Positions 1 to 30,920 of a stretch of DNA of 30,920 nt are shown here, piece by piece. A program made the translations under genes and the position numbers. The stretch lies in the IMG/VR virus record IMGVR_UViG_3300045988_121797; one strand, written 5' to 3'. How positions within the stretch are numbered: position 1 is the first letter of the stretch; every line of letters begins with the position of its first letter. This DNA is from a virus. Under the pieces are notes generated by a model. The model was not told where the DNA came from. It made no database searches and saw nothing but the letters and a program-made list of their open reading frames with translations.

Positions 1-55
1 CAAGAACGGGAAACCCGTATACACCGCAGAGCTCACAGATAGAAATAACAACAGC
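1..55. repeat. Terminal direct repeat. Bases 1-55 are identical to 30866-30920, which indicates a circular or terminally redundant genome closed by assembly overlap.
   Basis: The 55-mer caagaacgggaaacccgtatacaccgcagagctcacagatagaaataacaacagc is read at both window ends. Confidence 0.95.
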
Positions 56-100
56 GTTTCTATTGTGGAGCCTGCAAAAATTAAGGAGGTTGTTTTATGA
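2..100 (+). CDS. 3' part of a small ORF that spans the circular junction; it continues 30768-30920.
   Basis: The frame is open from the window start (KNGKPVYTAELTDRNNNSVSIVEPAKIKEVVL*). Its stop TGA at 98-100 overlaps the ATG at 97 in an ATGA arrangement. Confidence 0.3.
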   Translation, partial: KNGKPVYTAELTDRNNNSVSIVEPAKIKEVVL

Positions 101-756
101 CTCACAAAAAAAGCCGCCGCACCGTGAGTAAAGCGGAGCGACGAGTTATTACCTTTATTATATGTATATTCCTTATCGGCGCAATTATAGGCGGCGTAAC
201 CGTGGCGGCTATATCAGCTTTCAGCGGCTCCGAGCCTGCGCCTAAACTATCGGACGAGCTGTACGGTACCCGCGACGGTAGATACATAACCGAAAACGGC
301 GGGATTACCTTTAATTACGAGCTCGGCTCCGAGTTTGAGCCGCTCGAGTGCGCGTTACCCGTCGAGCTGCAAGAGTTTACCTATTATCTATGCGAGGCTT
401 ACTATATCGACTTTGAGTTTGCTATGGCTCTTATGTATACGGAGTCCTCTTTTAGAGCCGATGTAGTGAGCGGGACTAACGACTACGGCTTAATGCAGAT
501 TAACAAATGCAATCACGCGGAGCTCTCCTCCGCCCTGGGTATTACCGATTTTAACGAGCCGTACCAAAACATACGCGCGGGGCTTTATATCCTCCGCCGC
601 TTATTTGAAAAGTACGACGAGCCCGCCCTGGTATGTATGGCTTACAATATGGGCGAGTATGGAGCCTCTACCCTTTGGGATAAAGGCGTATACGAAACAA
701 GCTACTCTATTAAGGTACTCTCCAAAGCGGACGAGTACGAGGCACAACGAAAGTAA
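97..756 (+). CDS. Membrane-anchored lytic transglycosylase (SLT domain)
   Basis: 219 aa with an N-terminal TM helix (VITFIICIFLIGAIIGGVTVAAI). SLT motifs are YTESSF (catalytic Glu-Ser), GLMQIN and MAYNMG. SD aaggagg lies upstream. Confidence 0.8.
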   Translation: MTHKKSRRTVSKAERRVITFIICIFLIGAIIGGVTVAAISAFSGSEPAPKLSDELYGTRDGRYITENGGITFNYELGSEFEPLECALPVELQEFTYYLCEAYYIDFEFAMALMYTESSFRADVVSGTNDYGLMQINKCNHAELSSALGITDFNEPYQNIRAGLYILRRLFEKYDEPALVCMAYNMGEYGASTLWDKGVYETSYSIKVLSKADEYEAQRK

Positions 757-965
757 TAAAAAAGCGGCTACCACTCCGCCCGAGTGATAGCCGCCGTAGC
801 CGCCTTTGTGCTACTCAATTTCCTTTAATTATTATAGCACAGAGGCAACGGAAAGTCAATAGAAACAAGAGCAAAAAGCGGCTCTATTTCGGGCTCGTAA
901 TGGATAATAACTTAACGACCAAATAGAGCACAGTACCCGAGCGGGTTATATATACCCTCTCTCTG

Positions 966-994
966 TTGGCTTTCACAGATAACCCGAGTATAAA
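966..994 (+). promoter_or_regulatory. Candidate sigma70-type promoter, TTGGCT-N17-TATAAA, firing into repeat copy A
   Basis: -35 ttggct at 966-971, a 17-nt spacer, and -10 tataaa at 989-994. It sits in the 440-bp non-coding gap upstream of rep. Confidence 0.35.
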
Positions 995-997
995 TAA

Positions 998-1073
998 GGC
1001 TTTTGCTTATAACGAGGATAGAGCTACGCAGAGGTGCGACTCGAGCGCGTTATAAGATTTTAGCATAAGGGAA
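998..1073 (+). repeat. 76-bp element, copy A. Its direct-repeat partner is at 27358-27433 (74/76 identical).
   Basis: Manual alignment gives ggcttttgcttataacgaggatagagc[t/a]acgcagaggtgcgactcgagcgcgttat[a/g]agattttagcataagggaa. There is an internal 9-bp inverted repeat, cttataacg/cgttataag. Confidence 0.9.
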
Positions 1074-1196
1074 CGAGGGCGGAGTGCGTGTATGTGCTGC
1101 CAGCTCCGCTCTTTTCTCAATTCCCTTATGGAAAACTAAAGCGTTAAACCTCGGGGTTTGGGGCAGAGCCCCAAGAGTAAACACGGAGGTTAAAAT

Positions 1197-1976
1197 ATGC
1201 GTTGCCTATACAGAGAAAAGAAACACTATTGCGGCGAATATTTGGAGGTTGACATATTCCCCGTATTTGAGTATCAGCGAGGACGGAGCAAAAAGCGTAA
1301 GCCGACCTCGGAAACTCAAAAGAAACTCAACCAACGAAACGCAGAGCGAAAGTTAATACGCCTGCTTAATACGAATTTCACCAAAAAGGACATAAGGTTT
1401 GACCTTACATACAGCGACGAATACTACCCAGGCTCACCCGAGGACGCACAAAGGGAAATGCAAAATTTTCTCCGTAGGGTAAAACGGTACCGCAAAAAAC
1501 ACGGCTTACCCGAGCTAAAGTATGTAGCAGTTACCGAAATCGGCAAGAAAAACGCCCGCCTGCACCACCATATCGTTATGAGCGGCGGTATTGACATTAC
1601 CGAGCTTGCCGATATTTGGGGCAGAGGCTACACAACAGCAAAGCCTCTACAGTTTGACGAGTACGGCATTGTCGGTATTGCAAAATATCTCGTTAAAGAG
1701 CCGATACTCGGTAAGCGTTGGTGCGCGTCCCGCAATCTCGAGCAGCCGAAAACCTCCGAGAGGGACGGCAGGCTGCCGCAATACAAGGTTAAGCAATTCC
1801 ACGACAGCGGCTACGACAACCGCGAGGAGCTCGAAAAACTCTACGAGGGTTACGCCCTGGCAGATGTAAAGCCGTATTTTAACGAAATTAACGGCGGCTA
1901 TTATTTAACCGTCCAAATGTACAAGAAACCAGCTCCGAAACGGAGCCGAAAGCGAGGGCATTATGAACGACAATAA
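1197..1976 (+). CDS. HUH-superfamily rolling-circle replication initiator-like protein
   Basis: 259 aa. Motif I-like IRFDLTYS, HUH motif RLHHHIVMSG, and Tyr motif GIAKYLVKE. SD acggagg lies upstream. Confidence 0.6.
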   Translation: MRCLYREKKHYCGEYLEVDIFPVFEYQRGRSKKRKPTSETQKKLNQRNAERKLIRLLNTNFTKKDIRFDLTYSDEYYPGSPEDAQREMQNFLRRVKRYRKKHGLPELKYVAVTEIGKKNARLHHHIVMSGGIDITELADIWGRGYTTAKPLQFDEYGIVGIAKYLVKEPILGKRWCASRNLEQPKTSERDGRLPQYKVKQFHDSGYDNREELEKLYEGYALADVKPYFNEINGGYYLTVQMYKKPAPKRSRKRGHYERQ

Positions 1977-2007
1977 GACCGACTCCCAGGGAAAGGAGAA
2001 AAAGAAA

Positions 2008-2145
2008 ATGTCTATGTATATTTTCCCCGTTGCGCTTATTTTGCTTGATGTGGGCGCGGCGATTATGTGTATTATCGGCAAAGACTATAAACGCGCTGTA
2101 TATTGGCTCGCCGCTGCAGTGCTCAATGTAACAGTAACATTTTAG
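2008..2145 (+). CDS. Small two-TM membrane protein (hypothetical)
   Basis: MSMYIFPVALILLDVGAAIMCIIGKDYKRAVYWLAAAVLNVTVTF. SD aaaggag lies upstream of the ATG at 2008. The ORF track offers a longer form starting at 1963. Confidence 0.45.
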   Translation: MSMYIFPVALILLDVGAAIMCIIGKDYKRAVYWLAAAVLNVTVTF

Positions 2146-2157
2146 GAGGTTGACAAA

Positions 2158-2568
2158 ATGAGAGTTGTACTCGACAACGGCGCAATTATGCCTACCAGGG
2201 CTCACGCCACAGACGCAGGCTACGACCTTTACGCCAGGGAGCAGCAAATAGTACCCGCTCAAGAGAGCGCGTGTTTTGATATTGGCGTACATATCGAAAT
2301 CCCAGCGGGCTATGTCGGCTTTTTGAAAAGCAAAAGCGGGCTTAATGTCAAACACGGCATTACAAGCGAGGGAGTTATCGACGCAGGCTATACGGGGAGC
2401 ATTGTTGTTAAACTCTATAACAACAGCGGCTTTGATTATACCGTACACAAGGGCGACAAAATCAGCCAAATTGTATTACTGCCGATTTTTACGCCCGAAC
2501 TCGAGCAAGTAGACAAACTCGAGGAAACCGAGCGCGGAGCGGGAGGCTTTGGCAGCTCGGGAAAATAA
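2158..2568 (+). CDS. dut: dUTP diphosphatase (trimeric dUTPase)
   Basis: 136 aa. Motifs DAGYDLY, GVIDAGYTG, ISQIVL, and C-terminal RGAGGFGSSG. Confidence 0.92.
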   Translation: MRVVLDNGAIMPTRAHATDAGYDLYAREQQIVPAQESACFDIGVHIEIPAGYVGFLKSKSGLNVKHGITSEGVIDAGYTGSIVVKLYNNSGFDYTVHKGDKISQIVLLPIFTPELEQVDKLEETERGAGGFGSSGK

Positions 2569-2589
2569 GCATTTTTCGGAGGTGATTTT

Positions 2590-3030
2590 ATGAACTACTT
2601 TAAGGCAGCGGAGCAAGTGCTCGGCTCCGTCCCTACGCTCAAAAGGGCGTTAGAAAATTTGAGAAACAGAGAGCAACGCCTAATCGAGCAGGGCAAGCCG
2701 CGCGAGCCTGGGGCTATCGACTATAGCAAGCCTTTTACGGACTCGCATTTTGTAAGCGACACTCTTAACGAGCTTTTGGAGCTTTCGGAGTGCTCCCGAA
2801 ATATCGCAGAAACAGAGCGCACGCTCGCGGAGGTTGAGGGCATTATAGAGCAGCTCTCCGACGAGCATAAAAAAGTCGTCGTTTTGTGGTATATCGAGAA
2901 ACGCTCAAAAGAGGCTATAGCGGAGGCTTTGTATGTGGAGTCGCCTACGACGGTTTACAACCTCCGAAATAAAGCCGTAGCGGAGTTTGCTTTACTCTAC
3001 TACGGAGCCTCTGCGCTGCCCTCAATTTAG
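2590..3030 (+). CDS. Putative late-gene transcriptional activator (ArpU / sigma-70 region-4-like HTH)
   Basis: 146 aa. C-terminal VVVLWYIEKRSKEAIAEALYVESPTTVYNLRNKAVAEFA resembles a sigma region 4 HTH. It sits directly upstream of the packaging module. Confidence 0.5.
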   Translation: MNYFKAAEQVLGSVPTLKRALENLRNREQRLIEQGKPREPGAIDYSKPFTDSHFVSDTLNELLELSECSRNIAETERTLAEVEGIIEQLSDEHKKVVVLWYIEKRSKEAIAEALYVESPTTVYNLRNKAVAEFALLYYGASALPSI

Positions 3031-3105
3031 GGCATTTGAAAAAACGCTGTATAGAAACTTGCTTTTTGTAGTGGTAAACTGATACCGTAGAAATTGACGG
3101 TTAAG

Positions 3106-3131
3106 CGAGCTGCTGCAAAGCGGCTCGTTTT
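3106..3131 (+). terminator. Candidate rho-independent terminator
   Basis: cgagctgc (3106-3113) pairs with gcggctcg (3120-3127) as an 8-bp stem with one T-G wobble. The loop is 6 nt and is followed by tttt. Confidence 0.45.
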
Positions 3132-3190
3132 GTCGTTGTATCGGGAGCAGATATAGCACTACAACGGCGGAGAGGGCGGGACGCTGCTAT

Positions 3191-3490
3191 ATGAGAGAAT
3201 TTGCACGCAAGTTTTATTTGAGCACAGCCTGGCGAGAAACCAGGGAATATATATACAAGCGCGATATGGGACTATGTGTACGGTGTGGTAGACCTGGCGA
3301 AATAGTACACCACAAAATACACCTAACACCACAGAACATAGACAACCCGAGTATTACGCTATCCGAGGACAACCTCGAGCTTGTATGCCGTGAGTGCCAC
3401 GCTATAGAGCACGAGGGACAGCCTGCTACAGCAGCGGGCTTAATGTTCGACGACGAGGGAAACCTCGTAGAAAGAGAGGGCTACCTATGA
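3191..3490 (+). CDS. HNH endonuclease (packaging-associated)
   Basis: 99 aa. CVRCGRPGEIVHHKIH...NLELVCRECHAIEH. The position upstream of terS/terL is as in HK97-like cos phages. Confidence 0.85.
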   Translation: MREFARKFYLSTAWRETREYIYKRDMGLCVRCGRPGEIVHHKIHLTPQNIDNPSITLSEDNLELVCRECHAIEHEGQPATAAGLMFDDEGNLVEREGYL

Positions 3491-3735
3491 GCAGAGTATG
3501 CGAGGTAATTATATACACGAGTAACGCGGCATTGTCTTTCAATGTCGAGGCTACTACTACGGACTTTCAAGAGCGGCTCGCGTCAGCTCTTGAGGAGGGC
3601 ACCGTTATTCTCGATACTGTCGAGGGCACAAAGTTAATACTAAACGCTATCAATGTTGTAGCGATTGAGGTACACGCAGCAGCCGACGCGACAGCCGAGA
3701 GAACGCAGACACTCCCCCCGTCAAAAAAAGTTTGA
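3487..3735 (+). CDS. Hypothetical protein
   Basis: ATG at 3487 overlaps the HNH stop (ATGA). 82 aa, MSRVCEVIIYTS... The track start at 3394 lies inside the HNH gene. Confidence 0.5.
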   Translation: MSRVCEVIIYTSNAALSFNVEATTTDFQERLASALEEGTVILDTVEGTKLILNAINVVAIEVHAAADATAERTQTLPPSKKV

Positions 3736-3830
3736 TGTTGTTTTCTATGAACCGTGTTTAAGCCCCTTTTATGACCGCCCCTTGTGTGTATTACCCCCTT
3801 ACCCTTAACACAAAAGAAAGGAGTTTTTGT

Positions 3831-4199
3831 GTGGACGATACATTATATACGCGACAGAAAAAAGAGCAAAACAGAATTAAGAAAATTTACAAAAATCTAC
3901 CCAAAGAACAGCTCGAAATCGCTAAAAAATTGATTGAAAGAGCCGCATATATGCTCGTTTCTTTGGAGGATATGGAGGCAAAAATCAACGAGGACGGGCT
4001 CGTAGTTAAAATGCCGCAGGGTGCCTATACAATCGAGCGAGCGCACCCTCTTTTACAGCCATATAACGCAATGGTAAAGAACTATAACGCCACAATTAAG
4101 CAGCTTTCGGAACTCTCACCGAGCACCGAGGCGGACAAGGCGGGGCAGGCTCTTATGATGTTTGCCACTAAACCAAACAAGGCAGCTAAAAAGGCTTGA
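3831..4199 (+). CDS. terS: Terminase small subunit (P27-family-like)
   Basis: Position immediately upstream of and overlapping terL, together with size and helical content. GTG at 3831 has SD aaaggag 7 nt upstream; ATG at 3771 is an alternative start without an SD. Confidence 0.6.
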   Translation: MDDTLYTRQKKEQNRIKKIYKNLPKEQLEIAKKLIERAAYMLVSLEDMEAKINEDGLVVKMPQGAYTIERAHPLLQPYNAMVKNYNATIKQLSELSPSTEADKAGQALMMFATKPNKAAKKA

Positions 4200-5848
4200 A
4201 TTGGGTTAAAGAATACTACCGCCGCATAGAGAGCGGCGAAATAGTTACGAGCAGGCGCGTTAAAGCCGTCTACTCTCGCCTCGTGGCGGAAATGGACTCA
4301 CCCGCACCCGATTTTCCGTATTATTTCGACGAGGAAACGGGCGAGCGTCCTATACTCTTTATCGAAACATTTTGCAAGCAATCACAAGGAACTATCGGAG
4401 CTCCGCTAAAGCTCGAGCTTTTCCAAAAAGCATTTATACAGCTCCTTTTCGGTTGGCTTGAAAAAGACACGGACTACCGACGCTTTCGAGAAACTATGTT
4501 TTTGTGCGGGCGTAAAAACGGTAAGTCTACTTTGCTTTCGGGCATTGCGTTATATATGCTGATTGCCGACTATGAGGGCGCAGCGGAAATATACTCCGTA
4601 GCGACCAAAAAAGACCAGGCAAAAAAGGTACTTACCGAGGCTGTCAATATGATTAAACAATCTCCCGAGCTACGGGCGGTTGTTAAAAAGCGGAGAAATG
4701 ATGTTTATTTCCCTGCTACCTCCTCCGTGTTTGAGGCTCTCGCCTCGGACTCAAACACCCTCGACGGCTTGAACTCTCACGCCGTTATTATAGACGAGCT
4801 GCACGCTATCCGCGACAGAAACCTATACGAGGTTATGAAACAGTCCACCTCCTCGCGCCGTCAACCTCTCGTCGTTATGATTACGACAGCGGGTACGGTG
4901 CGCGAGTGCATTTTTGACAATATGTACGAGCTTGCCTGCGACCTCGCAGACGGAAAGAAAAAGGACGACACCTTTTTACCTATCCTCTACGAAATCGACA
5001 GCCGCGACGAGTGGACTAACCCGCAAATGTGGATTAAAGCTAACCCAGGGCTCGGAGCTATCAAGCAATATAAAACCCTTGCCGCCTTTGTCGAGAGGGC
5101 TAAAAACAATCCCGCCGACCTACCAGGTGTGCTATGCAAGGATTTTAACTACCGCGAGAACGATAATAGCGTATGGCTCTCTTACGACCAAATTAAAAAC
5201 GACGCTGTTTTCGATATGTCGGAGGTGTACAACACCTACGCTATAGGCGGCTGCGACCTCTCGGCTACTACCGACTTAACGGCGGCAACGCTGTTAATAC
5301 GCAAGCCCGACGACAAGACGGTGTATGTATTGCAGCACTATTTCCTCCCGCAGGCTCGCGTAGAGCACCTCGAGGAAAAGAATACAAACGAGGCTCCCTA
5401 TAGGCTATGGGCTGACCGTGGCTTGCTTACTATCTGCGACGGCAACCGCGTTACTTTTTCTGATGTTACGGCGTGGTTTTGTCAAATGCGCGACGAGCAC
5501 AAAATAGACGCTTTCAAAGTTGGCTATGACCGAGCGTTAGCGGGCTATTGGGTGGAGGAAATGAAAAGCAACGGCTTTACTATGGAGCCCGTGGCGCAGG
5601 GTCCTTTTACCTGGAGCCAACCTATGCGAGAAATGGGAGCGGCTTTCGCGGACAAGATAGTAAACTACAACAAAAACCCGATTTTAATTTGGTGCCTATC
5701 CAATACGGCAGTAAAGAAAAGCGGGGTTAATAATATTCAACCTGTTAAGATAACCGATAAACGCCGCATTGACGGGGCGGTATCGCTGCTTAATGCTTGG
5801 GTTATCTATGTAAAATATTACGACGACTTTATGTACAATGTGGGGTGA
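4196..5848 (+). CDS. terL: Terminase large subunit
   Basis: 550 aa. Walker A CGRKNGKST and Walker B VIIDELH, with a C-terminal nuclease-like region. Confidence 0.92.
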   Translation: MNWVKEYYRRIESGEIVTSRRVKAVYSRLVAEMDSPAPDFPYYFDEETGERPILFIETFCKQSQGTIGAPLKLELFQKAFIQLLFGWLEKDTDYRRFRETMFLCGRKNGKSTLLSGIALYMLIADYEGAAEIYSVATKKDQAKKVLTEAVNMIKQSPELRAVVKKRRNDVYFPATSSVFEALASDSNTLDGLNSHAVIIDELHAIRDRNLYEVMKQSTSSRRQPLVVMITTAGTVRECIFDNMYELACDLADGKKKDDTFLPILYEIDSRDEWTNPQMWIKANPGLGAIKQYKTLAAFVERAKNNPADLPGVLCKDFNYRENDNSVWLSYDQIKNDAVFDMSEVYNTYAIGGCDLSATTDLTAATLLIRKPDDKTVYVLQHYFLPQARVEHLEEKNTNEAPYRLWADRGLLTICDGNRVTFSDVTAWFCQMRDEHKIDAFKVGYDRALAGYWVEEMKSNGFTMEPVAQGPFTWSQPMREMGAAFADKIVNYNKNPILIWCLSNTAVKKSGVNNIQPVKITDKRRIDGAVSLLNAWVIYVKYYDDFMYNVG

Positions 5849-5852
5849 GAAA

Positions 5853-7172
5853 ATGAAAGAAAGACGAGGACTTTTTGAGGCTATCTTTGGCAAAAAGCCG
5901 CAGACTCTCGACGGCTATACCGAGTATAAGCTCCTCAATTCCTACCAATCGAATTTTGTACCGTTTTCGGGCAATGCCTGGGAGGTAAACACCGTCCGCG
6001 CTGCTATTCACTCTTTCGCCCGCAGAGCGGCAAGAGTACAGCCGCGACATATCCGAAAAGGTGACGGAAAATTGCAAGATGTGGAGAGCAGCTCGCTTAA
6101 CTACATTTTGCAGTATCAACCTAACCCGTTGACTACGGCTTACAAATTCTACTACCGCGCAGCGGCGCAGTACAAGCTCTATAACAACGCTTTTATTTTT
6201 CCCGTGTGGAATGAATACACGGGCAGGCTCGAGGCTATGTACAATATCAACGCCCAGGAAATAAAGCTGCTTGAGCACCAGGGCGAGCTGTTTTTGAAAT
6301 TCCGCTTTTACAACGGGAAAACCTACACTTTCCCGTACACGGATATTATACATATCGGCTCTATGTTTGCCGATAACGAGCTTTTCGGCAGTAATAACGA
6401 GGCTTTATTGCCCGTATTGAAAACCGCAAACACCTTTAACCAATCTATGAGCAAATTTGCCGAGCTTGTGGCGGTTGTGCGCGGTATTTTGAAAGTTGCA
6501 GCCTCTACCAAAAACGAGGACTTAAAAGCACGACGCGACGACTTTATACGAGATAACCTCAAAATGGAGAATAACGGCGCGGGCGTTATCGTTACCGACA
6601 ATAAGTATGATTATACCCCTATCAACGACAAGCAAACGCCGCTACCTCAAGGGCAGCTCTTGTATATTAAGTCCGAAATTTACGACTATTTCGGCACTAA
6701 CGAGGCTATCGTGCAGAATAAGGCAACGCCCGAGCAAGAGGACGACTTTTACGAGGGCGAAATTAGACCGTTTTTTATGCAGCTTGAGCAGGCTTTTACA
6801 AATTGTTTCTTTACCCGCAAAGAGCGCGGCTTTGGTAATTTGATTGTCGCAGAGGGAAACAAGCTCCAATATGCGAAACTCTCCGACAAGCTCGCAGCGG
6901 TTAAGTACCTCTCCGAAATTGGCGGCTTAATGCTCGACCAGGCGTTAGTAACGCTCGGCTTTCCGCCTATCGGCGGCGAGGAAGGCAAACGCCGCGTACA
7001 GACGCTCAATATGGTTAATGCGGCAAAGGCTGACGAGTACCAATTAGGCGACAAGGGAAAAGAAAAAACACCGCCCGCAGGCACCGAGGACGACGAGGAC
7101 GACCTCGAGGACGGTACCGCACCCGCTGCGGCACCAAAAAAGGGCGAGAACAACGGAGAGGAGGACGAGTAA
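5853..7172 (+). CDS. Portal protein (HK97-type)
   Basis: About 440 aa between terL and the prohead protease, with an acidic C-terminal tail. ATG at 5853 follows the terL stop; the track start at 5838 is the alternative. Confidence 0.88.
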   Translation: MKERRGLFEAIFGKKPQTLDGYTEYKLLNSYQSNFVPFSGNAWEVNTVRAAIHSFARRAARVQPRHIRKGDGKLQDVESSSLNYILQYQPNPLTTAYKFYYRAAAQYKLYNNAFIFPVWNEYTGRLEAMYNINAQEIKLLEHQGELFLKFRFYNGKTYTFPYTDIIHIGSMFADNELFGSNNEALLPVLKTANTFNQSMSKFAELVAVVRGILKVAASTKNEDLKARRDDFIRDNLKMENNGAGVIVTDNKYDYTPINDKQTPLPQGQLLYIKSEIYDYFGTNEAIVQNKATPEQEDDFYEGEIRPFFMQLEQAFTNCFFTRKERGFGNLIVAEGNKLQYAKLSDKLAAVKYLSEIGGLMLDQALVTLGFPPIGGEEGKRRVQTLNMVNAAKADEYQLGDKGKEKTPPAGTEDDEDDLEDGTAPAAAPKKGENNGEEDE

Positions 7173-7174
7173 AT

Positions 7175-7780
7175 ATGCCTTATAAACCGAATGAGCGGGA
7201 GTACCGAGCGTTAGCTCCGTTTACTACTCCCGACGACAACAGCAGCGACGAACTCGTGCTGCGCGGTACCCCTATTGTGTTTGATACGCCTACCGTTATT
7301 TGTGAAATTGACGGTGTACAGTACAAAGAGGTTATCGCTCGCGGTGCTCTCGACGAGTGCGATATGTCGGATTTTATCTTTAACCGCAACCACGGGCAGA
7401 ACGACTCTACCGTATACGCCCGTACTCGTAACAAGTCCCTCGATTATTCCATTACGGATAGAGGGCTCGACATTGCGGCACACCTCGACAAAGAGGACGA
7501 GCGGCACCGCAATTTACACCGTGATGTTATGAAACGCCGCGTTGATAAAATGAGTTTTTCGTTTATTGTGAGGGAGTGCTCTTATGACAGAGAAACCCAC
7601 ACAAGGACGATAACTAAAATAAAAAAGCTGTTTGATGTTTCGGCGGTGGATTTTCCCGCATACAACGAAACAAGCATTACAACGGCAAGAGGCTTTTTCT
7701 CGGAGGAGCACGAGAAAGAGTTTAAGGCGTTGGAGGAACGCGCACGCCGTCAAAGGCTAATAGCTTTAACCTACTGCTAA
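7175..7780 (+). CDS. Prohead serine protease (HK97 family, S78-like)
   Basis: 201 aa located between portal and capsid. LRGTPIVFDTPT...FNRNHG...VSAVDFPAYNET is typical of the family. Confidence 0.8.
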   Translation: MPYKPNEREYRALAPFTTPDDNSSDELVLRGTPIVFDTPTVICEIDGVQYKEVIARGALDECDMSDFIFNRNHGQNDSTVYARTRNKSLDYSITDRGLDIAAHLDKEDERHRNLHRDVMKRRVDKMSFSFIVRECSYDRETHTRTITKIKKLFDVSAVDFPAYNETSITTARGFFSEEHEKEFKALEERARRQRLIALTYC

Positions 7781-7824
7781 CCCTAAAAACCAATCTATCA
7801 AAAACCGAAAAGGAGTAAATCACT

Positions 7825-8985
7825 ATGCACGAAATTATTAAGCGTATGAATGAAATTATCGCCCGTAAAGCAGAGCTCCGCTCTATGCTCGAGGGCAGCG
7901 GAGAGGTTGACCTCGACGCAATCACAACCGAGCTCCGCGACCTCGACACCGAGTATAAGGGCTTGGAAAAGAGAAAGCAGACTATCGAGGGAATTAACGC
8001 GGGAACTATTCCCGCAACCGAAATCCCTAACCCCATAACCGCCCGCGCTGCGGACACTTTCGACCAGGACAAGGAGTACCGCTCCGCTTGGTTAAAGACT
8101 TTGCAGGGTAAGGCTCTTACTGACAATGAGCAGAGAGCTTATAGCACCGCGGCAAATTCTGCATTGCCTGCTATCCCCGAGAGCACCGCTAACGAAATTA
8201 TCAAGAAAATGTACGAGGTTGCGCCTATTTTGCAGCGTTGTAAGATTTTCCACGTGCCTGGTAATTTCAAGTTTGCCGTTGAGGGTGCCAACGCCGACGC
8301 AGCTATCCACCAGGAGAACGCGTCTATTACCGTTGCAGCCGACAACCTCGGCTCCGTAAGCCTCACGGGTTACGAAATCGTTAAGCTCGTTAAGGCGAGC
8401 CGCGCTACTGTCAATATGACTATTGCGGCTTTCGAGTCCTATATCGTGGAAATTATCGCCGAGGCTATCGCCCGCAAGATTGAAAACTTTATTTTCGTCG
8501 GTACGGGCAATAATCAGCCTGGCGGCGTAGCCCAGGGCGGTAAAGGTTCCAACGGTGCATATACTGCGGGTACTGATATGGTAGAAACCGCAGCTGTAAC
8601 CGAGGCGAACATTACCGCCGTATACGGTATGCTTGCAAGCGGCTACGAGCGTAACGCTGTTTGGGCTATGAGCAAGGCTACTTTCTTTTCTGACTTTTAC
8701 GCCCTTATGAACAAGAGCAAAAACAACCTTATCGAATTTGCCAACGGCAAATACTACATTATGGGTTGTGAGGTTTACTTTACGGGCTCTCTCGCTGCGG
8801 GCGTTTCTTACCTCGGCGACTTCTCCTATATCGTGGGTAACTATTCCCAGGATATTGCGGTAGTTAAGTCCGAGCACAGCGGACTCGCTACCAACAGCGT
8901 GGACTACCTGGGCTCTTGCGTGTTCGACAGTAAGGCTATTGCGGGCTTGGGTGCTTTCGTTAAGCTCGTTAAGAAAGCGGGCTAA
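7825..8985 (+). CDS. Major capsid protein (HK97 fold) with N-terminal coiled-coil delta domain
   Basis: 386 aa after the protease. The N-terminal approximately 100 aa are helical and charged, and the C-terminal part is typical of an HK97 capsid protein. Confidence 0.85.
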   Translation: MHEIIKRMNEIIARKAELRSMLEGSGEVDLDAITTELRDLDTEYKGLEKRKQTIEGINAGTIPATEIPNPITARAADTFDQDKEYRSAWLKTLQGKALTDNEQRAYSTAANSALPAIPESTANEIIKKMYEVAPILQRCKIFHVPGNFKFAVEGANADAAIHQENASITVAADNLGSVSLTGYEIVKLVKASRATVNMTIAAFESYIVEIIAEAIARKIENFIFVGTGNNQPGGVAQGGKGSNGAYTAGTDMVETAAVTEANITAVYGMLASGYERNAVWAMSKATFFSDFYALMNKSKNNLIEFANGKYYIMGCEVYFTGSLAAGVSYLGDFSYIVGNYSQDIAVVKSEHSGLATNSVDYLGSCVFDSKAIAGLGAFVKLVKKAG

Positions 8986-9002
8986 TAACGGAGGGCTGAC
9001 CT

Positions 9003-9302
9003 ATGGCGAATATCTCAAAGCAATTTGTTTATGATGTTCGCCGATACCTACGCATAAGCCATACTCATTTTGACGCAGAAATTACCGACCTAATAGGAGC
9101 GGCGCAAGCCGACCTCCTATTAGGCGGTATCAAAGCGGCAAAGGTTGAGGACGAGAGCGACGCTCTTATAAAGCGGGCTATTGTCTGTTATGTAAAAGCC
9201 GAGTTTGGACTCGATAACGCGGACGCTGAAAAGTACCGCAACAGCTACGAAATGCTCAAGCGGCATTTGCAGCTATCAAGTGAATATATCGAGGAGGCGT
9301 AG
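9003..9302 (+). CDS. Head-tail connector (gp6-like)
   Basis: 99 aa directly after the capsid gene. The YLRISHTHFDAEITDLIGAAQADL pattern is typical. Confidence 0.65.
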   Translation: MANISKQFVYDVRRYLRISHTHFDAEITDLIGAAQADLLLGGIKAAKVEDESDALIKRAIVCYVKAEFGLDNADAEKYRNSYEMLKRHLQLSSEYIEEA

Positions 9303-9304
9303 CT

Positions 9305-9613
9305 ATGTATTGGCGAGAAATCGGCTTTTTGTGCGTGGAAACAGAAAAGCTCGACAAGCTCCGCAAGCCGTATAAGGACTACGAGAAACGCGAGGTTTTT
9401 TGTAATTCTAAAGGCGTAAAGAGAAACGAGTTTTACCAGGCACAAGCCCAGGGCTACCGCCCCGAGCTTTGCGTAGAGATTAAGGAGCTCGACTATAACG
9501 GAGAGGGACACTTTGAGTATAACGGCAAGATGTACCGAGTTATCCGTACATATCCCGTTGAAAACGAGTGCCTCGAGCTGATATGTCAAGCTCTCGTAGT
9601 CGAAACCACTTAA
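9305..9613 (+). CDS. Head closure / head-tail adaptor protein
   Basis: 102 aa. Call rests on synteny and the C-terminal NGKMYRVIRTYPV pattern. Confidence 0.55.
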   Translation: MYWREIGFLCVETEKLDKLRKPYKDYEKREVFCNSKGVKRNEFYQAQAQGYRPELCVEIKELDYNGEGHFEYNGKMYRVIRTYPVENECLELICQALVVETT

Positions 9614-9635
9614 AGCGAGAGGAGGCAACGCCCTT

Positions 9636-10016
9636 ATGAAAGTAAATACCGAGGCATTTATAACAGCTCTTACGGAGCGGGTTAATACCATTTTGCCGAC
9701 GACCTACGAGGAGGCACCTACAAAAAACGCGCCTCCGATTTTTGCAGTAGTCAGCGGCATTAACATTATTGACCTCGAGAGCGGCGACCTCGCCTCTTTC
9801 TATATTGATGTTTGGGCGGACGAAAAAGCCGCCGACGCAACAATAAACCTCGAGAGGGCGTGCGACAGCCTCCGCAACGGGCTTTATAATGCCATTATAG
9901 CCGCGCCTGGCTTGTACGGGCATATCGGCTTTGACAATCAAAACACCGTAGCCGACAGCGAGTTTGATATAGCGCACCGTCGTTTATCTATGTCGGCAAG
10001 ATTATTCTACTATTAG
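9636..10016 (+). CDS. Neck / tail-terminator-like protein
   Basis: 126 aa. The call rests on synteny only: it lies between the adaptor and the major tail protein. Confidence 0.4.
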   Translation: MKVNTEAFITALTERVNTILPTTYEEAPTKNAPPIFAVVSGINIIDLESGDLASFYIDVWADEKAADATINLERACDSLRNGLYNAIIAAPGLYGHIGFDNQNTVADSEFDIAHRRLSMSARLFYY

Positions 10017-10027
10017 GAGGTAACGAA

Positions 10028-10654
10028 ATGGTTACTAATCTTACCAAACAGCAAATCGAGAGTATCCAGATTGACGAGTCGGTTATTTTCCTCGACTATG
10101 GCGAAACTACCGAGCGTTTCCTGGCTCCTACTCGTGGCGGCGGCGAGTTTGCCGCTACTGTAACCGTCCGCGACATTGAATTTGACGGCAGACACGGCAA
10201 GACAGCGTGTACCCAGGTTATCGAGGAGCAGGGAGCCTCTATTAAGGTTACTACTCTTTGTATGAGCCAGGAAAACCTCGCGCTTGCTATTCCTGGCTGC
10301 GTCGTCCAGGACAAGGACGGTAACGCTATCAGCAACCCGAAAACGGGCATTATTCCCGATAGCGCATACCTCAAAAATATTACTATGTTTGCAAAGCTCA
10401 TTAGCGGCAAATATAAGAAAATCACCATTTACAACCCTATGCACGAGAGCGGCTTTAACGCAAAGGCGGTACAGAAAGCCGAGGGCGAGCTCGCTTTTGA
10501 GTTTTTGGCTCATTACGCGCATACCGACCTCGACGGCACCTTGTGGAAAGTGGAGGAAATCACCGAGGCACCCGCGCAGGCGGCGGCAGCAGCCGCAGCC
10601 GCAAGCAACGAGGGCGGACAGCCCGCAGCAGGCGGCGACAAAACCGAGGAATAA
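10028..10654 (+). CDS. Major tail protein
   Basis: 208 aa immediately upstream of the G/GT chaperone pair. It has an Ala/Gly-rich C-terminal extension. Confidence 0.6.
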   Translation: MVTNLTKQQIESIQIDESVIFLDYGETTERFLAPTRGGGEFAATVTVRDIEFDGRHGKTACTQVIEEQGASIKVTTLCMSQENLALAIPGCVVQDKDGNAISNPKTGIIPDSAYLKNITMFAKLISGKYKKITIYNPMHESGFNAKAVQKAEGELAFEFLAHYAHTDLDGTLWKVEEITEAPAQAAAAAAAASNEGGQPAAGGDKTEE

Positions 10655-10681
10655 TACCAGGATTTAAGGAGGAGCCAAATT

Positions 10682-11047
10682 ATGCTCACTATTAAGACTA
10701 TGCCTATGTTGCTTAAAATCGTAGGCAAGCTCGATATTAAGCCCGCCGTAGAAATGCTCAAAGGGCTTGACATTTTCGAGGACGCAAAGGACGCAAAGGA
10801 CGCTATGAAACAGCTTTCCCGCGAAAAGGTAGGTATTTTAGCCTGCGAAATCTTATGCGAACTCACCCCGCAGCTCGGCAAGATTGCCGACGACCTCCCG
10901 CCCCTCGTGGCGGCTTACTACGATATTTCTCTCGAGGAGGCGTACAAGAAAGACGCAGCCGAGGTAATTAACGACCTTATCAACGACGAGGGTATCGTAA
11001 GTTTTTTCAAGCGTGCTCTACGAAAGAAAGTAGAGCAAGGAGCTTAA
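10682..11047 (+). CDS. Tail assembly chaperone (gpG analogue)
   Basis: 121 aa, acidic, located between the major tail protein and the tape measure. It contains the slippery site near its 3' end. Confidence 0.65.
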   Translation: MLTIKTMPMLLKIVGKLDIKPAVEMLKGLDIFEDAKDAKDAMKQLSREKVGILACEILCELTPQLGKIADDLPPLVAAYYDISLEEAYKKDAAEVINDLINDEGIVSFFKRALRKKVEQGA

Positions 11048-11373
11048 CGCTACTGCATAAATACTACGATTGGCAGCTTATCGAGAGTCTACCTTTAACG
11101 GCTCTCGGTGAGCTGCTTTCTTTCGCCCGCAAAGAGGAGGAACGCCTGCAAAAAGCGGAAATCGAAAAGCGGCTTTTCCCTTTGTGGCTCGTAAATTATG
11201 CAGCAGCAAAAATAAAACCAGGGCTCGAGGTTATGGACTATCCCGAATTTTTAGCGAGTGTGCTATCGGACGAGCCCGCCCCGCAGCCTAAAGCAGAAAA
11301 GAAAAGAACAGCCGAGGACATTATGGCGGACTTTGCGCCGATTGTTGCGGCTGATAAACAGAAAGGAGGCTAA
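10682..11373 (+). CDS. Tail assembly chaperone -1 frameshift product (gpGT analogue)
   Basis: The -1 frame is open from 10972 to the TAA at 11371-11373 and ends 3 nt before the tape measure ATG. The slip would occur at 11002-11008. Confidence 0.6.
11002..11008 (+). promoter_or_regulatory. Programmed -1 ribosomal frameshift heptamer T TTT TTC
   Basis: The zero frame reads agt ttt ttc aag, which fits the X XXY YYZ pattern. The position is canonical for siphovirus G/GT. Confidence 0.6.
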
Positions 11374-11376
11374 CCT

Positions 11377-13566
11377 ATGGCAAGTATTTTTTCGCTTTTC
11401 GGTACTATCTTTATTGACAATGCAGAGGCTGATAAAAGTATCGACACGACAACCGAAAAGGCGGAAAAGAGCGGCTCAAAGGTAGGCTCCGCTTTCTCCT
11501 CTATTGCAAAGGGTGCCGCCGCTATGGGAGCGGCGGTTATAACGGGAGCCGCGGCTGTCGGTACAGCCGCTTACGGTATGGCAATGAAAACAGCCGAGCA
11601 AGCCGATTATATCGACAAGCTCTCCGAGAGAACGGGAATAAACCGCGAGGAGCTGCAACGGTGGAAACACGCCGCCGACCAAAGCGGCGTTAGTGTTGAC
11701 TCTTTCAAAAACGGTATTAAAAAAATGTCTGATGTTGTGGACGACGCAAACAACGGCTCCAAAACAGCAGCAACAGCTATAGAGCGTTTGGGGCTATCCC
11801 TGGACGACCTTAACGCTATGTCAACCGAGGAAAAGTTTAACACCATTACCGCAGCTCTTGCGGATATGGAGGACGGCGCAGAGCGTAACGCCCTGGGTAA
11901 CGACCTCCTCGGAAAAAGCTATACCGAAATGCTACCGCTGCTTAACGCAGGCTCCGAGGGTATGGCGGCTCTAAAGAAAGAGGCGGACGACCTCGGTATA
12001 GTTATGTCGGAGAACACCGTAAAAGCGGGCGTAGTCCTCGGAGATACGATAGCAAACATTAAGGACGCTTTCGGCGGGCTTATGAACAGAATAGGCGCGG
12101 CGGCAATTCCGCTTATACAAAAAGTCGCCGATATGATAATAGCGGGACTCCCTAAAATTCAAGCCTTATTTGATAGGCTGATACCCGTTATTACAAGTAT
12201 TTTCGAGCAGCTTTTACCGCCTTTGTTTACGCTGATTGAAACGCTATTTCCCGTCCTTATGGATTTAGTAACGGCTCTGCTGCCTCCTATTGAGTCGATT
12301 ATTACGGCAATTCTGCCCGTTATAATCAGCCTATTTCAGCAGCTCCTACCGTTCCTTATCCAAATTATAGAGCAAGTGCTCCCTATAGTGGTTGACCTAA
12401 TTAACGGGCTTATGCCGCTTGTTATGCAGATTATAAATACGGTACTACCTATCCTTATTCAGCTAATACAAGCGATTTTACCGCCTATCTTGCAAATTAT
12501 CCAGGCTATACTCCCCGTTGTAATTCAGCTTTTGCAGATGTTACTACCGCCTATTTTGCAGATAGTAAATACCATTTTGCCCGTAATTATAAACCTTATC
12601 AACCTTATTTTGCCGTTGGTGGTACGCATTATCGAGGCTATTTTGCCCGTGATTATTCAGTTAATCGAAATGCTATTGCCTCCGATTTTGCAAATTATAG
12701 ACCAGGTATTACCTATCCTCTTAAAGTTAATCGAAACTATCGTACCTATCGCTATACAGATAATCGAGGCTATTTTGCCAGTGGTTATCTCGCTGCTTGA
12801 CGCGCTCTTGCCCGTTATTCAGCCGATACTCGATATTTTAATGGTGCTGTTAGAGCCTCTCCTGGACTTACTCAACCTCATTTTACCGCCGTTGTGCGAC
12901 TTTATTAAAATGCTGTTTGACAAGCTCTTACCGCCCCTGCAAAAGGCTTTCTCGGGCGTAGCGGATATTGTCGGCGGCGTTTTCAAAAACGCCTTTGAGG
13001 GCATTAAAAAGGTTTTCGAGAATGTCAAGGGAATTTTCCAGGGTATTATCGACTTTGTTAAAAATGTCTTTACGGGTAATTGGCGCGGAGCCTGGGACGC
13101 AGTAGTAAGTATTTTCAAGAATATTTTTGAGGGTATCAAAAACGCCTTTAAGGTGCCTATAAATTGGATAATTGACGGTATAAATGTTTTTATCCGAGGG
13201 CTTAACAAGCTAAAAATACCCGATTGGGTACCAGGCGTAGGCGGTTTAGGACTCAATATTAAGGAACTCTCCCGCCTCCGTATCGGTATGGAGTATGTAC
13301 CTTATGACGAGTACCCCGCGTTGCTCCACAAGGGCGAGCGCGTATTGACCGCAGGCGAAAACAAGGAATACTCCGCCGCTATGTCTGCGGCGGCAGCAGG
13401 CGACGACAAAGAGGGACGGCTCGTTATCAAAATCGAGCTCGGCGAAAAGGCTATTTACATTGAAAACCTCAAAGGCGACAGCGAGCAAGATGTAGAGAAC
13501 TTTGTTGACCTCTTGTTAGAGCTTATAGCCGAGAAAATCCAAAGAAAGGGAGTTGTATTTGCATAA
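11377..13566 (+). CDS. Tape measure protein
   Basis: 729 aa, the longest helical ORF, located after the G/GT pair. It has a central hydrophobic repeat block. Confidence 0.9.
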   Translation: MASIFSLFGTIFIDNAEADKSIDTTTEKAEKSGSKVGSAFSSIAKGAAAMGAAVITGAAAVGTAAYGMAMKTAEQADYIDKLSERTGINREELQRWKHAADQSGVSVDSFKNGIKKMSDVVDDANNGSKTAATAIERLGLSLDDLNAMSTEEKFNTITAALADMEDGAERNALGNDLLGKSYTEMLPLLNAGSEGMAALKKEADDLGIVMSENTVKAGVVLGDTIANIKDAFGGLMNRIGAAAIPLIQKVADMIIAGLPKIQALFDRLIPVITSIFEQLLPPLFTLIETLFPVLMDLVTALLPPIESIITAILPVIISLFQQLLPFLIQIIEQVLPIVVDLINGLMPLVMQIINTVLPILIQLIQAILPPILQIIQAILPVVIQLLQMLLPPILQIVNTILPVIINLINLILPLVVRIIEAILPVIIQLIEMLLPPILQIIDQVLPILLKLIETIVPIAIQIIEAILPVVISLLDALLPVIQPILDILMVLLEPLLDLLNLILPPLCDFIKMLFDKLLPPLQKAFSGVADIVGGVFKNAFEGIKKVFENVKGIFQGIIDFVKNVFTGNWRGAWDAVVSIFKNIFEGIKNAFKVPINWIIDGINVFIRGLNKLKIPDWVPGVGGLGLNIKELSRLRIGMEYVPYDEYPALLHKGERVLTAGENKEYSAAMSAAAAGDDKEGRLVIKIELGEKAIYIENLKGDSEQDVENFVDLLLELIAEKIQRKGVVFA
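12178..12945 (+). repeat. Coding tandem repeat with a 33-nt (11-residue) period, inside the tape measure
   Basis: About 20 in-phase units of x-L-P-x-[IVL]-x-x-[LI]-[IV]-x-x, for example ILPVIIQLIEM LLPPILQIIDQ VLPILLKLIET. Confidence 0.85.
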
Positions 13567-14288
13567 TGGAAAAATTACCGTTTTTTATGTTCAAAGACCA
13601 TAGCTCCCTCGAGTTTGGGCTGCTTATTTCCGAGAAAGGCTCCTACAAGGGAGCCTATCGGGATATTAGCTATACAAGCGTCCCAGGGCGCAGCGGCGAC
13701 CTTATCACAGACAACGGACGCTATAAAAATATCAAAATCCCGTATAACTGCGTGTTGCTCAACAATACCGAGCGGGAATTTGTCGAGCTTACACACCAAA
13801 TTAAAGGTTGGCTCCTGGCGGAGCAGGGCTATTTCCGTTTGTGGGATAGCTACGATAAAAAGTATTTTCGCCTGGGCTCCTACTCCGACGAGGTAGACAT
13901 AGAGCAAGAGCTCCGCGACCTCGGCGGAGTAAAGCTCTCTTTTAACTGTAAGCCGTTTAAGTATTCTTTCGAGGGACAGCAGCCCGTCGTATTCACGGCA
14001 GCAGGCACCCTCTACAATGCAGAGTTTTACCCGTCCGCGCCGTATATCAAAATCACGGGCAGCGGGACAGTTACTTTAACCGTAAACAATGACTCGTTTA
14101 CCTTTACGGATATTGACGAGTATATCGAGGTAGACTCCGACATTATGAACGCTTATAAGGGCATACAGCCCCAAAATAACAAAATGTCGGGAGCGGCTTT
14201 CCCTACGCTGCTACCTGGCAGCAATGCTATTTCCTGGGTTGGTGATGTTACGCAGCTCGAAATCGTCCCGAGGTGGTGCTGCTTATGA
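13566..14288 (+). CDS. Distal tail protein (Dit, siphovirus tail component)
   Basis: 240 aa after the tape measure. The N-terminus, FFMFKDHSSLEFGLLIS...SVPGRSGD, is typical of Dit. Confidence 0.7.
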   Translation: MEKLPFFMFKDHSSLEFGLLISEKGSYKGAYRDISYTSVPGRSGDLITDNGRYKNIKIPYNCVLLNNTEREFVELTHQIKGWLLAEQGYFRLWDSYDKKYFRLGSYSDEVDIEQELRDLGGVKLSFNCKPFKYSFEGQQPVVFTAAGTLYNAEFYPSAPYIKITGSGTVTLTVNNDSFTFTDIDEYIEVDSDIMNAYKGIQPQNNKMSGAAFPTLLPGSNAISWVGDVTQLEIVPRWCCL

Positions 14289-16627
14289 TACCGATTTTAT
14301 ACGAAAAAAACGAGAGCACCTTTACGCATAACGGTATCGGCTTTCTAAAAGACGCTACAAAGTGTACCGTAACCGAGGAGCGTAACGGCTCCTATGAGTG
14401 CTCTTTACAGTACCCTATTACGGGACAATGGTACGACCAAATTACGGAGGGCTGCATTATCAAGGCGAAAGCCAACGACACGAGCGAGCCGCAGCTATTC
14501 CGTATTTACAAATCGAGCAAGCCTCTTAAAGGTATCGTTACATATTCAGCGGAGCATATCAGCTACGACCTTAACGGCATACCGACTCTCGGTTTTTCCG
14601 TTAAAAATGTAACGCCACAAGCGGCTATTACTCGAGCTATCCAGGACGCGGGCTTACCGTCCGCGTTTACTGCTATAAGCGATATTTCCACCCTCAACAG
14701 CTCGACCATTTTAACGCCTTGCTCCGTCCGCGCTATCCTGGGCGGGCAGGCGGGCTCGGTGCTTGATGTGTGGGGCGGCGAGTTTGAGTTTGATAATTTC
14801 GTAGTCAAGCTCCATAAGCACCGCGGCTCCGATAGAGGCGTAAGTATCGAGTACGGTAAAAACTTAAAAGACCTCAAGCAAGAGGCAAATATAGCCGATT
14901 GCTATACGCACCTTATGCCGTATGCTCGCTACTCCCAGGACGGAGAGGGCGACGAGAAAATAGAGGTATATGTTTACCTCTCGGAAAAGGTGCTGCCTCT
15001 TAACAACGCCGAAAATATCGGACACAGTAAAGCCTATATTATGGATTTTACAGACCGTTTCGGAGAGGGAGAGGCAGTTACCGAGGAGGCTTTACGAGCC
15101 AAAGCTACCGCATACGCTGCGGCAGCGGAGCTCGGCGTGCCAAAAGTTAATATTACCGTTTCTTTTATTCAGCTATGGCAGACCGAGGAATATAAAAACA
15201 TAGCACCTCTTGAGCGGGTTATGATGTGCGATACCGTAGCCGTCCGATTTTCAAAGCTCGGCGTAACGGCTCGCGCAAAGGTTATAAAGACAACCTATAA
15301 CACCCTCGAGGAGAAATACGATAGCGTCGAACTCGGCGACGCTAAAAGCTCGTTTGCGGACACCGTAAACAAGCAGCAGGCGGCTATAGAGGAAATTAAG
15401 ACCTCTGTACAAAAAGGGCAGGCAGCAGCTACAGAGCAGCTCAAAAAGGCAATAGCAAACGCTACGAGCCTTATTACGGGACACTCGGGCGGCTATGTCG
15501 TCCTCAACCCTGCGGAAAAGCCGCAAGAAATCCTCATACTTGACGCGCCTACCCTCGAGGAGGCTGTTAATGTGTGGCGGTGGAATAGCGGCGGCTTGGG
15601 TTACTCCTCTACGGGCTACAATGGCGAGTACGCGCTCGCTATGACAATGGACGGCGCAATAGTCGCCGACTTTATTAACGCGGGTATTCTTAACGGTGCC
15701 CTCTTGCAGGCGGACTCGGTGCAAGCCTCCTCTATCTCTCAAGAGTACAAAACGGCGGTTACAAACGAAATCGGCGTAGCTACCTCGAGCGTCGAGCAGG
15801 CGTTTATCGCAGCCGACGAGCACCTATTGAGCGTTATTAAAGGCATTGAAACCGTTTTTTACGGTGATATAGAAACCCTCGAAACGACCATATCAACCCT
15901 CGAGCAGAAAATAGACAGCTTGACGCTCTCTTATACCACCAAAACAACGGGCGGTATAAACAATATTAGAAACTCGAGCGGCTTAAACGGCGTTTCGGAC
16001 GATTGGAGCTATACGGGCTCGGTTGTAGCGCAGCAGACGGCAGACGCGGTAAACAATACCGCCTCGGGCTCTATGTTTCGCTTGCGCGTCGGTACCCTAT
16101 CGCAAGAAATAACCGTTTTGCAGGGCAAAGAGTATACGCTGACCTTTAAGGCAAAAAGAGGCACCGCTAACCGCTGCTATGTGCTTATCAATAACGGCGG
16201 TAATGATACCTTTATTTTTGACGAGCAGGCAATAAATAATACCTGGGCGGAGTATTCTTTAACCTTTACGGCAGCAGGTAATACCGTAACGCTTACGGCG
16301 GGTACCACGGGCTATTATTTGTATGTGGCGGACTTTATGTTAGCGGAGGGCAGCCAAAAGCAAAATTGGACTCCCGCGCCTAACGAAATCTATACCGAAA
16401 ATGTAAAGATAGACCGCCGAGGCATTAACATTACGAACTCCGAGAGCTCCACAGAAACCATTATAGACCATACGCAATTTGCAGTTAAGCACGCGGGAGC
16501 GGTAGTCCTTACCGTAAACAAAGACCTTACTACTTTACGCAAAACCGAGGTAACGGACGAGCTGACAGTAGGCAAAGGCAAGTTTGTACCGCAGAGCGCG
16601 GGGCTTGATATTGTACTGCTCGATTAA
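14285..16627 (+). CDS. Tail-associated / minor structural protein (Tal-like)
   Basis: The N-terminus MIPILYEKNESTFTHNGIGFLKDATKCTVTEERNGSYECSLQYPI matches the phage minor structural protein N-terminal signature. The ATG overlaps the Dit stop. Confidence 0.75.
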   Translation: MIPILYEKNESTFTHNGIGFLKDATKCTVTEERNGSYECSLQYPITGQWYDQITEGCIIKAKANDTSEPQLFRIYKSSKPLKGIVTYSAEHISYDLNGIPTLGFSVKNVTPQAAITRAIQDAGLPSAFTAISDISTLNSSTILTPCSVRAILGGQAGSVLDVWGGEFEFDNFVVKLHKHRGSDRGVSIEYGKNLKDLKQEANIADCYTHLMPYARYSQDGEGDEKIEVYVYLSEKVLPLNNAENIGHSKAYIMDFTDRFGEGEAVTEEALRAKATAYAAAAELGVPKVNITVSFIQLWQTEEYKNIAPLERVMMCDTVAVRFSKLGVTARAKVIKTTYNTLEEKYDSVELGDAKSSFADTVNKQQAAIEEIKTSVQKGQAAATEQLKKAIANATSLITGHSGGYVVLNPAEKPQEILILDAPTLEEAVNVWRWNSGGLGYSSTGYNGEYALAMTMDGAIVADFINAGILNGALLQADSVQASSISQEYKTAVTNEIGVATSSVEQAFIAADEHLLSVIKGIETVFYGDIETLETTISTLEQKIDSLTLSYTTKTTGGINNIRNSSGLNGVSDDWSYTGSVVAQQTADAVNNTASGSMFRLRVGTLSQEITVLQGKEYTLTFKAKRGTANRCYVLINNGGNDTFIFDEQAINNTWAEYSLTFTAAGNTVTLTAGTTGYYLYVADFMLAEGSQKQNWTPAPNEIYTENVKIDRRGINITNSESSTETIIDHTQFAVKHAGAVVLTVNKDLTTLRKTEVTDELTVGKGKFVPQSAGLDIVLLD

Positions 16628-16639
16628 GGAGGCGACACT

Positions 16640-18619
16640 ATGGCAACATTTAAGAGTAATTCTTATGAGGGCAGATACTTACAGCTCACTATTACCGAGT
16701 CTGTAAATGTAAAGGCTAACACCTCTACGCTTACCTGGACGCTGCAATGCTTGGGCGGCTCGGTAAACTACTACTACTCCACCGCCCCGACTACTGTAAC
16801 AATTAACGGTATCGTCGTTTATAGCAAAGGCGCGACCTCTTGGGACTCAAAAGTATTTCCCGCAGCTAAAGGCTCAACGAGCGGCACTATTACCGTTGCT
16901 CACGGCTCGGACGGCAAAAAGAGTATTACGGTAGGATTTTCGACGAGAGTATACTACTCCACCGCGCAAGAGTACGGCGGCAGTATGACTCTTACAAATA
17001 TTGACCGCACAGCTCCTACGGTTACTCTTGCAACCTCTAATATAACAGCCTCAAGCGTAAAAATTACGGTTACAGCCTCGACTACCGCTAATCGTTGGTG
17101 GTATTCAACAAACGGCGGCTCCTCTTGGGTGGAGTTTAACTCTACGGACGGCACCTCTAAAGAATACACAATAACGGGGCTTACGCCTAACACCTCGTAC
17201 AGCATACAATTATGCGCGAGAAAAAAGACAAATGATGTAGACGGCTACTCGAGTAAAACCTCCGTAAAAACGCTTGGCGGCTCGGTTATATCCTCCGTGA
17301 GTACCTTTACCGCCGACGCAGCTACGGCAAAAATAACAATGTCGGTAACGGTATACAACACGAGCTACACGCACACGCTCGTTATTAAAAACGGCTCTAC
17401 AACCGTTTTAACTATAACGGGCTTGAGTTTATCCAACGGCTCGAACACTATAACGCTTACCGCAGCGCAACGCTCTACGGTGCTTGCGGCTATGTCGGCT
17501 CTAAAGAGCTTTACGGGCACCTTTACGCTGACAACCTATAGCGGCACAACGCAAATAGGTACCACCTCGTCGAAAACGGCGACGGTGCAGACGACCTCCG
17601 CGAACTCTGCGCCGACATTTACGGCGTTTACCTTTGAGGACTCCAATACAACAGCCGTAGGCGTTACGGGTAACAATCAAATTTTAATACAGAATATCTC
17701 AACGCTAAAGCTGACTTTGACGGCAGCCACAGCAAAGAACGGTGCGACAATTTCGAGCTATTCTGTTGTGGCGGGCTCCAAAACCGCCTCGGGTACCACT
17801 ACCACAATAACGGTAGGCACCTTACCCGATAAAGGCACCGTCCCCGTTATCGTTACGGCTATCGACTCTCGAGGCTACACGACAGCGGTAACGGTTAATA
17901 TTACCGTCCTCGAGTATGAGGGTATCAATATTACCGAGTACACTATGCGCCGCGTAAACGAGGTTGAGGACACAACCCAGGTAATAATCGGCGGCGACAT
18001 TACGCCCGTAACCATTGGCGGCGTAAACAAAAACAACTTGCGCTATCTGTATTACCGCTACCGCAAAACAAGCGACAGCGCGTATAACAGCTACAAGGAT
18101 ATTACAAGCTCCACAGAATACGACGACAGCGGCTTTAATTTTGAGTCCGACGAGTGGTTAAGCCTGGACGCTGACTACTCCTATTATGTGCAATTCCTCG
18201 TTACCGACAAGCTGACCTCGGACACCGTTACAATAACGGTACCGCAGGGCACGCCGTTACTTGCGCTCCGCCGTAAAAAGGTAGGCATAAATAAGCGCGA
18301 GCCTGCGGCGGCTCTTGATGTTGACGGCTCGGTTATGATGAACGGTTTTAATGTGCTCGGACTCGTGGCGGCTCTCGACGGTACAGAGGACTTAAATAAC
18401 CTCGTGGCGGGCGGCATATACACCCAGGCGTTAAACGCTAACGCAAGCACCGACAAGCACTACCCGAAAGCTATTGCGGGCTTTTTGGAGGTTATGGCTA
18501 ACCCGAGCGGATATATTATGCAGCGGTACACCGCCTACGATAACTCCGCCGTGTATGTTCGCACCCGATACAATAACACCTGGTACGCTTGGAAAAGCGT
18601 TACATTAACCACAGTATAA
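16640..18619 (+). CDS. Tail fibre / receptor-binding protein with FN3 domain and C-terminal knob
   Basis: 659 aa with a DUF859-like N-terminus. FN3 region: APTVTLATSNITASSVKITVTAS...YTITGLTPNTSYSIQL. The middle is Ser/Thr-rich with Ig-like segments. C-terminal region GGIYTQ...YPKAIAGFLEVM...RYNNTWYAWKSV is knob-like. Confidence 0.65.
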   Translation: MATFKSNSYEGRYLQLTITESVNVKANTSTLTWTLQCLGGSVNYYYSTAPTTVTINGIVVYSKGATSWDSKVFPAAKGSTSGTITVAHGSDGKKSITVGFSTRVYYSTAQEYGGSMTLTNIDRTAPTVTLATSNITASSVKITVTASTTANRWWYSTNGGSSWVEFNSTDGTSKEYTITGLTPNTSYSIQLCARKKTNDVDGYSSKTSVKTLGGSVISSVSTFTADAATAKITMSVTVYNTSYTHTLVIKNGSTTVLTITGLSLSNGSNTITLTAAQRSTVLAAMSALKSFTGTFTLTTYSGTTQIGTTSSKTATVQTTSANSAPTFTAFTFEDSNTTAVGVTGNNQILIQNISTLKLTLTAATAKNGATISSYSVVAGSKTASGTTTTITVGTLPDKGTVPVIVTAIDSRGYTTAVTVNITVLEYEGINITEYTMRRVNEVEDTTQVIIGGDITPVTIGGVNKNNLRYLYYRYRKTSDSAYNSYKDITSSTEYDDSGFNFESDEWLSLDADYSYYVQFLVTDKLTSDTVTITVPQGTPLLALRRKKVGINKREPAAALDVDGSVMMNGFNVLGLVAALDGTEDLNNLVAGGIYTQALNANASTDKHYPKAIAGFLEVMANPSGYIMQRYTAYDNSAVYVRTRYNNTWYAWKSVTLTTV

Positions 18620-18631
18620 GGAGGCTTACCT

Positions 18632-20335
18632 ATGGAAATTAGGCAAAAACTTTCTCTCGATTTTGGCAGAGATACGCACCCTATTACGGTATTTGCAAAG
18701 CAGAACGACACAAAAACCCGTTTTCTTGAAATTACCCCGCTTAATTGCGGGCAGGCTTACGCTATCGAGGACGGCGTAACGCCCCGCTTGCAGCTTACCA
18801 AAGCTGACGGGCATACCGTACTCAATGACGCAACCGTAGAAAACGGCGTTATCGTTGTCGAACTGACACCGCAGGCACTCGCAGCCGCAGGCGTGGCGGT
18901 TGCCGAAATCGGACTTTATAAGGGCGAGGCTCTCTTGAGCTCGCAAATTTTCTATATTGATGTGGAGCGGGCGGCTTTTGATAAAGACGCACCCGCAAGC
19001 TCCGACGAGTTTAACGCTCTTACCGCTGCTCTTGCGGAGGTTAATACCGTAGCAGAGAGAGCGGCTACTATTGCCTCGGAAATTGCAAACGAGGCAGCAG
19101 ACAACGCCAACGGCGCAGCCGAGGGCGCGGAAAAGGTTAATATTTCAGCGGTGCAGACCGAAACGGGCGCGACTATCAGCGTAACCGACAGAGAGGGTAC
19201 TGTAACCACCGTACATATTGACACGCTTACAGCGGTTAATACCTGGGAGGATATTAAAAACGCCGTCCGCCTCGGACTCGGTGCAAAACTATTTCCCGTT
19301 GGTTACGAGTTTACAACCGAGGACGCTACTACGGGAGCGGTTATTACCTGGGTTGTACGCGACCACGACAAGCACGCAGCGGCAAACGGTAAGCTCGCTC
19401 ACAGTATGACGCTCGAGGCAAAGTATGTATACAGCAACAGCGCGGGCACCTACTTAACCCTCGTATTTGACGCATACGAGGCACTTTACTACGCAGCCGA
19501 GGAAATCCCCGCAGGCACTTATAATTTTACCTGGAATTATGCTACGGGCAGTATGGTAAACGGTACCTATCAATTTACATTGACAAAAGCGGTACCCGCA
19601 GGCGGGCAAATTGTGCTCGGTACTAACTCGAGCTCTACCGCAATTACGGGCTGCAAGATTGCGACTTACGCTACCGTGGCGGCTACTGCTGCTATTGAGA
19701 GCGGTATTGTTGTTACAGAGGGCTCGGAGGGTACAAGCCTCGGCACCATTGCCGCGACATCTGCCACAAGCGAAAACCTTAATTGCGCTCAACGCATTAT
19801 GTGGGGCTCCAACAACTACGCACAGAGCGCGGCTCGTCAATGGCTCAACAGCGACGCAGCGGCGGGCTCCGTGTGGACTCCTACAAACAAATTTGACCGC
19901 GCCCCGTCCTGGGCTACCTCTAAAGCGGGCTTTATGAAAGGCTTACCCGCCGACTTTTTGGCAGCGGTACAGCCTGCGGCTATTCCTTGCCGCACTAACT
20001 CCGTATTTGAGGTAAACAGCCTCGACGGTACCGAGTATACCGTAAACACGGTATACACCTTAAACGATATGTTTTTTATGCTCTCTCGTCCCGAAATATA
20101 CGGCTCTTGGGACAGCTCCTCCATTAAAGACGGCGAGCTGTTGGAGTATTACGAGGGCTTAACCGATATTGAGCGTATCAAATATGACGCGGCGGGCTCG
20201 GCGCGTAACTGTTGGCTCCGATCCCCTTACCCTGGGTACGCGGGCAGCGAGCGCATTGTGAACACCTCGGGAGCGTTGGGCCACGGCAGCGCGATTATCG
20301 GTAACGGAGTCGCCCCCGCTTGTATAATCGCATAA
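18632..20335 (+). CDS. DGR target protein 1: BppU_N-like N-terminus, coiled coil, and a C-type-lectin-fold C-terminus carrying VR1
   Basis: 567 aa. The N-terminus resembles the baseplate upper protein Ig-like domain. The C-terminus NCWLRSPYPGYAGSERIVNTSGALGHGSAIIGNGVAPACIIA aligns to TR. Confidence 0.85.
   Translation: MEIRQKLSLDFGRDTHPITVFAKQNDTKTRFLEITPLNCGQAYAIEDGVTPRLQLTKADGHTVLNDATVENGVIVVELTPQALAAAGVAVAEIGLYKGEALLSSQIFYIDVERAAFDKDAPASSDEFNALTAALAEVNTVAERAATIASEIANEAADNANGAAEGAEKVNISAVQTETGATISVTDREGTVTTVHIDTLTAVNTWEDIKNAVRLGLGAKLFPVGYEFTTEDATTGAVITWVVRDHDKHAAANGKLAHSMTLEAKYVYSNSAGTYLTLVFDAYEALYYAAEEIPAGTYNFTWNYATGSMVNGTYQFTLTKAVPAGGQIVLGTNSSSTAITGCKIATYATVAATAAIESGIVVTEGSEGTSLGTIAATSATSENLNCAQRIMWGSNNYAQSAARQWLNSDAAAGSVWTPTNKFDRAPSWATSKAGFMKGLPADFLAAVQPAAIPCRTNSVFEVNSLDGTEYTVNTVYTLNDMFFMLSRPEIYGSWDSSSIKDGELLEYYEGLTDIERIKYDAAGSARNCWLRSPYPGYAGSERIVNTSGALGHGSAIIGNGVAPACIIA
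20195..20323 (+). repeat. DGR variable region VR1
   Basis: Gap-free 129-nt alignment to TR 20809-20937 with 15 differences. Fourteen are at TR adenines and one is a silent T/A. Confidence 0.9.
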
Positions 20336-20343
20336 TCTAAAAT

Positions 20344-20361
20344 CCGCCTCGGTAGAGGCGG
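20344..20361 (+). promoter_or_regulatory. GC-rich hairpin downstream of VR1 (candidate DGR target-recognition hairpin/cruciform)
   Basis: ccgcctc-GGTA-gaggcgg: a 7-bp stem with a 4-nt loop, 20 nt after the end of VR/TR homology. Confidence 0.6.
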
Positions 20362-20379
20362 TAAAAAGGAGGTTTTAAT

Positions 20380-20790
20380 ATGAGCGTTAGAAAAGGCGAC
20401 AGAGGCGAGGGCAAGCTGCAAGTGCTTAATAAAGCTCGAGAGCTTAAAAAGTATTCATTAGCAGCACTCAAAAACGAGAAACACTTTCCAAAAAGTACCC
20501 GTTGGCTTTATGCCTCGCCGATTGCTACAGAGGTACGCGAGGCGTGTATTTGCATACGGCACGCTAACTCGGTATATGTAACCAACGCCGAGGAGCACAG
20601 CTACCGCCGTATGGAGCAAGTAAAGGCGCACGCACACCTCGACGCTCTATTAGACCTTATCGACGACGCATACGACGCGGGCTATATTTCGGGTGATAAA
20701 GCGGAGTTTTGGACGGGGTTAATACTCAAGACAGACGACCTATTAAAAGCCTGGATAAAGTCCGACAAAGAAAAATACAAAGATATGTAG
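20380..20790 (+). CDS. avd: DGR accessory variability determinant (Avd-like four-helix-bundle protein)
   Basis: 136 aa, basic and helical, located between VR and TR exactly as in BPP-1. SD aaaggagg lies upstream. Confidence 0.75.
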   Translation: MSVRKGDRGEGKLQVLNKARELKKYSLAALKNEKHFPKSTRWLYASPIATEVREACICIRHANSVYVTNAEEHSYRRMEQVKAHAHLDALLDLIDDAYDAGYISGDKAEFWTGLILKTDDLLKAWIKSDKEKYKDM

Positions 20791-20808
20791 GGCGGTTGCT
20801 ATATTTTC

Positions 20809-20937
20809 GGCTCGGCGCGTAACTGTTGGCTCCGTTCCCCTAACCCTGGGAACGCGAACAACGAGCGCAATGTGAACACCTCGGGAGCGTTGAACAACAA
20901 CAACGCGATTAACGGTAACGGAGTCGCCCCCGATTGT
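20809..20937 (+). repeat. DGR template repeat (TR)
   Basis: Its position is non-coding, 18 nt after the avd stop. It is rich in AAC (aac aac aac aac) and homologous to VR1 and to VR2 (from 20842). Confidence 0.9.
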
Positions 20938-21024
20938 GAGAATAGCCCGTATCAAGTAGTCAATAGACCAAAGCAGCGCAGCTCACACAAGGAGCGACCG
21001 TCCTACCTCCGAAAGGAGGGAATA

Positions 21025-22149
21025 TTGCGGGCGACAAAGGTACCTTACGGGGTAGTCCTTTTATATGCGTCCGCCTACTTTATTATGTCATACGAACAAG
21101 TAATATCTTTTGACAACCTCTACAAGGGGTTAAAACAAAGCTGCCGTAATATCCGTTGGAAAGATAGTACCGTAGGCTATGAGGGCAACGCCCTAAAGAA
21201 TACTTACCGCTTACGAGAAAGCCTCTTGAGCGGCAAATACAAAATAGATAGGCACCAACACTTTACCATATACGAGCCGAAACGCCGCGACATTGTGGCG
21301 ACCAGGTTAAAAGACCGACAATTTCAACGCTCGCTATGTGATAACGGACTTTATGAGCAGATAACGAAATCGTTTATAACTGATAATTGCGCCTGCCTGC
21401 GCGGGCGTGGAGTCGATTATACCCTAAACCGTATCACGGCGCATTTACGCCGTTATTATAAAGCTCACGGCTGCGACGGGTGGGTGCTCAAGTGTGATAT
21501 ACACCACTATTTCCCGAGCATACGCCACGACATAGCAAAGGCTGCAATATGTAAGCGGGTTAAAGACGCTCAAATAGCGGCGCACGCCTGCGACATTGTA
21601 GACTCTTTCGGCGGTGATGTTGGTATAGGGCTCGGCTCCCAGGTATCGCAGCTTGTAGCTCTTGCCGTCCTGGACGACCTCGACCACTTTATAAAAGAGC
21701 GGCTCCGAGTCAAGCACTATATACGATATATGGACGATTTTATACTAATCCACGAGGACAAGGAATTTTTGCAGCATTGCCGCGTGGAGATAGAAAAGCA
21801 AGTAAACGCTATCGGGCTTGAGCTCAACGGCAAAACTACTCTCTATCCTCTCCGCCAGGGCGTAAAAATGTTGCAATGGCGTTTTATCGTTACCGACTCG
21901 GGAGCGATTATACGCAAAATGGGTAAAAAGAAACAAGGCAAGCAACGCCGCAAGCTCAAAAAGCTATACGCTAAAGAGCAGAGCGGCGACTATGCGCCAG
22001 GGACGGCTCACGAGTCCCTCGTTTCTTGGCTTGCAAACGCTGCCCGAGGAGATACCTACCACGAGCGGCGGAAAATGATAAATTTCTATAAAGAATTGGA
22101 GGGCTCTTATCGTGAAAAACAATTACCACAAACGCCTCGCCCAGGTTGA
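21025..22149 (+). CDS. DGR reverse transcriptase
   Basis: Motif C IRYMDDFILIH, the DGR-type IGLGSQVSQ motif, and an N-terminal FDNLYKGLKQS region. TTG at 21025 has SD aaggaggg 5 nt upstream. ATG at 21085 is an alternative. The track start at 20872 lies inside TR. Confidence 0.9.
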   Translation: MRATKVPYGVVLLYASAYFIMSYEQVISFDNLYKGLKQSCRNIRWKDSTVGYEGNALKNTYRLRESLLSGKYKIDRHQHFTIYEPKRRDIVATRLKDRQFQRSLCDNGLYEQITKSFITDNCACLRGRGVDYTLNRITAHLRRYYKAHGCDGWVLKCDIHHYFPSIRHDIAKAAICKRVKDAQIAAHACDIVDSFGGDVGIGLGSQVSQLVALAVLDDLDHFIKERLRVKHYIRYMDDFILIHEDKEFLQHCRVEIEKQVNAIGLELNGKTTLYPLRQGVKMLQWRFIVTDSGAIIRKMGKKKQGKQRRKLKKLYAKEQSGDYAPGTAHESLVSWLANAARGDTYHERRKMINFYKELEGSYREKQLPQTPRPG

Positions 22150-22492
22150 GGCAATGGCAGCAGCCACAAAAGCAGAACTCGAGGAAACCTTAAAGGCGGC
22201 ATACGCCGCAGCCTGCGAGGAGAAAAACGAGGAGGAGGCAGCGGCACTCGTCCGCAAAATCCGTAATAAGCTGCTTGATAACAGCGACGCGCAAATGTCG
22301 CTTGACCGCCTGGGGCTTGACACCTCAACGGCTACGAAATTTATTGCCTCGCTCTCGAAAATCTTTACGGGAGCCTGGGCTGTATACCGCCAGGCATTGA
22401 GGGACTTACCTACACAAGCGGGCTTTCCGTTTAATGTAACTTTCCCGACACCTCCCGACAGCGAGGAGGGCTCCGATAATGAGCCTATTTGA
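22112..22492 (+). CDS. Hypothetical protein whose C-terminal half resembles phage tail-fibre assembly chaperone-like domains
   Basis: 126 aa. KIRNKLLDNSDAQ...WAVYRQALRDLPTQAGFPFNVTFPTPP. It has a GTG start with SD ggaggg and overlaps the RT 3' end by 38 nt. Confidence 0.4.
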   Translation: MKNNYHKRLAQVEAMAAATKAELEETLKAAYAAACEEKNEEEAAALVRKIRNKLLDNSDAQMSLDRLGLDTSTATKFIASLSKIFTGAWAVYRQALRDLPTQAGFPFNVTFPTPPDSEEGSDNEPI

Positions 22493-22661
22493 GCTTGTAG
22501 AGAGGCTCTGCGCTATTGCTCACTTGCAGGCGGATATTATCAAGGAGCAGGCGGCAGCTCTTGAGCAGGCTAATATCGTTTTAAGCACCGACGAGGAGTT
22601 ACAGAAAAAGCGGGACACCGCCGCAGCGGAGCTCGAGCTAATCGACAGAGAATGTAATTAA
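22479..22661 (+). CDS. Hypothetical coiled-coil protein
   Basis: 60 aa with SD ggaggg and translational coupling to the previous ORF. Confidence 0.4.
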   Translation: MSLFELVERLCAIAHLQADIIKEQAAALEQANIVLSTDEELQKKRDTAAAELELIDRECN

Positions 22662-22673
22662 GGAGAAAAAGCT

Positions 22674-23021
22674 ATGTATTTTGAAACCTTTATTAAATGG
22701 CTCATACCGTTTTTGTGTGGCGGGGCTGTTTCAGCTTTAGGAGTCATTATCGGGCGTATTAAGCTCGGTAAAAAGAAACAAGACGCACTCGGAGAGGGCT
22801 TGCAATGCCTCCTCCGAGCCGAGATTATCGGACAATATGAGAAATGGGACGAGCGGGGCTATTGCCCTATTTACGCTAAAGAGGCGTTAAAGCAGGCTTA
22901 TCATAGTTACCACACTTTAGGCGGAAATGATGTTGCGACGGGACTATACGAGCAAACAATGGAGCTCCCCGAGCACCCGCCGAGAGAAAAAGCAAAGAAA
23001 GGAGGCGCGAGCAATGAGTAA
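22674..23021 (+). CDS. Membrane-anchored protein of the lysis cassette (function unknown)
   Basis: 115 aa with an N-terminal TM segment (WLIPFLCGGAVSALGVIIG). It lies immediately upstream of the holin. Confidence 0.5.
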   Translation: MYFETFIKWLIPFLCGGAVSALGVIIGRIKLGKKKQDALGEGLQCLLRAEIIGQYEKWDERGYCPIYAKEALKQAYHSYHTLGGNDVATGLYEQTMELPEHPPREKAKKGGASNE

Positions 23022-23277
23022 GAAAATCCCTACAGAAACCATTATTAGAGCTATTGTGCTTTTTGTTACTTTGGTAAATACCATTTTGACAATGAGCGGC
23101 AAAAACCCTTTGCCCTTTGCAGAGGACGAGCTCTACGCCTGGCTCTCTGCAACTGCTACCGTGGCGGCTACTTTGTGGGCTTGGTGGAAAAATAACAGCT
23201 TTACCCCCGAGGCTATCCAGGCGGACAAGTATTTAGCGGAGCTGAAAGCAAACGACATTGAGTATACGGAGGAATAA
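23014..23277 (+). CDS. Holin (SPP1/XhlB family)
   Basis: MSKKIPTETIIRAIVLFVTLVNTILTMSGKNPLPF...TLWAWWKNNSFTPEA matches my recollection of the XhlB-type holin pattern. SD aaaggagg lies upstream. The track start at 22927 is too far upstream. Confidence 0.75.
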   Translation: MSKKIPTETIIRAIVLFVTLVNTILTMSGKNPLPFAEDELYAWLSATATVAATLWAWWKNNSFTPEAIQADKYLAELKANDIEYTEE

Positions 23278-23279
23278 GT

Positions 23280-24272
23280 ATGCAGATTAAAGAAACCATT
23301 TTAACAAATAACCCTTGCTACAAAGCGGGTAAAACTATCGCCGTAAAGGGGCTTATGCTCCATAGCGTAGGCTGCCCGCAGCCGTCCGCGCTCGTTTTCG
23401 TCAATAATTGGAATAAGAGTACATACGACAGAGCGTGCGTACACGCCTTTATCGACGGAAATACGGGCGTTATTTATCAATGCTTGCCGTGGAGCCACAG
23501 AGGGTGGCACGGTGGCGGAGCCTCTAATAATACGCATATCGGCGTTGAGATGTGCGAGCCTGCGTGTATCAAGTATACGAGCGGCTCAAATTTCACTTGC
23601 TCCGATACTGCTACCGCAAAGGCGGTAGTTAAGCGCACCTATGAGGCAGCCGTGGAGCTGTTCGCTTTCCTTTGTAAACAGTACAACCTCGACCCCCTCG
23701 CAGACGGCGTAATTATCAGCCACCGAGAGGGACACGCTCGCGGTATCGCCTCCAACCACGGCGACCCCGAGCACTTGTGGAACGGCTTAAAAATGGGCTA
23801 CACTATGGACGGCTTTAGAAAGGCTGTTGCGGCGGCTATGAAACCCGCCGAGGAAACAAAACCCGCAGCACCCGCCGAGCCTGCAAAGACTCTTTACAGA
23901 GTGCAGACGGGAGCTTTCACAAAGAAAGCTAACGCTACCGCCCTTGCAGAAAAGCTCAAGAAAGCGGGCTTTGATACCTATATCGTGCAGAGCGGCAGCC
24001 TCTACAAGGTGCAAGTAGGAGCCTACAGCGTCAAGGCTAACGCCGACGCTATGGCAAAGAAACTCAAGGCGGCGGGCTTTGATACCTACATTACCACAAA
24101 GAGTGGTACCGCCGTAGCTGCGGACTCACCCGCTAAAAAGTCCGTTGACGAACTCGCGCGCGAGGTTATCGCGGGAAAGTGGGGCAACGGCGCAACTCGT
24201 AAACAAAAGCTCACGGCAGCGGGGTACGACTACTCCGCCGTACAAAAGCGCGTAAACGAGCTGCTTAAATAG
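23280..24272 (+). CDS. Endolysin: N-acetylmuramoyl-L-alanine amidase with two SPOR repeats and a Cpl-7-like wall-binding domain
   Basis: Amidase_2/PGRP-type motifs are HSVGCPQ, WHGGGASNNTHIGVEMCEP and ISHREGH...NHGDPEHLW. SPOR repeats are LYRVQTGAFTKKANATALAEKLKKAGFDTYI and LYKVQVGAYSVKANADAMAKKLKAAGFDTYI. The CW_7 region is SVDELAREVIAGKWGNGATRKQKL. Confidence 0.9.
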   Translation: MQIKETILTNNPCYKAGKTIAVKGLMLHSVGCPQPSALVFVNNWNKSTYDRACVHAFIDGNTGVIYQCLPWSHRGWHGGGASNNTHIGVEMCEPACIKYTSGSNFTCSDTATAKAVVKRTYEAAVELFAFLCKQYNLDPLADGVIISHREGHARGIASNHGDPEHLWNGLKMGYTMDGFRKAVAAAMKPAEETKPAAPAEPAKTLYRVQTGAFTKKANATALAEKLKKAGFDTYIVQSGSLYKVQVGAYSVKANADAMAKKLKAAGFDTYITTKSGTAVAADSPAKKSVDELAREVIAGKWGNGATRKQKLTAAGYDYSAVQKRVNELLK

Positions 24273-24300
24273 TCCTCCTTAAATCCATATAAAGAAAGGG

Positions 24301-24336
24301 CGGCGGGTTAGCGGGAAACTGCGCCCGCCGTCTTTT
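24301..24336 (+). terminator. Candidate rho-independent terminator after the lysis cassette
   Basis: cggcggg (24301-24307) pairs with cccgccg (24324-24330) and is followed by tcttttc. Confidence 0.55.
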
Positions 24337-24359
24337 CGCATTTAGAGAGGAGTTTTACA

Positions 24360-24887
24360 ATGTCAAAGAGTAATGTAACCTTTATAAACACGAGCAAAGA
24401 GGTTAAAAAAACAATGGTAGGGCTATCCAAAACCGCCCTCCGAGCCTCGGGAAAAGTCGTGCGTAAATATCTGCGCGCAGCGGTACCCGTCCGCTCAAAG
24501 CGTTTCAAAAACCATATAGGCTCTTGGGCTATGGTAGATTATAAAACGGGACAGCCGCAGCTACAAATCGGCTTTTACTCCTGGCAGAAAGTAAGAAAAA
24601 AGGGCAAGCTACCCTCACACGCGAGCCCGCATTGGGTGGAGTTTGGCGTAAACTCTCATACGATAGCGGTTAAAAATGCGAAAATGCTTGCTTATGATAA
24701 CACGGTATACGGCAGAGCCGTACAGCACCCAGGCACACGGGCTACAAATGTACTCCGCGACACGGTGCAAAACAATATAGCAGAAATCCGAGCGGCACAA
24801 GAGGAATACCTCGCCGAGCTCTCGAAAACTCTTGAGGAGGCGGGAGCTAAAGTCTACACGGGCGAGGACACCGACGAGGACGACTAA
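24360..24887 (+). CDS. HK97 gp10-like neck / tail-completion family protein, displaced from the structural module
   Basis: 175 aa. LRASGKVVRKYLRAAVPVRSKRFKNHIGS...HWVEFGVNSH...HPGTRATNVLRDTV fits the gp10-family pattern. Confidence 0.55.
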   Translation: MSKSNVTFINTSKEVKKTMVGLSKTALRASGKVVRKYLRAAVPVRSKRFKNHIGSWAMVDYKTGQPQLQIGFYSWQKVRKKGKLPSHASPHWVEFGVNSHTIAVKNAKMLAYDNTVYGRAVQHPGTRATNVLRDTVQNNIAEIRAAQEEYLAELSKTLEEAGAKVYTGEDTDEDD

Positions 24888-24891
24888 AAGC

Positions 24892-24927
24892 AAAGGCAGG
24901 GGCTTTAATTAGCCTCTGCCTTTTTCT
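24892..24927. terminator. Bidirectional terminator between convergent genes
   Basis: aaaggcaggggc (24892-24903) pairs with gcctctgccttt (24912-24923) as a 12-bp stem with one G-T wobble. The loop is 8 nt, and the flanking A/T runs suit both strands. Confidence 0.6.
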
Positions 24928-24929
24928 GT

Positions 24930-25235
24930 TTATCCGTTATAATTTCCGTAGCACTTACTGCACCGTCGCAAGCCTTTTTTGATTGCCTCTTTTTCTTTCA
25001 TTTCTACGCAATCAACACTACGACTCATAGCGCACATTTGGTCGTTATGATATACTTTGCTGCCTTTGTTTACAAATACAATATCGTAATCATAGTGCGG
25101 CTCCTTTTTTGCGGCGGGTGCCTGCGGTACCGCCTGCGCCTTATTGCGGTTGCAAAGCCAAATAATAAAATAGACAATGCCTACGGGGTAAAAGATAATA
25201 AGTAATACTTTTTGCCAGGTTTTTAATTTTTTCAT
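24930..25235 (-). CDS. Membrane-anchored small Cys-containing protein; the only minus-strand gene
   Basis: 101 aa from MKKLKTWQKVLLIIFYPVGIVYFIIWLC (TM segment). The C-terminus is KVYHNDQMC...RRCSKCYGNY. The track extension to 25286 runs through a terminator hairpin. Confidence 0.6.
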   Translation of the reverse strand: MKKLKTWQKVLLIIFYPVGIVYFIIWLCNRNKAQAVPQAPAAKKEPHYDYDIVFVNKGSKVYHNDQMCAMSRSVDCVEMKEKEAIKKGLRRCSKCYGNYNG

Positions 25236-25253
25236 AGCGACAACTCCCATAAT

Positions 25254-25287
25254 AAAAAAGTGCGTGCAACTCGCCGCTGCACGCACT
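25254..25287 (-). terminator. Intrinsic-terminator-like hairpin on the minus strand, 18 nt upstream of the minus-strand gene's ATG (possible attenuator)
   Basis: agtgcgtgca (25259-25268) pairs with tgcacgcact (25278-25287) as a 10-bp stem. On the minus strand it is followed by a U run (plus-strand A run 25254-25259). Confidence 0.5.
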
Positions 25288-25309
25288 AAAAACGCAAGCT
25301 CCGAATTGC

Positions 25310-25422
25310 TACCACACTAATTCTATGTTTTACGCTATAAGACGCAAAAACGAGCCCGCGTTTTTACCGAGGTAAAAACAGCGCACTTATAGCATAAAAC
25401 ACCATATTAAATTAGTGTGGTA
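25310..25422. repeat. Long imperfect palindrome (about 113 nt) with two mutually exclusive inner hairpins
   Basis: Outer arms: taccacactaatt (25310-25322) with aattagtgtggta (25410-25422). Next arms: gttttacgctataag (25327-25341) with cttatagcataaaac (25386-25400), 14/15 paired. Inner hairpin 1: aaaaacg (25346-25352) with cgttttt (25359-25365). Inner hairpin 2: tttttacc (25361-25368) with ggtaaaaa (25371-25378). The two inner hairpins share the T5 tract. Confidence 0.8.
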
Positions 25423-25427
25423 TCTAT

Positions 25428-25436
25428 ATTATAACA
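25428..25436 (-). promoter_or_regulatory. Candidate extended -10 promoter (TGTTATAAT) on the minus strand
   Basis: The reverse complement of attataaca reads tgttataat. There is no good -35. It would give a leader of about 185 nt for the minus-strand gene. Confidence 0.3.
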
Positions 25437-25464
25437 TACTGTCGTCGAAAAAGAAATATTTTCC

Positions 25465-25486
25465 GCGAAAAAGTGCAAAAAATTTT
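25465..25486 (+). repeat. Left terminal inverted repeat of the IS30-family element
   Basis: gcgaaaaagtgcaaaaaatttt is the exact reverse complement of 27255-27276. Confidence 0.85.
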
Positions 25487-25497
25487 TAAGAAAAGTA

Positions 25498-25526
25498 TTG
25501 ACATACTGCAAGCAGTATGATATAAT
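25498..25526 (+). promoter_or_regulatory. Consensus sigma70 promoter TTGACA-N17-TATAAT with a palindromic operator in the spacer
   Basis: -35 at 25498-25503 and -10 at 25521-25526. The 8-bp inverted repeat catactgc-aa-gcagtatg spans 25502-25519. Confidence 0.75.
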
Positions 25527-25552
25527 AATTACAGAAAGGAGGTAGAAAGCCT

Positions 25553-25690
25553 ATGGAAAATCAAGGCATAGAAAAAGCCTTGCAAGACCTGGCAAAAGCG
25601 TTAAGCGGTAACGACACGGTGCAACGAGTCAAAGTTACGATAACACTTGAAAAGCCAAAGCCGAGCAAGGCAAAACCCGAAAGCAAGTAG
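25553..25690 (+). CDS. Mini-ORF, 45 aa (hypothetical); below the ORF-track length cutoff
   Basis: SD aaggagg at 25536-25542 with the ATG 10 nt downstream. MENQGIEKALQDLAKALSGNDTVQRVKVTITLEKPKPSKAKPESK. Confidence 0.5.
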   Translation: MENQGIEKALQDLAKALSGNDTVQRVKVTITLEKPKPSKAKPESK

Positions 25691-25778
25691 CTTTCAAAGG
25701 CAGGGACGGGGCGAAAGCCCCTCCCGTAAGTCCTATTATAGCATAGATATAATAAAATTGCAATAGGAGGCGTTTTAT

Positions 25779-25946
25779 ATGGTTATAGAAAAAAACGGCA
25801 AGGCGTACACCGTAACCGAGCACCGCGACAAATGGACGGTATCGGCGGAAAGCGGTAAACTCTCGGTTGCTTTTGATGTTTCAAAAGAGCTATGCCCCAC
25901 AGCCGACGCGCTGCGAGTGTATGTAAACAATAATAGTATTTTTTGA
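25779..25946 (+). CDS. Mini-ORF, 55 aa (hypothetical); below the ORF-track length cutoff
   Basis: SD aggagg with the ATG at 25779. MVIEKNGKAYTVTEHRDKWTVSAESGKLSVAFDVSKELCPTADALRVYVNNNSIF. Confidence 0.5.
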   Translation: MVIEKNGKAYTVTEHRDKWTVSAESGKLSVAFDVSKELCPTADALRVYVNNNSIF

Positions 25947-25959
25947 GGAGGGCTGACCT

Positions 25960-26148
25960 ATGGCGGACAAGCGGAAAACGAAAACCTCTACCGAGGTAAA
26001 AACAAGATACAATCAAAAGACTTATGATGTAATAGCGGTTAGAGTCCCTAAAGAAATGGCAGAGGCTTTCAAGGCGAAATGTACCGCCGAGGATATACCG
26101 CAAGCCCAAATTATAAAGCGGGCTATTGAGGAATTTTTGCAGCAGTAA
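25960..26148 (+). CDS. Ribbon-helix-helix (CopG/Arc-like) DNA-binding protein
   Basis: 62 aa. YDVIAVRVPKEMAEAFKAKCTAEDIPQAQIIKRAIEEFL fits the RHH strand-helix-helix pattern. Confidence 0.7.
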   Translation: MADKRKTKTSTEVKTRYNQKTYDVIAVRVPKEMAEAFKAKCTAEDIPQAQIIKRAIEEFLQQ

Positions 26149-26150
26149 CC

Positions 26151-26187
26151 GAGAGGGAGCGTAACGGCTCCCTCTCTTTGTCTTTTT
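26151..26187 (+). terminator. Strong rho-independent terminator
   Basis: gagagggagc-gtaacg-gctccctctc forms a perfect 10-bp stem, followed by tttgtcttttt. Confidence 0.8.
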
Positions 26188-26213
26188 ATATGATAAAACG
26201 GAGTGATTTTATT

Positions 26214-27251
26214 ATGGCATACAAACATTTAACCTTTAACGACAGATTAAAAATTGAGGCTTGGCAAAAGGTAGGTACCTCCCCTCGAGTAATGGCTGAA
26301 AAGCTCGGCGTACATATCAGCACTATTTATAGAGAGCTCAAGCGCGGACAGTATGAGCACCTTAATTCCGATTATACCACCGAGCAGAGATACAGCCCCG
26401 ATATTGCCGAGGAGAAAAACCAGGCTAACCTACGCGCTAAAGGTGCGCCGCTTAAAATCGGCTCCGACCACGAGTACGCGCAGTATATCGAGTATAAAAT
26501 AAGAGTAGAGAAATACTCTCCCCGCGCCGTCCTGGGCGAAATCAAACGCCAGGGCGTAGAGTTTAGTACGAGCATATCGGCTCCGACTCTGTACCGCTAT
26601 ATCGAGCAGGGCGTTTTCCTCACTATCACAAACGACAATTTACCTGTTAAGAGAAATAAGAGCACCCGCAAATATAAGAAAGTGAGAGCGGCTCGCGCCT
26701 CCAAAGGTGAGAGCATAGAAAAACGCCCCGCAGAGATTGCGGAGCGTAACACTTTCGGACATTGGGAAATGGATTGCGTAGAGGGCAAGAAAGGCACTAA
26801 AAAAACTATGCTCGTATTGACCGAGCGTTATACCCGCTACGAGATTATCCGCATTATGAAAGACCACACCGCCGCAAGCGTCGTAAAAGCCCTTAACGGT
26901 ATCGAGCGGGCATACGGCGCAGACTTTTATAAAATCTTTCAAAGTATCACCATAGACAACGGCTCCGAGTTTTCCGATTATGAGGGACTCGAGCAGAGCT
27001 GCCGCCGCGTCGGCACCCGTACAAAGGTATATTACTGCCACCCGTACAGCTCATACGAGCGCGGCTCAAATGAAAATCAAAATAAAATGATACGCCGCCA
27101 CTACCCGAAAGGCGTTAGCTTTGAGCGGGTAACGCCTGCCGACACACGCAGGCTTGAAAAGTGGATAAACAATTATCCGAGAGGGATTTTTAACTATTTT
27201 ACCTCCGCAGACCTCTACGAGGCGTGCGTAAATAGCCTTTTATCTGCCTAA
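26214..27251 (+). CDS. IS30-family DDE transposase
   Basis: 345 aa. N-terminal HTH LTFNDRLKIEAWQKVGTSPRVMAEKLGVHISTIYRELKRG. Catalytic core HWEMDCVEG...ITIDNGSEFSDY...SYERGSNENQNKMIRR. Confidence 0.9.
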   Translation: MAYKHLTFNDRLKIEAWQKVGTSPRVMAEKLGVHISTIYRELKRGQYEHLNSDYTTEQRYSPDIAEEKNQANLRAKGAPLKIGSDHEYAQYIEYKIRVEKYSPRAVLGEIKRQGVEFSTSISAPTLYRYIEQGVFLTITNDNLPVKRNKSTRKYKKVRAARASKGESIEKRPAEIAERNTFGHWEMDCVEGKKGTKKTMLVLTERYTRYEIIRIMKDHTAASVVKALNGIERAYGADFYKIFQSITIDNGSEFSDYEGLEQSCRRVGTRTKVYYCHPYSSYERGSNENQNKMIRRHYPKGVSFERVTPADTRRLEKWINNYPRGIFNYFTSADLYEACVNSLLSA

Positions 27252-27254
27252 ATT

Positions 27255-27276
27255 AAAATTTTTTGCACTTTTTCGC
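27255..27276 (-). repeat. Right terminal inverted repeat of the IS30-family element
   Basis: aaaattttttgcactttttcgc is the reverse complement of 25465-25486, 22/22. Confidence 0.85.
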
Positions 27277-27285
27277 ATTTACCTC

Positions 27286-27314
27286 TTGACTTTTCAAATA
27301 AAAAGTTTTAGAAT
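27286..27314 (+). promoter_or_regulatory. Candidate promoter TTGACT-N17-TAGAAT
   Basis: -35 at 27286-27291 and -10 at 27309-27314. It lies just outside the IS right end and points toward repeat copy B and the HTH/methylase genes. Confidence 0.5.
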
Positions 27315-27355
27315 AAGTGCGAAAGGTTTTTTAAGACCTAACGCACTTATTTTTT
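27312..27355 (+). terminator. Rho-independent terminator overlapping the -10 of the candidate promoter
   Basis: aataagtgcg (27312-27321) pairs with cgcacttatt (27342-27351). An inner aggt/acct pair extends the structure, and a T run follows. Confidence 0.65.
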
Positions 27356-27357
27356 AT

Positions 27358-27433
27358 GGCTTTTGCTTATAACGAGGATAGAGCAACGCAGAGGTGCGAC
27401 TCGAGCGCGTTATGAGATTTTAGCATAAGGGAA
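27358..27433 (+). repeat. 76-bp element, copy B (partner of 998-1073)
   Basis: 74/76 identical to copy A; mismatches are at 27385 and 27414. Confidence 0.9.
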
Positions 27434-27434
27434 T

Positions 27435-27466
27435 AAGAAAGCGGAGGGCGCGCCCTCCGCTTTCTT
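27435..27466. repeat. Perfect 32-bp palindrome (16-bp arms)
   Basis: aagaaagcggagggcg|cgccctccgctttctt, immediately after repeat copy B and 38 nt upstream of the HTH ORF. Confidence 0.9.
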
Positions 27467-27504
27467 GCTCTCACCTACAGAGAAAAGAAAGGAGTATAGC
27501 GCGT

Positions 27505-27756
27505 ATGACTTGCCGATACCTCACCTACGAGGACAGAAAGAGCATTGAGGCTCTTTATGCAGCAGGCGTAAGCCTCGCCGACATTGCCTCCGAGCTCGGA
27601 GTACACCTCGCCACTATTTATAGAGAAATGACGCGAGGCGGAACGGGTGAGCTCGACGGTAACGGGCGTAGCGGCTATAGTGCCGAGCTTGCACAAAAGA
27701 CCGTACAAGACAGTATCAAACGCCGAGGGCACCGAAAACCCGCCACGGCGCAGTAA
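27505..27756 (+). CDS. Standalone IS30-type HTH protein (transposase N-terminal domain only)
   Basis: 83 aa. MTCRYLTYEDRKSIEALYAAGVSLADIASELGVHLATIYREMTRGG aligns with residues 1-45 of the transposase at 26214 (about 21/45 identical). There is no DDE core. Confidence 0.7.
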   Translation: MTCRYLTYEDRKSIEALYAAGVSLADIASELGVHLATIYREMTRGGTGELDGNGRSGYSAELAQKTVQDSIKRRGHRKPATAQ

Positions 27757-27789
27757 AACAAAATAAAAATAAAACGGAGTGATTTTATT

Positions 27790-28716
27790 ATGATTAAACT
27801 TTTAATAGGCGGCTCCCCTTGCACAAAGTGGAGCGTAGCAAGAACGAAAGACAGAGAAACCACAGCAAGCGGGATAGGTTGGGAATTGTTTGTAAATTAT
27901 CTTATTGCAAAGGCGAGGTTTAAGCCCGACCTTTTCTTATATGAAAACAACGAGTCCGCAGCCCCCGAAATTCAAGAGCAAATTAGCTACGAGCTCGGAG
28001 TAGAACTTGCACACATTAACAGCGGGCTATTATCTGCACAAAGCCGAGAGCGGTTTTATGCGTTTAATTGGGAAGCGGAAATGCCAAAGGAAAAAGGGCT
28101 TGTATTAAAAGATATTATACTGCCCGCCGAAGCGGTACCGAGCAAATATTGGTACACCGACAAGCCGTACACATTACTCGATACCGATAAGGTAGTATGT
28201 GCCTCGTTAGATATTAAGGCTATGGATATTATAAAGCGGGTACACAATATCAATTTCAAATCACCGACGCTTACTTGCGACGGAAAAGGCGGACACAGAG
28301 TAAAGAAAATCCTACAAGACGGGAAACCGAGAAAACTAATGCCTATCGAATACGAGAGGTTGCAAACGCTCCCCGACAACTACACTAAAGCTATAAGCGA
28401 TAGTCAGCGGTACAACACAATCGGCAACGGTTGGACGGCGGATATTATTATACATATTCTTTCCTATGCTCTCTCGGGCGTTGATAAAAACGAAAAAATA
28501 ATTGTTTTATCAATGTATGACGGTATAGCTACGGGCCGCTACTGCCTGGATAAAATGGGATTTACAAATGTTGAGTATTACGCTATCGAAATTGACGAAC
28601 ACGCAAAGAAAGTAGCTAACGACAATTACCCCGATATTATGCAGTACGGCGACGCTTTCCAAATGAGGGATAACGCCTTTAATATAAACGGTTTGCTTTC
28701 GGAGGTGATTATATGA
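27790..28716 (+). CDS. DNA (cytosine-5) methyltransferase with circularly permuted motif order
   Basis: Motifs: IV LLIGGSPCTKWS (aa 4-15), VI FLYENN (49-54), VIII SAQSRERF (82-89), IX RKLMPIEYERLQTLPDNYT (181-199), X IGNGWT (211-216), I VLSMYDGIATG (239-249), II YYAIEID (263-269), III YGDAF (286-290). Confidence 0.8.
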   Translation: MIKLLIGGSPCTKWSVARTKDRETTASGIGWELFVNYLIAKARFKPDLFLYENNESAAPEIQEQISYELGVELAHINSGLLSAQSRERFYAFNWEAEMPKEKGLVLKDIILPAEAVPSKYWYTDKPYTLLDTDKVVCASLDIKAMDIIKRVHNINFKSPTLTCDGKGGHRVKKILQDGKPRKLMPIEYERLQTLPDNYTKAISDSQRYNTIGNGWTADIIIHILSYALSGVDKNEKIIVLSMYDGIATGRYCLDKMGFTNVEYYAIEIDEHAKKVANDNYPDIMQYGDAFQMRDNAFNINGLLSEVII

Positions 28717-29162
28717 AAGCTGTTAAGTGCCCGCAATGCGGACACGAATTTACACCCGAGCGGGCAGCAGTTAAGACGGGAGCTTGGACTACCGAGGAGG
28801 ACGAGCTGCTGTTACACGGGTACCAAAAGGAGCGTAAGACTATCGCGCAGCTTTCCGAGGAGCTTAACCGCACCCAGGACGCAACGCGCAACCGTCTATA
28901 TTTGCTCCGTGGCGGAGGCAAGCCTAAAGGCGTAAACGCAAGCGTGCAGCTCTCGGCGAAAGAATTTGACGAAATGAGAGCGGCTCGCACCGAGGTTAAG
29001 AACGCCCGAAAGGTTGTAGAGCAGGCGAAAGCCACCGAGCGCGAGCTCTCCGCCTTTTATGCCCTGGGTAAACAGTTACTCAATGCAAGGCAAAACAAGC
29101 GCGCTATAGCCCCGCTTTTTGCGGAGCTGCAAAAGTTAGTAGATACATACGAAAATTTTTAG
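28713..29162 (+). CDS. Zinc-ribbon plus Myb/SANT-like DNA-binding protein (putative regulator)
   Basis: 149 aa. CPQCGHEF, then WTTEEDELLLHGYQKERKTIAQLSEELNRTQDATRNRLYLL. The start overlaps the methylase stop (ATGA). Confidence 0.45.
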   Translation: MKAVKCPQCGHEFTPERAAVKTGAWTTEEDELLLHGYQKERKTIAQLSEELNRTQDATRNRLYLLRGGGKPKGVNASVQLSAKEFDEMRAARTEVKNARKVVEQAKATERELSAFYALGKQLLNARQNKRAIAPLFAELQKLVDTYENF

Positions 29163-29175
29163 GAGGTAAAACCTT

Positions 29176-29865
29176 ATGAATAGCAGCATTTTAACCGCTA
29201 TTGAGTCCCTATGCGACGATATAGCAACCAACACCAACCCAGAGGAAAACAAGAAAAGAGCCGAGGCGGTTGTTTCTCTTGCCTTTGCGGGCATTTTTAC
29301 ACCCGCAGAATATGACGACGAATACGAGGACGAAAGCTCCGAGGGTGAAGCGGCACCCGTTGCAGATGTGAGCAAGGTACCGCAGGCGGGCGAGCGTTTT
29401 ACCCGTGGCGGTATTGAGTTTGTCGCTCTCGGTATGGAGCAAGGCGGCGTACTTGCCGTAGCTGCAAAACGACTCGAGGACGAAATGGCATACGACGAGG
29501 ACGGCTCCAACGATTGGCGCAAATCCTCTCTCCGTAAATACCTCAACGAGGAGTTTGTAAAGAATTTCGATAAAGGCGACCTCCTCCCGTTTGTTTCCGA
29601 CCTCACCTCCGACGACGGTATGACCGACTACGGCACCTCCGAGGACTTTGTGGCGTTGCTTTCGGACAACCTTTACCGCAAGTACCGTAAGTTTATGCCT
29701 AAATATGATACCTGGGTATGGACTATTACTCCCTGGAGCTGCCTCCCTGGGAACGCGAGCAGCGAGCGCTATGTGAACACCTCGGGAGCGTTGAACGGCA
29801 ACTACGCGATTTACGGTTACGGAGTCGCCCCCGCTTGTATTTTTAATCCCGAAATCTTTAAGTAA
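29176..29865 (+). CDS. DGR target protein 2 (remote): acidic N-terminus plus a C-type-lectin-like C-terminal domain carrying VR2
   Basis: 229 aa. WRKSSLRKYLNEEF, then WSCLPGNASSERYVNTSGALNGNYAIYGYGVAPACIF aligned to TR. No signal peptide or TM segment is seen. Confidence 0.8.
   Translation: MNSSILTAIESLCDDIATNTNPEENKKRAEAVVSLAFAGIFTPAEYDDEYEDESSEGEAAPVADVSKVPQAGERFTRGGIEFVALGMEQGGVLAVAAKRLEDEMAYDEDGSNDWRKSSLRKYLNEEFVKNFDKGDLLPFVSDLTSDDGMTDYGTSEDFVALLSDNLYRKYRKFMPKYDTWVWTITPWSCLPGNASSERYVNTSGALNGNYAIYGYGVAPACIFNPEIFK
29743..29838 (+). repeat. DGR variable region VR2
   Basis: Gap-free 96-nt alignment to TR 20842-20937 with 11 differences, all at TR adenines. Confidence 0.88.
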
Positions 29866-29868
29866 TCT

Positions 29869-29882
29869 GCGCCGATAGGCGC
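29869..29882 (+). promoter_or_regulatory. GC-rich hairpin downstream of VR2 (candidate DGR target-recognition hairpin)
   Basis: gcgcc-GATA-ggcgc: a 5-bp stem plus one T-G wobble, with a 4-nt loop. It starts 30 nt after the end of VR2. Confidence 0.5.
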
Positions 29883-29896
29883 GTATGGAGGCTTAT

Positions 29897-30097
29897 ATGG
29901 GATATAGGAAAGTATCAGCAGCGGAGCAAATTTATTACATTATTAAATATGCGGTGCGGCGGGCGGTAAAACGCCTCCGCTCCCGCCTGCGCCATTGGCT
30001 AAAGCGCGGCAAAGGCTGCCGCCATTGTTGCCTATGGTGTAAATATTTCGAGCAATGCAGCTCGGAGGAGGTAGACAATGAAACTAAAACAAATTGA
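29897..30097 (+). CDS. Hypothetical basic Cys-rich small protein
   Basis: MGYRKVSAAEQ...GCRHCCLWCKYFEQC. SD ggagg lies 5 nt upstream of the ATG at 29897; the track start at 29885 is the alternative. Confidence 0.35.
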   Translation: MGYRKVSAAEQIYYIIKYAVRRAVKRLRSRLRHWLKRGKGCRHCCLWCKYFEQCSSEEVDNETKTN

Positions 30098-30677
30098 GGC
30101 GATATTAAAAGCCGAAAAAACAATAATCGTTTCCGAAACGCCCTCTTGTCAATGGCTCGGAAACGGTGCGGCATTTTACCCCGTATACAATTTGCCAAAA
30201 CTGACGCAAGACAACATCTTTACTATGTTTGATATTGCGGAGGACAAGCGGGACAAATTCTATTTTGAGGAGCGGGAGCTGCCCTCTTTTATAAATTTCG
30301 AGGACGGCGACGAGTCCGAGGAAATGCTCGACAGAGGCTCTATTGCATTTTACGCGCAAGGTAGAACGCTCGAGCCTCTCAAGACCTCCCAGGGCATAGC
30401 CTTTATAAATACAAGGTACTTAAAACCATTTACAGACTCTCAAGCAGGCTACGAATTGTACGAGCGTACCGACAAGCTCGGCAGACCGTACATTGTAGTA
30501 AAAAGCGGTTTTGTACTACTCGGCGTTATCTCTCCTTATGACCTGGTAAACGAGGGCTTTGTGCAGACTCTCGAGGAGATATTAAACCTATCCAAAGTAA
30601 CGCTCTTTAACAAACAAGAAAAGAGCCGAGCTGCGGACGGTTACAAACAAATCGAGCTCGGCGAGGAGGTGGAGTAA
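30078..30677 (+). CDS. Hypothetical protein
   Basis: 199 aa with SD ggaggagg upstream. I recognise no motif. Confidence 0.5.
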   Translation: MKLKQIEAILKAEKTIIVSETPSCQWLGNGAAFYPVYNLPKLTQDNIFTMFDIAEDKRDKFYFEERELPSFINFEDGDESEEMLDRGSIAFYAQGRTLEPLKTSQGIAFINTRYLKPFTDSQAGYELYERTDKLGRPYIVVKSGFVLLGVISPYDLVNEGFVQTLEEILNLSKVTLFNKQEKSRAADGYKQIELGEEVE

Positions 30678-30755
30678 ATGGAGGAAATTATTATTGCGCT
30701 CATTATCTGCGGCACAATCATTATTTTAGTGCGCGGCAACAATAAAAAGAAATAA
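30678..30755 (+). CDS. Possible 25-aa single-TM peptide
   Basis: MEEIIIALIICGTIIILVRGNNKKK. The ATG directly follows the previous stop, with ggaggtggag upstream. This rests on the ORF alone. Confidence 0.25.
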   Translation: MEEIIIALIICGTIIILVRGNNKKK

Positions 30756-30767
30756 GGAGCGGGCTAT

Positions 30768-30920
30768 ATGGATTTTCAGCAGCTTAACGAGGCTTTAATG
30801 AACGGATAGCCCGTAGAGCATAACGGTATCGTTTATAAATGTGTTTCGGCTATTATCAAGCGAAACAAGAACGGGAAACCCGTATACACCGCAGAGCTCA
30901 CAGATAGAAATAACAACAGC
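30768..30920 (+). pseudogene. Junction-spanning small ORF interrupted by one in-frame TAG (30807-30809)
   Basis: SD aaggag lies 8 nt upstream of the ATG at 30768. MDFQQLNEALMNG-TAG-PVEHNGIVYKCVSAIIKRNKNGKPVYTAELTDRNNNS... stays open to the window end and continues at 56-100. Confidence 0.35.
30866..30920. repeat. Terminal direct repeat, partner of 1-55
   Basis: Exact 55-nt identity with the window start. Confidence 0.95.

Follow-up and report, generated by a model that had tools for sequence, protein, structure and literature searches.

A diversity-generating retroelement with two targets, very probably complete and active, in a temperate siphovirus-like gut phage

A tail-fiber gene whose end is repeated, without gaps, in a non-coding region beside a reverse transcriptase (RT) gene raises the question of whether the phage carries a complete diversity-generating retroelement (DGR), whether such an element is still rewriting its target, and whether it has one target or more. 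We examined this question in the window, defined here as the whole stretch of viral DNA that was analyzed (30,920 nucleotides), and compared it with assemblies from different samples, which provide the evidence on activity. Collectively, the results indicate that the window very probably holds a complete, currently active DGR with two targets, carried by a temperate siphovirus-like phage (30.9 kb) of gut Clostridia, with hosts of the Acutalibacteraceae type. The features of the element are listed in Table 1.

Table 1. Features of the retroelement and its two targets, in coordinates of the window.
Feature	Position	Strand	Description
Target gene 1, tail-fiber/baseplate protein, 567 aa	18632..20335	+	N-terminal BppU_N, C-terminal DUF6273
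Variable repeat VR1	20195..20323	+	Residues 522-564 of 567 of target 1; ungapped match to TR
IMH-like 3' end of VR1	20306..20325	+	GC-rich GGAGTCGCCCCCG, then CTTGT-AT
GC-rich hairpin/cruciform 3' of VR1	20344..20361	+	7-bp stem CCGCCTC/GAGGCGG, loop GGTA
avd, accessory variability determinant, 136 aa	20380..20790	+	PHROG 3206 'Avd protein of DGR', E 3.6e-28, full length
Upstream strand of TR-bracketing duplex	20787..20800	+	GUAGGGCGGUUGCU; predicted 14 bp with 20993-21006
Template repeat TR	20809..20937	+	129 nt, non-coding, 32 adenines
Spacer RNA between TR and RT, 147 nt	20938..21084	+	Predicted fold and covariation
Small spacer hairpin	20959-20968	+	Predicted fold
Primer strand (predicted)	20982-20990	+	Holds start of invariant motif CAAGGA (20988-20993)
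Duplex strand in spacer (predicted)	20993-21006	+	Partner of 20787-20800
GAAA-tetraloop hairpin, then AA	21007-21018	+	Predicted fold
Long RT-proximal stem	21027-21074	+	Predicted fold
DGR reverse transcriptase, 354 aa	21085..22149	+	Most likely start ATG 21085; Pfam RVT_1; PHROG 1423, E 1.8e-104
Target gene 2, 229 aa	29176..29865	+	Pfam DUF6273, E 4.7e-9; PHROG 9958 (function unknown)
Variable repeat VR2	29743..29838	+	Residues 190-221 of 229 of target 2; template TR 20842-20937
GC-rich hairpin 3' of VR2	29869..29882	+	5-bp stem GCGCC/GGCGC, loop GATA

The template repeat and the proteins of the cassette

Pairwise re-alignment of TR and VR1 recovered a gapless repeat with 15 mismatches, 14 of which sit at TR adenines, as an earlier note on this DNA had reported. 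Adenines make up 24.8% of TR, and the probability that at least 14 of 15 mismatches would fall on them is 3.9e-8. Nine of the 12 AAC codons of TR are changed in VR1, as are one AAT (to ATT) and one GAT (to GCT), and the codon list given in that note was correct on recheck, as was the distance of 18 nt between the avd stop codon (TAG, 20788-20790) and the start of TR. VR1 had been described as the last 43 codons of its open reading frame; it does occupy the residues given in Table 1, but three further codons (IIA) precede the stop. The adenines of TR are placed such that their substitution cannot create a stop codon, and up to ~1e17 (VR1) and ~8e15 (VR2) protein variants are possible, none of them with a stop.

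Two of the 15 differences require separate treatment. The sole mismatch outside adenine (T at TR 20835, A at VR1 20221) is present in the window as described, but position 20221 is T, as in TR, in all three assemblies compared (L001, L002, and L004); judged from these assemblies, the difference is private to that of the window. The A-to-C change at TR 20933 (GAT to GCT; C20319 in VR1) had been counted among the 14 adenine differences. It does lie on an adenine but is the same in all VR1 and VR2 copies examined, and is shared by most relatives whose RT is at least 50% identical. Because it is identical in every VR copy examined, we read it from the aligned copies as a fixed TR/VR boundary marker and not as a product of mutagenesis. 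VR1 and VR2 end alike, in GGAGTCGCCCCCG followed by CTTGTAT, where TR has GATTGTGA, and this difference is the same in all copies.

The protein that ends in VR1 scores above the curated Pfam cut-offs for BppU_N (E 3.4e-11) and for DUF6273 (E 2.6e-15), and the BppU_N-like domain previously proposed for it is thereby borne out. The protein belongs to PHROG 19280, its N-terminus also matches tail-fiber families, and the genes upstream encode Dit, Tal, and a DUF859 tail protein. In both targets the VR is C-terminal and the domain that bears it is DUF6273. A structural model of this domain was of low confidence (pLDDT 62.6, and <50 across the VR), and a fold search with it was uninformative. The C-type-lectin fold of the tip is thus putative, based on DUF6273 membership and on published models in which DUF6273 is called C-lectin-like (PMC10743442). 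Single-sequence and profile searches of the PDB returned no sequence relative of either target. Membership of the Mtd family was rejected on these searches; the targets are Mtd-like in working only.

The interpretation of the 136-aa basic helical open reading frame as Avd is upheld by its full-length PHROG match (Table 1) and by an AlphaFold model with an S23/Avd-type four-helix bundle (pLDDT 81). The closest folds to this model were 2rld and 2gsc of the S23 family (TM 0.74/0.89 to 2rld), with BPP-1 Avd (4dwl) at rank 16. The match to NCBIfam DivGenRetAVD (E 2e-4; 21.5 bits) lies far under the 80-bit cut-off of that model.

The best PDB match of the RT is the BPP-1 enzyme, bRT (8ub7; E 8.5e-22, against E 3.5e-7 for the runner-up). 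The alignment is nearly full length (residues 4-324 to bRT 10-312) and brings the motifs IGLGSQVSQ and RYMDD into register with their bRT counterparts. About 100 of 164 contigs that encode relatives of this RT have a TR just upstream together with an A-mismatched VR, and several also have a remote second VR; the 90% cluster of the RT has 485 members from many assemblies. The solved relative and the ~100 homologs beside a TR and VR corroborate an RT of DGR type. An alternative is that the enzyme belongs to another class (group II intron, retron, Abi, or DRT) and that the repeats are unrelated paralogous C-terminal domains whose similarity is maintained by recombination. Weak NCBIfam matches would fit such an origin, to a group II intron RT/maturase (TIGR04416, 68.9 bits), Drt3a (49.1 bits), retron St85 (39.5 bits), and AbiA (15.4 bits), as would the generic RT and DRT models that PADLOC assigns to the RT (DRT matches at <=63 bits). 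However, the NCBIfam matches fall far under the curated cut-offs (300, 200, 235, and 250 bits, respectively), the nearest solved relative is a DGR RT by a wide margin, and an Rfam search of the window detected no group II intron, retron, or other RNA family. Moreover, TR is non-coding, and recombination would not limit differences to the adenines of one copy. We consider this alternative hardly credible.

The downstream open reading frame was correctly recognized as an RT from its two motifs, but its start codon shifts. Gene callers chose TTG 21025, which has a Shine-Dalgarno sequence where ATG 21085 has no obvious one. This TTG falls inside structured RNA and is not in the RT frame in two other assemblies, and a longer frame of 425 aa, from GTG 20872, overlaps TR. 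Judged solely from frame conservation and RNA structure, ATG 21085 is most likely the start.

Diversification of both targets across assemblies

Over 11,576 bases, assembly L002 and the window disagree at 23, 18 of which are within the 129-nt VR1 and only 5 in the other 11.4 kb. The window, L001, and L002 have identical TRs, whereas their VR1 copies differ, and between near-identical genomes the differences in VR1 occur at A-templated sites only. In L003, which is 96% identical, the TR carries four non-A changes; the same four are found in its VR1, and its TR/VR mismatches are on A in 15 of 15 cases. The VR1 of L003 shares the changes of its own TR, and transfer therefore postdates TR divergence. 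Among 27 distinct TR/VR1 pairs, mismatches affect 45.2% of A sites compared to 1.07% of non-A sites. The expectation that variation would be confined to A-templated sites, with TR invariant, is thus favored across independent assemblies.

These comparisons bear on whether the element is a fossil, in which all parts are present but no longer work and the VR/TR differences are old. Past and present activity are inseparable from one genome, and the window and L001, which is from a sister sample, share VR2 and, except for position 20221, VR1. This would suit a fossil, yet the concentration of L002 differences in VR1, the TR-specific changes in the VR1 of L003, and a small target that exists in hundreds of different versions all speak for continued rewriting. 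The catalytic motifs are also intact and conserved, as are all RNA helices and the hairpins. A fossil is accordingly very improbable, and by comparison of assemblies the element is evidently currently active.

The element had been described as having a single target. That target is real, but a second one, with VR2, was overlooked. VR2 differs from TR at 11 positions, all 11 on TR adenines. The protein that carries it consists of a helical, acidic N-terminal part followed by DUF6273, and its 90% cluster has 283 members. Its gene lies ~9 kb from the DGR cassette and outside the tail module, with a cytosine methylase gene on one side and an SLT transglycosylase gene on the other. Among 86 distinct variants of this protein, A-templated codons reach an entropy of 2.44 bits, whereas the remaining VR codons have 0.10 bits. 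VR2 DNA copies from eight other contigs are variable at A sites, VR2 copies of other contigs bear non-A changes found in variant TRs, and a remote VR with its hairpin is retained in relatives with 50-71% RT identity.

It could be argued that VR1 is the only true target and that VR2, a partial copy of the fiber tip, is in decay and no longer rewritten: it is shorter than VR1 (96 vs 129 nt), lies 9 kb away and not in the tail module, and is followed by a hairpin with a stem of only 5 bp. A decaying copy is nevertheless difficult to reconcile with differences from TR that are exclusively on adenines, with a 3' boundary sequence exactly as in VR1, or with variability limited to A-templated codons, and the variant-TR changes in other VR2 copies and the retention of the remote VR among relatives argue in the same direction. 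We regard decay of VR2 as highly unlikely and treat both repeats as targets. The gene of the small target has methylase, DNA-binding, and transglycosylase genes as neighbors, and it is conceivable, although we lean against it, that its product is no tail component but a ligand-binding protein deployed on its own, for example as a virion decoration or as a factor produced in the lysogen. If so, a single template would diversify two binding proteins of different function, and the maintenance of the VR1/VR2 pairing to ~50% RT identity would imply selection for the pairing itself.

RNA flanking the template, hairpins, and a proposed mechanism

The helices predicted to flank TR were evaluated for covariation among 26 relatives. 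In the duplex that brackets TR, 12 of 14 pairs show two-sided changes and 93% of cells are paired; for all TR-flanking helices together, double-sided changes affect 35 of 44 pairs, with 93.6% of cells paired. In slid controls, 39-49% of cells were paired and 13-19 pairs had double-sided changes. Pairing of TR with the spacer is supported in two registers, which leaves the start of the cDNA ambiguous. This covarying RNA belongs to no Rfam family. When compared to the layout of the BPP-1 DGR RNA from cryo-EM (bioRxiv 10.1101/2023.10.23.563531), the predicted bracketing duplex appears to be the counterpart of the avd:Sp 'cPRT Stop' duplex.

The hairpins behind the VRs begin 20 nt (VR1) and 30 nt (VR2) beyond the point where TR homology ends. 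Nearly every VR of the family is followed, after 19-30 nt, by a hairpin with a 4-nt loop and stem sequences that covary, and like hairpins occur at the remote VRs of four relatives. The published DGR target element has a GC stem of 7-10 bp and a GRNA loop 4-34 bp after the VR (PMC3240598); the VR1 hairpin fits this description, whereas the VR2 stem is under the published range of stem lengths. A role for the VR1 hairpin as terminator of the fiber gene was ruled out, as the + strand has no T-run there.

We propose that the avd-TR-spacer-RT region would be transcribed and would fold such that the 14-bp duplex between the end of avd and the spacer brackets TR, while UUGUGAG (20934-20940), at the 3' end of TR, base-pairs with the predicted primer strand of the spacer. 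By analogy with Sp A56 of BPP-1, the invariant adenosine A20990 in CAAGGA may prime cDNA synthesis by an RT-Avd complex, probably starting at about TR 20933/20934. Synthesis would proceed back through TR, with predicted random misincorporation opposite adenines, and would end before the bracketing duplex, a few nt upstream of 20809. The mutagenized cDNA is predicted to replace either VR1, in the BppU_N/DUF6273 fiber tip, or VR2, in the tip of the small DUF6273 protein. Homing would be guided by the common GC-rich 3' end and, possibly, by the GC-rich hairpin with a GRNA loop behind each VR; TR itself would stay unchanged.

Comparison with known retroelements

The comparison with BPP-1 drawn in the earlier note holds for gene order (mtd-avd-TR-brt): here target, avd, TR, spacer RNA, and RT follow one another. 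Both systems have a four-helix-bundle Avd, a non-coding, AAC-rich TR, a GC-rich, IMH-like 3' boundary with fixed TR/VR differences, and a GC-rich hairpin with a GRNA loop behind each VR, and the BPP-1 enzyme is the nearest solved relative of the RT, although distant in sequence (81 bits). At the level of RNA, the predicted fold has in common with BPP-1 a template:primer duplex, a bracketing duplex, a tetraloop hairpin with adenosines, and a long RT-proximal stem. The two differ in detail. The bracketing duplex is 14 bp here versus 11 bp in BPP-1, and its upstream strand runs across the avd stop codon and 10 non-coding nt, whereas that of BPP-1 is wholly inside avd. In the adjacent hairpin the stem is 4-5 bp long and the loop is GAAA, in contrast to the 2-bp stem and UNCG loop of BPP-1. 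Unlike BPP-1, the element has two targets instead of one, these targets carry DUF6273 and, having no PDB sequence match, are not Mtd homologs, and the host is a Gram-positive gut anaerobe.

Two-target DGRs with DUF6273 have been described in other gut phages, namely the Faecalibacterium phages Lelie and CP11 (PMC11792537) and nd4 and nd12 (PMC10743442). As in these, a single TR is the template for both a large and a small target, and the VR is at the C-terminal end of DUF6273. The RT of nd12 is 42% identical to that of the window and the RT of Lelie 37%. The genome of Lelie measures 53 kb, includes baseplate J-type (myovirus-like) genes, and has another layout around the RT. In the 'tentaclins' of nd4 and nd12 the VR is near the N-terminus and Ig domains come after it, whereas both VRs are C-terminal here and the large target has an N-terminal BppU_N anchor and no Ig/Fn3 match; assignment to the tentaclins (PMC10743442) was therefore rejected. 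Also unlike the two-target gut-phage DGRs, the small target here is remote from the cassette.

The element is an ordinary example of the well-known DGR system and represents one more lineage of it. Metagenome surveys have catalogued ~31,000 DGRs, a figure cited in bioRxiv 10.1101/2023.10.23.563531. The element shows no difference of kind from the remote-target DGRs in these catalogs and is, as they are, a phage-borne, Avd-containing DGR of the gut with a tail-fiber target.

Template and variable repeats

A repeat search of the window recovered a gapless 129-nt alignment of the template repeat (TR) with the first variable repeat (VR1) of the 567-aa fibre ORF, the large target, with the same coordinates and counts that the earlier note had given: 15 differences, 14 of which fall on TR adenines. 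Given that TR is 24.8% A, the probability that at least 14 of 15 differences fall on A is 3.9e-8. The codon changes that had been claimed are all correct (9 of 12 AAC codons are altered, AAT becomes ATT, and GAT becomes GCT), as is the placement of TR 18 nt 3' of the avd stop codon. VR1 was described as the last 43 codons of its ORF; it is in frame, but three more codons follow before the stop. The remaining difference, T at TR 20835 and A at VR1 20221, is present in the window but is private to this assembly, because L001, an assembly from a sister sample that is otherwise the same as the window over 16.9 kb, has T at 20221.

The same search returned a third copy of the repeat, VR2, within a 229-aa ORF (the small target), and all 11 of its differences from TR fall on TR adenines. 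The earlier note had thus been right about VR1 but had missed a second target. VR1 and VR2 share the 3' end GGAGTCGCCCCCG-CTTGT-AT, for which the TR counterpart is GGAGTCGCCCCCG-ATTGT-GA. Opposite TR A20933 (codon GAT), C was found in all VR1 and VR2 copies examined, Ala is invariant at position 220 of the small target, and TR GATTG versus VR GCTTG is also seen across most of the relatives, to as little as 50% RT identity. Because the same C is present in every VR copy, A20933 to C is not an outcome of mutagenesis. The alignments instead indicate that this one of the 14 differences on TR adenines belongs to the IMH/IMH* type of fixed difference at the TR/VR boundary (i.e., at a GC-rich 3' VR end that differs from TR).

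Mutable TR adenines occur in the codons AAC (12 codons), AAT, GAG, ACC, ATT, and GGA, and we computed that no substitution at these adenines can give a stop codon and that VR1 could encode about 1.2e17 protein variants and VR2 about 8.3e15. A scan of IMG/VR for exact matches to the full, adenine-masked TR pattern yielded none. In the contig L003 (Logan ERR13801246), TR (1810-1937) is one C short in a CCCCC run that its own VR1 and every other TR have in full, reflecting either an assembly error or a true 1-nt deletion at the GC-rich boundary.

Coordinates of the element and of other features in the window
Feature	Position	Description
Terminal repeat	1-55 and 30866-30920	identical, 55 bases
79-nt direct repeat	995-1073 and 27355-27433	96% identical
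Repeats in tape-measure gene	12212-13081	five copies of ~38 nt, 61-71% identical
Large target	18632-20335	567-aa fibre ORF
VR1	20195-20323	residues 522-564 of large target
Hairpin after VR1	20344-20361	7-bp GC-rich stem, loop GGTA; 20 nt past VR1
avd	20380-20790	136 aa
TR	20809-20937	
Predicted duplex bracketing TR	20787-20800 : 20993-21006	14 bp; avd end plus 10 nt, paired with spacer
GAUU	20932-20935	invariant RNA motif
Spacer	20938-21084	RNA between TR and RT
CAAGGA	20988-20993	invariant RNA motif
RT	from 21085	likely start at ATG
IS30-type DDE protein	26178-27251	HTH_38 + rve
Small target	29176-29865	229-aa ORF; also matches DUF6273
VR2	29743-29838	residues 190-221 of small target; matches TR 20842-20937
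Hairpin after VR2	29869-29882	5-bp stem, loop GATA; 30 nt past VR2

Proteins of the element

The assignment of the RT to the diversity-generating retroelement (DGR) type in the earlier note was upheld. The protein read from ATG 21085 matches Pfam RVT_1 and PHROG 1423 (E 1.8e-104), and its best relative of solved structure is a chain of 328 residues, 8ub7, bearing the label 'Reverse transcriptase' (E 8.5e-22, residues 4-324), that we take to be the DGR RT of Bordetella phage BPP-1 (bRT) from a cryo-EM study. The next PDB matches, at 3.5e-7 or weaker, are group II intron RTs, retron-type RTs, and Drt3a, and the motifs IGLGSQVSQ and RYMDD align with their bRT counterparts. NCBIfam models of group II maturases, retrons, Drt, and Abi all scored far under their cut-offs on the RT, PADLOC returned only generic RT and weak DRT matches, and an Rfam search of the window detected no intron, retron, or any other RNA family.

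Gene callers begin the RT at TTG 21025 (374 aa), taking the preceding AGGAGG as a ribosome-binding site. This AGGAGG, in the region 21006-21027, forms the 3' side of a GAAA-tetraloop hairpin that is conserved in the spacer RNA, and TTG 21025 is put out of frame by 1-nt indels in two related contigs (L090 and L009); we therefore rejected TTG 21025. The likely start is ATG 21085, which is without a visible Shine-Dalgarno sequence and from which the N-terminus of the protein corresponds to that of bRT.

The 136-aa ORF, previously proposed as Avd, matches PHROG 3206 ('Avd protein of DGR', E 3.6e-28) over its full length and NCBIfam DivGenRetAVD weakly. Its predicted structure is a four-helix bundle (pLDDT 81) with 2rld and 2gsc, both of the S23 family, as best fold matches and with BPP-1 Avd (4dwl) also among the matches, in agreement with published work that likens Avd to S23 proteins (bioRxiv 10.1101/2023.10.23.563531). 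The sole match in a PDB sequence search with Avd, to YopO, was dismissed as spurious.

Pfam identified BppU_N and DUF6273 domains in the large target, consistent with the BppU_N-like domain that had been claimed. Genes for a tape measure, Dit, Tal, and a DUF859 tail protein lie upstream of this target, and genes for a tail-fibre assembly chaperone (Phage_tail_APC), a holin (Holin_SPP1), and an endolysin (Amidase_2) lie downstream of the RT. A PDB sequence search with the large target and a profile search with the small target gave nothing useful. The model of the small target is poor (pLDDT 62.6, from a shallow alignment of 26 sequences), such that a fold search with it is meaningless; published DUF6273 models suggest a C-type-lectin fold for the VR-bearing domain (PMC10743442).

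Variation among relatives and the phage genome

Contigs for comparison were found by lookup of the exact Avd protein, and assemblies from different samples were compared. Between the window and the assembly L002, TR is identical and 23 of 11,576 positions differ, with VR1 accounting for 18 of the 23; in a further assembly (L004), VR1 is different again. L003, a slightly diverged relative (96% identical), has four non-A substitutions in its TR and exactly those four in its VR1, whereas its TR and VR1 differ at 15 positions, all on adenines. That this VR1 tracks its own TR at non-A positions shows that information was passed from TR to VR once the lineages had diverged. Relatives with at least 80% RT identity supplied 27 distinct TR/VR1 pairs, in which 45.2% of A sites were mismatched versus 1.07% of non-A sites (147 changes from A to G, 138 to T, and 105 to C).

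Among 86 distinct full-length variants of the small target, entropy was 2.44 bits at VR2 codons with a TR adenine at position 1 or 2, compared with 0.10 bits at the remaining VR codons and 0.14 bits elsewhere in the protein. VR2 DNA from eight other contigs is variable at A sites, and the few non-A differences match known variant TRs. Collectively, these comparisons of assemblies bear out the expectation that variation would be confined to A-templated VR sites while TR stays invariant, and indicate that the element, an ordinary phage DGR, is complete and active and has two targets; the earlier interpretation was right in substance, and the finding is real.

The identical ends of the window indicate a circular assembly and a genome of 30,865 bp. 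Besides the tail module, lysis genes, and small-target gene, it carries genes for an SLT protein, a rolling-circle-type Rep, dUTPase, terminase, portal, protease, major head protein, a methylase, and an IS30-type DDE recombinase. Contigs of 90-157 kb from Clostridia and Acutalibacteraceae MAGs contain copies with 92-99% RT identity; the phage is therefore temperate, with a host in this group. The IS30-type DDE protein is the sole recombinase found, with no tyrosine or serine integrase, yet close phage copies lie within these bacterial contigs. The 79-nt direct repeats, which lie upstream of the Rep gene in one case and of an HTH_38 gene in the other, each hold a 9-bp inverted repeat (CTTATAACG...CGTTATAAG) and, across the circle junction, flank a block of ~4.4 kb with the methylase, VR2 target, and SLT genes; they may represent duplication of a regulatory or origin region, or else mark the ends of a cassette. 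The ~38-nt repeats in the tape-measure gene are probably internal protein repeats. A tRNA search of the window found none.

About 100 of 164 contigs encoding RT relatives have a TR just upstream together with an A-mismatched VR, and a second VR was also identified in L125, L122, L118, L146, L025, and L145. The lineage is common in gut metagenomes, with 485 members in the 90% cluster of the RT and 283 in that of the small target, to which a homologue search adds hundreds of further clusters. It could therefore serve read-level studies of diversification rates, and could help to address what leads a phage to diversify a small non-tail protein alongside its fibre. While DGRs are already well known and knowledge of them is unchanged by this finding, the lineage provides a clean natural case of a working DGR, in which near-isogenic genomes from separate samples are distinguished almost exclusively by VR1 and VR2.

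Comparison with characterized DGRs

A nucleotide search of GenBank phages returned two weak partial matches only. Among named phages, RT identity is 42% to nd12 and 37% to Faecalibacterium phage Lelie, both published two-target DGR phages with DUF6273 targets (PMC10743442; PMC11792537); the genome layout of Lelie is unlike that of the phage described here.

Nearly all VRs of the family are followed, 19-30 nt 3', by a hairpin for which stem sequences differ while pairing is kept, with loops that are mostly G-N-T-A. These hairpins fit the element on which BPP-1 homing was shown to depend, with a GC stem of 7-10 bp and a GRNA loop, 4-34 bp past VR (PMC3240598). A + strand transcription terminator was ruled out for the hairpin after VR1 because no T-run lies behind it.

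Folding of 20780-21100 predicted a duplex bracketing TR, followed by a CCUCC-GAAA-GGAGG hairpin and then a long stem ending just upstream of the RT start. The long-range pairing recurs in relatives of quite different sequence. In an alignment of 26 relatives, with the partner strand slid and 500 shuffles as controls, 93.6% of cells were paired (39-49% in slid controls), 35 of 44 pairs had changes on both sides (13-19), and 205 cells were compensatory (23-36); 0 of 500 shuffles reached the observed values. Rfam 15, applied to the whole window at gathering thresholds, gave zero matches and thus none to the covarying RNA at 20780-21084.

In the BPP-1 DGR RNA, cryo-EM revealed a template:primer duplex that ends at the priming adenosine and is followed by two unpaired nt, an avd:spacer duplex at which the polymerase is halted, a short tetraloop hairpin with adenosines after it, and a long stem to which the RT binds (bioRxiv 10.1101/2023.10.23.563531). 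The predicted RNA flanking TR has the same layout. By analogy with BPP-1, A20990 would prime and cDNA would begin at about 20933/20934, which would account for position 20933 never transferring; the exact start is ambiguous, since two registers of TR:spacer pairing are both supported and are indistinguishable. An RNA architecture that is structurally defined only in BPP-1 thereby gains independent covariation support from a Gram-positive gut phage lineage.

Follow-up and report, generated by a model that had tools for sequence, protein, structure and literature searches.

The locus lies in a 30,920-nucleotide stretch of viral DNA (IMG/VR record IMGVR_UViG_3300045988_121797), which was analysed whole and is hereafter called the window. 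Genes for TerL, portal, major capsid protein, tape measure and endolysin within the window confirm that the gene under study is phage-borne. It encodes 308 residues followed by a stop codon (Table 1), and its start is the first possible start codon past an in-frame stop, so there is no N-terminal extension in which motifs I-III could be hidden; the upstream gene, 33 nt away, likewise rules out such an extension. That upstream gene is kept beside the methyltransferase (MTase) in syntenic prophages. On the other side the MTase stop and the next ATG overlap as ATGA (28713-28716), and the downstream gene is translationally coupled to the MTase. An IS30-family transposase gene lies about 540 nt upstream; truncation of the MTase by this element was considered, yet the identical N-terminus recurs in many IS-free contexts. 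In the window and in 5 other contexts the MTase is flanked by phage genes for replication, regulation or structure, and among the annotated genes no adjacent restriction nuclease was seen in any of these, so the gene appears to lack the adjacent cognate endonuclease of a restriction-modification system.

Table 1. Features of the MTase gene and its immediate surroundings (positions in the window; residue numbers refer to the MTase)
Feature	Position	Strand	Basis or remark
Upstream neighbour, 83 aa, HTH_38 / IS30-N-terminal-like DNA-binding protein	27505..27756	+	
Shine-Dalgarno-like GGAG	27776..27779	+	10 nt 5' of the MTase ATG; read from the sequence
Complete ORF, permuted C5-cytosine DNA methyltransferase	27790..28716	+	
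Strand beta4 and motif IV, IKLLIGGSPCT	27793..27825	+	Model strand at residues 2-8; P10-C11 is the catalytic Pro-Cys
Motif V helix (28-44) and motif VI strand FLYENN (48-54)	27871..27951	+	E52-N53 invariant
Motif VIII SAQSRERF, with R86 and R88	28033..28056	+	Conservation, canonical profile
Variable region / target-recognition domain (TRD), about residues 100-180, including conserved T160-L161	28087..28329	+	Aligned to the canonical TRD
Motif IX RKLMPIEYERLQTLPDNYT and motif X IGNGWT, helix to residue 227	28330..28470	+	
X-to-I linker LSGVDKNEK, residues 228-236	28471..28497	+	Outside the canonical profile match
SAM-binding half: motif I 239-249, II E267, III D288	28504..28659	+	Canonical profile 1-63
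18-residue C-terminal tail QMRDNAFNINGLLSEVII	28660..28713	+	Homologous to the canonical III-IV linker, through residue 299
Downstream neighbour, 149 aa, weak Myb/HTH-like match	28713..29162	+	4-nt overlap with the MTase stop

C5-cytosine methyltransferases (C5-MTases) are the textbook case of constant motif order. The phage MTase contains all ten of their motifs, running not from I to X but as IV-V-VI-VII-VIII-TRD-IX-X-I-II-III. Each motif that the first-pass annotation had read in the frame was found in its place: IV (GGSPC, residues 7-11), VI (FLYENN, 49-54), VIII (SAQSRERF, 82-89), IX (RKLMPIEYERLQTLPDNYT, 181-199), X (IGNGWT, 211-216), I (VLSMYDGIATG, 239-249), II (YYAIEID, 263-269) and III (YGDAF, 286-290), after which the frame ends, as described there, 18 residues on. 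A comparison with the defining features of C5-MTases showed that: 1) motif IV contains the Pro-Cys pair, as G7-G8-S9-P10-C11; 2) the motif VI glutamate is present, ENN replacing ENV, as is the QxRxR of motif VIII (Q84/R86/R88); 3) the SAM-binding motifs are in place as Y243-D244-G245-I-A-T-G249, with tyrosine for phenylalanine, together with E267, D288 and G212-N213-G214; and 4) the curated Pfam profile PF00145 scores above threshold (71.2 bits, cut-off 22), in the two separate stretches expected of a split domain in the first-pass annotation. NCBIfam TIGR00675 scores 61.6, under its cut-off of 100.65, as expected of a split match.

A profile built from 19 canonical-order relatives maps onto the protein in exactly rotated form, residues 2-226 matching profile positions 66-288 (E = 7.7e-86) and residues 237-299 matching positions 1-63 (E = 2.4e-20). 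This mapping bears out the earlier proposal of a circularly permuted C5-MTase with a III/IV breakpoint, and the second match settles the homology of the C-terminal I-III segment to MTase motifs, the point at which that proposal could have failed. The MTase is a complete rotation of the canonical enzyme, with nothing lost and nothing duplicated. The linker LSGVDKNEK is new and joins what are the C- and N-termini in canonical enzymes. By alignment, the counterpart of the C-terminal tail in canonical relatives is the III-IV linker, in agreement with the earlier suggestion that the frame's end and start would rejoin as such a linker; the tail may end in a remnant of a second beta4. Among solved structures, DNMT3C (8tci) is matched in three pieces and in permuted order (residues 233-280, 3-90 and 140-224 to chain positions 2-49, 74-166 and 191-274), and the SAM-binding half matches the N-terminal motifs of DNMT3A/B/C with E of about 1e-6 to 1e-7.

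The AlphaFold (AF2) monomer model of the MTase is one compact fold (pLDDT 91.3, pTM 0.90), so that the structure-prediction check proposed in the first-pass annotation came out in favour of a single Rossmann-like domain. The chain begins directly at beta4, and the order of secondary structure is b4-aD-b5-aE-b6-b7-TRD-IX-X-b1-aB-b2-aC-b3, with the X-to-I linker region (residues 221-240) modelled at a pLDDT of about 97. Judging from this order, the pTM and the fold matches, the N-terminal beta4 would pack by the C-terminal beta1 and rebuild the usual seven-stranded sheet. The predicted model has the class-I MTase fold with a small TRD domain, and its top Foldseek matches are all C5-MTases, namely M.HhaI, M.MpeI, NtDRM/DRM2, DNMT3A/B/C and M.HaeIII, with a probability of 1.00 against M.HhaI, M.MpeI, DRM and DNMT3. 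In a viral structure library no full-length fold match was found (best TMq 0.62), Foldseek being sequential and its TM-scores hence understating similarity for a permutant.

The MTase is not the one-off that it had seemed from a single sequence: it belongs to a large family that is kept under purifying selection and whose TRDs are swappable. Permuted order was found in 204 of the 270 relatives retrieved and in 86 of the best 150 representatives of 50%-identity clusters, and 155 of the 204 permuted members begin exactly at beta4. A set of 61 homologues (54-98% identity) shows no variation at P10, C11, E52, N53, G212-N213-G214, D244, G245, G249, E267 or G287, and conservation of 90% or more at R86, R88 and D288; dN/dS against two 78%-identical genes is 0.10. 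GGSPC is found in 183/204 permuted members and the motif VI form ENN, rather than ENV, in 182/204; the family is also unusual in having PC-T for PC-Q in motif IV and Y for F in motif I. These signatures are common to some canonical relatives too, of which we know of no characterised example. Species-representative genomes yielded 310 matching loci, nearly all in Clostridia, with 61 of the best 80 intact and with Butyricicoccus (B. pullicaecorum DSM 23266), Lachnospira eligens (BIOML-A1) and Flavonifractor (sp. An82) among the cultured carriers. Among phage records the permuted order is confined to Phage nd4 and uncultured human-gut phages, of which MT836645 was judged permuted by its tblastn match only and MT835543, on examination, appears frameshifted; two further relatives (L045, L066) are likewise split or frameshifted. 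Several named phages were considered as permuted carriers and proved canonical (Morganella vB_Mm5, Bacteroides BU2-2, Vibrio 1.147.O, Pelagibacter HTVC309P, MedDCM-S42C7 and Psychrobacillus Perkons). The permuted family is large, conserved and essentially monophyletic, and belongs to phages and prophages of gut and rumen Clostridia.

The stretch that separates motif VIII from motif IX is variable, ranging from 0 to 449 aa across the family and being replaced in relatives by unrelated, longer inserts; a syntenic prophage (L089) keeps the scaffold but has another allele, of 407 aa. Single-linkage clustering of the TRDs at loose thresholds chained everything together, and the stricter thresholds used instead gave 21-51 clusters. 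Such diversity would imply sequence-specific DNA recognition, and since the TRD occupies its normal position, recognition is expected to proceed as it does in enzymes like M.HhaI.

We interpret the gene as a complete, probably active, orphan phage C5-MTase, permuted at III/IV and belonging to a family with a single origin by tandem fusion, a reading to which, taken whole, we give a probability of about 0.75. In its chain beta4 with the catalytic Pro-Cys comes first, followed by V-VIII, the TRD, IX-X, the 9-residue linker and the SAM-binding beta1-beta2-beta3. The chemistry is expected to be standard: the target cytosine would be flipped out, Cys11 would attack C6 and Glu52 would protonate N3, with the methyl donor SAM held by D244/G245/G249, E267 and D288. 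The genomic context suggests that the enzyme methylates phage DNA, and host DNA in lysogens, and that this may protect the phage from host restriction; TRD swapping among related phages might then track differing host specificities.

The alternative raised in the first-pass annotation, that the frame is an inactivated relic, the remnant of a pair of MTase genes once adjacent or duplicated (IV-X of the first, I-III of the second), and makes no enzyme, could appeal to the tandem canonical gene pairs and fusions of the subfamily, to the IS30-family transposase upstream and to the few split or frameshifted relatives (L045, L066, MT835543). It is nevertheless largely refuted already and, in our estimate, scarcely credible: the same start and end recur in 204 proteins out of 270, from many IS-free contexts; the catalytic and SAM residues are invariant, dN/dS is about 0.1 and the model shows one fold with high confidence; and diversification of the TRD on a conserved scaffold would make no sense for a pseudogene. 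An intact fold with another activity, such as RNA methylation in the manner of Dnmt2, or transfer to another base or use of another group, might be suspected from the family-wide departures from ENV, PCQ and FxGxG and from the lack of a characterised member. We regard this as very improbable, given that the TRD with its T-L motif, IX and X are of the usual DNA-enzyme type and can be aligned with M.HhaI, DNMT3 and DRM, that the genes are found, together with other DNA MTases, in replication or early modules of phages, and that the diverse TRDs point to sequence-specific DNA recognition. The first-pass annotation had also allowed for a domain-swapped dimer, which in its strongest form would be an obligate homodimer in which each catalytic half is completed by the SAM-binding unit of the partner chain. 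Beta-class enzymes, whose motif order is the same, do work as dimers (PMC7544214), and DRM and DNMT3, the closest relatives with solved structures, are dimers or tetramers according to the titles of their structure entries. A swap is, however, unneeded for a chain that folds as a monomer with a pTM of 0.90 and a linker pLDDT of about 97; the termini of canonical C5-MTases are close enough for a 9-residue linker to suffice (PMC5944983), and the TRD keeps its place after VIII and before IX, whereas the beta class has an opposed TRD. An obligate swap is hence quite improbable.

As for origin, fused tandem double enzymes occur in the same subfamily (P0125, P0164, L073), as do adjacent canonical gene pairs (Ruminococcus L037, L039 and L040; phage Perkons), and both halves of the MTase have identical nearest canonical relatives (P0205/P0220/P0223). 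The search for tandem intermediates proposed in the first-pass annotation was therefore successful, and these pairs and fusions support an origin by tandem fusion and truncation, leaving the duplication scenario put forward there plausible. The family would most likely have arisen once, from a canonical-order DNMT3-like phage MTase, by fusion of tandem genes, after which the first I-III and the last IV-X were lost. Several independent origins, or shuffling of gene segments in place of one fusion and truncation, are unlikely, even though the neighbor-joining (NJ) tree offers them some footing. Three permuted long-branch sequences (P0229, P0240, P0247) fall among canonical ones, and about half of the bootstraps put three canonical-order units (P0125 unit 2, P0259, P0267) within the permuted clade or adjacent to it, which may reflect reversion or more than one origin; a split that unites 85 or more of the 91 permuted representatives and contains no canonical unit appears in only 49% of bootstraps. 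Against this, at least 85/91 stand together on one side with at most 3 canonical units in 92% of 200 bootstraps, the breakpoint is identical (at the start of beta4 in 155/204), the ENN, GDAF and SMYDG signatures are shared, and the fusion intermediates are seen.

To our knowledge, reviews give one bacterial exception to the C5-MTase order (the M.BssHII type), plus plant DRM. Full-text searches of the open literature yielded no description of a natural III/IV C5 permutant, and within that searchable literature the earlier suggestion of a new topology stands. The one systematic screen concluded that nature permutes C5-MTases only in the variable region, with both domains intact (PMC5944983), and the motif-I pattern of this published REBASE screen misses all 204 of the 204 permuted members. 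Annotation is similarly blind: the Phage nd4 copy is a 'hypothetical protein', the best PHROG is of 'unknown function', and the JGI source name for the family is only 'DNA (cytosine-5)-methyltransferase 3A' (DNMT3A). Permuted MTase genes are thus easily mis-annotated and missed by pattern-based screens, and their 5mC motifs may go unassigned in phage and gut-microbiome methylome studies. On balance we think it probable that this is the first recognised natural C5-MTase class permuted inside the catalytic domain, a large active family with living tandem and fused intermediates. If so, this would overturn the published rule that breaks in natural C5-MTase permutants are confined to the variable region, and the DNMT3-like branch would have been permuted at least twice independently, in the phage family and in plant DRM. 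Tandem genes, fusion and permutant form a natural series for studying the evolution of a new protein topology, and the compact scaffold with its many swappable TRDs is a potential source of new 5mC specificities.

The closest known systems are the canonical DNMT3-like phage MTases, such as Bacteroides phage BU2-2 gp46, Morganella phage vB_Mm5 MM5_175, Vibrio phage 1.147.O NVP1147O_55, Pelagibacter phage HTVC309P gp4 and the metagenomic P0205/P0220/P0223. They belong to the same subfamily (30-50% identity) and share the short TRD type, the GGSPCT, GNGW and LS(L/M)(F/Y)DG motifs and the orphan phage context; their motifs run I-X, whereas the phage MTase is a rotation of this order with the break at III/IV. 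The natural permuted bacterial C5-MTases M.BssHII, M.Alw26I, M2.Eco31I, M.Esp3I and M2.BsaI ('Type H'; Albert et al. 2018, PMC5944983) are thought to come from duplication or fusion (PMC5944983). They break in the variable region (VIII/TRD), with IX-X before I-VIII and both structural domains intact, whereas the break in the phage MTase separates beta3 from beta4, within the large catalytic domain. It falls outside the Type H / zeta definition (PMC5944983), with IV-VIII and the TRD preceding IX-X. The breakpoint thus differs, as had been supposed, both from that of M.BssHII and from that of plant DRM (V/VI).

Plant DRM, which is eukaryotic and carries UBA domains whereas ours is a phage gene, is the best sequence match among solved structures (NtDRM 4onj/4onq, DRM2 7l4c; colinear over residues 44-294). 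It too belongs to the DNMT3-like branch and has VI-X before I-III, but with its V/VI break motif IV is C-terminal (chain 309-328) rather than at residues 4-23 as in the phage MTase, which does not follow the DRM order of VI-X then I-V. A special kinship with DRM was rejected: DRM tops the PDB list only through more colinear segments, DRM and the phage MTase break at different points, and DNMT3 reaches similar scores. The beta-class N6A/N4C amino-MTases (M.PvuII, M.RsrI, CcrM, M.EcoP15I) have a motif IV half, TRD and motif I half in this order (PMC7544214), a linear plan identical to that of the phage MTase. Their motif IV is (D/N/S)PP(Y/F) as against PC, theirs is another chemistry and another family, and their TRD faces the opposite way, forcing dimerisation (PMC7544214), whereas the TRD and motifs IX-X of the phage MTase are of the C5-enzyme kind and its best sequence and fold matches are all C5 enzymes. 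The likeness is analogy, not membership. A topological parallel comes from the laboratory: M.HaeIII permutants derived from a tandem duplicate were active with N-termini at II/III, in III and at III/IV (Peisajovich et al. 2006, in PMC5944983), as were M.MpeI/M.SssI permutants ('Type B/C') opened nearby (PMC5944983). Albert et al. stated that such engineered patterns seem to be absent from nature (PMC5944983), and suggested that SAM affinity may be lower in permutants opened near motifs II-IV. The phage MTase family is their natural counterpart, and nature, too, uses the beta3/beta4 break of the M.HaeIII directed-evolution topology.

The window ORF 27790..28716 (+) encodes 308 aa and is a real gene call: no start codon lies between the preceding stop and its own, and the upstream gene is only 33 nt away, so an upstream extension is impossible. 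A GGAG 10 nt 5' of its ATG and a stop codon that shares an ATGA with the start of the following gene are both as expected for an operon gene that is expressed. The first-pass annotation had read the product as a circularly permuted C5-methyltransferase (MTase), with motifs IV-X preceding I-III; every motif that it quoted lies where it was placed, and the chain ends 18 residues past motif III as reported. Profile searches bore out the permuted reading, as the split matches come in rotated order. The match to Pfam PF00145 is split in two (71 bits; cut-off 22), and its main part aligns residues 2-223 with profile positions 62-318 of 324. In PDB sequence searches residues 231-289 matched the DNMT3A/B catalytic domains over their N-terminal 60 residues, which hold motifs I-III (E ~1e-6 to 1e-7), and DNMT3C gave three matching pieces in rotated order. 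A profile made from 19 canonical-order (I to X) relatives matched residues 2-226 at its positions 66-288 (E 7.7e-86) and residues 237-299 at its positions 1-63 (E 2.4e-20). From these two rotated matches it follows that circular permutation exactly converts a normal C5-MTase into this protein, with no part lost or doubled; the new termini lie between motifs III and IV, and a 9-residue linker (228-236) connects motif X to motif I. The permuted topology is certain.

A word-indexed search returned a long list of ~300-aa full-length relatives, together with ~400-aa proteins whose N- and C-terminal thirds are 65-80% identical to the window protein and whose middle parts are unrelated. An exhaustive search of 50%-identity representatives yielded 6968 matches at E <1e-3 and 716 at E <1e-30. 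Three sub-queries, covering motifs IV-VIII (A), IX-X (B) and I-III (C), served to type the motif order of all 270 proteins retrieved: 204 are permuted (A-B-C), 34 canonical (C-A-B) and two fused double enzymes (C-A-B-C-A-B), the others being either fragments or of less common order (AB, A, BC, AC, split A or B blocks, BCA, BCAB). The permuted order occurs in 86 of the 150 best representatives, and 155 of the 204 permuted chains have their N-terminus exactly at strand beta4. In a scan of one genome per species 310 loci encode a relative; of the 80 listed, nearly all come from Clostridia of the gut or rumen (Oscillospiraceae, Ruminococcaceae, Lachnospiraceae, Acutalibacteraceae and Christensenellaceae), and 61 carry an intact permuted gene, among them those in the cultured Butyricicoccus pullicaecorum DSM 23266, Lachnospira eligens BIOML-A1 and Flavonifractor sp. 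An82. The deposited complete genome of Phage nd4 (OR777945.1) also encodes a permuted member, WRQ08028.1 (locus L002, 4001-5677), of 558 aa with a long target-recognition domain (TRD) and an extra ~100-aa C-terminal tail. In two further relatives, P0246 (301 aa, B-C-A) and P0233 (556 aa, B-C-A-B), motifs IX-X precede I-III and IV-VIII; these might reflect a break of the M.BssHII type or what is left of a fusion, or possibly truncated gene calls, and suggest that permutation of more than one type may have occurred within this phage clade of DNMT3-like enzymes.

Existing annotation of the family is uninformative or misleading: WRQ08028.1 is labeled 'hypothetical protein', the best PHROG match is phrog_17284 ('unknown function'), the JGI label for members is 'DNMT3A', and the NCBIfam dcm model scores under its cut-off on the window protein.

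The alternative raised at first pass, that the ORF is an inactivated relic, is rejected by the 204 permuted relatives, the conservation of catalytic and SAM-binding residues, the dN/dS ratio and the predicted fold. Across 61 aligned permuted members (54-98% identity to the window protein), P10, C11, E52, N53, G212-N213-G214, D244, G245, G249, E267 and G287 are invariant, and conservation is at least 90% at R86, R88 and D288. In comparisons with two genes of 78% identity from Clostridia genomes dN/dS is ~0.10, an approximate value as dS is near saturation. AlphaFold2 run on the same alignment gave a single compact model (pLDDT 91.3, pTM 0.90) with the elements in the order beta4, helix D, beta5, helix E, beta6, beta7, TRD, IX helix, X helix, beta1, helix B, beta2, helix C and beta3; in this fold the N-terminal beta4 is predicted to pair with the C-terminal beta1. 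Only the catalytic loop 11-20 is soft, and that of M.HhaI is likewise mobile. The best Foldseek matches in the PDB are all C5-MTases (M.HhaI, M.MpeI, NtDRM/DRM2, DNMT3A/B/C and M.HaeIII), with TM-scores capped at ~0.6, as expected for a sequential aligner on a permutant. The family signatures ENN (vs ENV), PC-T (vs PC-Q) and a motif-I Tyr (vs Phe), also present in some canonical relatives, might alter kinetics or substrate.

The proposed origin by tandem duplication followed by truncation is plausible, as all its stages, namely adjacent genes, fused doubles and the permuted form, are present in the subfamily and the junctions fit. Overlapping stop/start pairs of canonical genes occur in Ruminococcus albus AR67, R. 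flavefaciens Y1 and R. callidus (loci L037, L039 and L040) and in Psychrobacillus phage Perkons (ORF136/137); these pairs and the fused doubles are candidate intermediates of the permutation, perhaps also bispecific enzymes. Across the III-IV linker the canonical relative P0223 reads LGDAFGVESWDIWNIDLLLGGSPC; the window protein ends in YGDAFQMRDNAFNINGLLSEVII and starts with MIKLLIGGSPC. Its tail matches the canonical linker up to residue 299 of the chain, and it is only a suggestion that the last residues (GLL...) are a vestige of a second beta4. In a neighbor-joining tree of the three conserved blocks joined in canonical order (214 columns), 89 of 91 permuted representatives form one clade, with the canonical P0205, P0220 and P0223 as its nearest relatives and the canonical P0125 unit 2, P0259 and P0267 nested in or adjacent to it. 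At least 85 of the 91 split off with at most three canonical proteins in 92% of 200 bootstraps, and with none in 49%. The two halves of the window protein point to one and the same set of nearest canonical relatives, an agreement that argues for the same gene or close paralogs as parents.

TerL, portal, major head protein and tape measure, along with tail proteins, an endolysin, a dUTPase and a Rep protein, mark the window as a ~31-kb siphovirus-like genome and confirm that the MTase is phage-borne. Prophage L089, in a 481-kb bacterial contig, shares its gene order (HTH_38, MTase, 150-aa ORF, 229-aa DUF6273 protein, SLT, Rep and more); its MTase allele is 407 aa long, conserved at both ends and with another TRD between them. 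By this comparison the order at the window end (HTH_38, MTase, 149 aa, DUF6273; 27505-30920) runs on into the window start (1-3030), and hence the window is essentially a whole, circularly closed ~31-kb phage genome. Its source contig measures 31,075 bp.

Other permuted members lie in phage replication/early modules (ERF, SSB, Gam, DnaA/IstB-like loader, Bro/ANT, integrase), some beside a second MTase; no evident restriction enzyme was seen adjoining those examined. In L091 (5001-10578) a 527-aa Dam-like/DUF4942 protein is encoded immediately after the permuted MTase P0116, with an IS605-type TnpA/TnpB pair farther along; the region resembles a prophage-borne cluster of modification genes and mobile elements. 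From this context we infer that the window protein is an orphan sequence-specific 5mC methyltransferase shielding phage DNA from host restriction, and TRD exchange would fit it to different hosts. The G+C content of its gene, 42.7% vs 48.7% over the entire window, is consistent with a cassette passed from phage to phage.

The window also contains a diversity-generating retroelement, with most template/variable repeat mismatches at template adenines; one variable repeat belongs to the 229-aa DUF6273 protein, encoded ~460 nt downstream of the MTase. DNA repeats at 26302-26347 and 27593-27638 are 78% identical, and in L089 (4718-4969) host genes directly abut the HTH_38 gene. The attachment site probably falls between the IS30-family transposase gene and the HTH_38 gene, and rather than an inserted IS the IS30-like enzyme may represent the phage integrase.

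Features of the window and duplicated canonical MTases among the relatives
Feature	Location	Remark
SLT	window 97-756	start-of-window gene, order as in L089
Rep	window 1197-1976	start-of-window gene, order as in L089
146-aa ORF	window 2590-3030	start-of-window gene, order as in L089
Diversity-generating retroelement	window 18632-22149 and 29176-29865	
Variable repeat 1	window 20195-20323	C-terminus of BppU_N+DUF6273 tail-fiber-like protein
Template repeat, 129 nt	window ~20809-20937	diversity-generating retroelement
Reverse transcriptase ORF	window 20872-22149	part of diversity-generating retroelement
IS30-family DDE transposase gene	window 26178-27251	
83-aa HTH_38 protein	window 27505-27756	resembles transposase N-terminus; after IS30-family gene
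Variable repeat 2	window 29710-29838	C-terminus of 229-aa DUF6273 protein
Back-to-back canonical MTase pairs	L037 3928-5888; L039 4026-6241; L040 4155-6241; L095 580-2322	
Fused double C5-MTases	P0125 (962 aa); P0164 (618 aa); L073 4995-6788 (597 aa)	two complete canonical units

The family is of moderate to good interest for the evolution of methyltransferases and protein topology and for phage/microbiome epigenomics. The natural permuted C5-MTases on record are M.BssHII, M.Alw26I, M2.Eco31I, M.Esp3I, M2.BsaI and 22 more found in REBASE, every one with its break in the variable region (Type H); in nature, which is said to favor routes keeping the two domains whole, patterns close to motifs II-IV 'do not seem to occur', and engineered permutants are active when their N-terminus lies within motif III or on either side of it, in the II-III or III-IV interval (Albert et al. 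2018, PMC5944983). That REBASE screen was blind to the present family, since none of the 204 permuted proteins, whose motif I is S-M-Y-D-G-I-[GA], fits its motif-I pattern. Plant DRM, the best PDB sequence match, is colinear with the window protein over residues 44-294 and has motif IV at its C-terminal end, which places its break at V|VI. Thus, the III|IV breakpoint differs, as had been supposed, from those of both M.BssHII and DRM. The claim of a new topology holds for the full-text literature searched, in which we found no description of a natural III|IV C5 permutant; closed-access papers or REBASE notes may mention one. In linear plan the protein resembles the beta-class amino-MTases, by definition motif IV, TRD, motif I (Woodcock et al., PMC7544214), from which it differs by its C5 chemistry, and it belongs to a large, conserved, phage-associated C5-MTase family of beta-like order (IV...X, I...III), apparently undescribed until now.

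Follow-up and report, generated by a model that had tools for sequence, protein, structure and literature searches.

The window, by which we mean the whole 30,920-nucleotide stretch of viral DNA that was analysed, is a complete, circularly assembled 30.9-kb genome of a temperate siphovirus with one DGR. This DGR consists of an avd accessory gene (20380..20790, here and throughout on the + strand), a template repeat (TR, 20809..20937, located by sequence alignment), and a reverse transcriptase gene (RT, 21025..22149, with the gene call taken from L059), and reverse transcription that is error-prone at adenines copies the TR into two places, the variable repeats VR1 and VR2. The avd product matches phrog_3206, 'Avd protein of DGR' (E 3.6e-28), and weakly matches the NCBIfam Avd, and the RT matches RVT_1 and phrog_1423 (E 3.4e-104), is intact, and contains the DGR motifs IGLGSQVSQ and YMDD. 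VR1 (20195..20323) lies at the 3' end of the large target-1 gene (18632..20335), which encodes a 567-aa tail protein with a BppU_N domain (Pfam, E 3.4e-11) and a C-terminal DUF6273 domain (E 2.6e-15; PHROG match phrog_19280), and it uses the full 129 nt of the TR, from which it differs at 15 positions, 14 of them TR adenines. VR2 (29743..29838) occupies codons 190-221 of a second gene, target 2 (29176..29865, identified from its ORF and from Pfam and PHROG matches), whose product is a 229-aa acidic DUF6273 protein, and corresponds to only the 3' 96 nt of the TR (20842-20937). Targets 1 and 2 have in common only the VR-encoded segment and one motif. The window holds no TR matches beyond VR1 and VR2, and an Rfam scan across its whole length returned no match.

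Megablast of positions 18000-30920 against 50,697 phage records also returned no match, and hence there is no near-identical described phage. The closest relatives in bacterial records are named Acutalibacteraceae or Clostridia, on which grounds identity with the Faecalibacterium prophage CP11 was rejected, and a more distant relative (75%) resides in Ruminococcus intestinalis.

VR2 as a second DGR target

The alignment of VR2 with the 3' part of the TR is free of gaps and identical at 85 of 96 positions, and all 11 mismatches fall on TR adenines, an outcome with a chance probability of P = 6e-7 given 30 adenines among the 96 positions. A preliminary description of this locus had reported the same alignment, and the codon changes it listed are exactly those present. 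Its figure of 11 adenine-site differences holds as a count of positions but not as a count of mutagenic events, because the last one (GAT to GCT), where the TR has A at 20933 and VR2 has C, is a fixed VR-versus-TR difference within the IMH-like end. The same C is found in VR1 and, at the DNA level, in the VR2 of 17 of 17 relatives, and residue 220 is an invariant Ala in 82 homologues. With this position excluded, the number of VR2 differences attributable to mutagenesis is 10. The 30 adenines in the matching part of the TR yield 16 variable codons, equivalent to about 10^16.5 protein variants.

Two trivial origins of VR2 were considered and rejected: a chance repeat, for which the restriction to A alone has P of about 1e-6, and a copy of VR1, which is at odds with the different substitution patterns and with the lack of the TR 5' 33 nt in VR2. 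For instance, the TR codon at 20857-20859 is GGC in VR1 and AGC in VR2, and the substitution sets of the two repeats differ, which bears out the earlier proposal of independent homing. VR2 is almost certainly a genuine second target of the same TR, diversified independently of VR1, and it is an active one.

VR2 also has the cis elements needed by a DGR target, namely homology to the TR 3' end, an IMH-like end, and a covarying hairpin. The GC-rich 3' end of VR2 (29821..29838), defined by three-way alignment of the TR, VR1, and VR2, reads GGAGTCGCCCCCGCTTGT in both VRs and ...CCCCCGATTGT in the TR. The C at 29834 is what sets the VRs apart from the TR, and 15 of the 18 positions, the C included, are invariant among 15 relatives; from this pattern we infer that the element would act as an IMH. 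The hairpin (29868..29883) has a 6-bp GC-rich stem and a 4-nt loop, GATA, and is positioned 30 nt past the VR, inside the 19-nt gap that precedes the next gene. In 15 relatives, 97.8% of cells are paired and compensatory changes occur in four of the six pairs, as compared with 20-68% paired when the structure is slid by 1-3 columns as a control. A hairpin read from the sequence 3' of VR1 (20344..20361) has the form CCGCCTC-GGTA-GAGGCGG, and its stem sequence also occurs 3' of VR2 in relatives L020-L022 and L038, with the loop GATA replacing GGTA. The loops at both VRs fit GNTA.

Natural variation at VR2

Comparison of homologous sequences indicates that natural populations vary at VR2 precisely where the TR codons contain adenine. 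Mean entropy among 82 homologues reaches 2.34 bits in the 16 A-bearing VR codons, against 0.22 bits in the other 16 and 0.27 bits outside the VR. Eighteen homologues with 97.5% identity or more outside the VR have only 25-69% of the variable residues in common. Similarly, the differences between the VR2 of individual close relatives and the window's TR fall at A sites in 13 of 13 cases in L013, 13 of 16 in L011, and 15 of 18 in L014.

The preliminary description had named an absence of A-specific variability, together with decay at non-A sites, as the mark of a dead repeat, and the opposite was found. A relic VR, left over from an old duplication or from a single homing event after which diversification ceased, would be in keeping with two observations. 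One is that VR2 is identical in two near-identical contigs from sister samples, scaffold_929 and scaffold_1104, in which VR1 differs at one non-A site; the other is that no read-level variation was seen in the cultured phages Lelie or CP11 (PMC11792537). The sister-sample identity means that no turnover is evident on that time scale, and is uninformative about VR2 activity. Against a relic stand the confinement of hypervariability to A codons across the 82 homologues, with adjoining non-A codons conserved, the intact IMH-like end and hairpin, maintained through compensatory changes, and the intact RT. The relic reading is already contradicted by the population data, and we regard it as extremely improbable.

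The target-2 protein

Target 2 is the most acidic protein of the genome (pI 4.31), with no signal peptide and no TM-like segment (maximum Kyte-Doolittle 19-residue score 1.29), in agreement with the earlier portrayal of a 229-aa acidic, soluble product. It matches Pfam DUF6273 (E 4.7e-9) and phrog_9958 (E 1.5e-52), has no PADLOC or NCBIfam match, and has 771 homologues; its top profile match is the 6979-aa protein P0165, which is adhesin-like on inspection by eye. An AF2 model built from 47 close homologues reached a pLDDT of 46, which rose to 72 when the alignment was rebuilt with homologues of 43-66% identity from a profile search.

Three parts can be distinguished in the protein. The N-terminal module (aa 1-42; 29176..29301), delimited by the AF2 model and by conservation, consists of two helices, residues 3-18 and 22-41, with block-mean pLDDT of 74-87 over residues 1-40. 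It is highly conserved in the close lineage, with many invariant columns in aa 1-45, and a similar helical module is found at the C-terminus of more distant homologues; it is probably a docking or oligomerisation module. There follows an acidic linker (aa 43-68; 29302..29379) with a net charge of -9, which is disordered in the model (pLDDT <50 for residues 43-64) and variable in sequence among homologues. The remainder (aa 69-229; 29380..29862) is the DUF6273 globular domain, identified by phrog_9958 (aa 69-228), AF2, and Foldseek, with VR2 near its C-terminus and with block-mean pLDDT of 74-93 for most of residues 71-180 and 59 at 101-110. A conserved Cys pair, C189 and C221, flanks VR2, and the codon for C221 is inside the TR-templated sequence.

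Foldseek of the model retrieved viral DUF6273 proteins (probability 1.0). Against the PDB there was no match at E <= 0.001, and neither Mtd nor TvpA was found; the best PDB match, above that threshold, was a secreted IgA peptidase. A profile search of PDB sequences gave only noise at E <= 10. The domain called a CLec-type ligand-binding domain in the preliminary description is DUF6273, a DGR-target domain, and its putative CLec fold comes from the literature.

Genomic setting and the early operon

As stated in the preliminary description, target 2 lies in the early/replication block, 8.9 kb from the TR; the measured distance is 8901 nt, past the lysis genes, an IS30-family transposase gene, and a C5 methylase gene. 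The IS30-family gene had been taken for an IS element. Independent IS insertion was rejected, as the gene comes last in the prophage and its position is conserved; it encodes the phage's own IS30-type integrase.

Upstream of target 2 lie genes assigned by domain matches to an HTH_38 protein, the C5 DNA methylase, and a Myb-like protein (27505..29162). These genes and target 2 are tightly packed: the methylase and Myb-like ORFs overlap (28713-28716), and only 13 nt lie between the end of the Myb-like ORF and the beginning of target 2. A consensus scan identified a promoter-like site, TTGACT-17-TAGAAT (27286..27314, 10 of 12 matches), which straddles the prophage end junction (about 27296-27299); homology to 18 prophages begins at 27296-27301. 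No convincing terminator was found between 27314 and 30920, and the late operon is closed by strong terminators at 24892 and 26151. Judging from this layout, transcription of the early operon, target 2 included, probably starts from the site at 27286-27314. The early cluster also encodes an exported, TM-anchored SLT transglycosylase.

This placement is not peculiar to the window. In a survey of related phages, suggested earlier, 30 of the 49 related loci examined have the target-2 gene in the interval from the HTH_38 gene, the first of the prophage, to Rep, and in Brigit, Toutatis, and Shimadzu it is found near cro-type regulators, exonuclease/RecT, methylases, and Erf. In no lineage examined is the gene in the late or tail module; it is always amid early, replication, or methylase genes.

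A published class of small remote targets

Target 2 very probably belongs to a class already in the literature, the small DUF6273 'target 2' proteins encoded by gut phages of Clostridia (Oscillospiraceae, Acutalibacteraceae, and Lachnospiraceae). Phages with a large structural target beside the cassette and a small DUF6273 target far from it have been reported before, and the novelty implied by the preliminary description is therefore not upheld: such second targets are described as 'tgt2' of nd4 and nd12 (PMC10743442), as the 'small DGR target protein' of Lelie and CP11 (PMC11792537), and in Toutatisvirus, where the second target is 17.5 kb from the TR and is a core gene present in 98.8% of genomes (bioRxiv 10.1101/2024.10.15.618418). 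By tblastn, aa 68-228 of target 2 are 29-37% identical to the proteins of nd12, nd4, Toutatis, Lelie, and Brigit (E 1e-6 to 4e-16). These five phages, and also Shimadzu and L032, have two VRs with A-only or A-dominated mismatches, and in all seven, as in the window, the first VR lies in a large structural protein, and the second VR is remote and matches only the 3' part of the TR. The dual-target layout is newly found in FP_Brigit and in the Roseburia phage Shimadzu. No mention of the second VR of Brigit was found in the papers on this class.

The closest parallels are nd12_tgt2 and nd4_tgt2 (Baykov et al. 2023, PMC10743442), which are 34-37% identical to target 2 and, like it, are small (234-297 aa) single DUF6273 globules with the VR at the C-terminal end of the domain, remote from the TR, in genomes with a large structural target beside the cassette. 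The nd12 genome also resembles the window in its plan, with an IS30-family transposase, and in its RT (42% identical). In contrast, the large target of nd4 and nd12 is a 'tentaclin' with an N-terminal VR domain, whereas that of the window is a tail protein with BppU_N, its VR being C-terminal, and nd12_tgt2 has an N-terminal DUF3310 where the window protein has the two-helix module and acidic linker. Target 2 does not show the tentaclin traits (PMC10743442): neither Pfam nor the model reveals an Ig-like domain in it, and its VR domain is C-terminal.

The small targets of the Faecalibacterium phages (Toutatis gp24, Lelie orf58, CP11, and FP_Brigit gp06) are likewise small DUF6273 proteins of about 205-215 aa, 29-35% identical to target 2, with the VR at the domain's C-terminus and the gene tens of kb from the TR, amid early genes. 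Population variation has been reported at both VRs of CP11 (PMC11792537; bioRxiv 10.1101/2024.10.15.618418). Unlike the window, Toutatis, Lelie, CP11, and Brigit are myoviruses that infect Faecalibacterium and encode serine or tyrosine integrases, and their proteins lack the VR-flanking Cys pair and start directly with the globular domain and end in a short helix, whereas the window protein has an N-terminal module. Shimadzu, also a myovirus but with a Lachnospiraceae host, encodes a 209-aa DUF6273 protein (orf43, E 8.9e-13) whose VR has 15 of 15 mismatches at A; this VR is 13.9 kb away from the TR, and the genes on either side encode a DNA methyltransferase and the Erf recombinase. The Shimadzu protein orf43 has no tblastn match to target 2 at 1e-5.

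To our knowledge, the only experimentally characterised phage DGR target is Mtd of BPP-1, a virion receptor-binding protein. In Mtd, the VR is at the C-terminal end of the ligand-binding domain and is subject to A-mutagenesis from a TR, with an IMH and a downstream hairpin as cis elements (PMC3240598), and target 2 has the same C-terminal VR, A-mutagenesis, IMH-like end, and hairpin. Mtd is a 381-aa protein in which a beta-prism and a beta-sandwich fix the trimer to the tail fibre, and its gene is beside the cassette in the tail module. None of these features (beta-prism and beta-sandwich, trimer attachment, cassette-adjacent gene) is found in target 2, modelled as helices and a linker ahead of the globule, and neither profile search nor Foldseek finds any likeness to Mtd. 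A different precedent comes from bacterial chromosomes. Cyanobacterial (PMC7517822) and multicellular-bacterial (PMC10907252) DGR targets are reported as cytoplasmic proteins fused to signalling or conflict-system domains, and are proposed to be intracellular variable sensors or binders, a precedent for non-surface targets. They are chromosomal genes with kinase, STAND, or protease partners, whereas the target of the window is a phage early gene.

Function of target 2

Three papers on the small-target class favour a virion receptor-binding role (PMC10743442, PMC11792537, bioRxiv 10.1101/2024.10.15.618418), and in the first and last of these it is the preferred hypothesis. Target 2 would then be an Mtd-like receptor-binding protein or adhesin, made in the infected cell and docked on the tail or capsid through its helical module. 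It would equip the particle with a second, independently diversified specificity, directed at a bacterial receptor or at gut mucus or immune components. We consider this a substantial possibility, though short of probable. The tail protein and target 2 display nearly the same variable peptide because one TR feeds both, and the two proteins have a DGR target domain in common. The helical module is lineage-dependent, being N-terminal, C-terminal, or replaced, as expected if its docking partner were lineage-specific. The DUF6273 fold is extracellular elsewhere, as in the adhesin-like protein and the secreted IgA peptidase matched above, and the conserved cysteines flanking the VR could form a C189-C221 disulfide fit for extracellular life, although the C221 codon is itself templated by the TR. 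Arguing against a virion role are the position of the gene outside the late and tail modules in every lineage examined, the strong terminators that set target 2 apart from the late operon, and the lack of sequence or structure matches to Mtd or TvpA. Moreover, searches of target 2 and of 149 family representatives turned up no Ig, beta-prism, collagen, or fibre domain, and homologues are repeatedly fused to domains of cytoplasmic type.

In a Pfam census of the 149 representatives, the only fused partners were Lar_restr_allev, XRE HTH_3, DUF4406, DUF7768, YopX, MazG, and Zn-ribbon, with no Ig, fibre, collagen, or baseplate domain among them, and the nd12 homologue adds a fusion to DUF3310, a domain of the SaV / T7 gp1.7 type (PMC8306868, PMC9339283). 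The fusion partners of the family are of cytoplasmic early-gene types. It may be that the fused representatives are not DGR targets themselves, and some could have arisen from gene calls that joined adjacent early genes.

Target 2 might also be a soluble factor with an extracellular role, released by lysis or escaping from lysogens through vesicles or leakage. It could then serve as a decoy, as a receptor blocker, shielding progeny or keeping competitors out, or as a binder of host mucus or IgA. Such a role would suit a small, acidic, soluble, and potentially abundant protein that has no anchoring domain and whose best PDB match is a secreted IgA peptidase. It would also suit the presence of the exported transglycosylase in the same early cluster and the report of a related tentaclin in the extracellular-vesicle proteome of Faecalibacterium duncaniae. 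Target 2 has no signal peptide, however, a freely diffusing product offers a weak form of the link between genotype and phenotype that is needed to select DGR libraries, and the HTH, Lar, and nucleotide-metabolism fusions argue for intracellular action. We judge an extracellular role improbable.

The reading that we favour, at about an even chance, is that target 2 is a soluble, cytoplasmic binding protein that is not part of the virion. The conserved early-operon position and the fusions to cytoplasmic domains lend some new support to the intracellular-binder alternative raised earlier, and target 2 has no virion-docking domain, its model consisting, apart from the globule, of two helices and a disordered acidic linker with no beta-prism or Ig anchor. 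A weakness of this reading is that it leans in part on gene position and consensus promoter matches, which do not measure expression. On the favoured, non-virion reading, target 2 would be made from the early operon, probably from a promoter that is complete only in the circular genome, and would be co-transcribed with the DNA methylase ahead of Rep and the late regulator. The protein would act as a soluble, non-virion binding protein, with the two-helix module and acidic linker presenting a hypervariable binding surface of up to about 10^16 variants to a ligand that is presumably variable and within the infected cell, such that each phage genome would test its own target-2 variant on entry.

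A more specific and tentative proposal, which we think rather unlikely, is that target 2 is a DGR-diversified intracellular 'phage antibody', a cytoplasmic hypervariable binder made immediately on genome circularisation. It would neutralise or sense a variable host component, such as a polymorphic defence or restriction factor, with an effector or docking function supplied by the helical module or, in relatives where a Lar, DUF3310, or HTH module takes its place, by that module.

Significance

We know of no natural system of targeted protein hypermutation in prokaryotes other than DGRs, and what is understood of phage DGRs concerns almost exclusively the switching of tropism through tail fibres. 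The present locus is a further well-supported, active case in which one DGR template serves two unrelated proteins, which on its own is confirmatory. Beyond this, the second target is a small soluble protein amid early genes across at least eight phage lineages, and among its relatives are fusions to domains for restriction alleviation, DNA binding, and nucleotide metabolism. If target 2 is intracellular, phage DGRs would also diversify host-takeover or counter-defence functions, the interpretation of gut DGR ecology would change, and the protein would offer a natural scaffold for libraries of intracellular binders. The 'phage antibody', if real, would be the first non-structural protein known as a phage DGR target, and would represent a new form of counter-defence by pre-emptive generation of a repertoire. 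A related prophage (locus L019), whose target-2 homologue is 75% identical, is present in the cultured Ruminococcus intestinalis NSJ-71, and the Faecalibacterium phage Lelie is inducible.

A second, remote copy of the template repeat

The template repeat (TR, 20809-20937) shares only its 3' 96 nt with VR2, the variable repeat at codons 190-221 of target 2. TR 20842-20937 and VR2 29743-29838 align without gaps and are identical at 85 of 96 positions, with all 11 mismatches falling on adenines of the TR copy; as 30 of the 96 positions are A, the probability of such confinement is 6e-7. The alignment returned exactly the codon changes listed in the preliminary description, and the A-confined mismatches bear out its call of VR2 as a DGR target. 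The sole further TR copy within the window is VR1 (20195-20323), in the 567-aa tail protein designated target 1 (18632..20335), which pairs with the longer stretch 20809-20937 and has 14 of its 15 mismatches at A. Substitutions at codons common to VR1 and VR2 differ, which rules out VR2 as a copy of VR1 and agrees with the earlier proposal that the two were hit independently. One difference must be set apart. TR 20933 is A, but C occupies this position in both VRs of the window and in every one of the 17 VR2 copies from relatives that were compared as DNA; in the protein, Ala is invariant at residue 220 of target 2 among 82 homologues. Thus, while all 11 differences do lie at TR adenines, the one in the GC-rich end is a fixed VR-versus-TR difference rather than a mutagenic one, like the IMH and IMH* that distinguish VR from TR in BPP-1. 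The only non-A mismatch of VR1, at 20221 (A in VR1, T in TR), is polymorphic, with T in a sister-sample contig.

To judge from the sequence, the machinery and cis elements of the DGR are complete in the window. The module, on the + strand, comprises avd (20380-20790; PHROG 'Avd protein of DGR', E 3.6e-28), TR, and the RT gene (21025-22149; phrog_1423, E 3.4e-104; motifs IGLGSQVSQ and YMDD). Both VRs end 3' in GGAGTCGCCCCCGCTTGT, and they remain alike past the end of TR homology, where TR is unlike them. On the 3' side of each lies a GC-rich hairpin whose loop has 4 nt, at 20344-20361 after VR1 (CCGCCTC-GGTA-GAGGCGG) and at 29868-29883 after VR2 (6-bp stem, loop GATA). Across 15 related loci, 97.8% of the alignment cells of the VR2 hairpin are paired, with compensatory changes in 4 of 6 pairs, versus just 20-68% pairing when the structure is slid by 1-3 columns. 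The VR2 hairpin agrees with the target-recognition hairpin reported for BPP-1.

Natural diversification of VR2

Of the 771 homologues recovered in a protein search with target 2, many are 88-96% identical, every one in a 90% cluster of its own. In the 82 homologues that align gap-free at 229 aa, mean entropy is 2.34 bits at the 16 VR2 codons whose first or second position is an adenine in TR, compared with 0.22 bits at the remaining 16 VR2 codons and 0.27 bits outside VR2. Eighteen homologues at least 97.5% identical outside VR2 have just 25-69% of the variable residues in common. When VR2 copies of close relatives are set against the window TR, 13 of 13 (L013), 13 of 16 (L011) and 15 of 18 (L014) differences are at A sites. 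The entropy of the A codons and these A-site differences are thus the opposite of a dead VR, lacking A-specific variability and decaying at non-A sites, which the preliminary description had set against its target call. VR2 is, on this comparative evidence, diversified in nature and the target active. Two contigs from sister samples of the source study (scaffold_929 of ENA ERZ28575582, which is the window, and scaffold_1104) are 99.97-99.99% identical over the stretches compared and have identical VR2s, so the evidence for activity is a comparison across populations and not observed turnover; that VR2 is a relic nevertheless seems very improbable. The coding potential of the TR segment is computed at about 10^16.5 protein variants.

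A known class of small, distant targets

A tblastn search with target 2 as query gave homologues in nd12, nd4, FP_Toutatis, Lelie and FP_Brigit; each of these phages encodes a DGR RT and has two VRs whose mismatches are A-only or A-dominated. The first VR lies in a large structural protein adjoining the cassette, and the second closes the DUF6273 domain of a small protein distant from TR. The same layout was found in a goat-gut MAG locus and in Roseburia phage Shimadzu, whose orf43 is flanked by a methyltransferase and Erf; the second VR is 3'-anchored and truncated, as in the window, in all seven other phages examined. The small proteins of nd4 and nd12, named tgt2, were modelled as one C-lec-like globule bearing a VR hairpin, and an Mtd-like function was proposed (Baykov et al. 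2023, PMC10743442). The study of the small target protein of Lelie and CP11 documented variation in both of the VRs across 37 genomes and regarded the function as unclear (PMC11792537), and the second Toutatisvirus target lies 17.5 kb from TR and is core in 98.8% of 173 genomes, of which 68% have the DGR (bioRxiv 10.1101/2024.10.15.618418). The two-target architecture is therefore widespread and already published, and the unusualness claimed for a remote second target has been overtaken by these three reports. As a further case of a known class the window is confirmatory as it stands, and it frames a testable, potentially important question about what target 2 does.

The bacterial genome records that carry the closest relatives bear the names Acutalibacteraceae or Clostridia; Ruminococcus intestinalis and other members of the Oscillospiraceae and Lachnospiraceae harbour more distant relatives of the phage. 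Some relatives have two neighbouring small DUF6273 target genes (L008, 8942-9628 and 10001-10669; also L009, L010, L029 and L037), separated in L008-L010 by a 372-nt non-coding gap. Each has a diversified VR-like end and its own hairpin, suggesting DGRs with three targets.

Genome organization and integration

An exact 55-nt direct repeat (1-55 and 30866-30920) marks the window as a circularly assembled, evidently complete genome of 30,865 bp. All modules are on the + strand: early genes (a TM-anchored SLT transglycosylase, a rolling-circle-type Rep, dUTPase and an ArpU/sigma-like regulator); packaging and head (HNH, terminase, portal, protease, capsid); tail (tape measure, Dit, Tal, a tail protein, and target 1 with BppU_N and DUF6273); the DGR; lysis (holin, endolysin); an IS30-family DDE transposase (26214-27251; NCBIfam NF033563, 230 bits); and a second early stretch of an HTH_38 protein, a C5 methylase, a Myb-like protein, target 2 and two small ORFs, which runs on across the circle into the SLT and Rep genes. 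In 18 related prophage loci (among L008-L027 and L041) homology to the window begins at 27296-27301, some 45 nt past the transposase stop, placing the prophage end at about 27296-27299 and making the transposase the last prophage gene. The left 3-kb flanks of all 18 are mutually dissimilar, and those of L008 and L010, the two with gene calls inspected, hold bacterial genes. The conserved junction and unrelated flanks indicate that what had been described as an IS element between TR and target 2 is the phage's own integrase; integration appears to proceed by IS30-type transposition of low site specificity rather than by a tyrosine or serine integrase. GTCAA occurs about 25-33 nt from the junction in many flanks.

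A promoter-like site, TTGACT-17-TAGAAT (27286-27314), straddles this junction, with its -35 element from the transposase end and its -10 element from the other prophage end. We infer that the two elements of this predicted promoter are joined only when the genome is circular, as happens at IS30-type circle junctions, such that circularization would switch on the early operon of HTH_38, methylase, Myb-like protein and target 2. Target 2 is the fourth gene 3' of the site, and packing is tight: the methylase ORF overlaps that of the Myb-like protein, whose stop is 13 nt from the target 2 start, and the next gene follows the target 2 stop after 19 nt. No convincing terminator was found between genes of this operon; the late operon ends at strong terminators, located at 24892 and 26151.

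The function of target 2

Target 2 (29176..29865) is, as described earlier, small, acidic and free of TM-like segments: it has 229 aa, the lowest pI of the genome (4.31) and no TM-like stretch in a hydropathy scan. An AlphaFold2 model from a diverse alignment (43-96% identity; pLDDT 72, pTM 0.61) predicts helices at residues 3-18 and 22-41 (block-mean pLDDT 74-87 over 1-40), a disordered acidic linker (43-64) and a globule from about residue 69 (block-mean pLDDT 74-93 over most of 71-180), with low confidence in the VR2 region. Targets 1 and 2 have in common only the VR-encoded peptide and the motif N-[DN]-[WY]-x-x-S-x-x-R-x-[YW]-L-N.

There is, in our judgement, roughly an even chance that target 2 is a non-virion, early-expressed soluble binder, a reading that draws on gene position, architecture and fusions. 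The gene lies between HTH_38, the first prophage gene, and Rep in 30 of 49 related loci examined, an order that holds even at Rep identities of 36-41%. The small target of Brigit follows cro-type regulators and precedes exonuclease/RecT, that of Toutatis is flanked by methylases and the replication initiator and lies 5' of the antiterminator Q gene, and that of Shimadzu lies between methylase and Erf. Pfam and the model revealed no Ig-like, beta-prism, collagen or fibre domain. A profile search over 1.84 billion representative proteins gave 3130 relatives, and nearly all of the best 150 are 160-310 aa; when 149 of these were scanned with Pfam, the only partner domains were Lar_restr_allev (two proteins, e.g. 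P0239, residues 2-60), XRE-type HTH_3 (P0258), DUF4406 (P0250), DUF7768 (P0287), YopX, MazG and Zn-ribbon. The tgt2 of nd12 additionally carries DUF3310 (E 2.5e-16), a domain known from T7 gp1.7 and from SaV, an early and toxic protein of a lactococcal phage (PMC8306868, PMC9339283). All are domains of cytoplasmic early-gene types. The proposal of a non-structural role gains circumstantial support, the evidence pointing more towards it than towards a virion receptor binder. Gene position is not expression data, however, and relatives with fused domains are not necessarily DGR targets. A virion adhesin or receptor binder, the literature's guess for small target proteins, is possible if somewhat doubtful. 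Several points speak against the non-virion reading: Mtd, to our knowledge the one characterised phage DGR target, binds a receptor; the same TR feeds a tail protein, target 1; two conserved cysteines flank VR2; and the fold is shared by an adhesin-like protein of 6979 aa and probably by a secreted IgA peptidase. Release of target 2 as an extracellular soluble factor seems improbable.

The family is built in modules. In target 2 the short helical module, which an acidic linker joins to the globule, is N-terminal; in other lineages it is C-terminal, and its place can also be taken by Lar, XRE-HTH, DUF3310, DUF4406, DUF7768 or Zn-ribbon-like domains (P0239, P0258, P0250, P0287; L003 31285-32178; L033-L053). 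The top profile match, the giant YDG-repeat adhesin-like P0165 (6979 aa), matches the N-terminal half of the DUF6273-like domain 22 times; by eye, the complete domain (with WWLRSP...GMRPALWV) is present only at its C-terminal end.

Other features of the genome

A 79-nt direct repeat, 96% identical between 995-1073 and 27355-27433, lies about 70-125 nt upstream of both Rep and the HTH_38 gene and is conserved in both copies in relatives (e.g. L012 12583-12661). It has no Rfam match and probably represents either an early regulatory region that has been duplicated or an origin-related element; a 32-nt palindrome (27435-27466) follows the second copy. Rep itself (1197-1976; Pfam REP_ORF2-G2P, E 4.4e-13; phrog_3584) is a rolling-circle-type replication initiator in a tailed phage. 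A perfect sigma-70 consensus, TTGACA-17-TATAAT with extended TG (25498-25526), faces small ORFs upstream of the transposase and lies opposite a minus-strand 118-aa ORF (24930-25286), a region that is probably the lysogeny/lysis switch. Where the window has small ORFs and the transposase, L009 has an opposite-strand 565-aa RVT_1 protein (5334-7031) between holins and HTH_38, suspected from its size to be a group II intron RT. Finally, a peptidoglycan hydrolase, DNA methylases and a small DGR target recur together among the early genes of three unrelated phages, the hydrolase being SLT in the window (97-756, with an N-terminal transmembrane anchor, RRVITFIICIFLIGAIIGGVTVAAISAF) and a 3D/'cell wall hydrolase' in Toutatis (gp16) and Shimadzu (orf40), an unusual location for a cell-wall enzyme.
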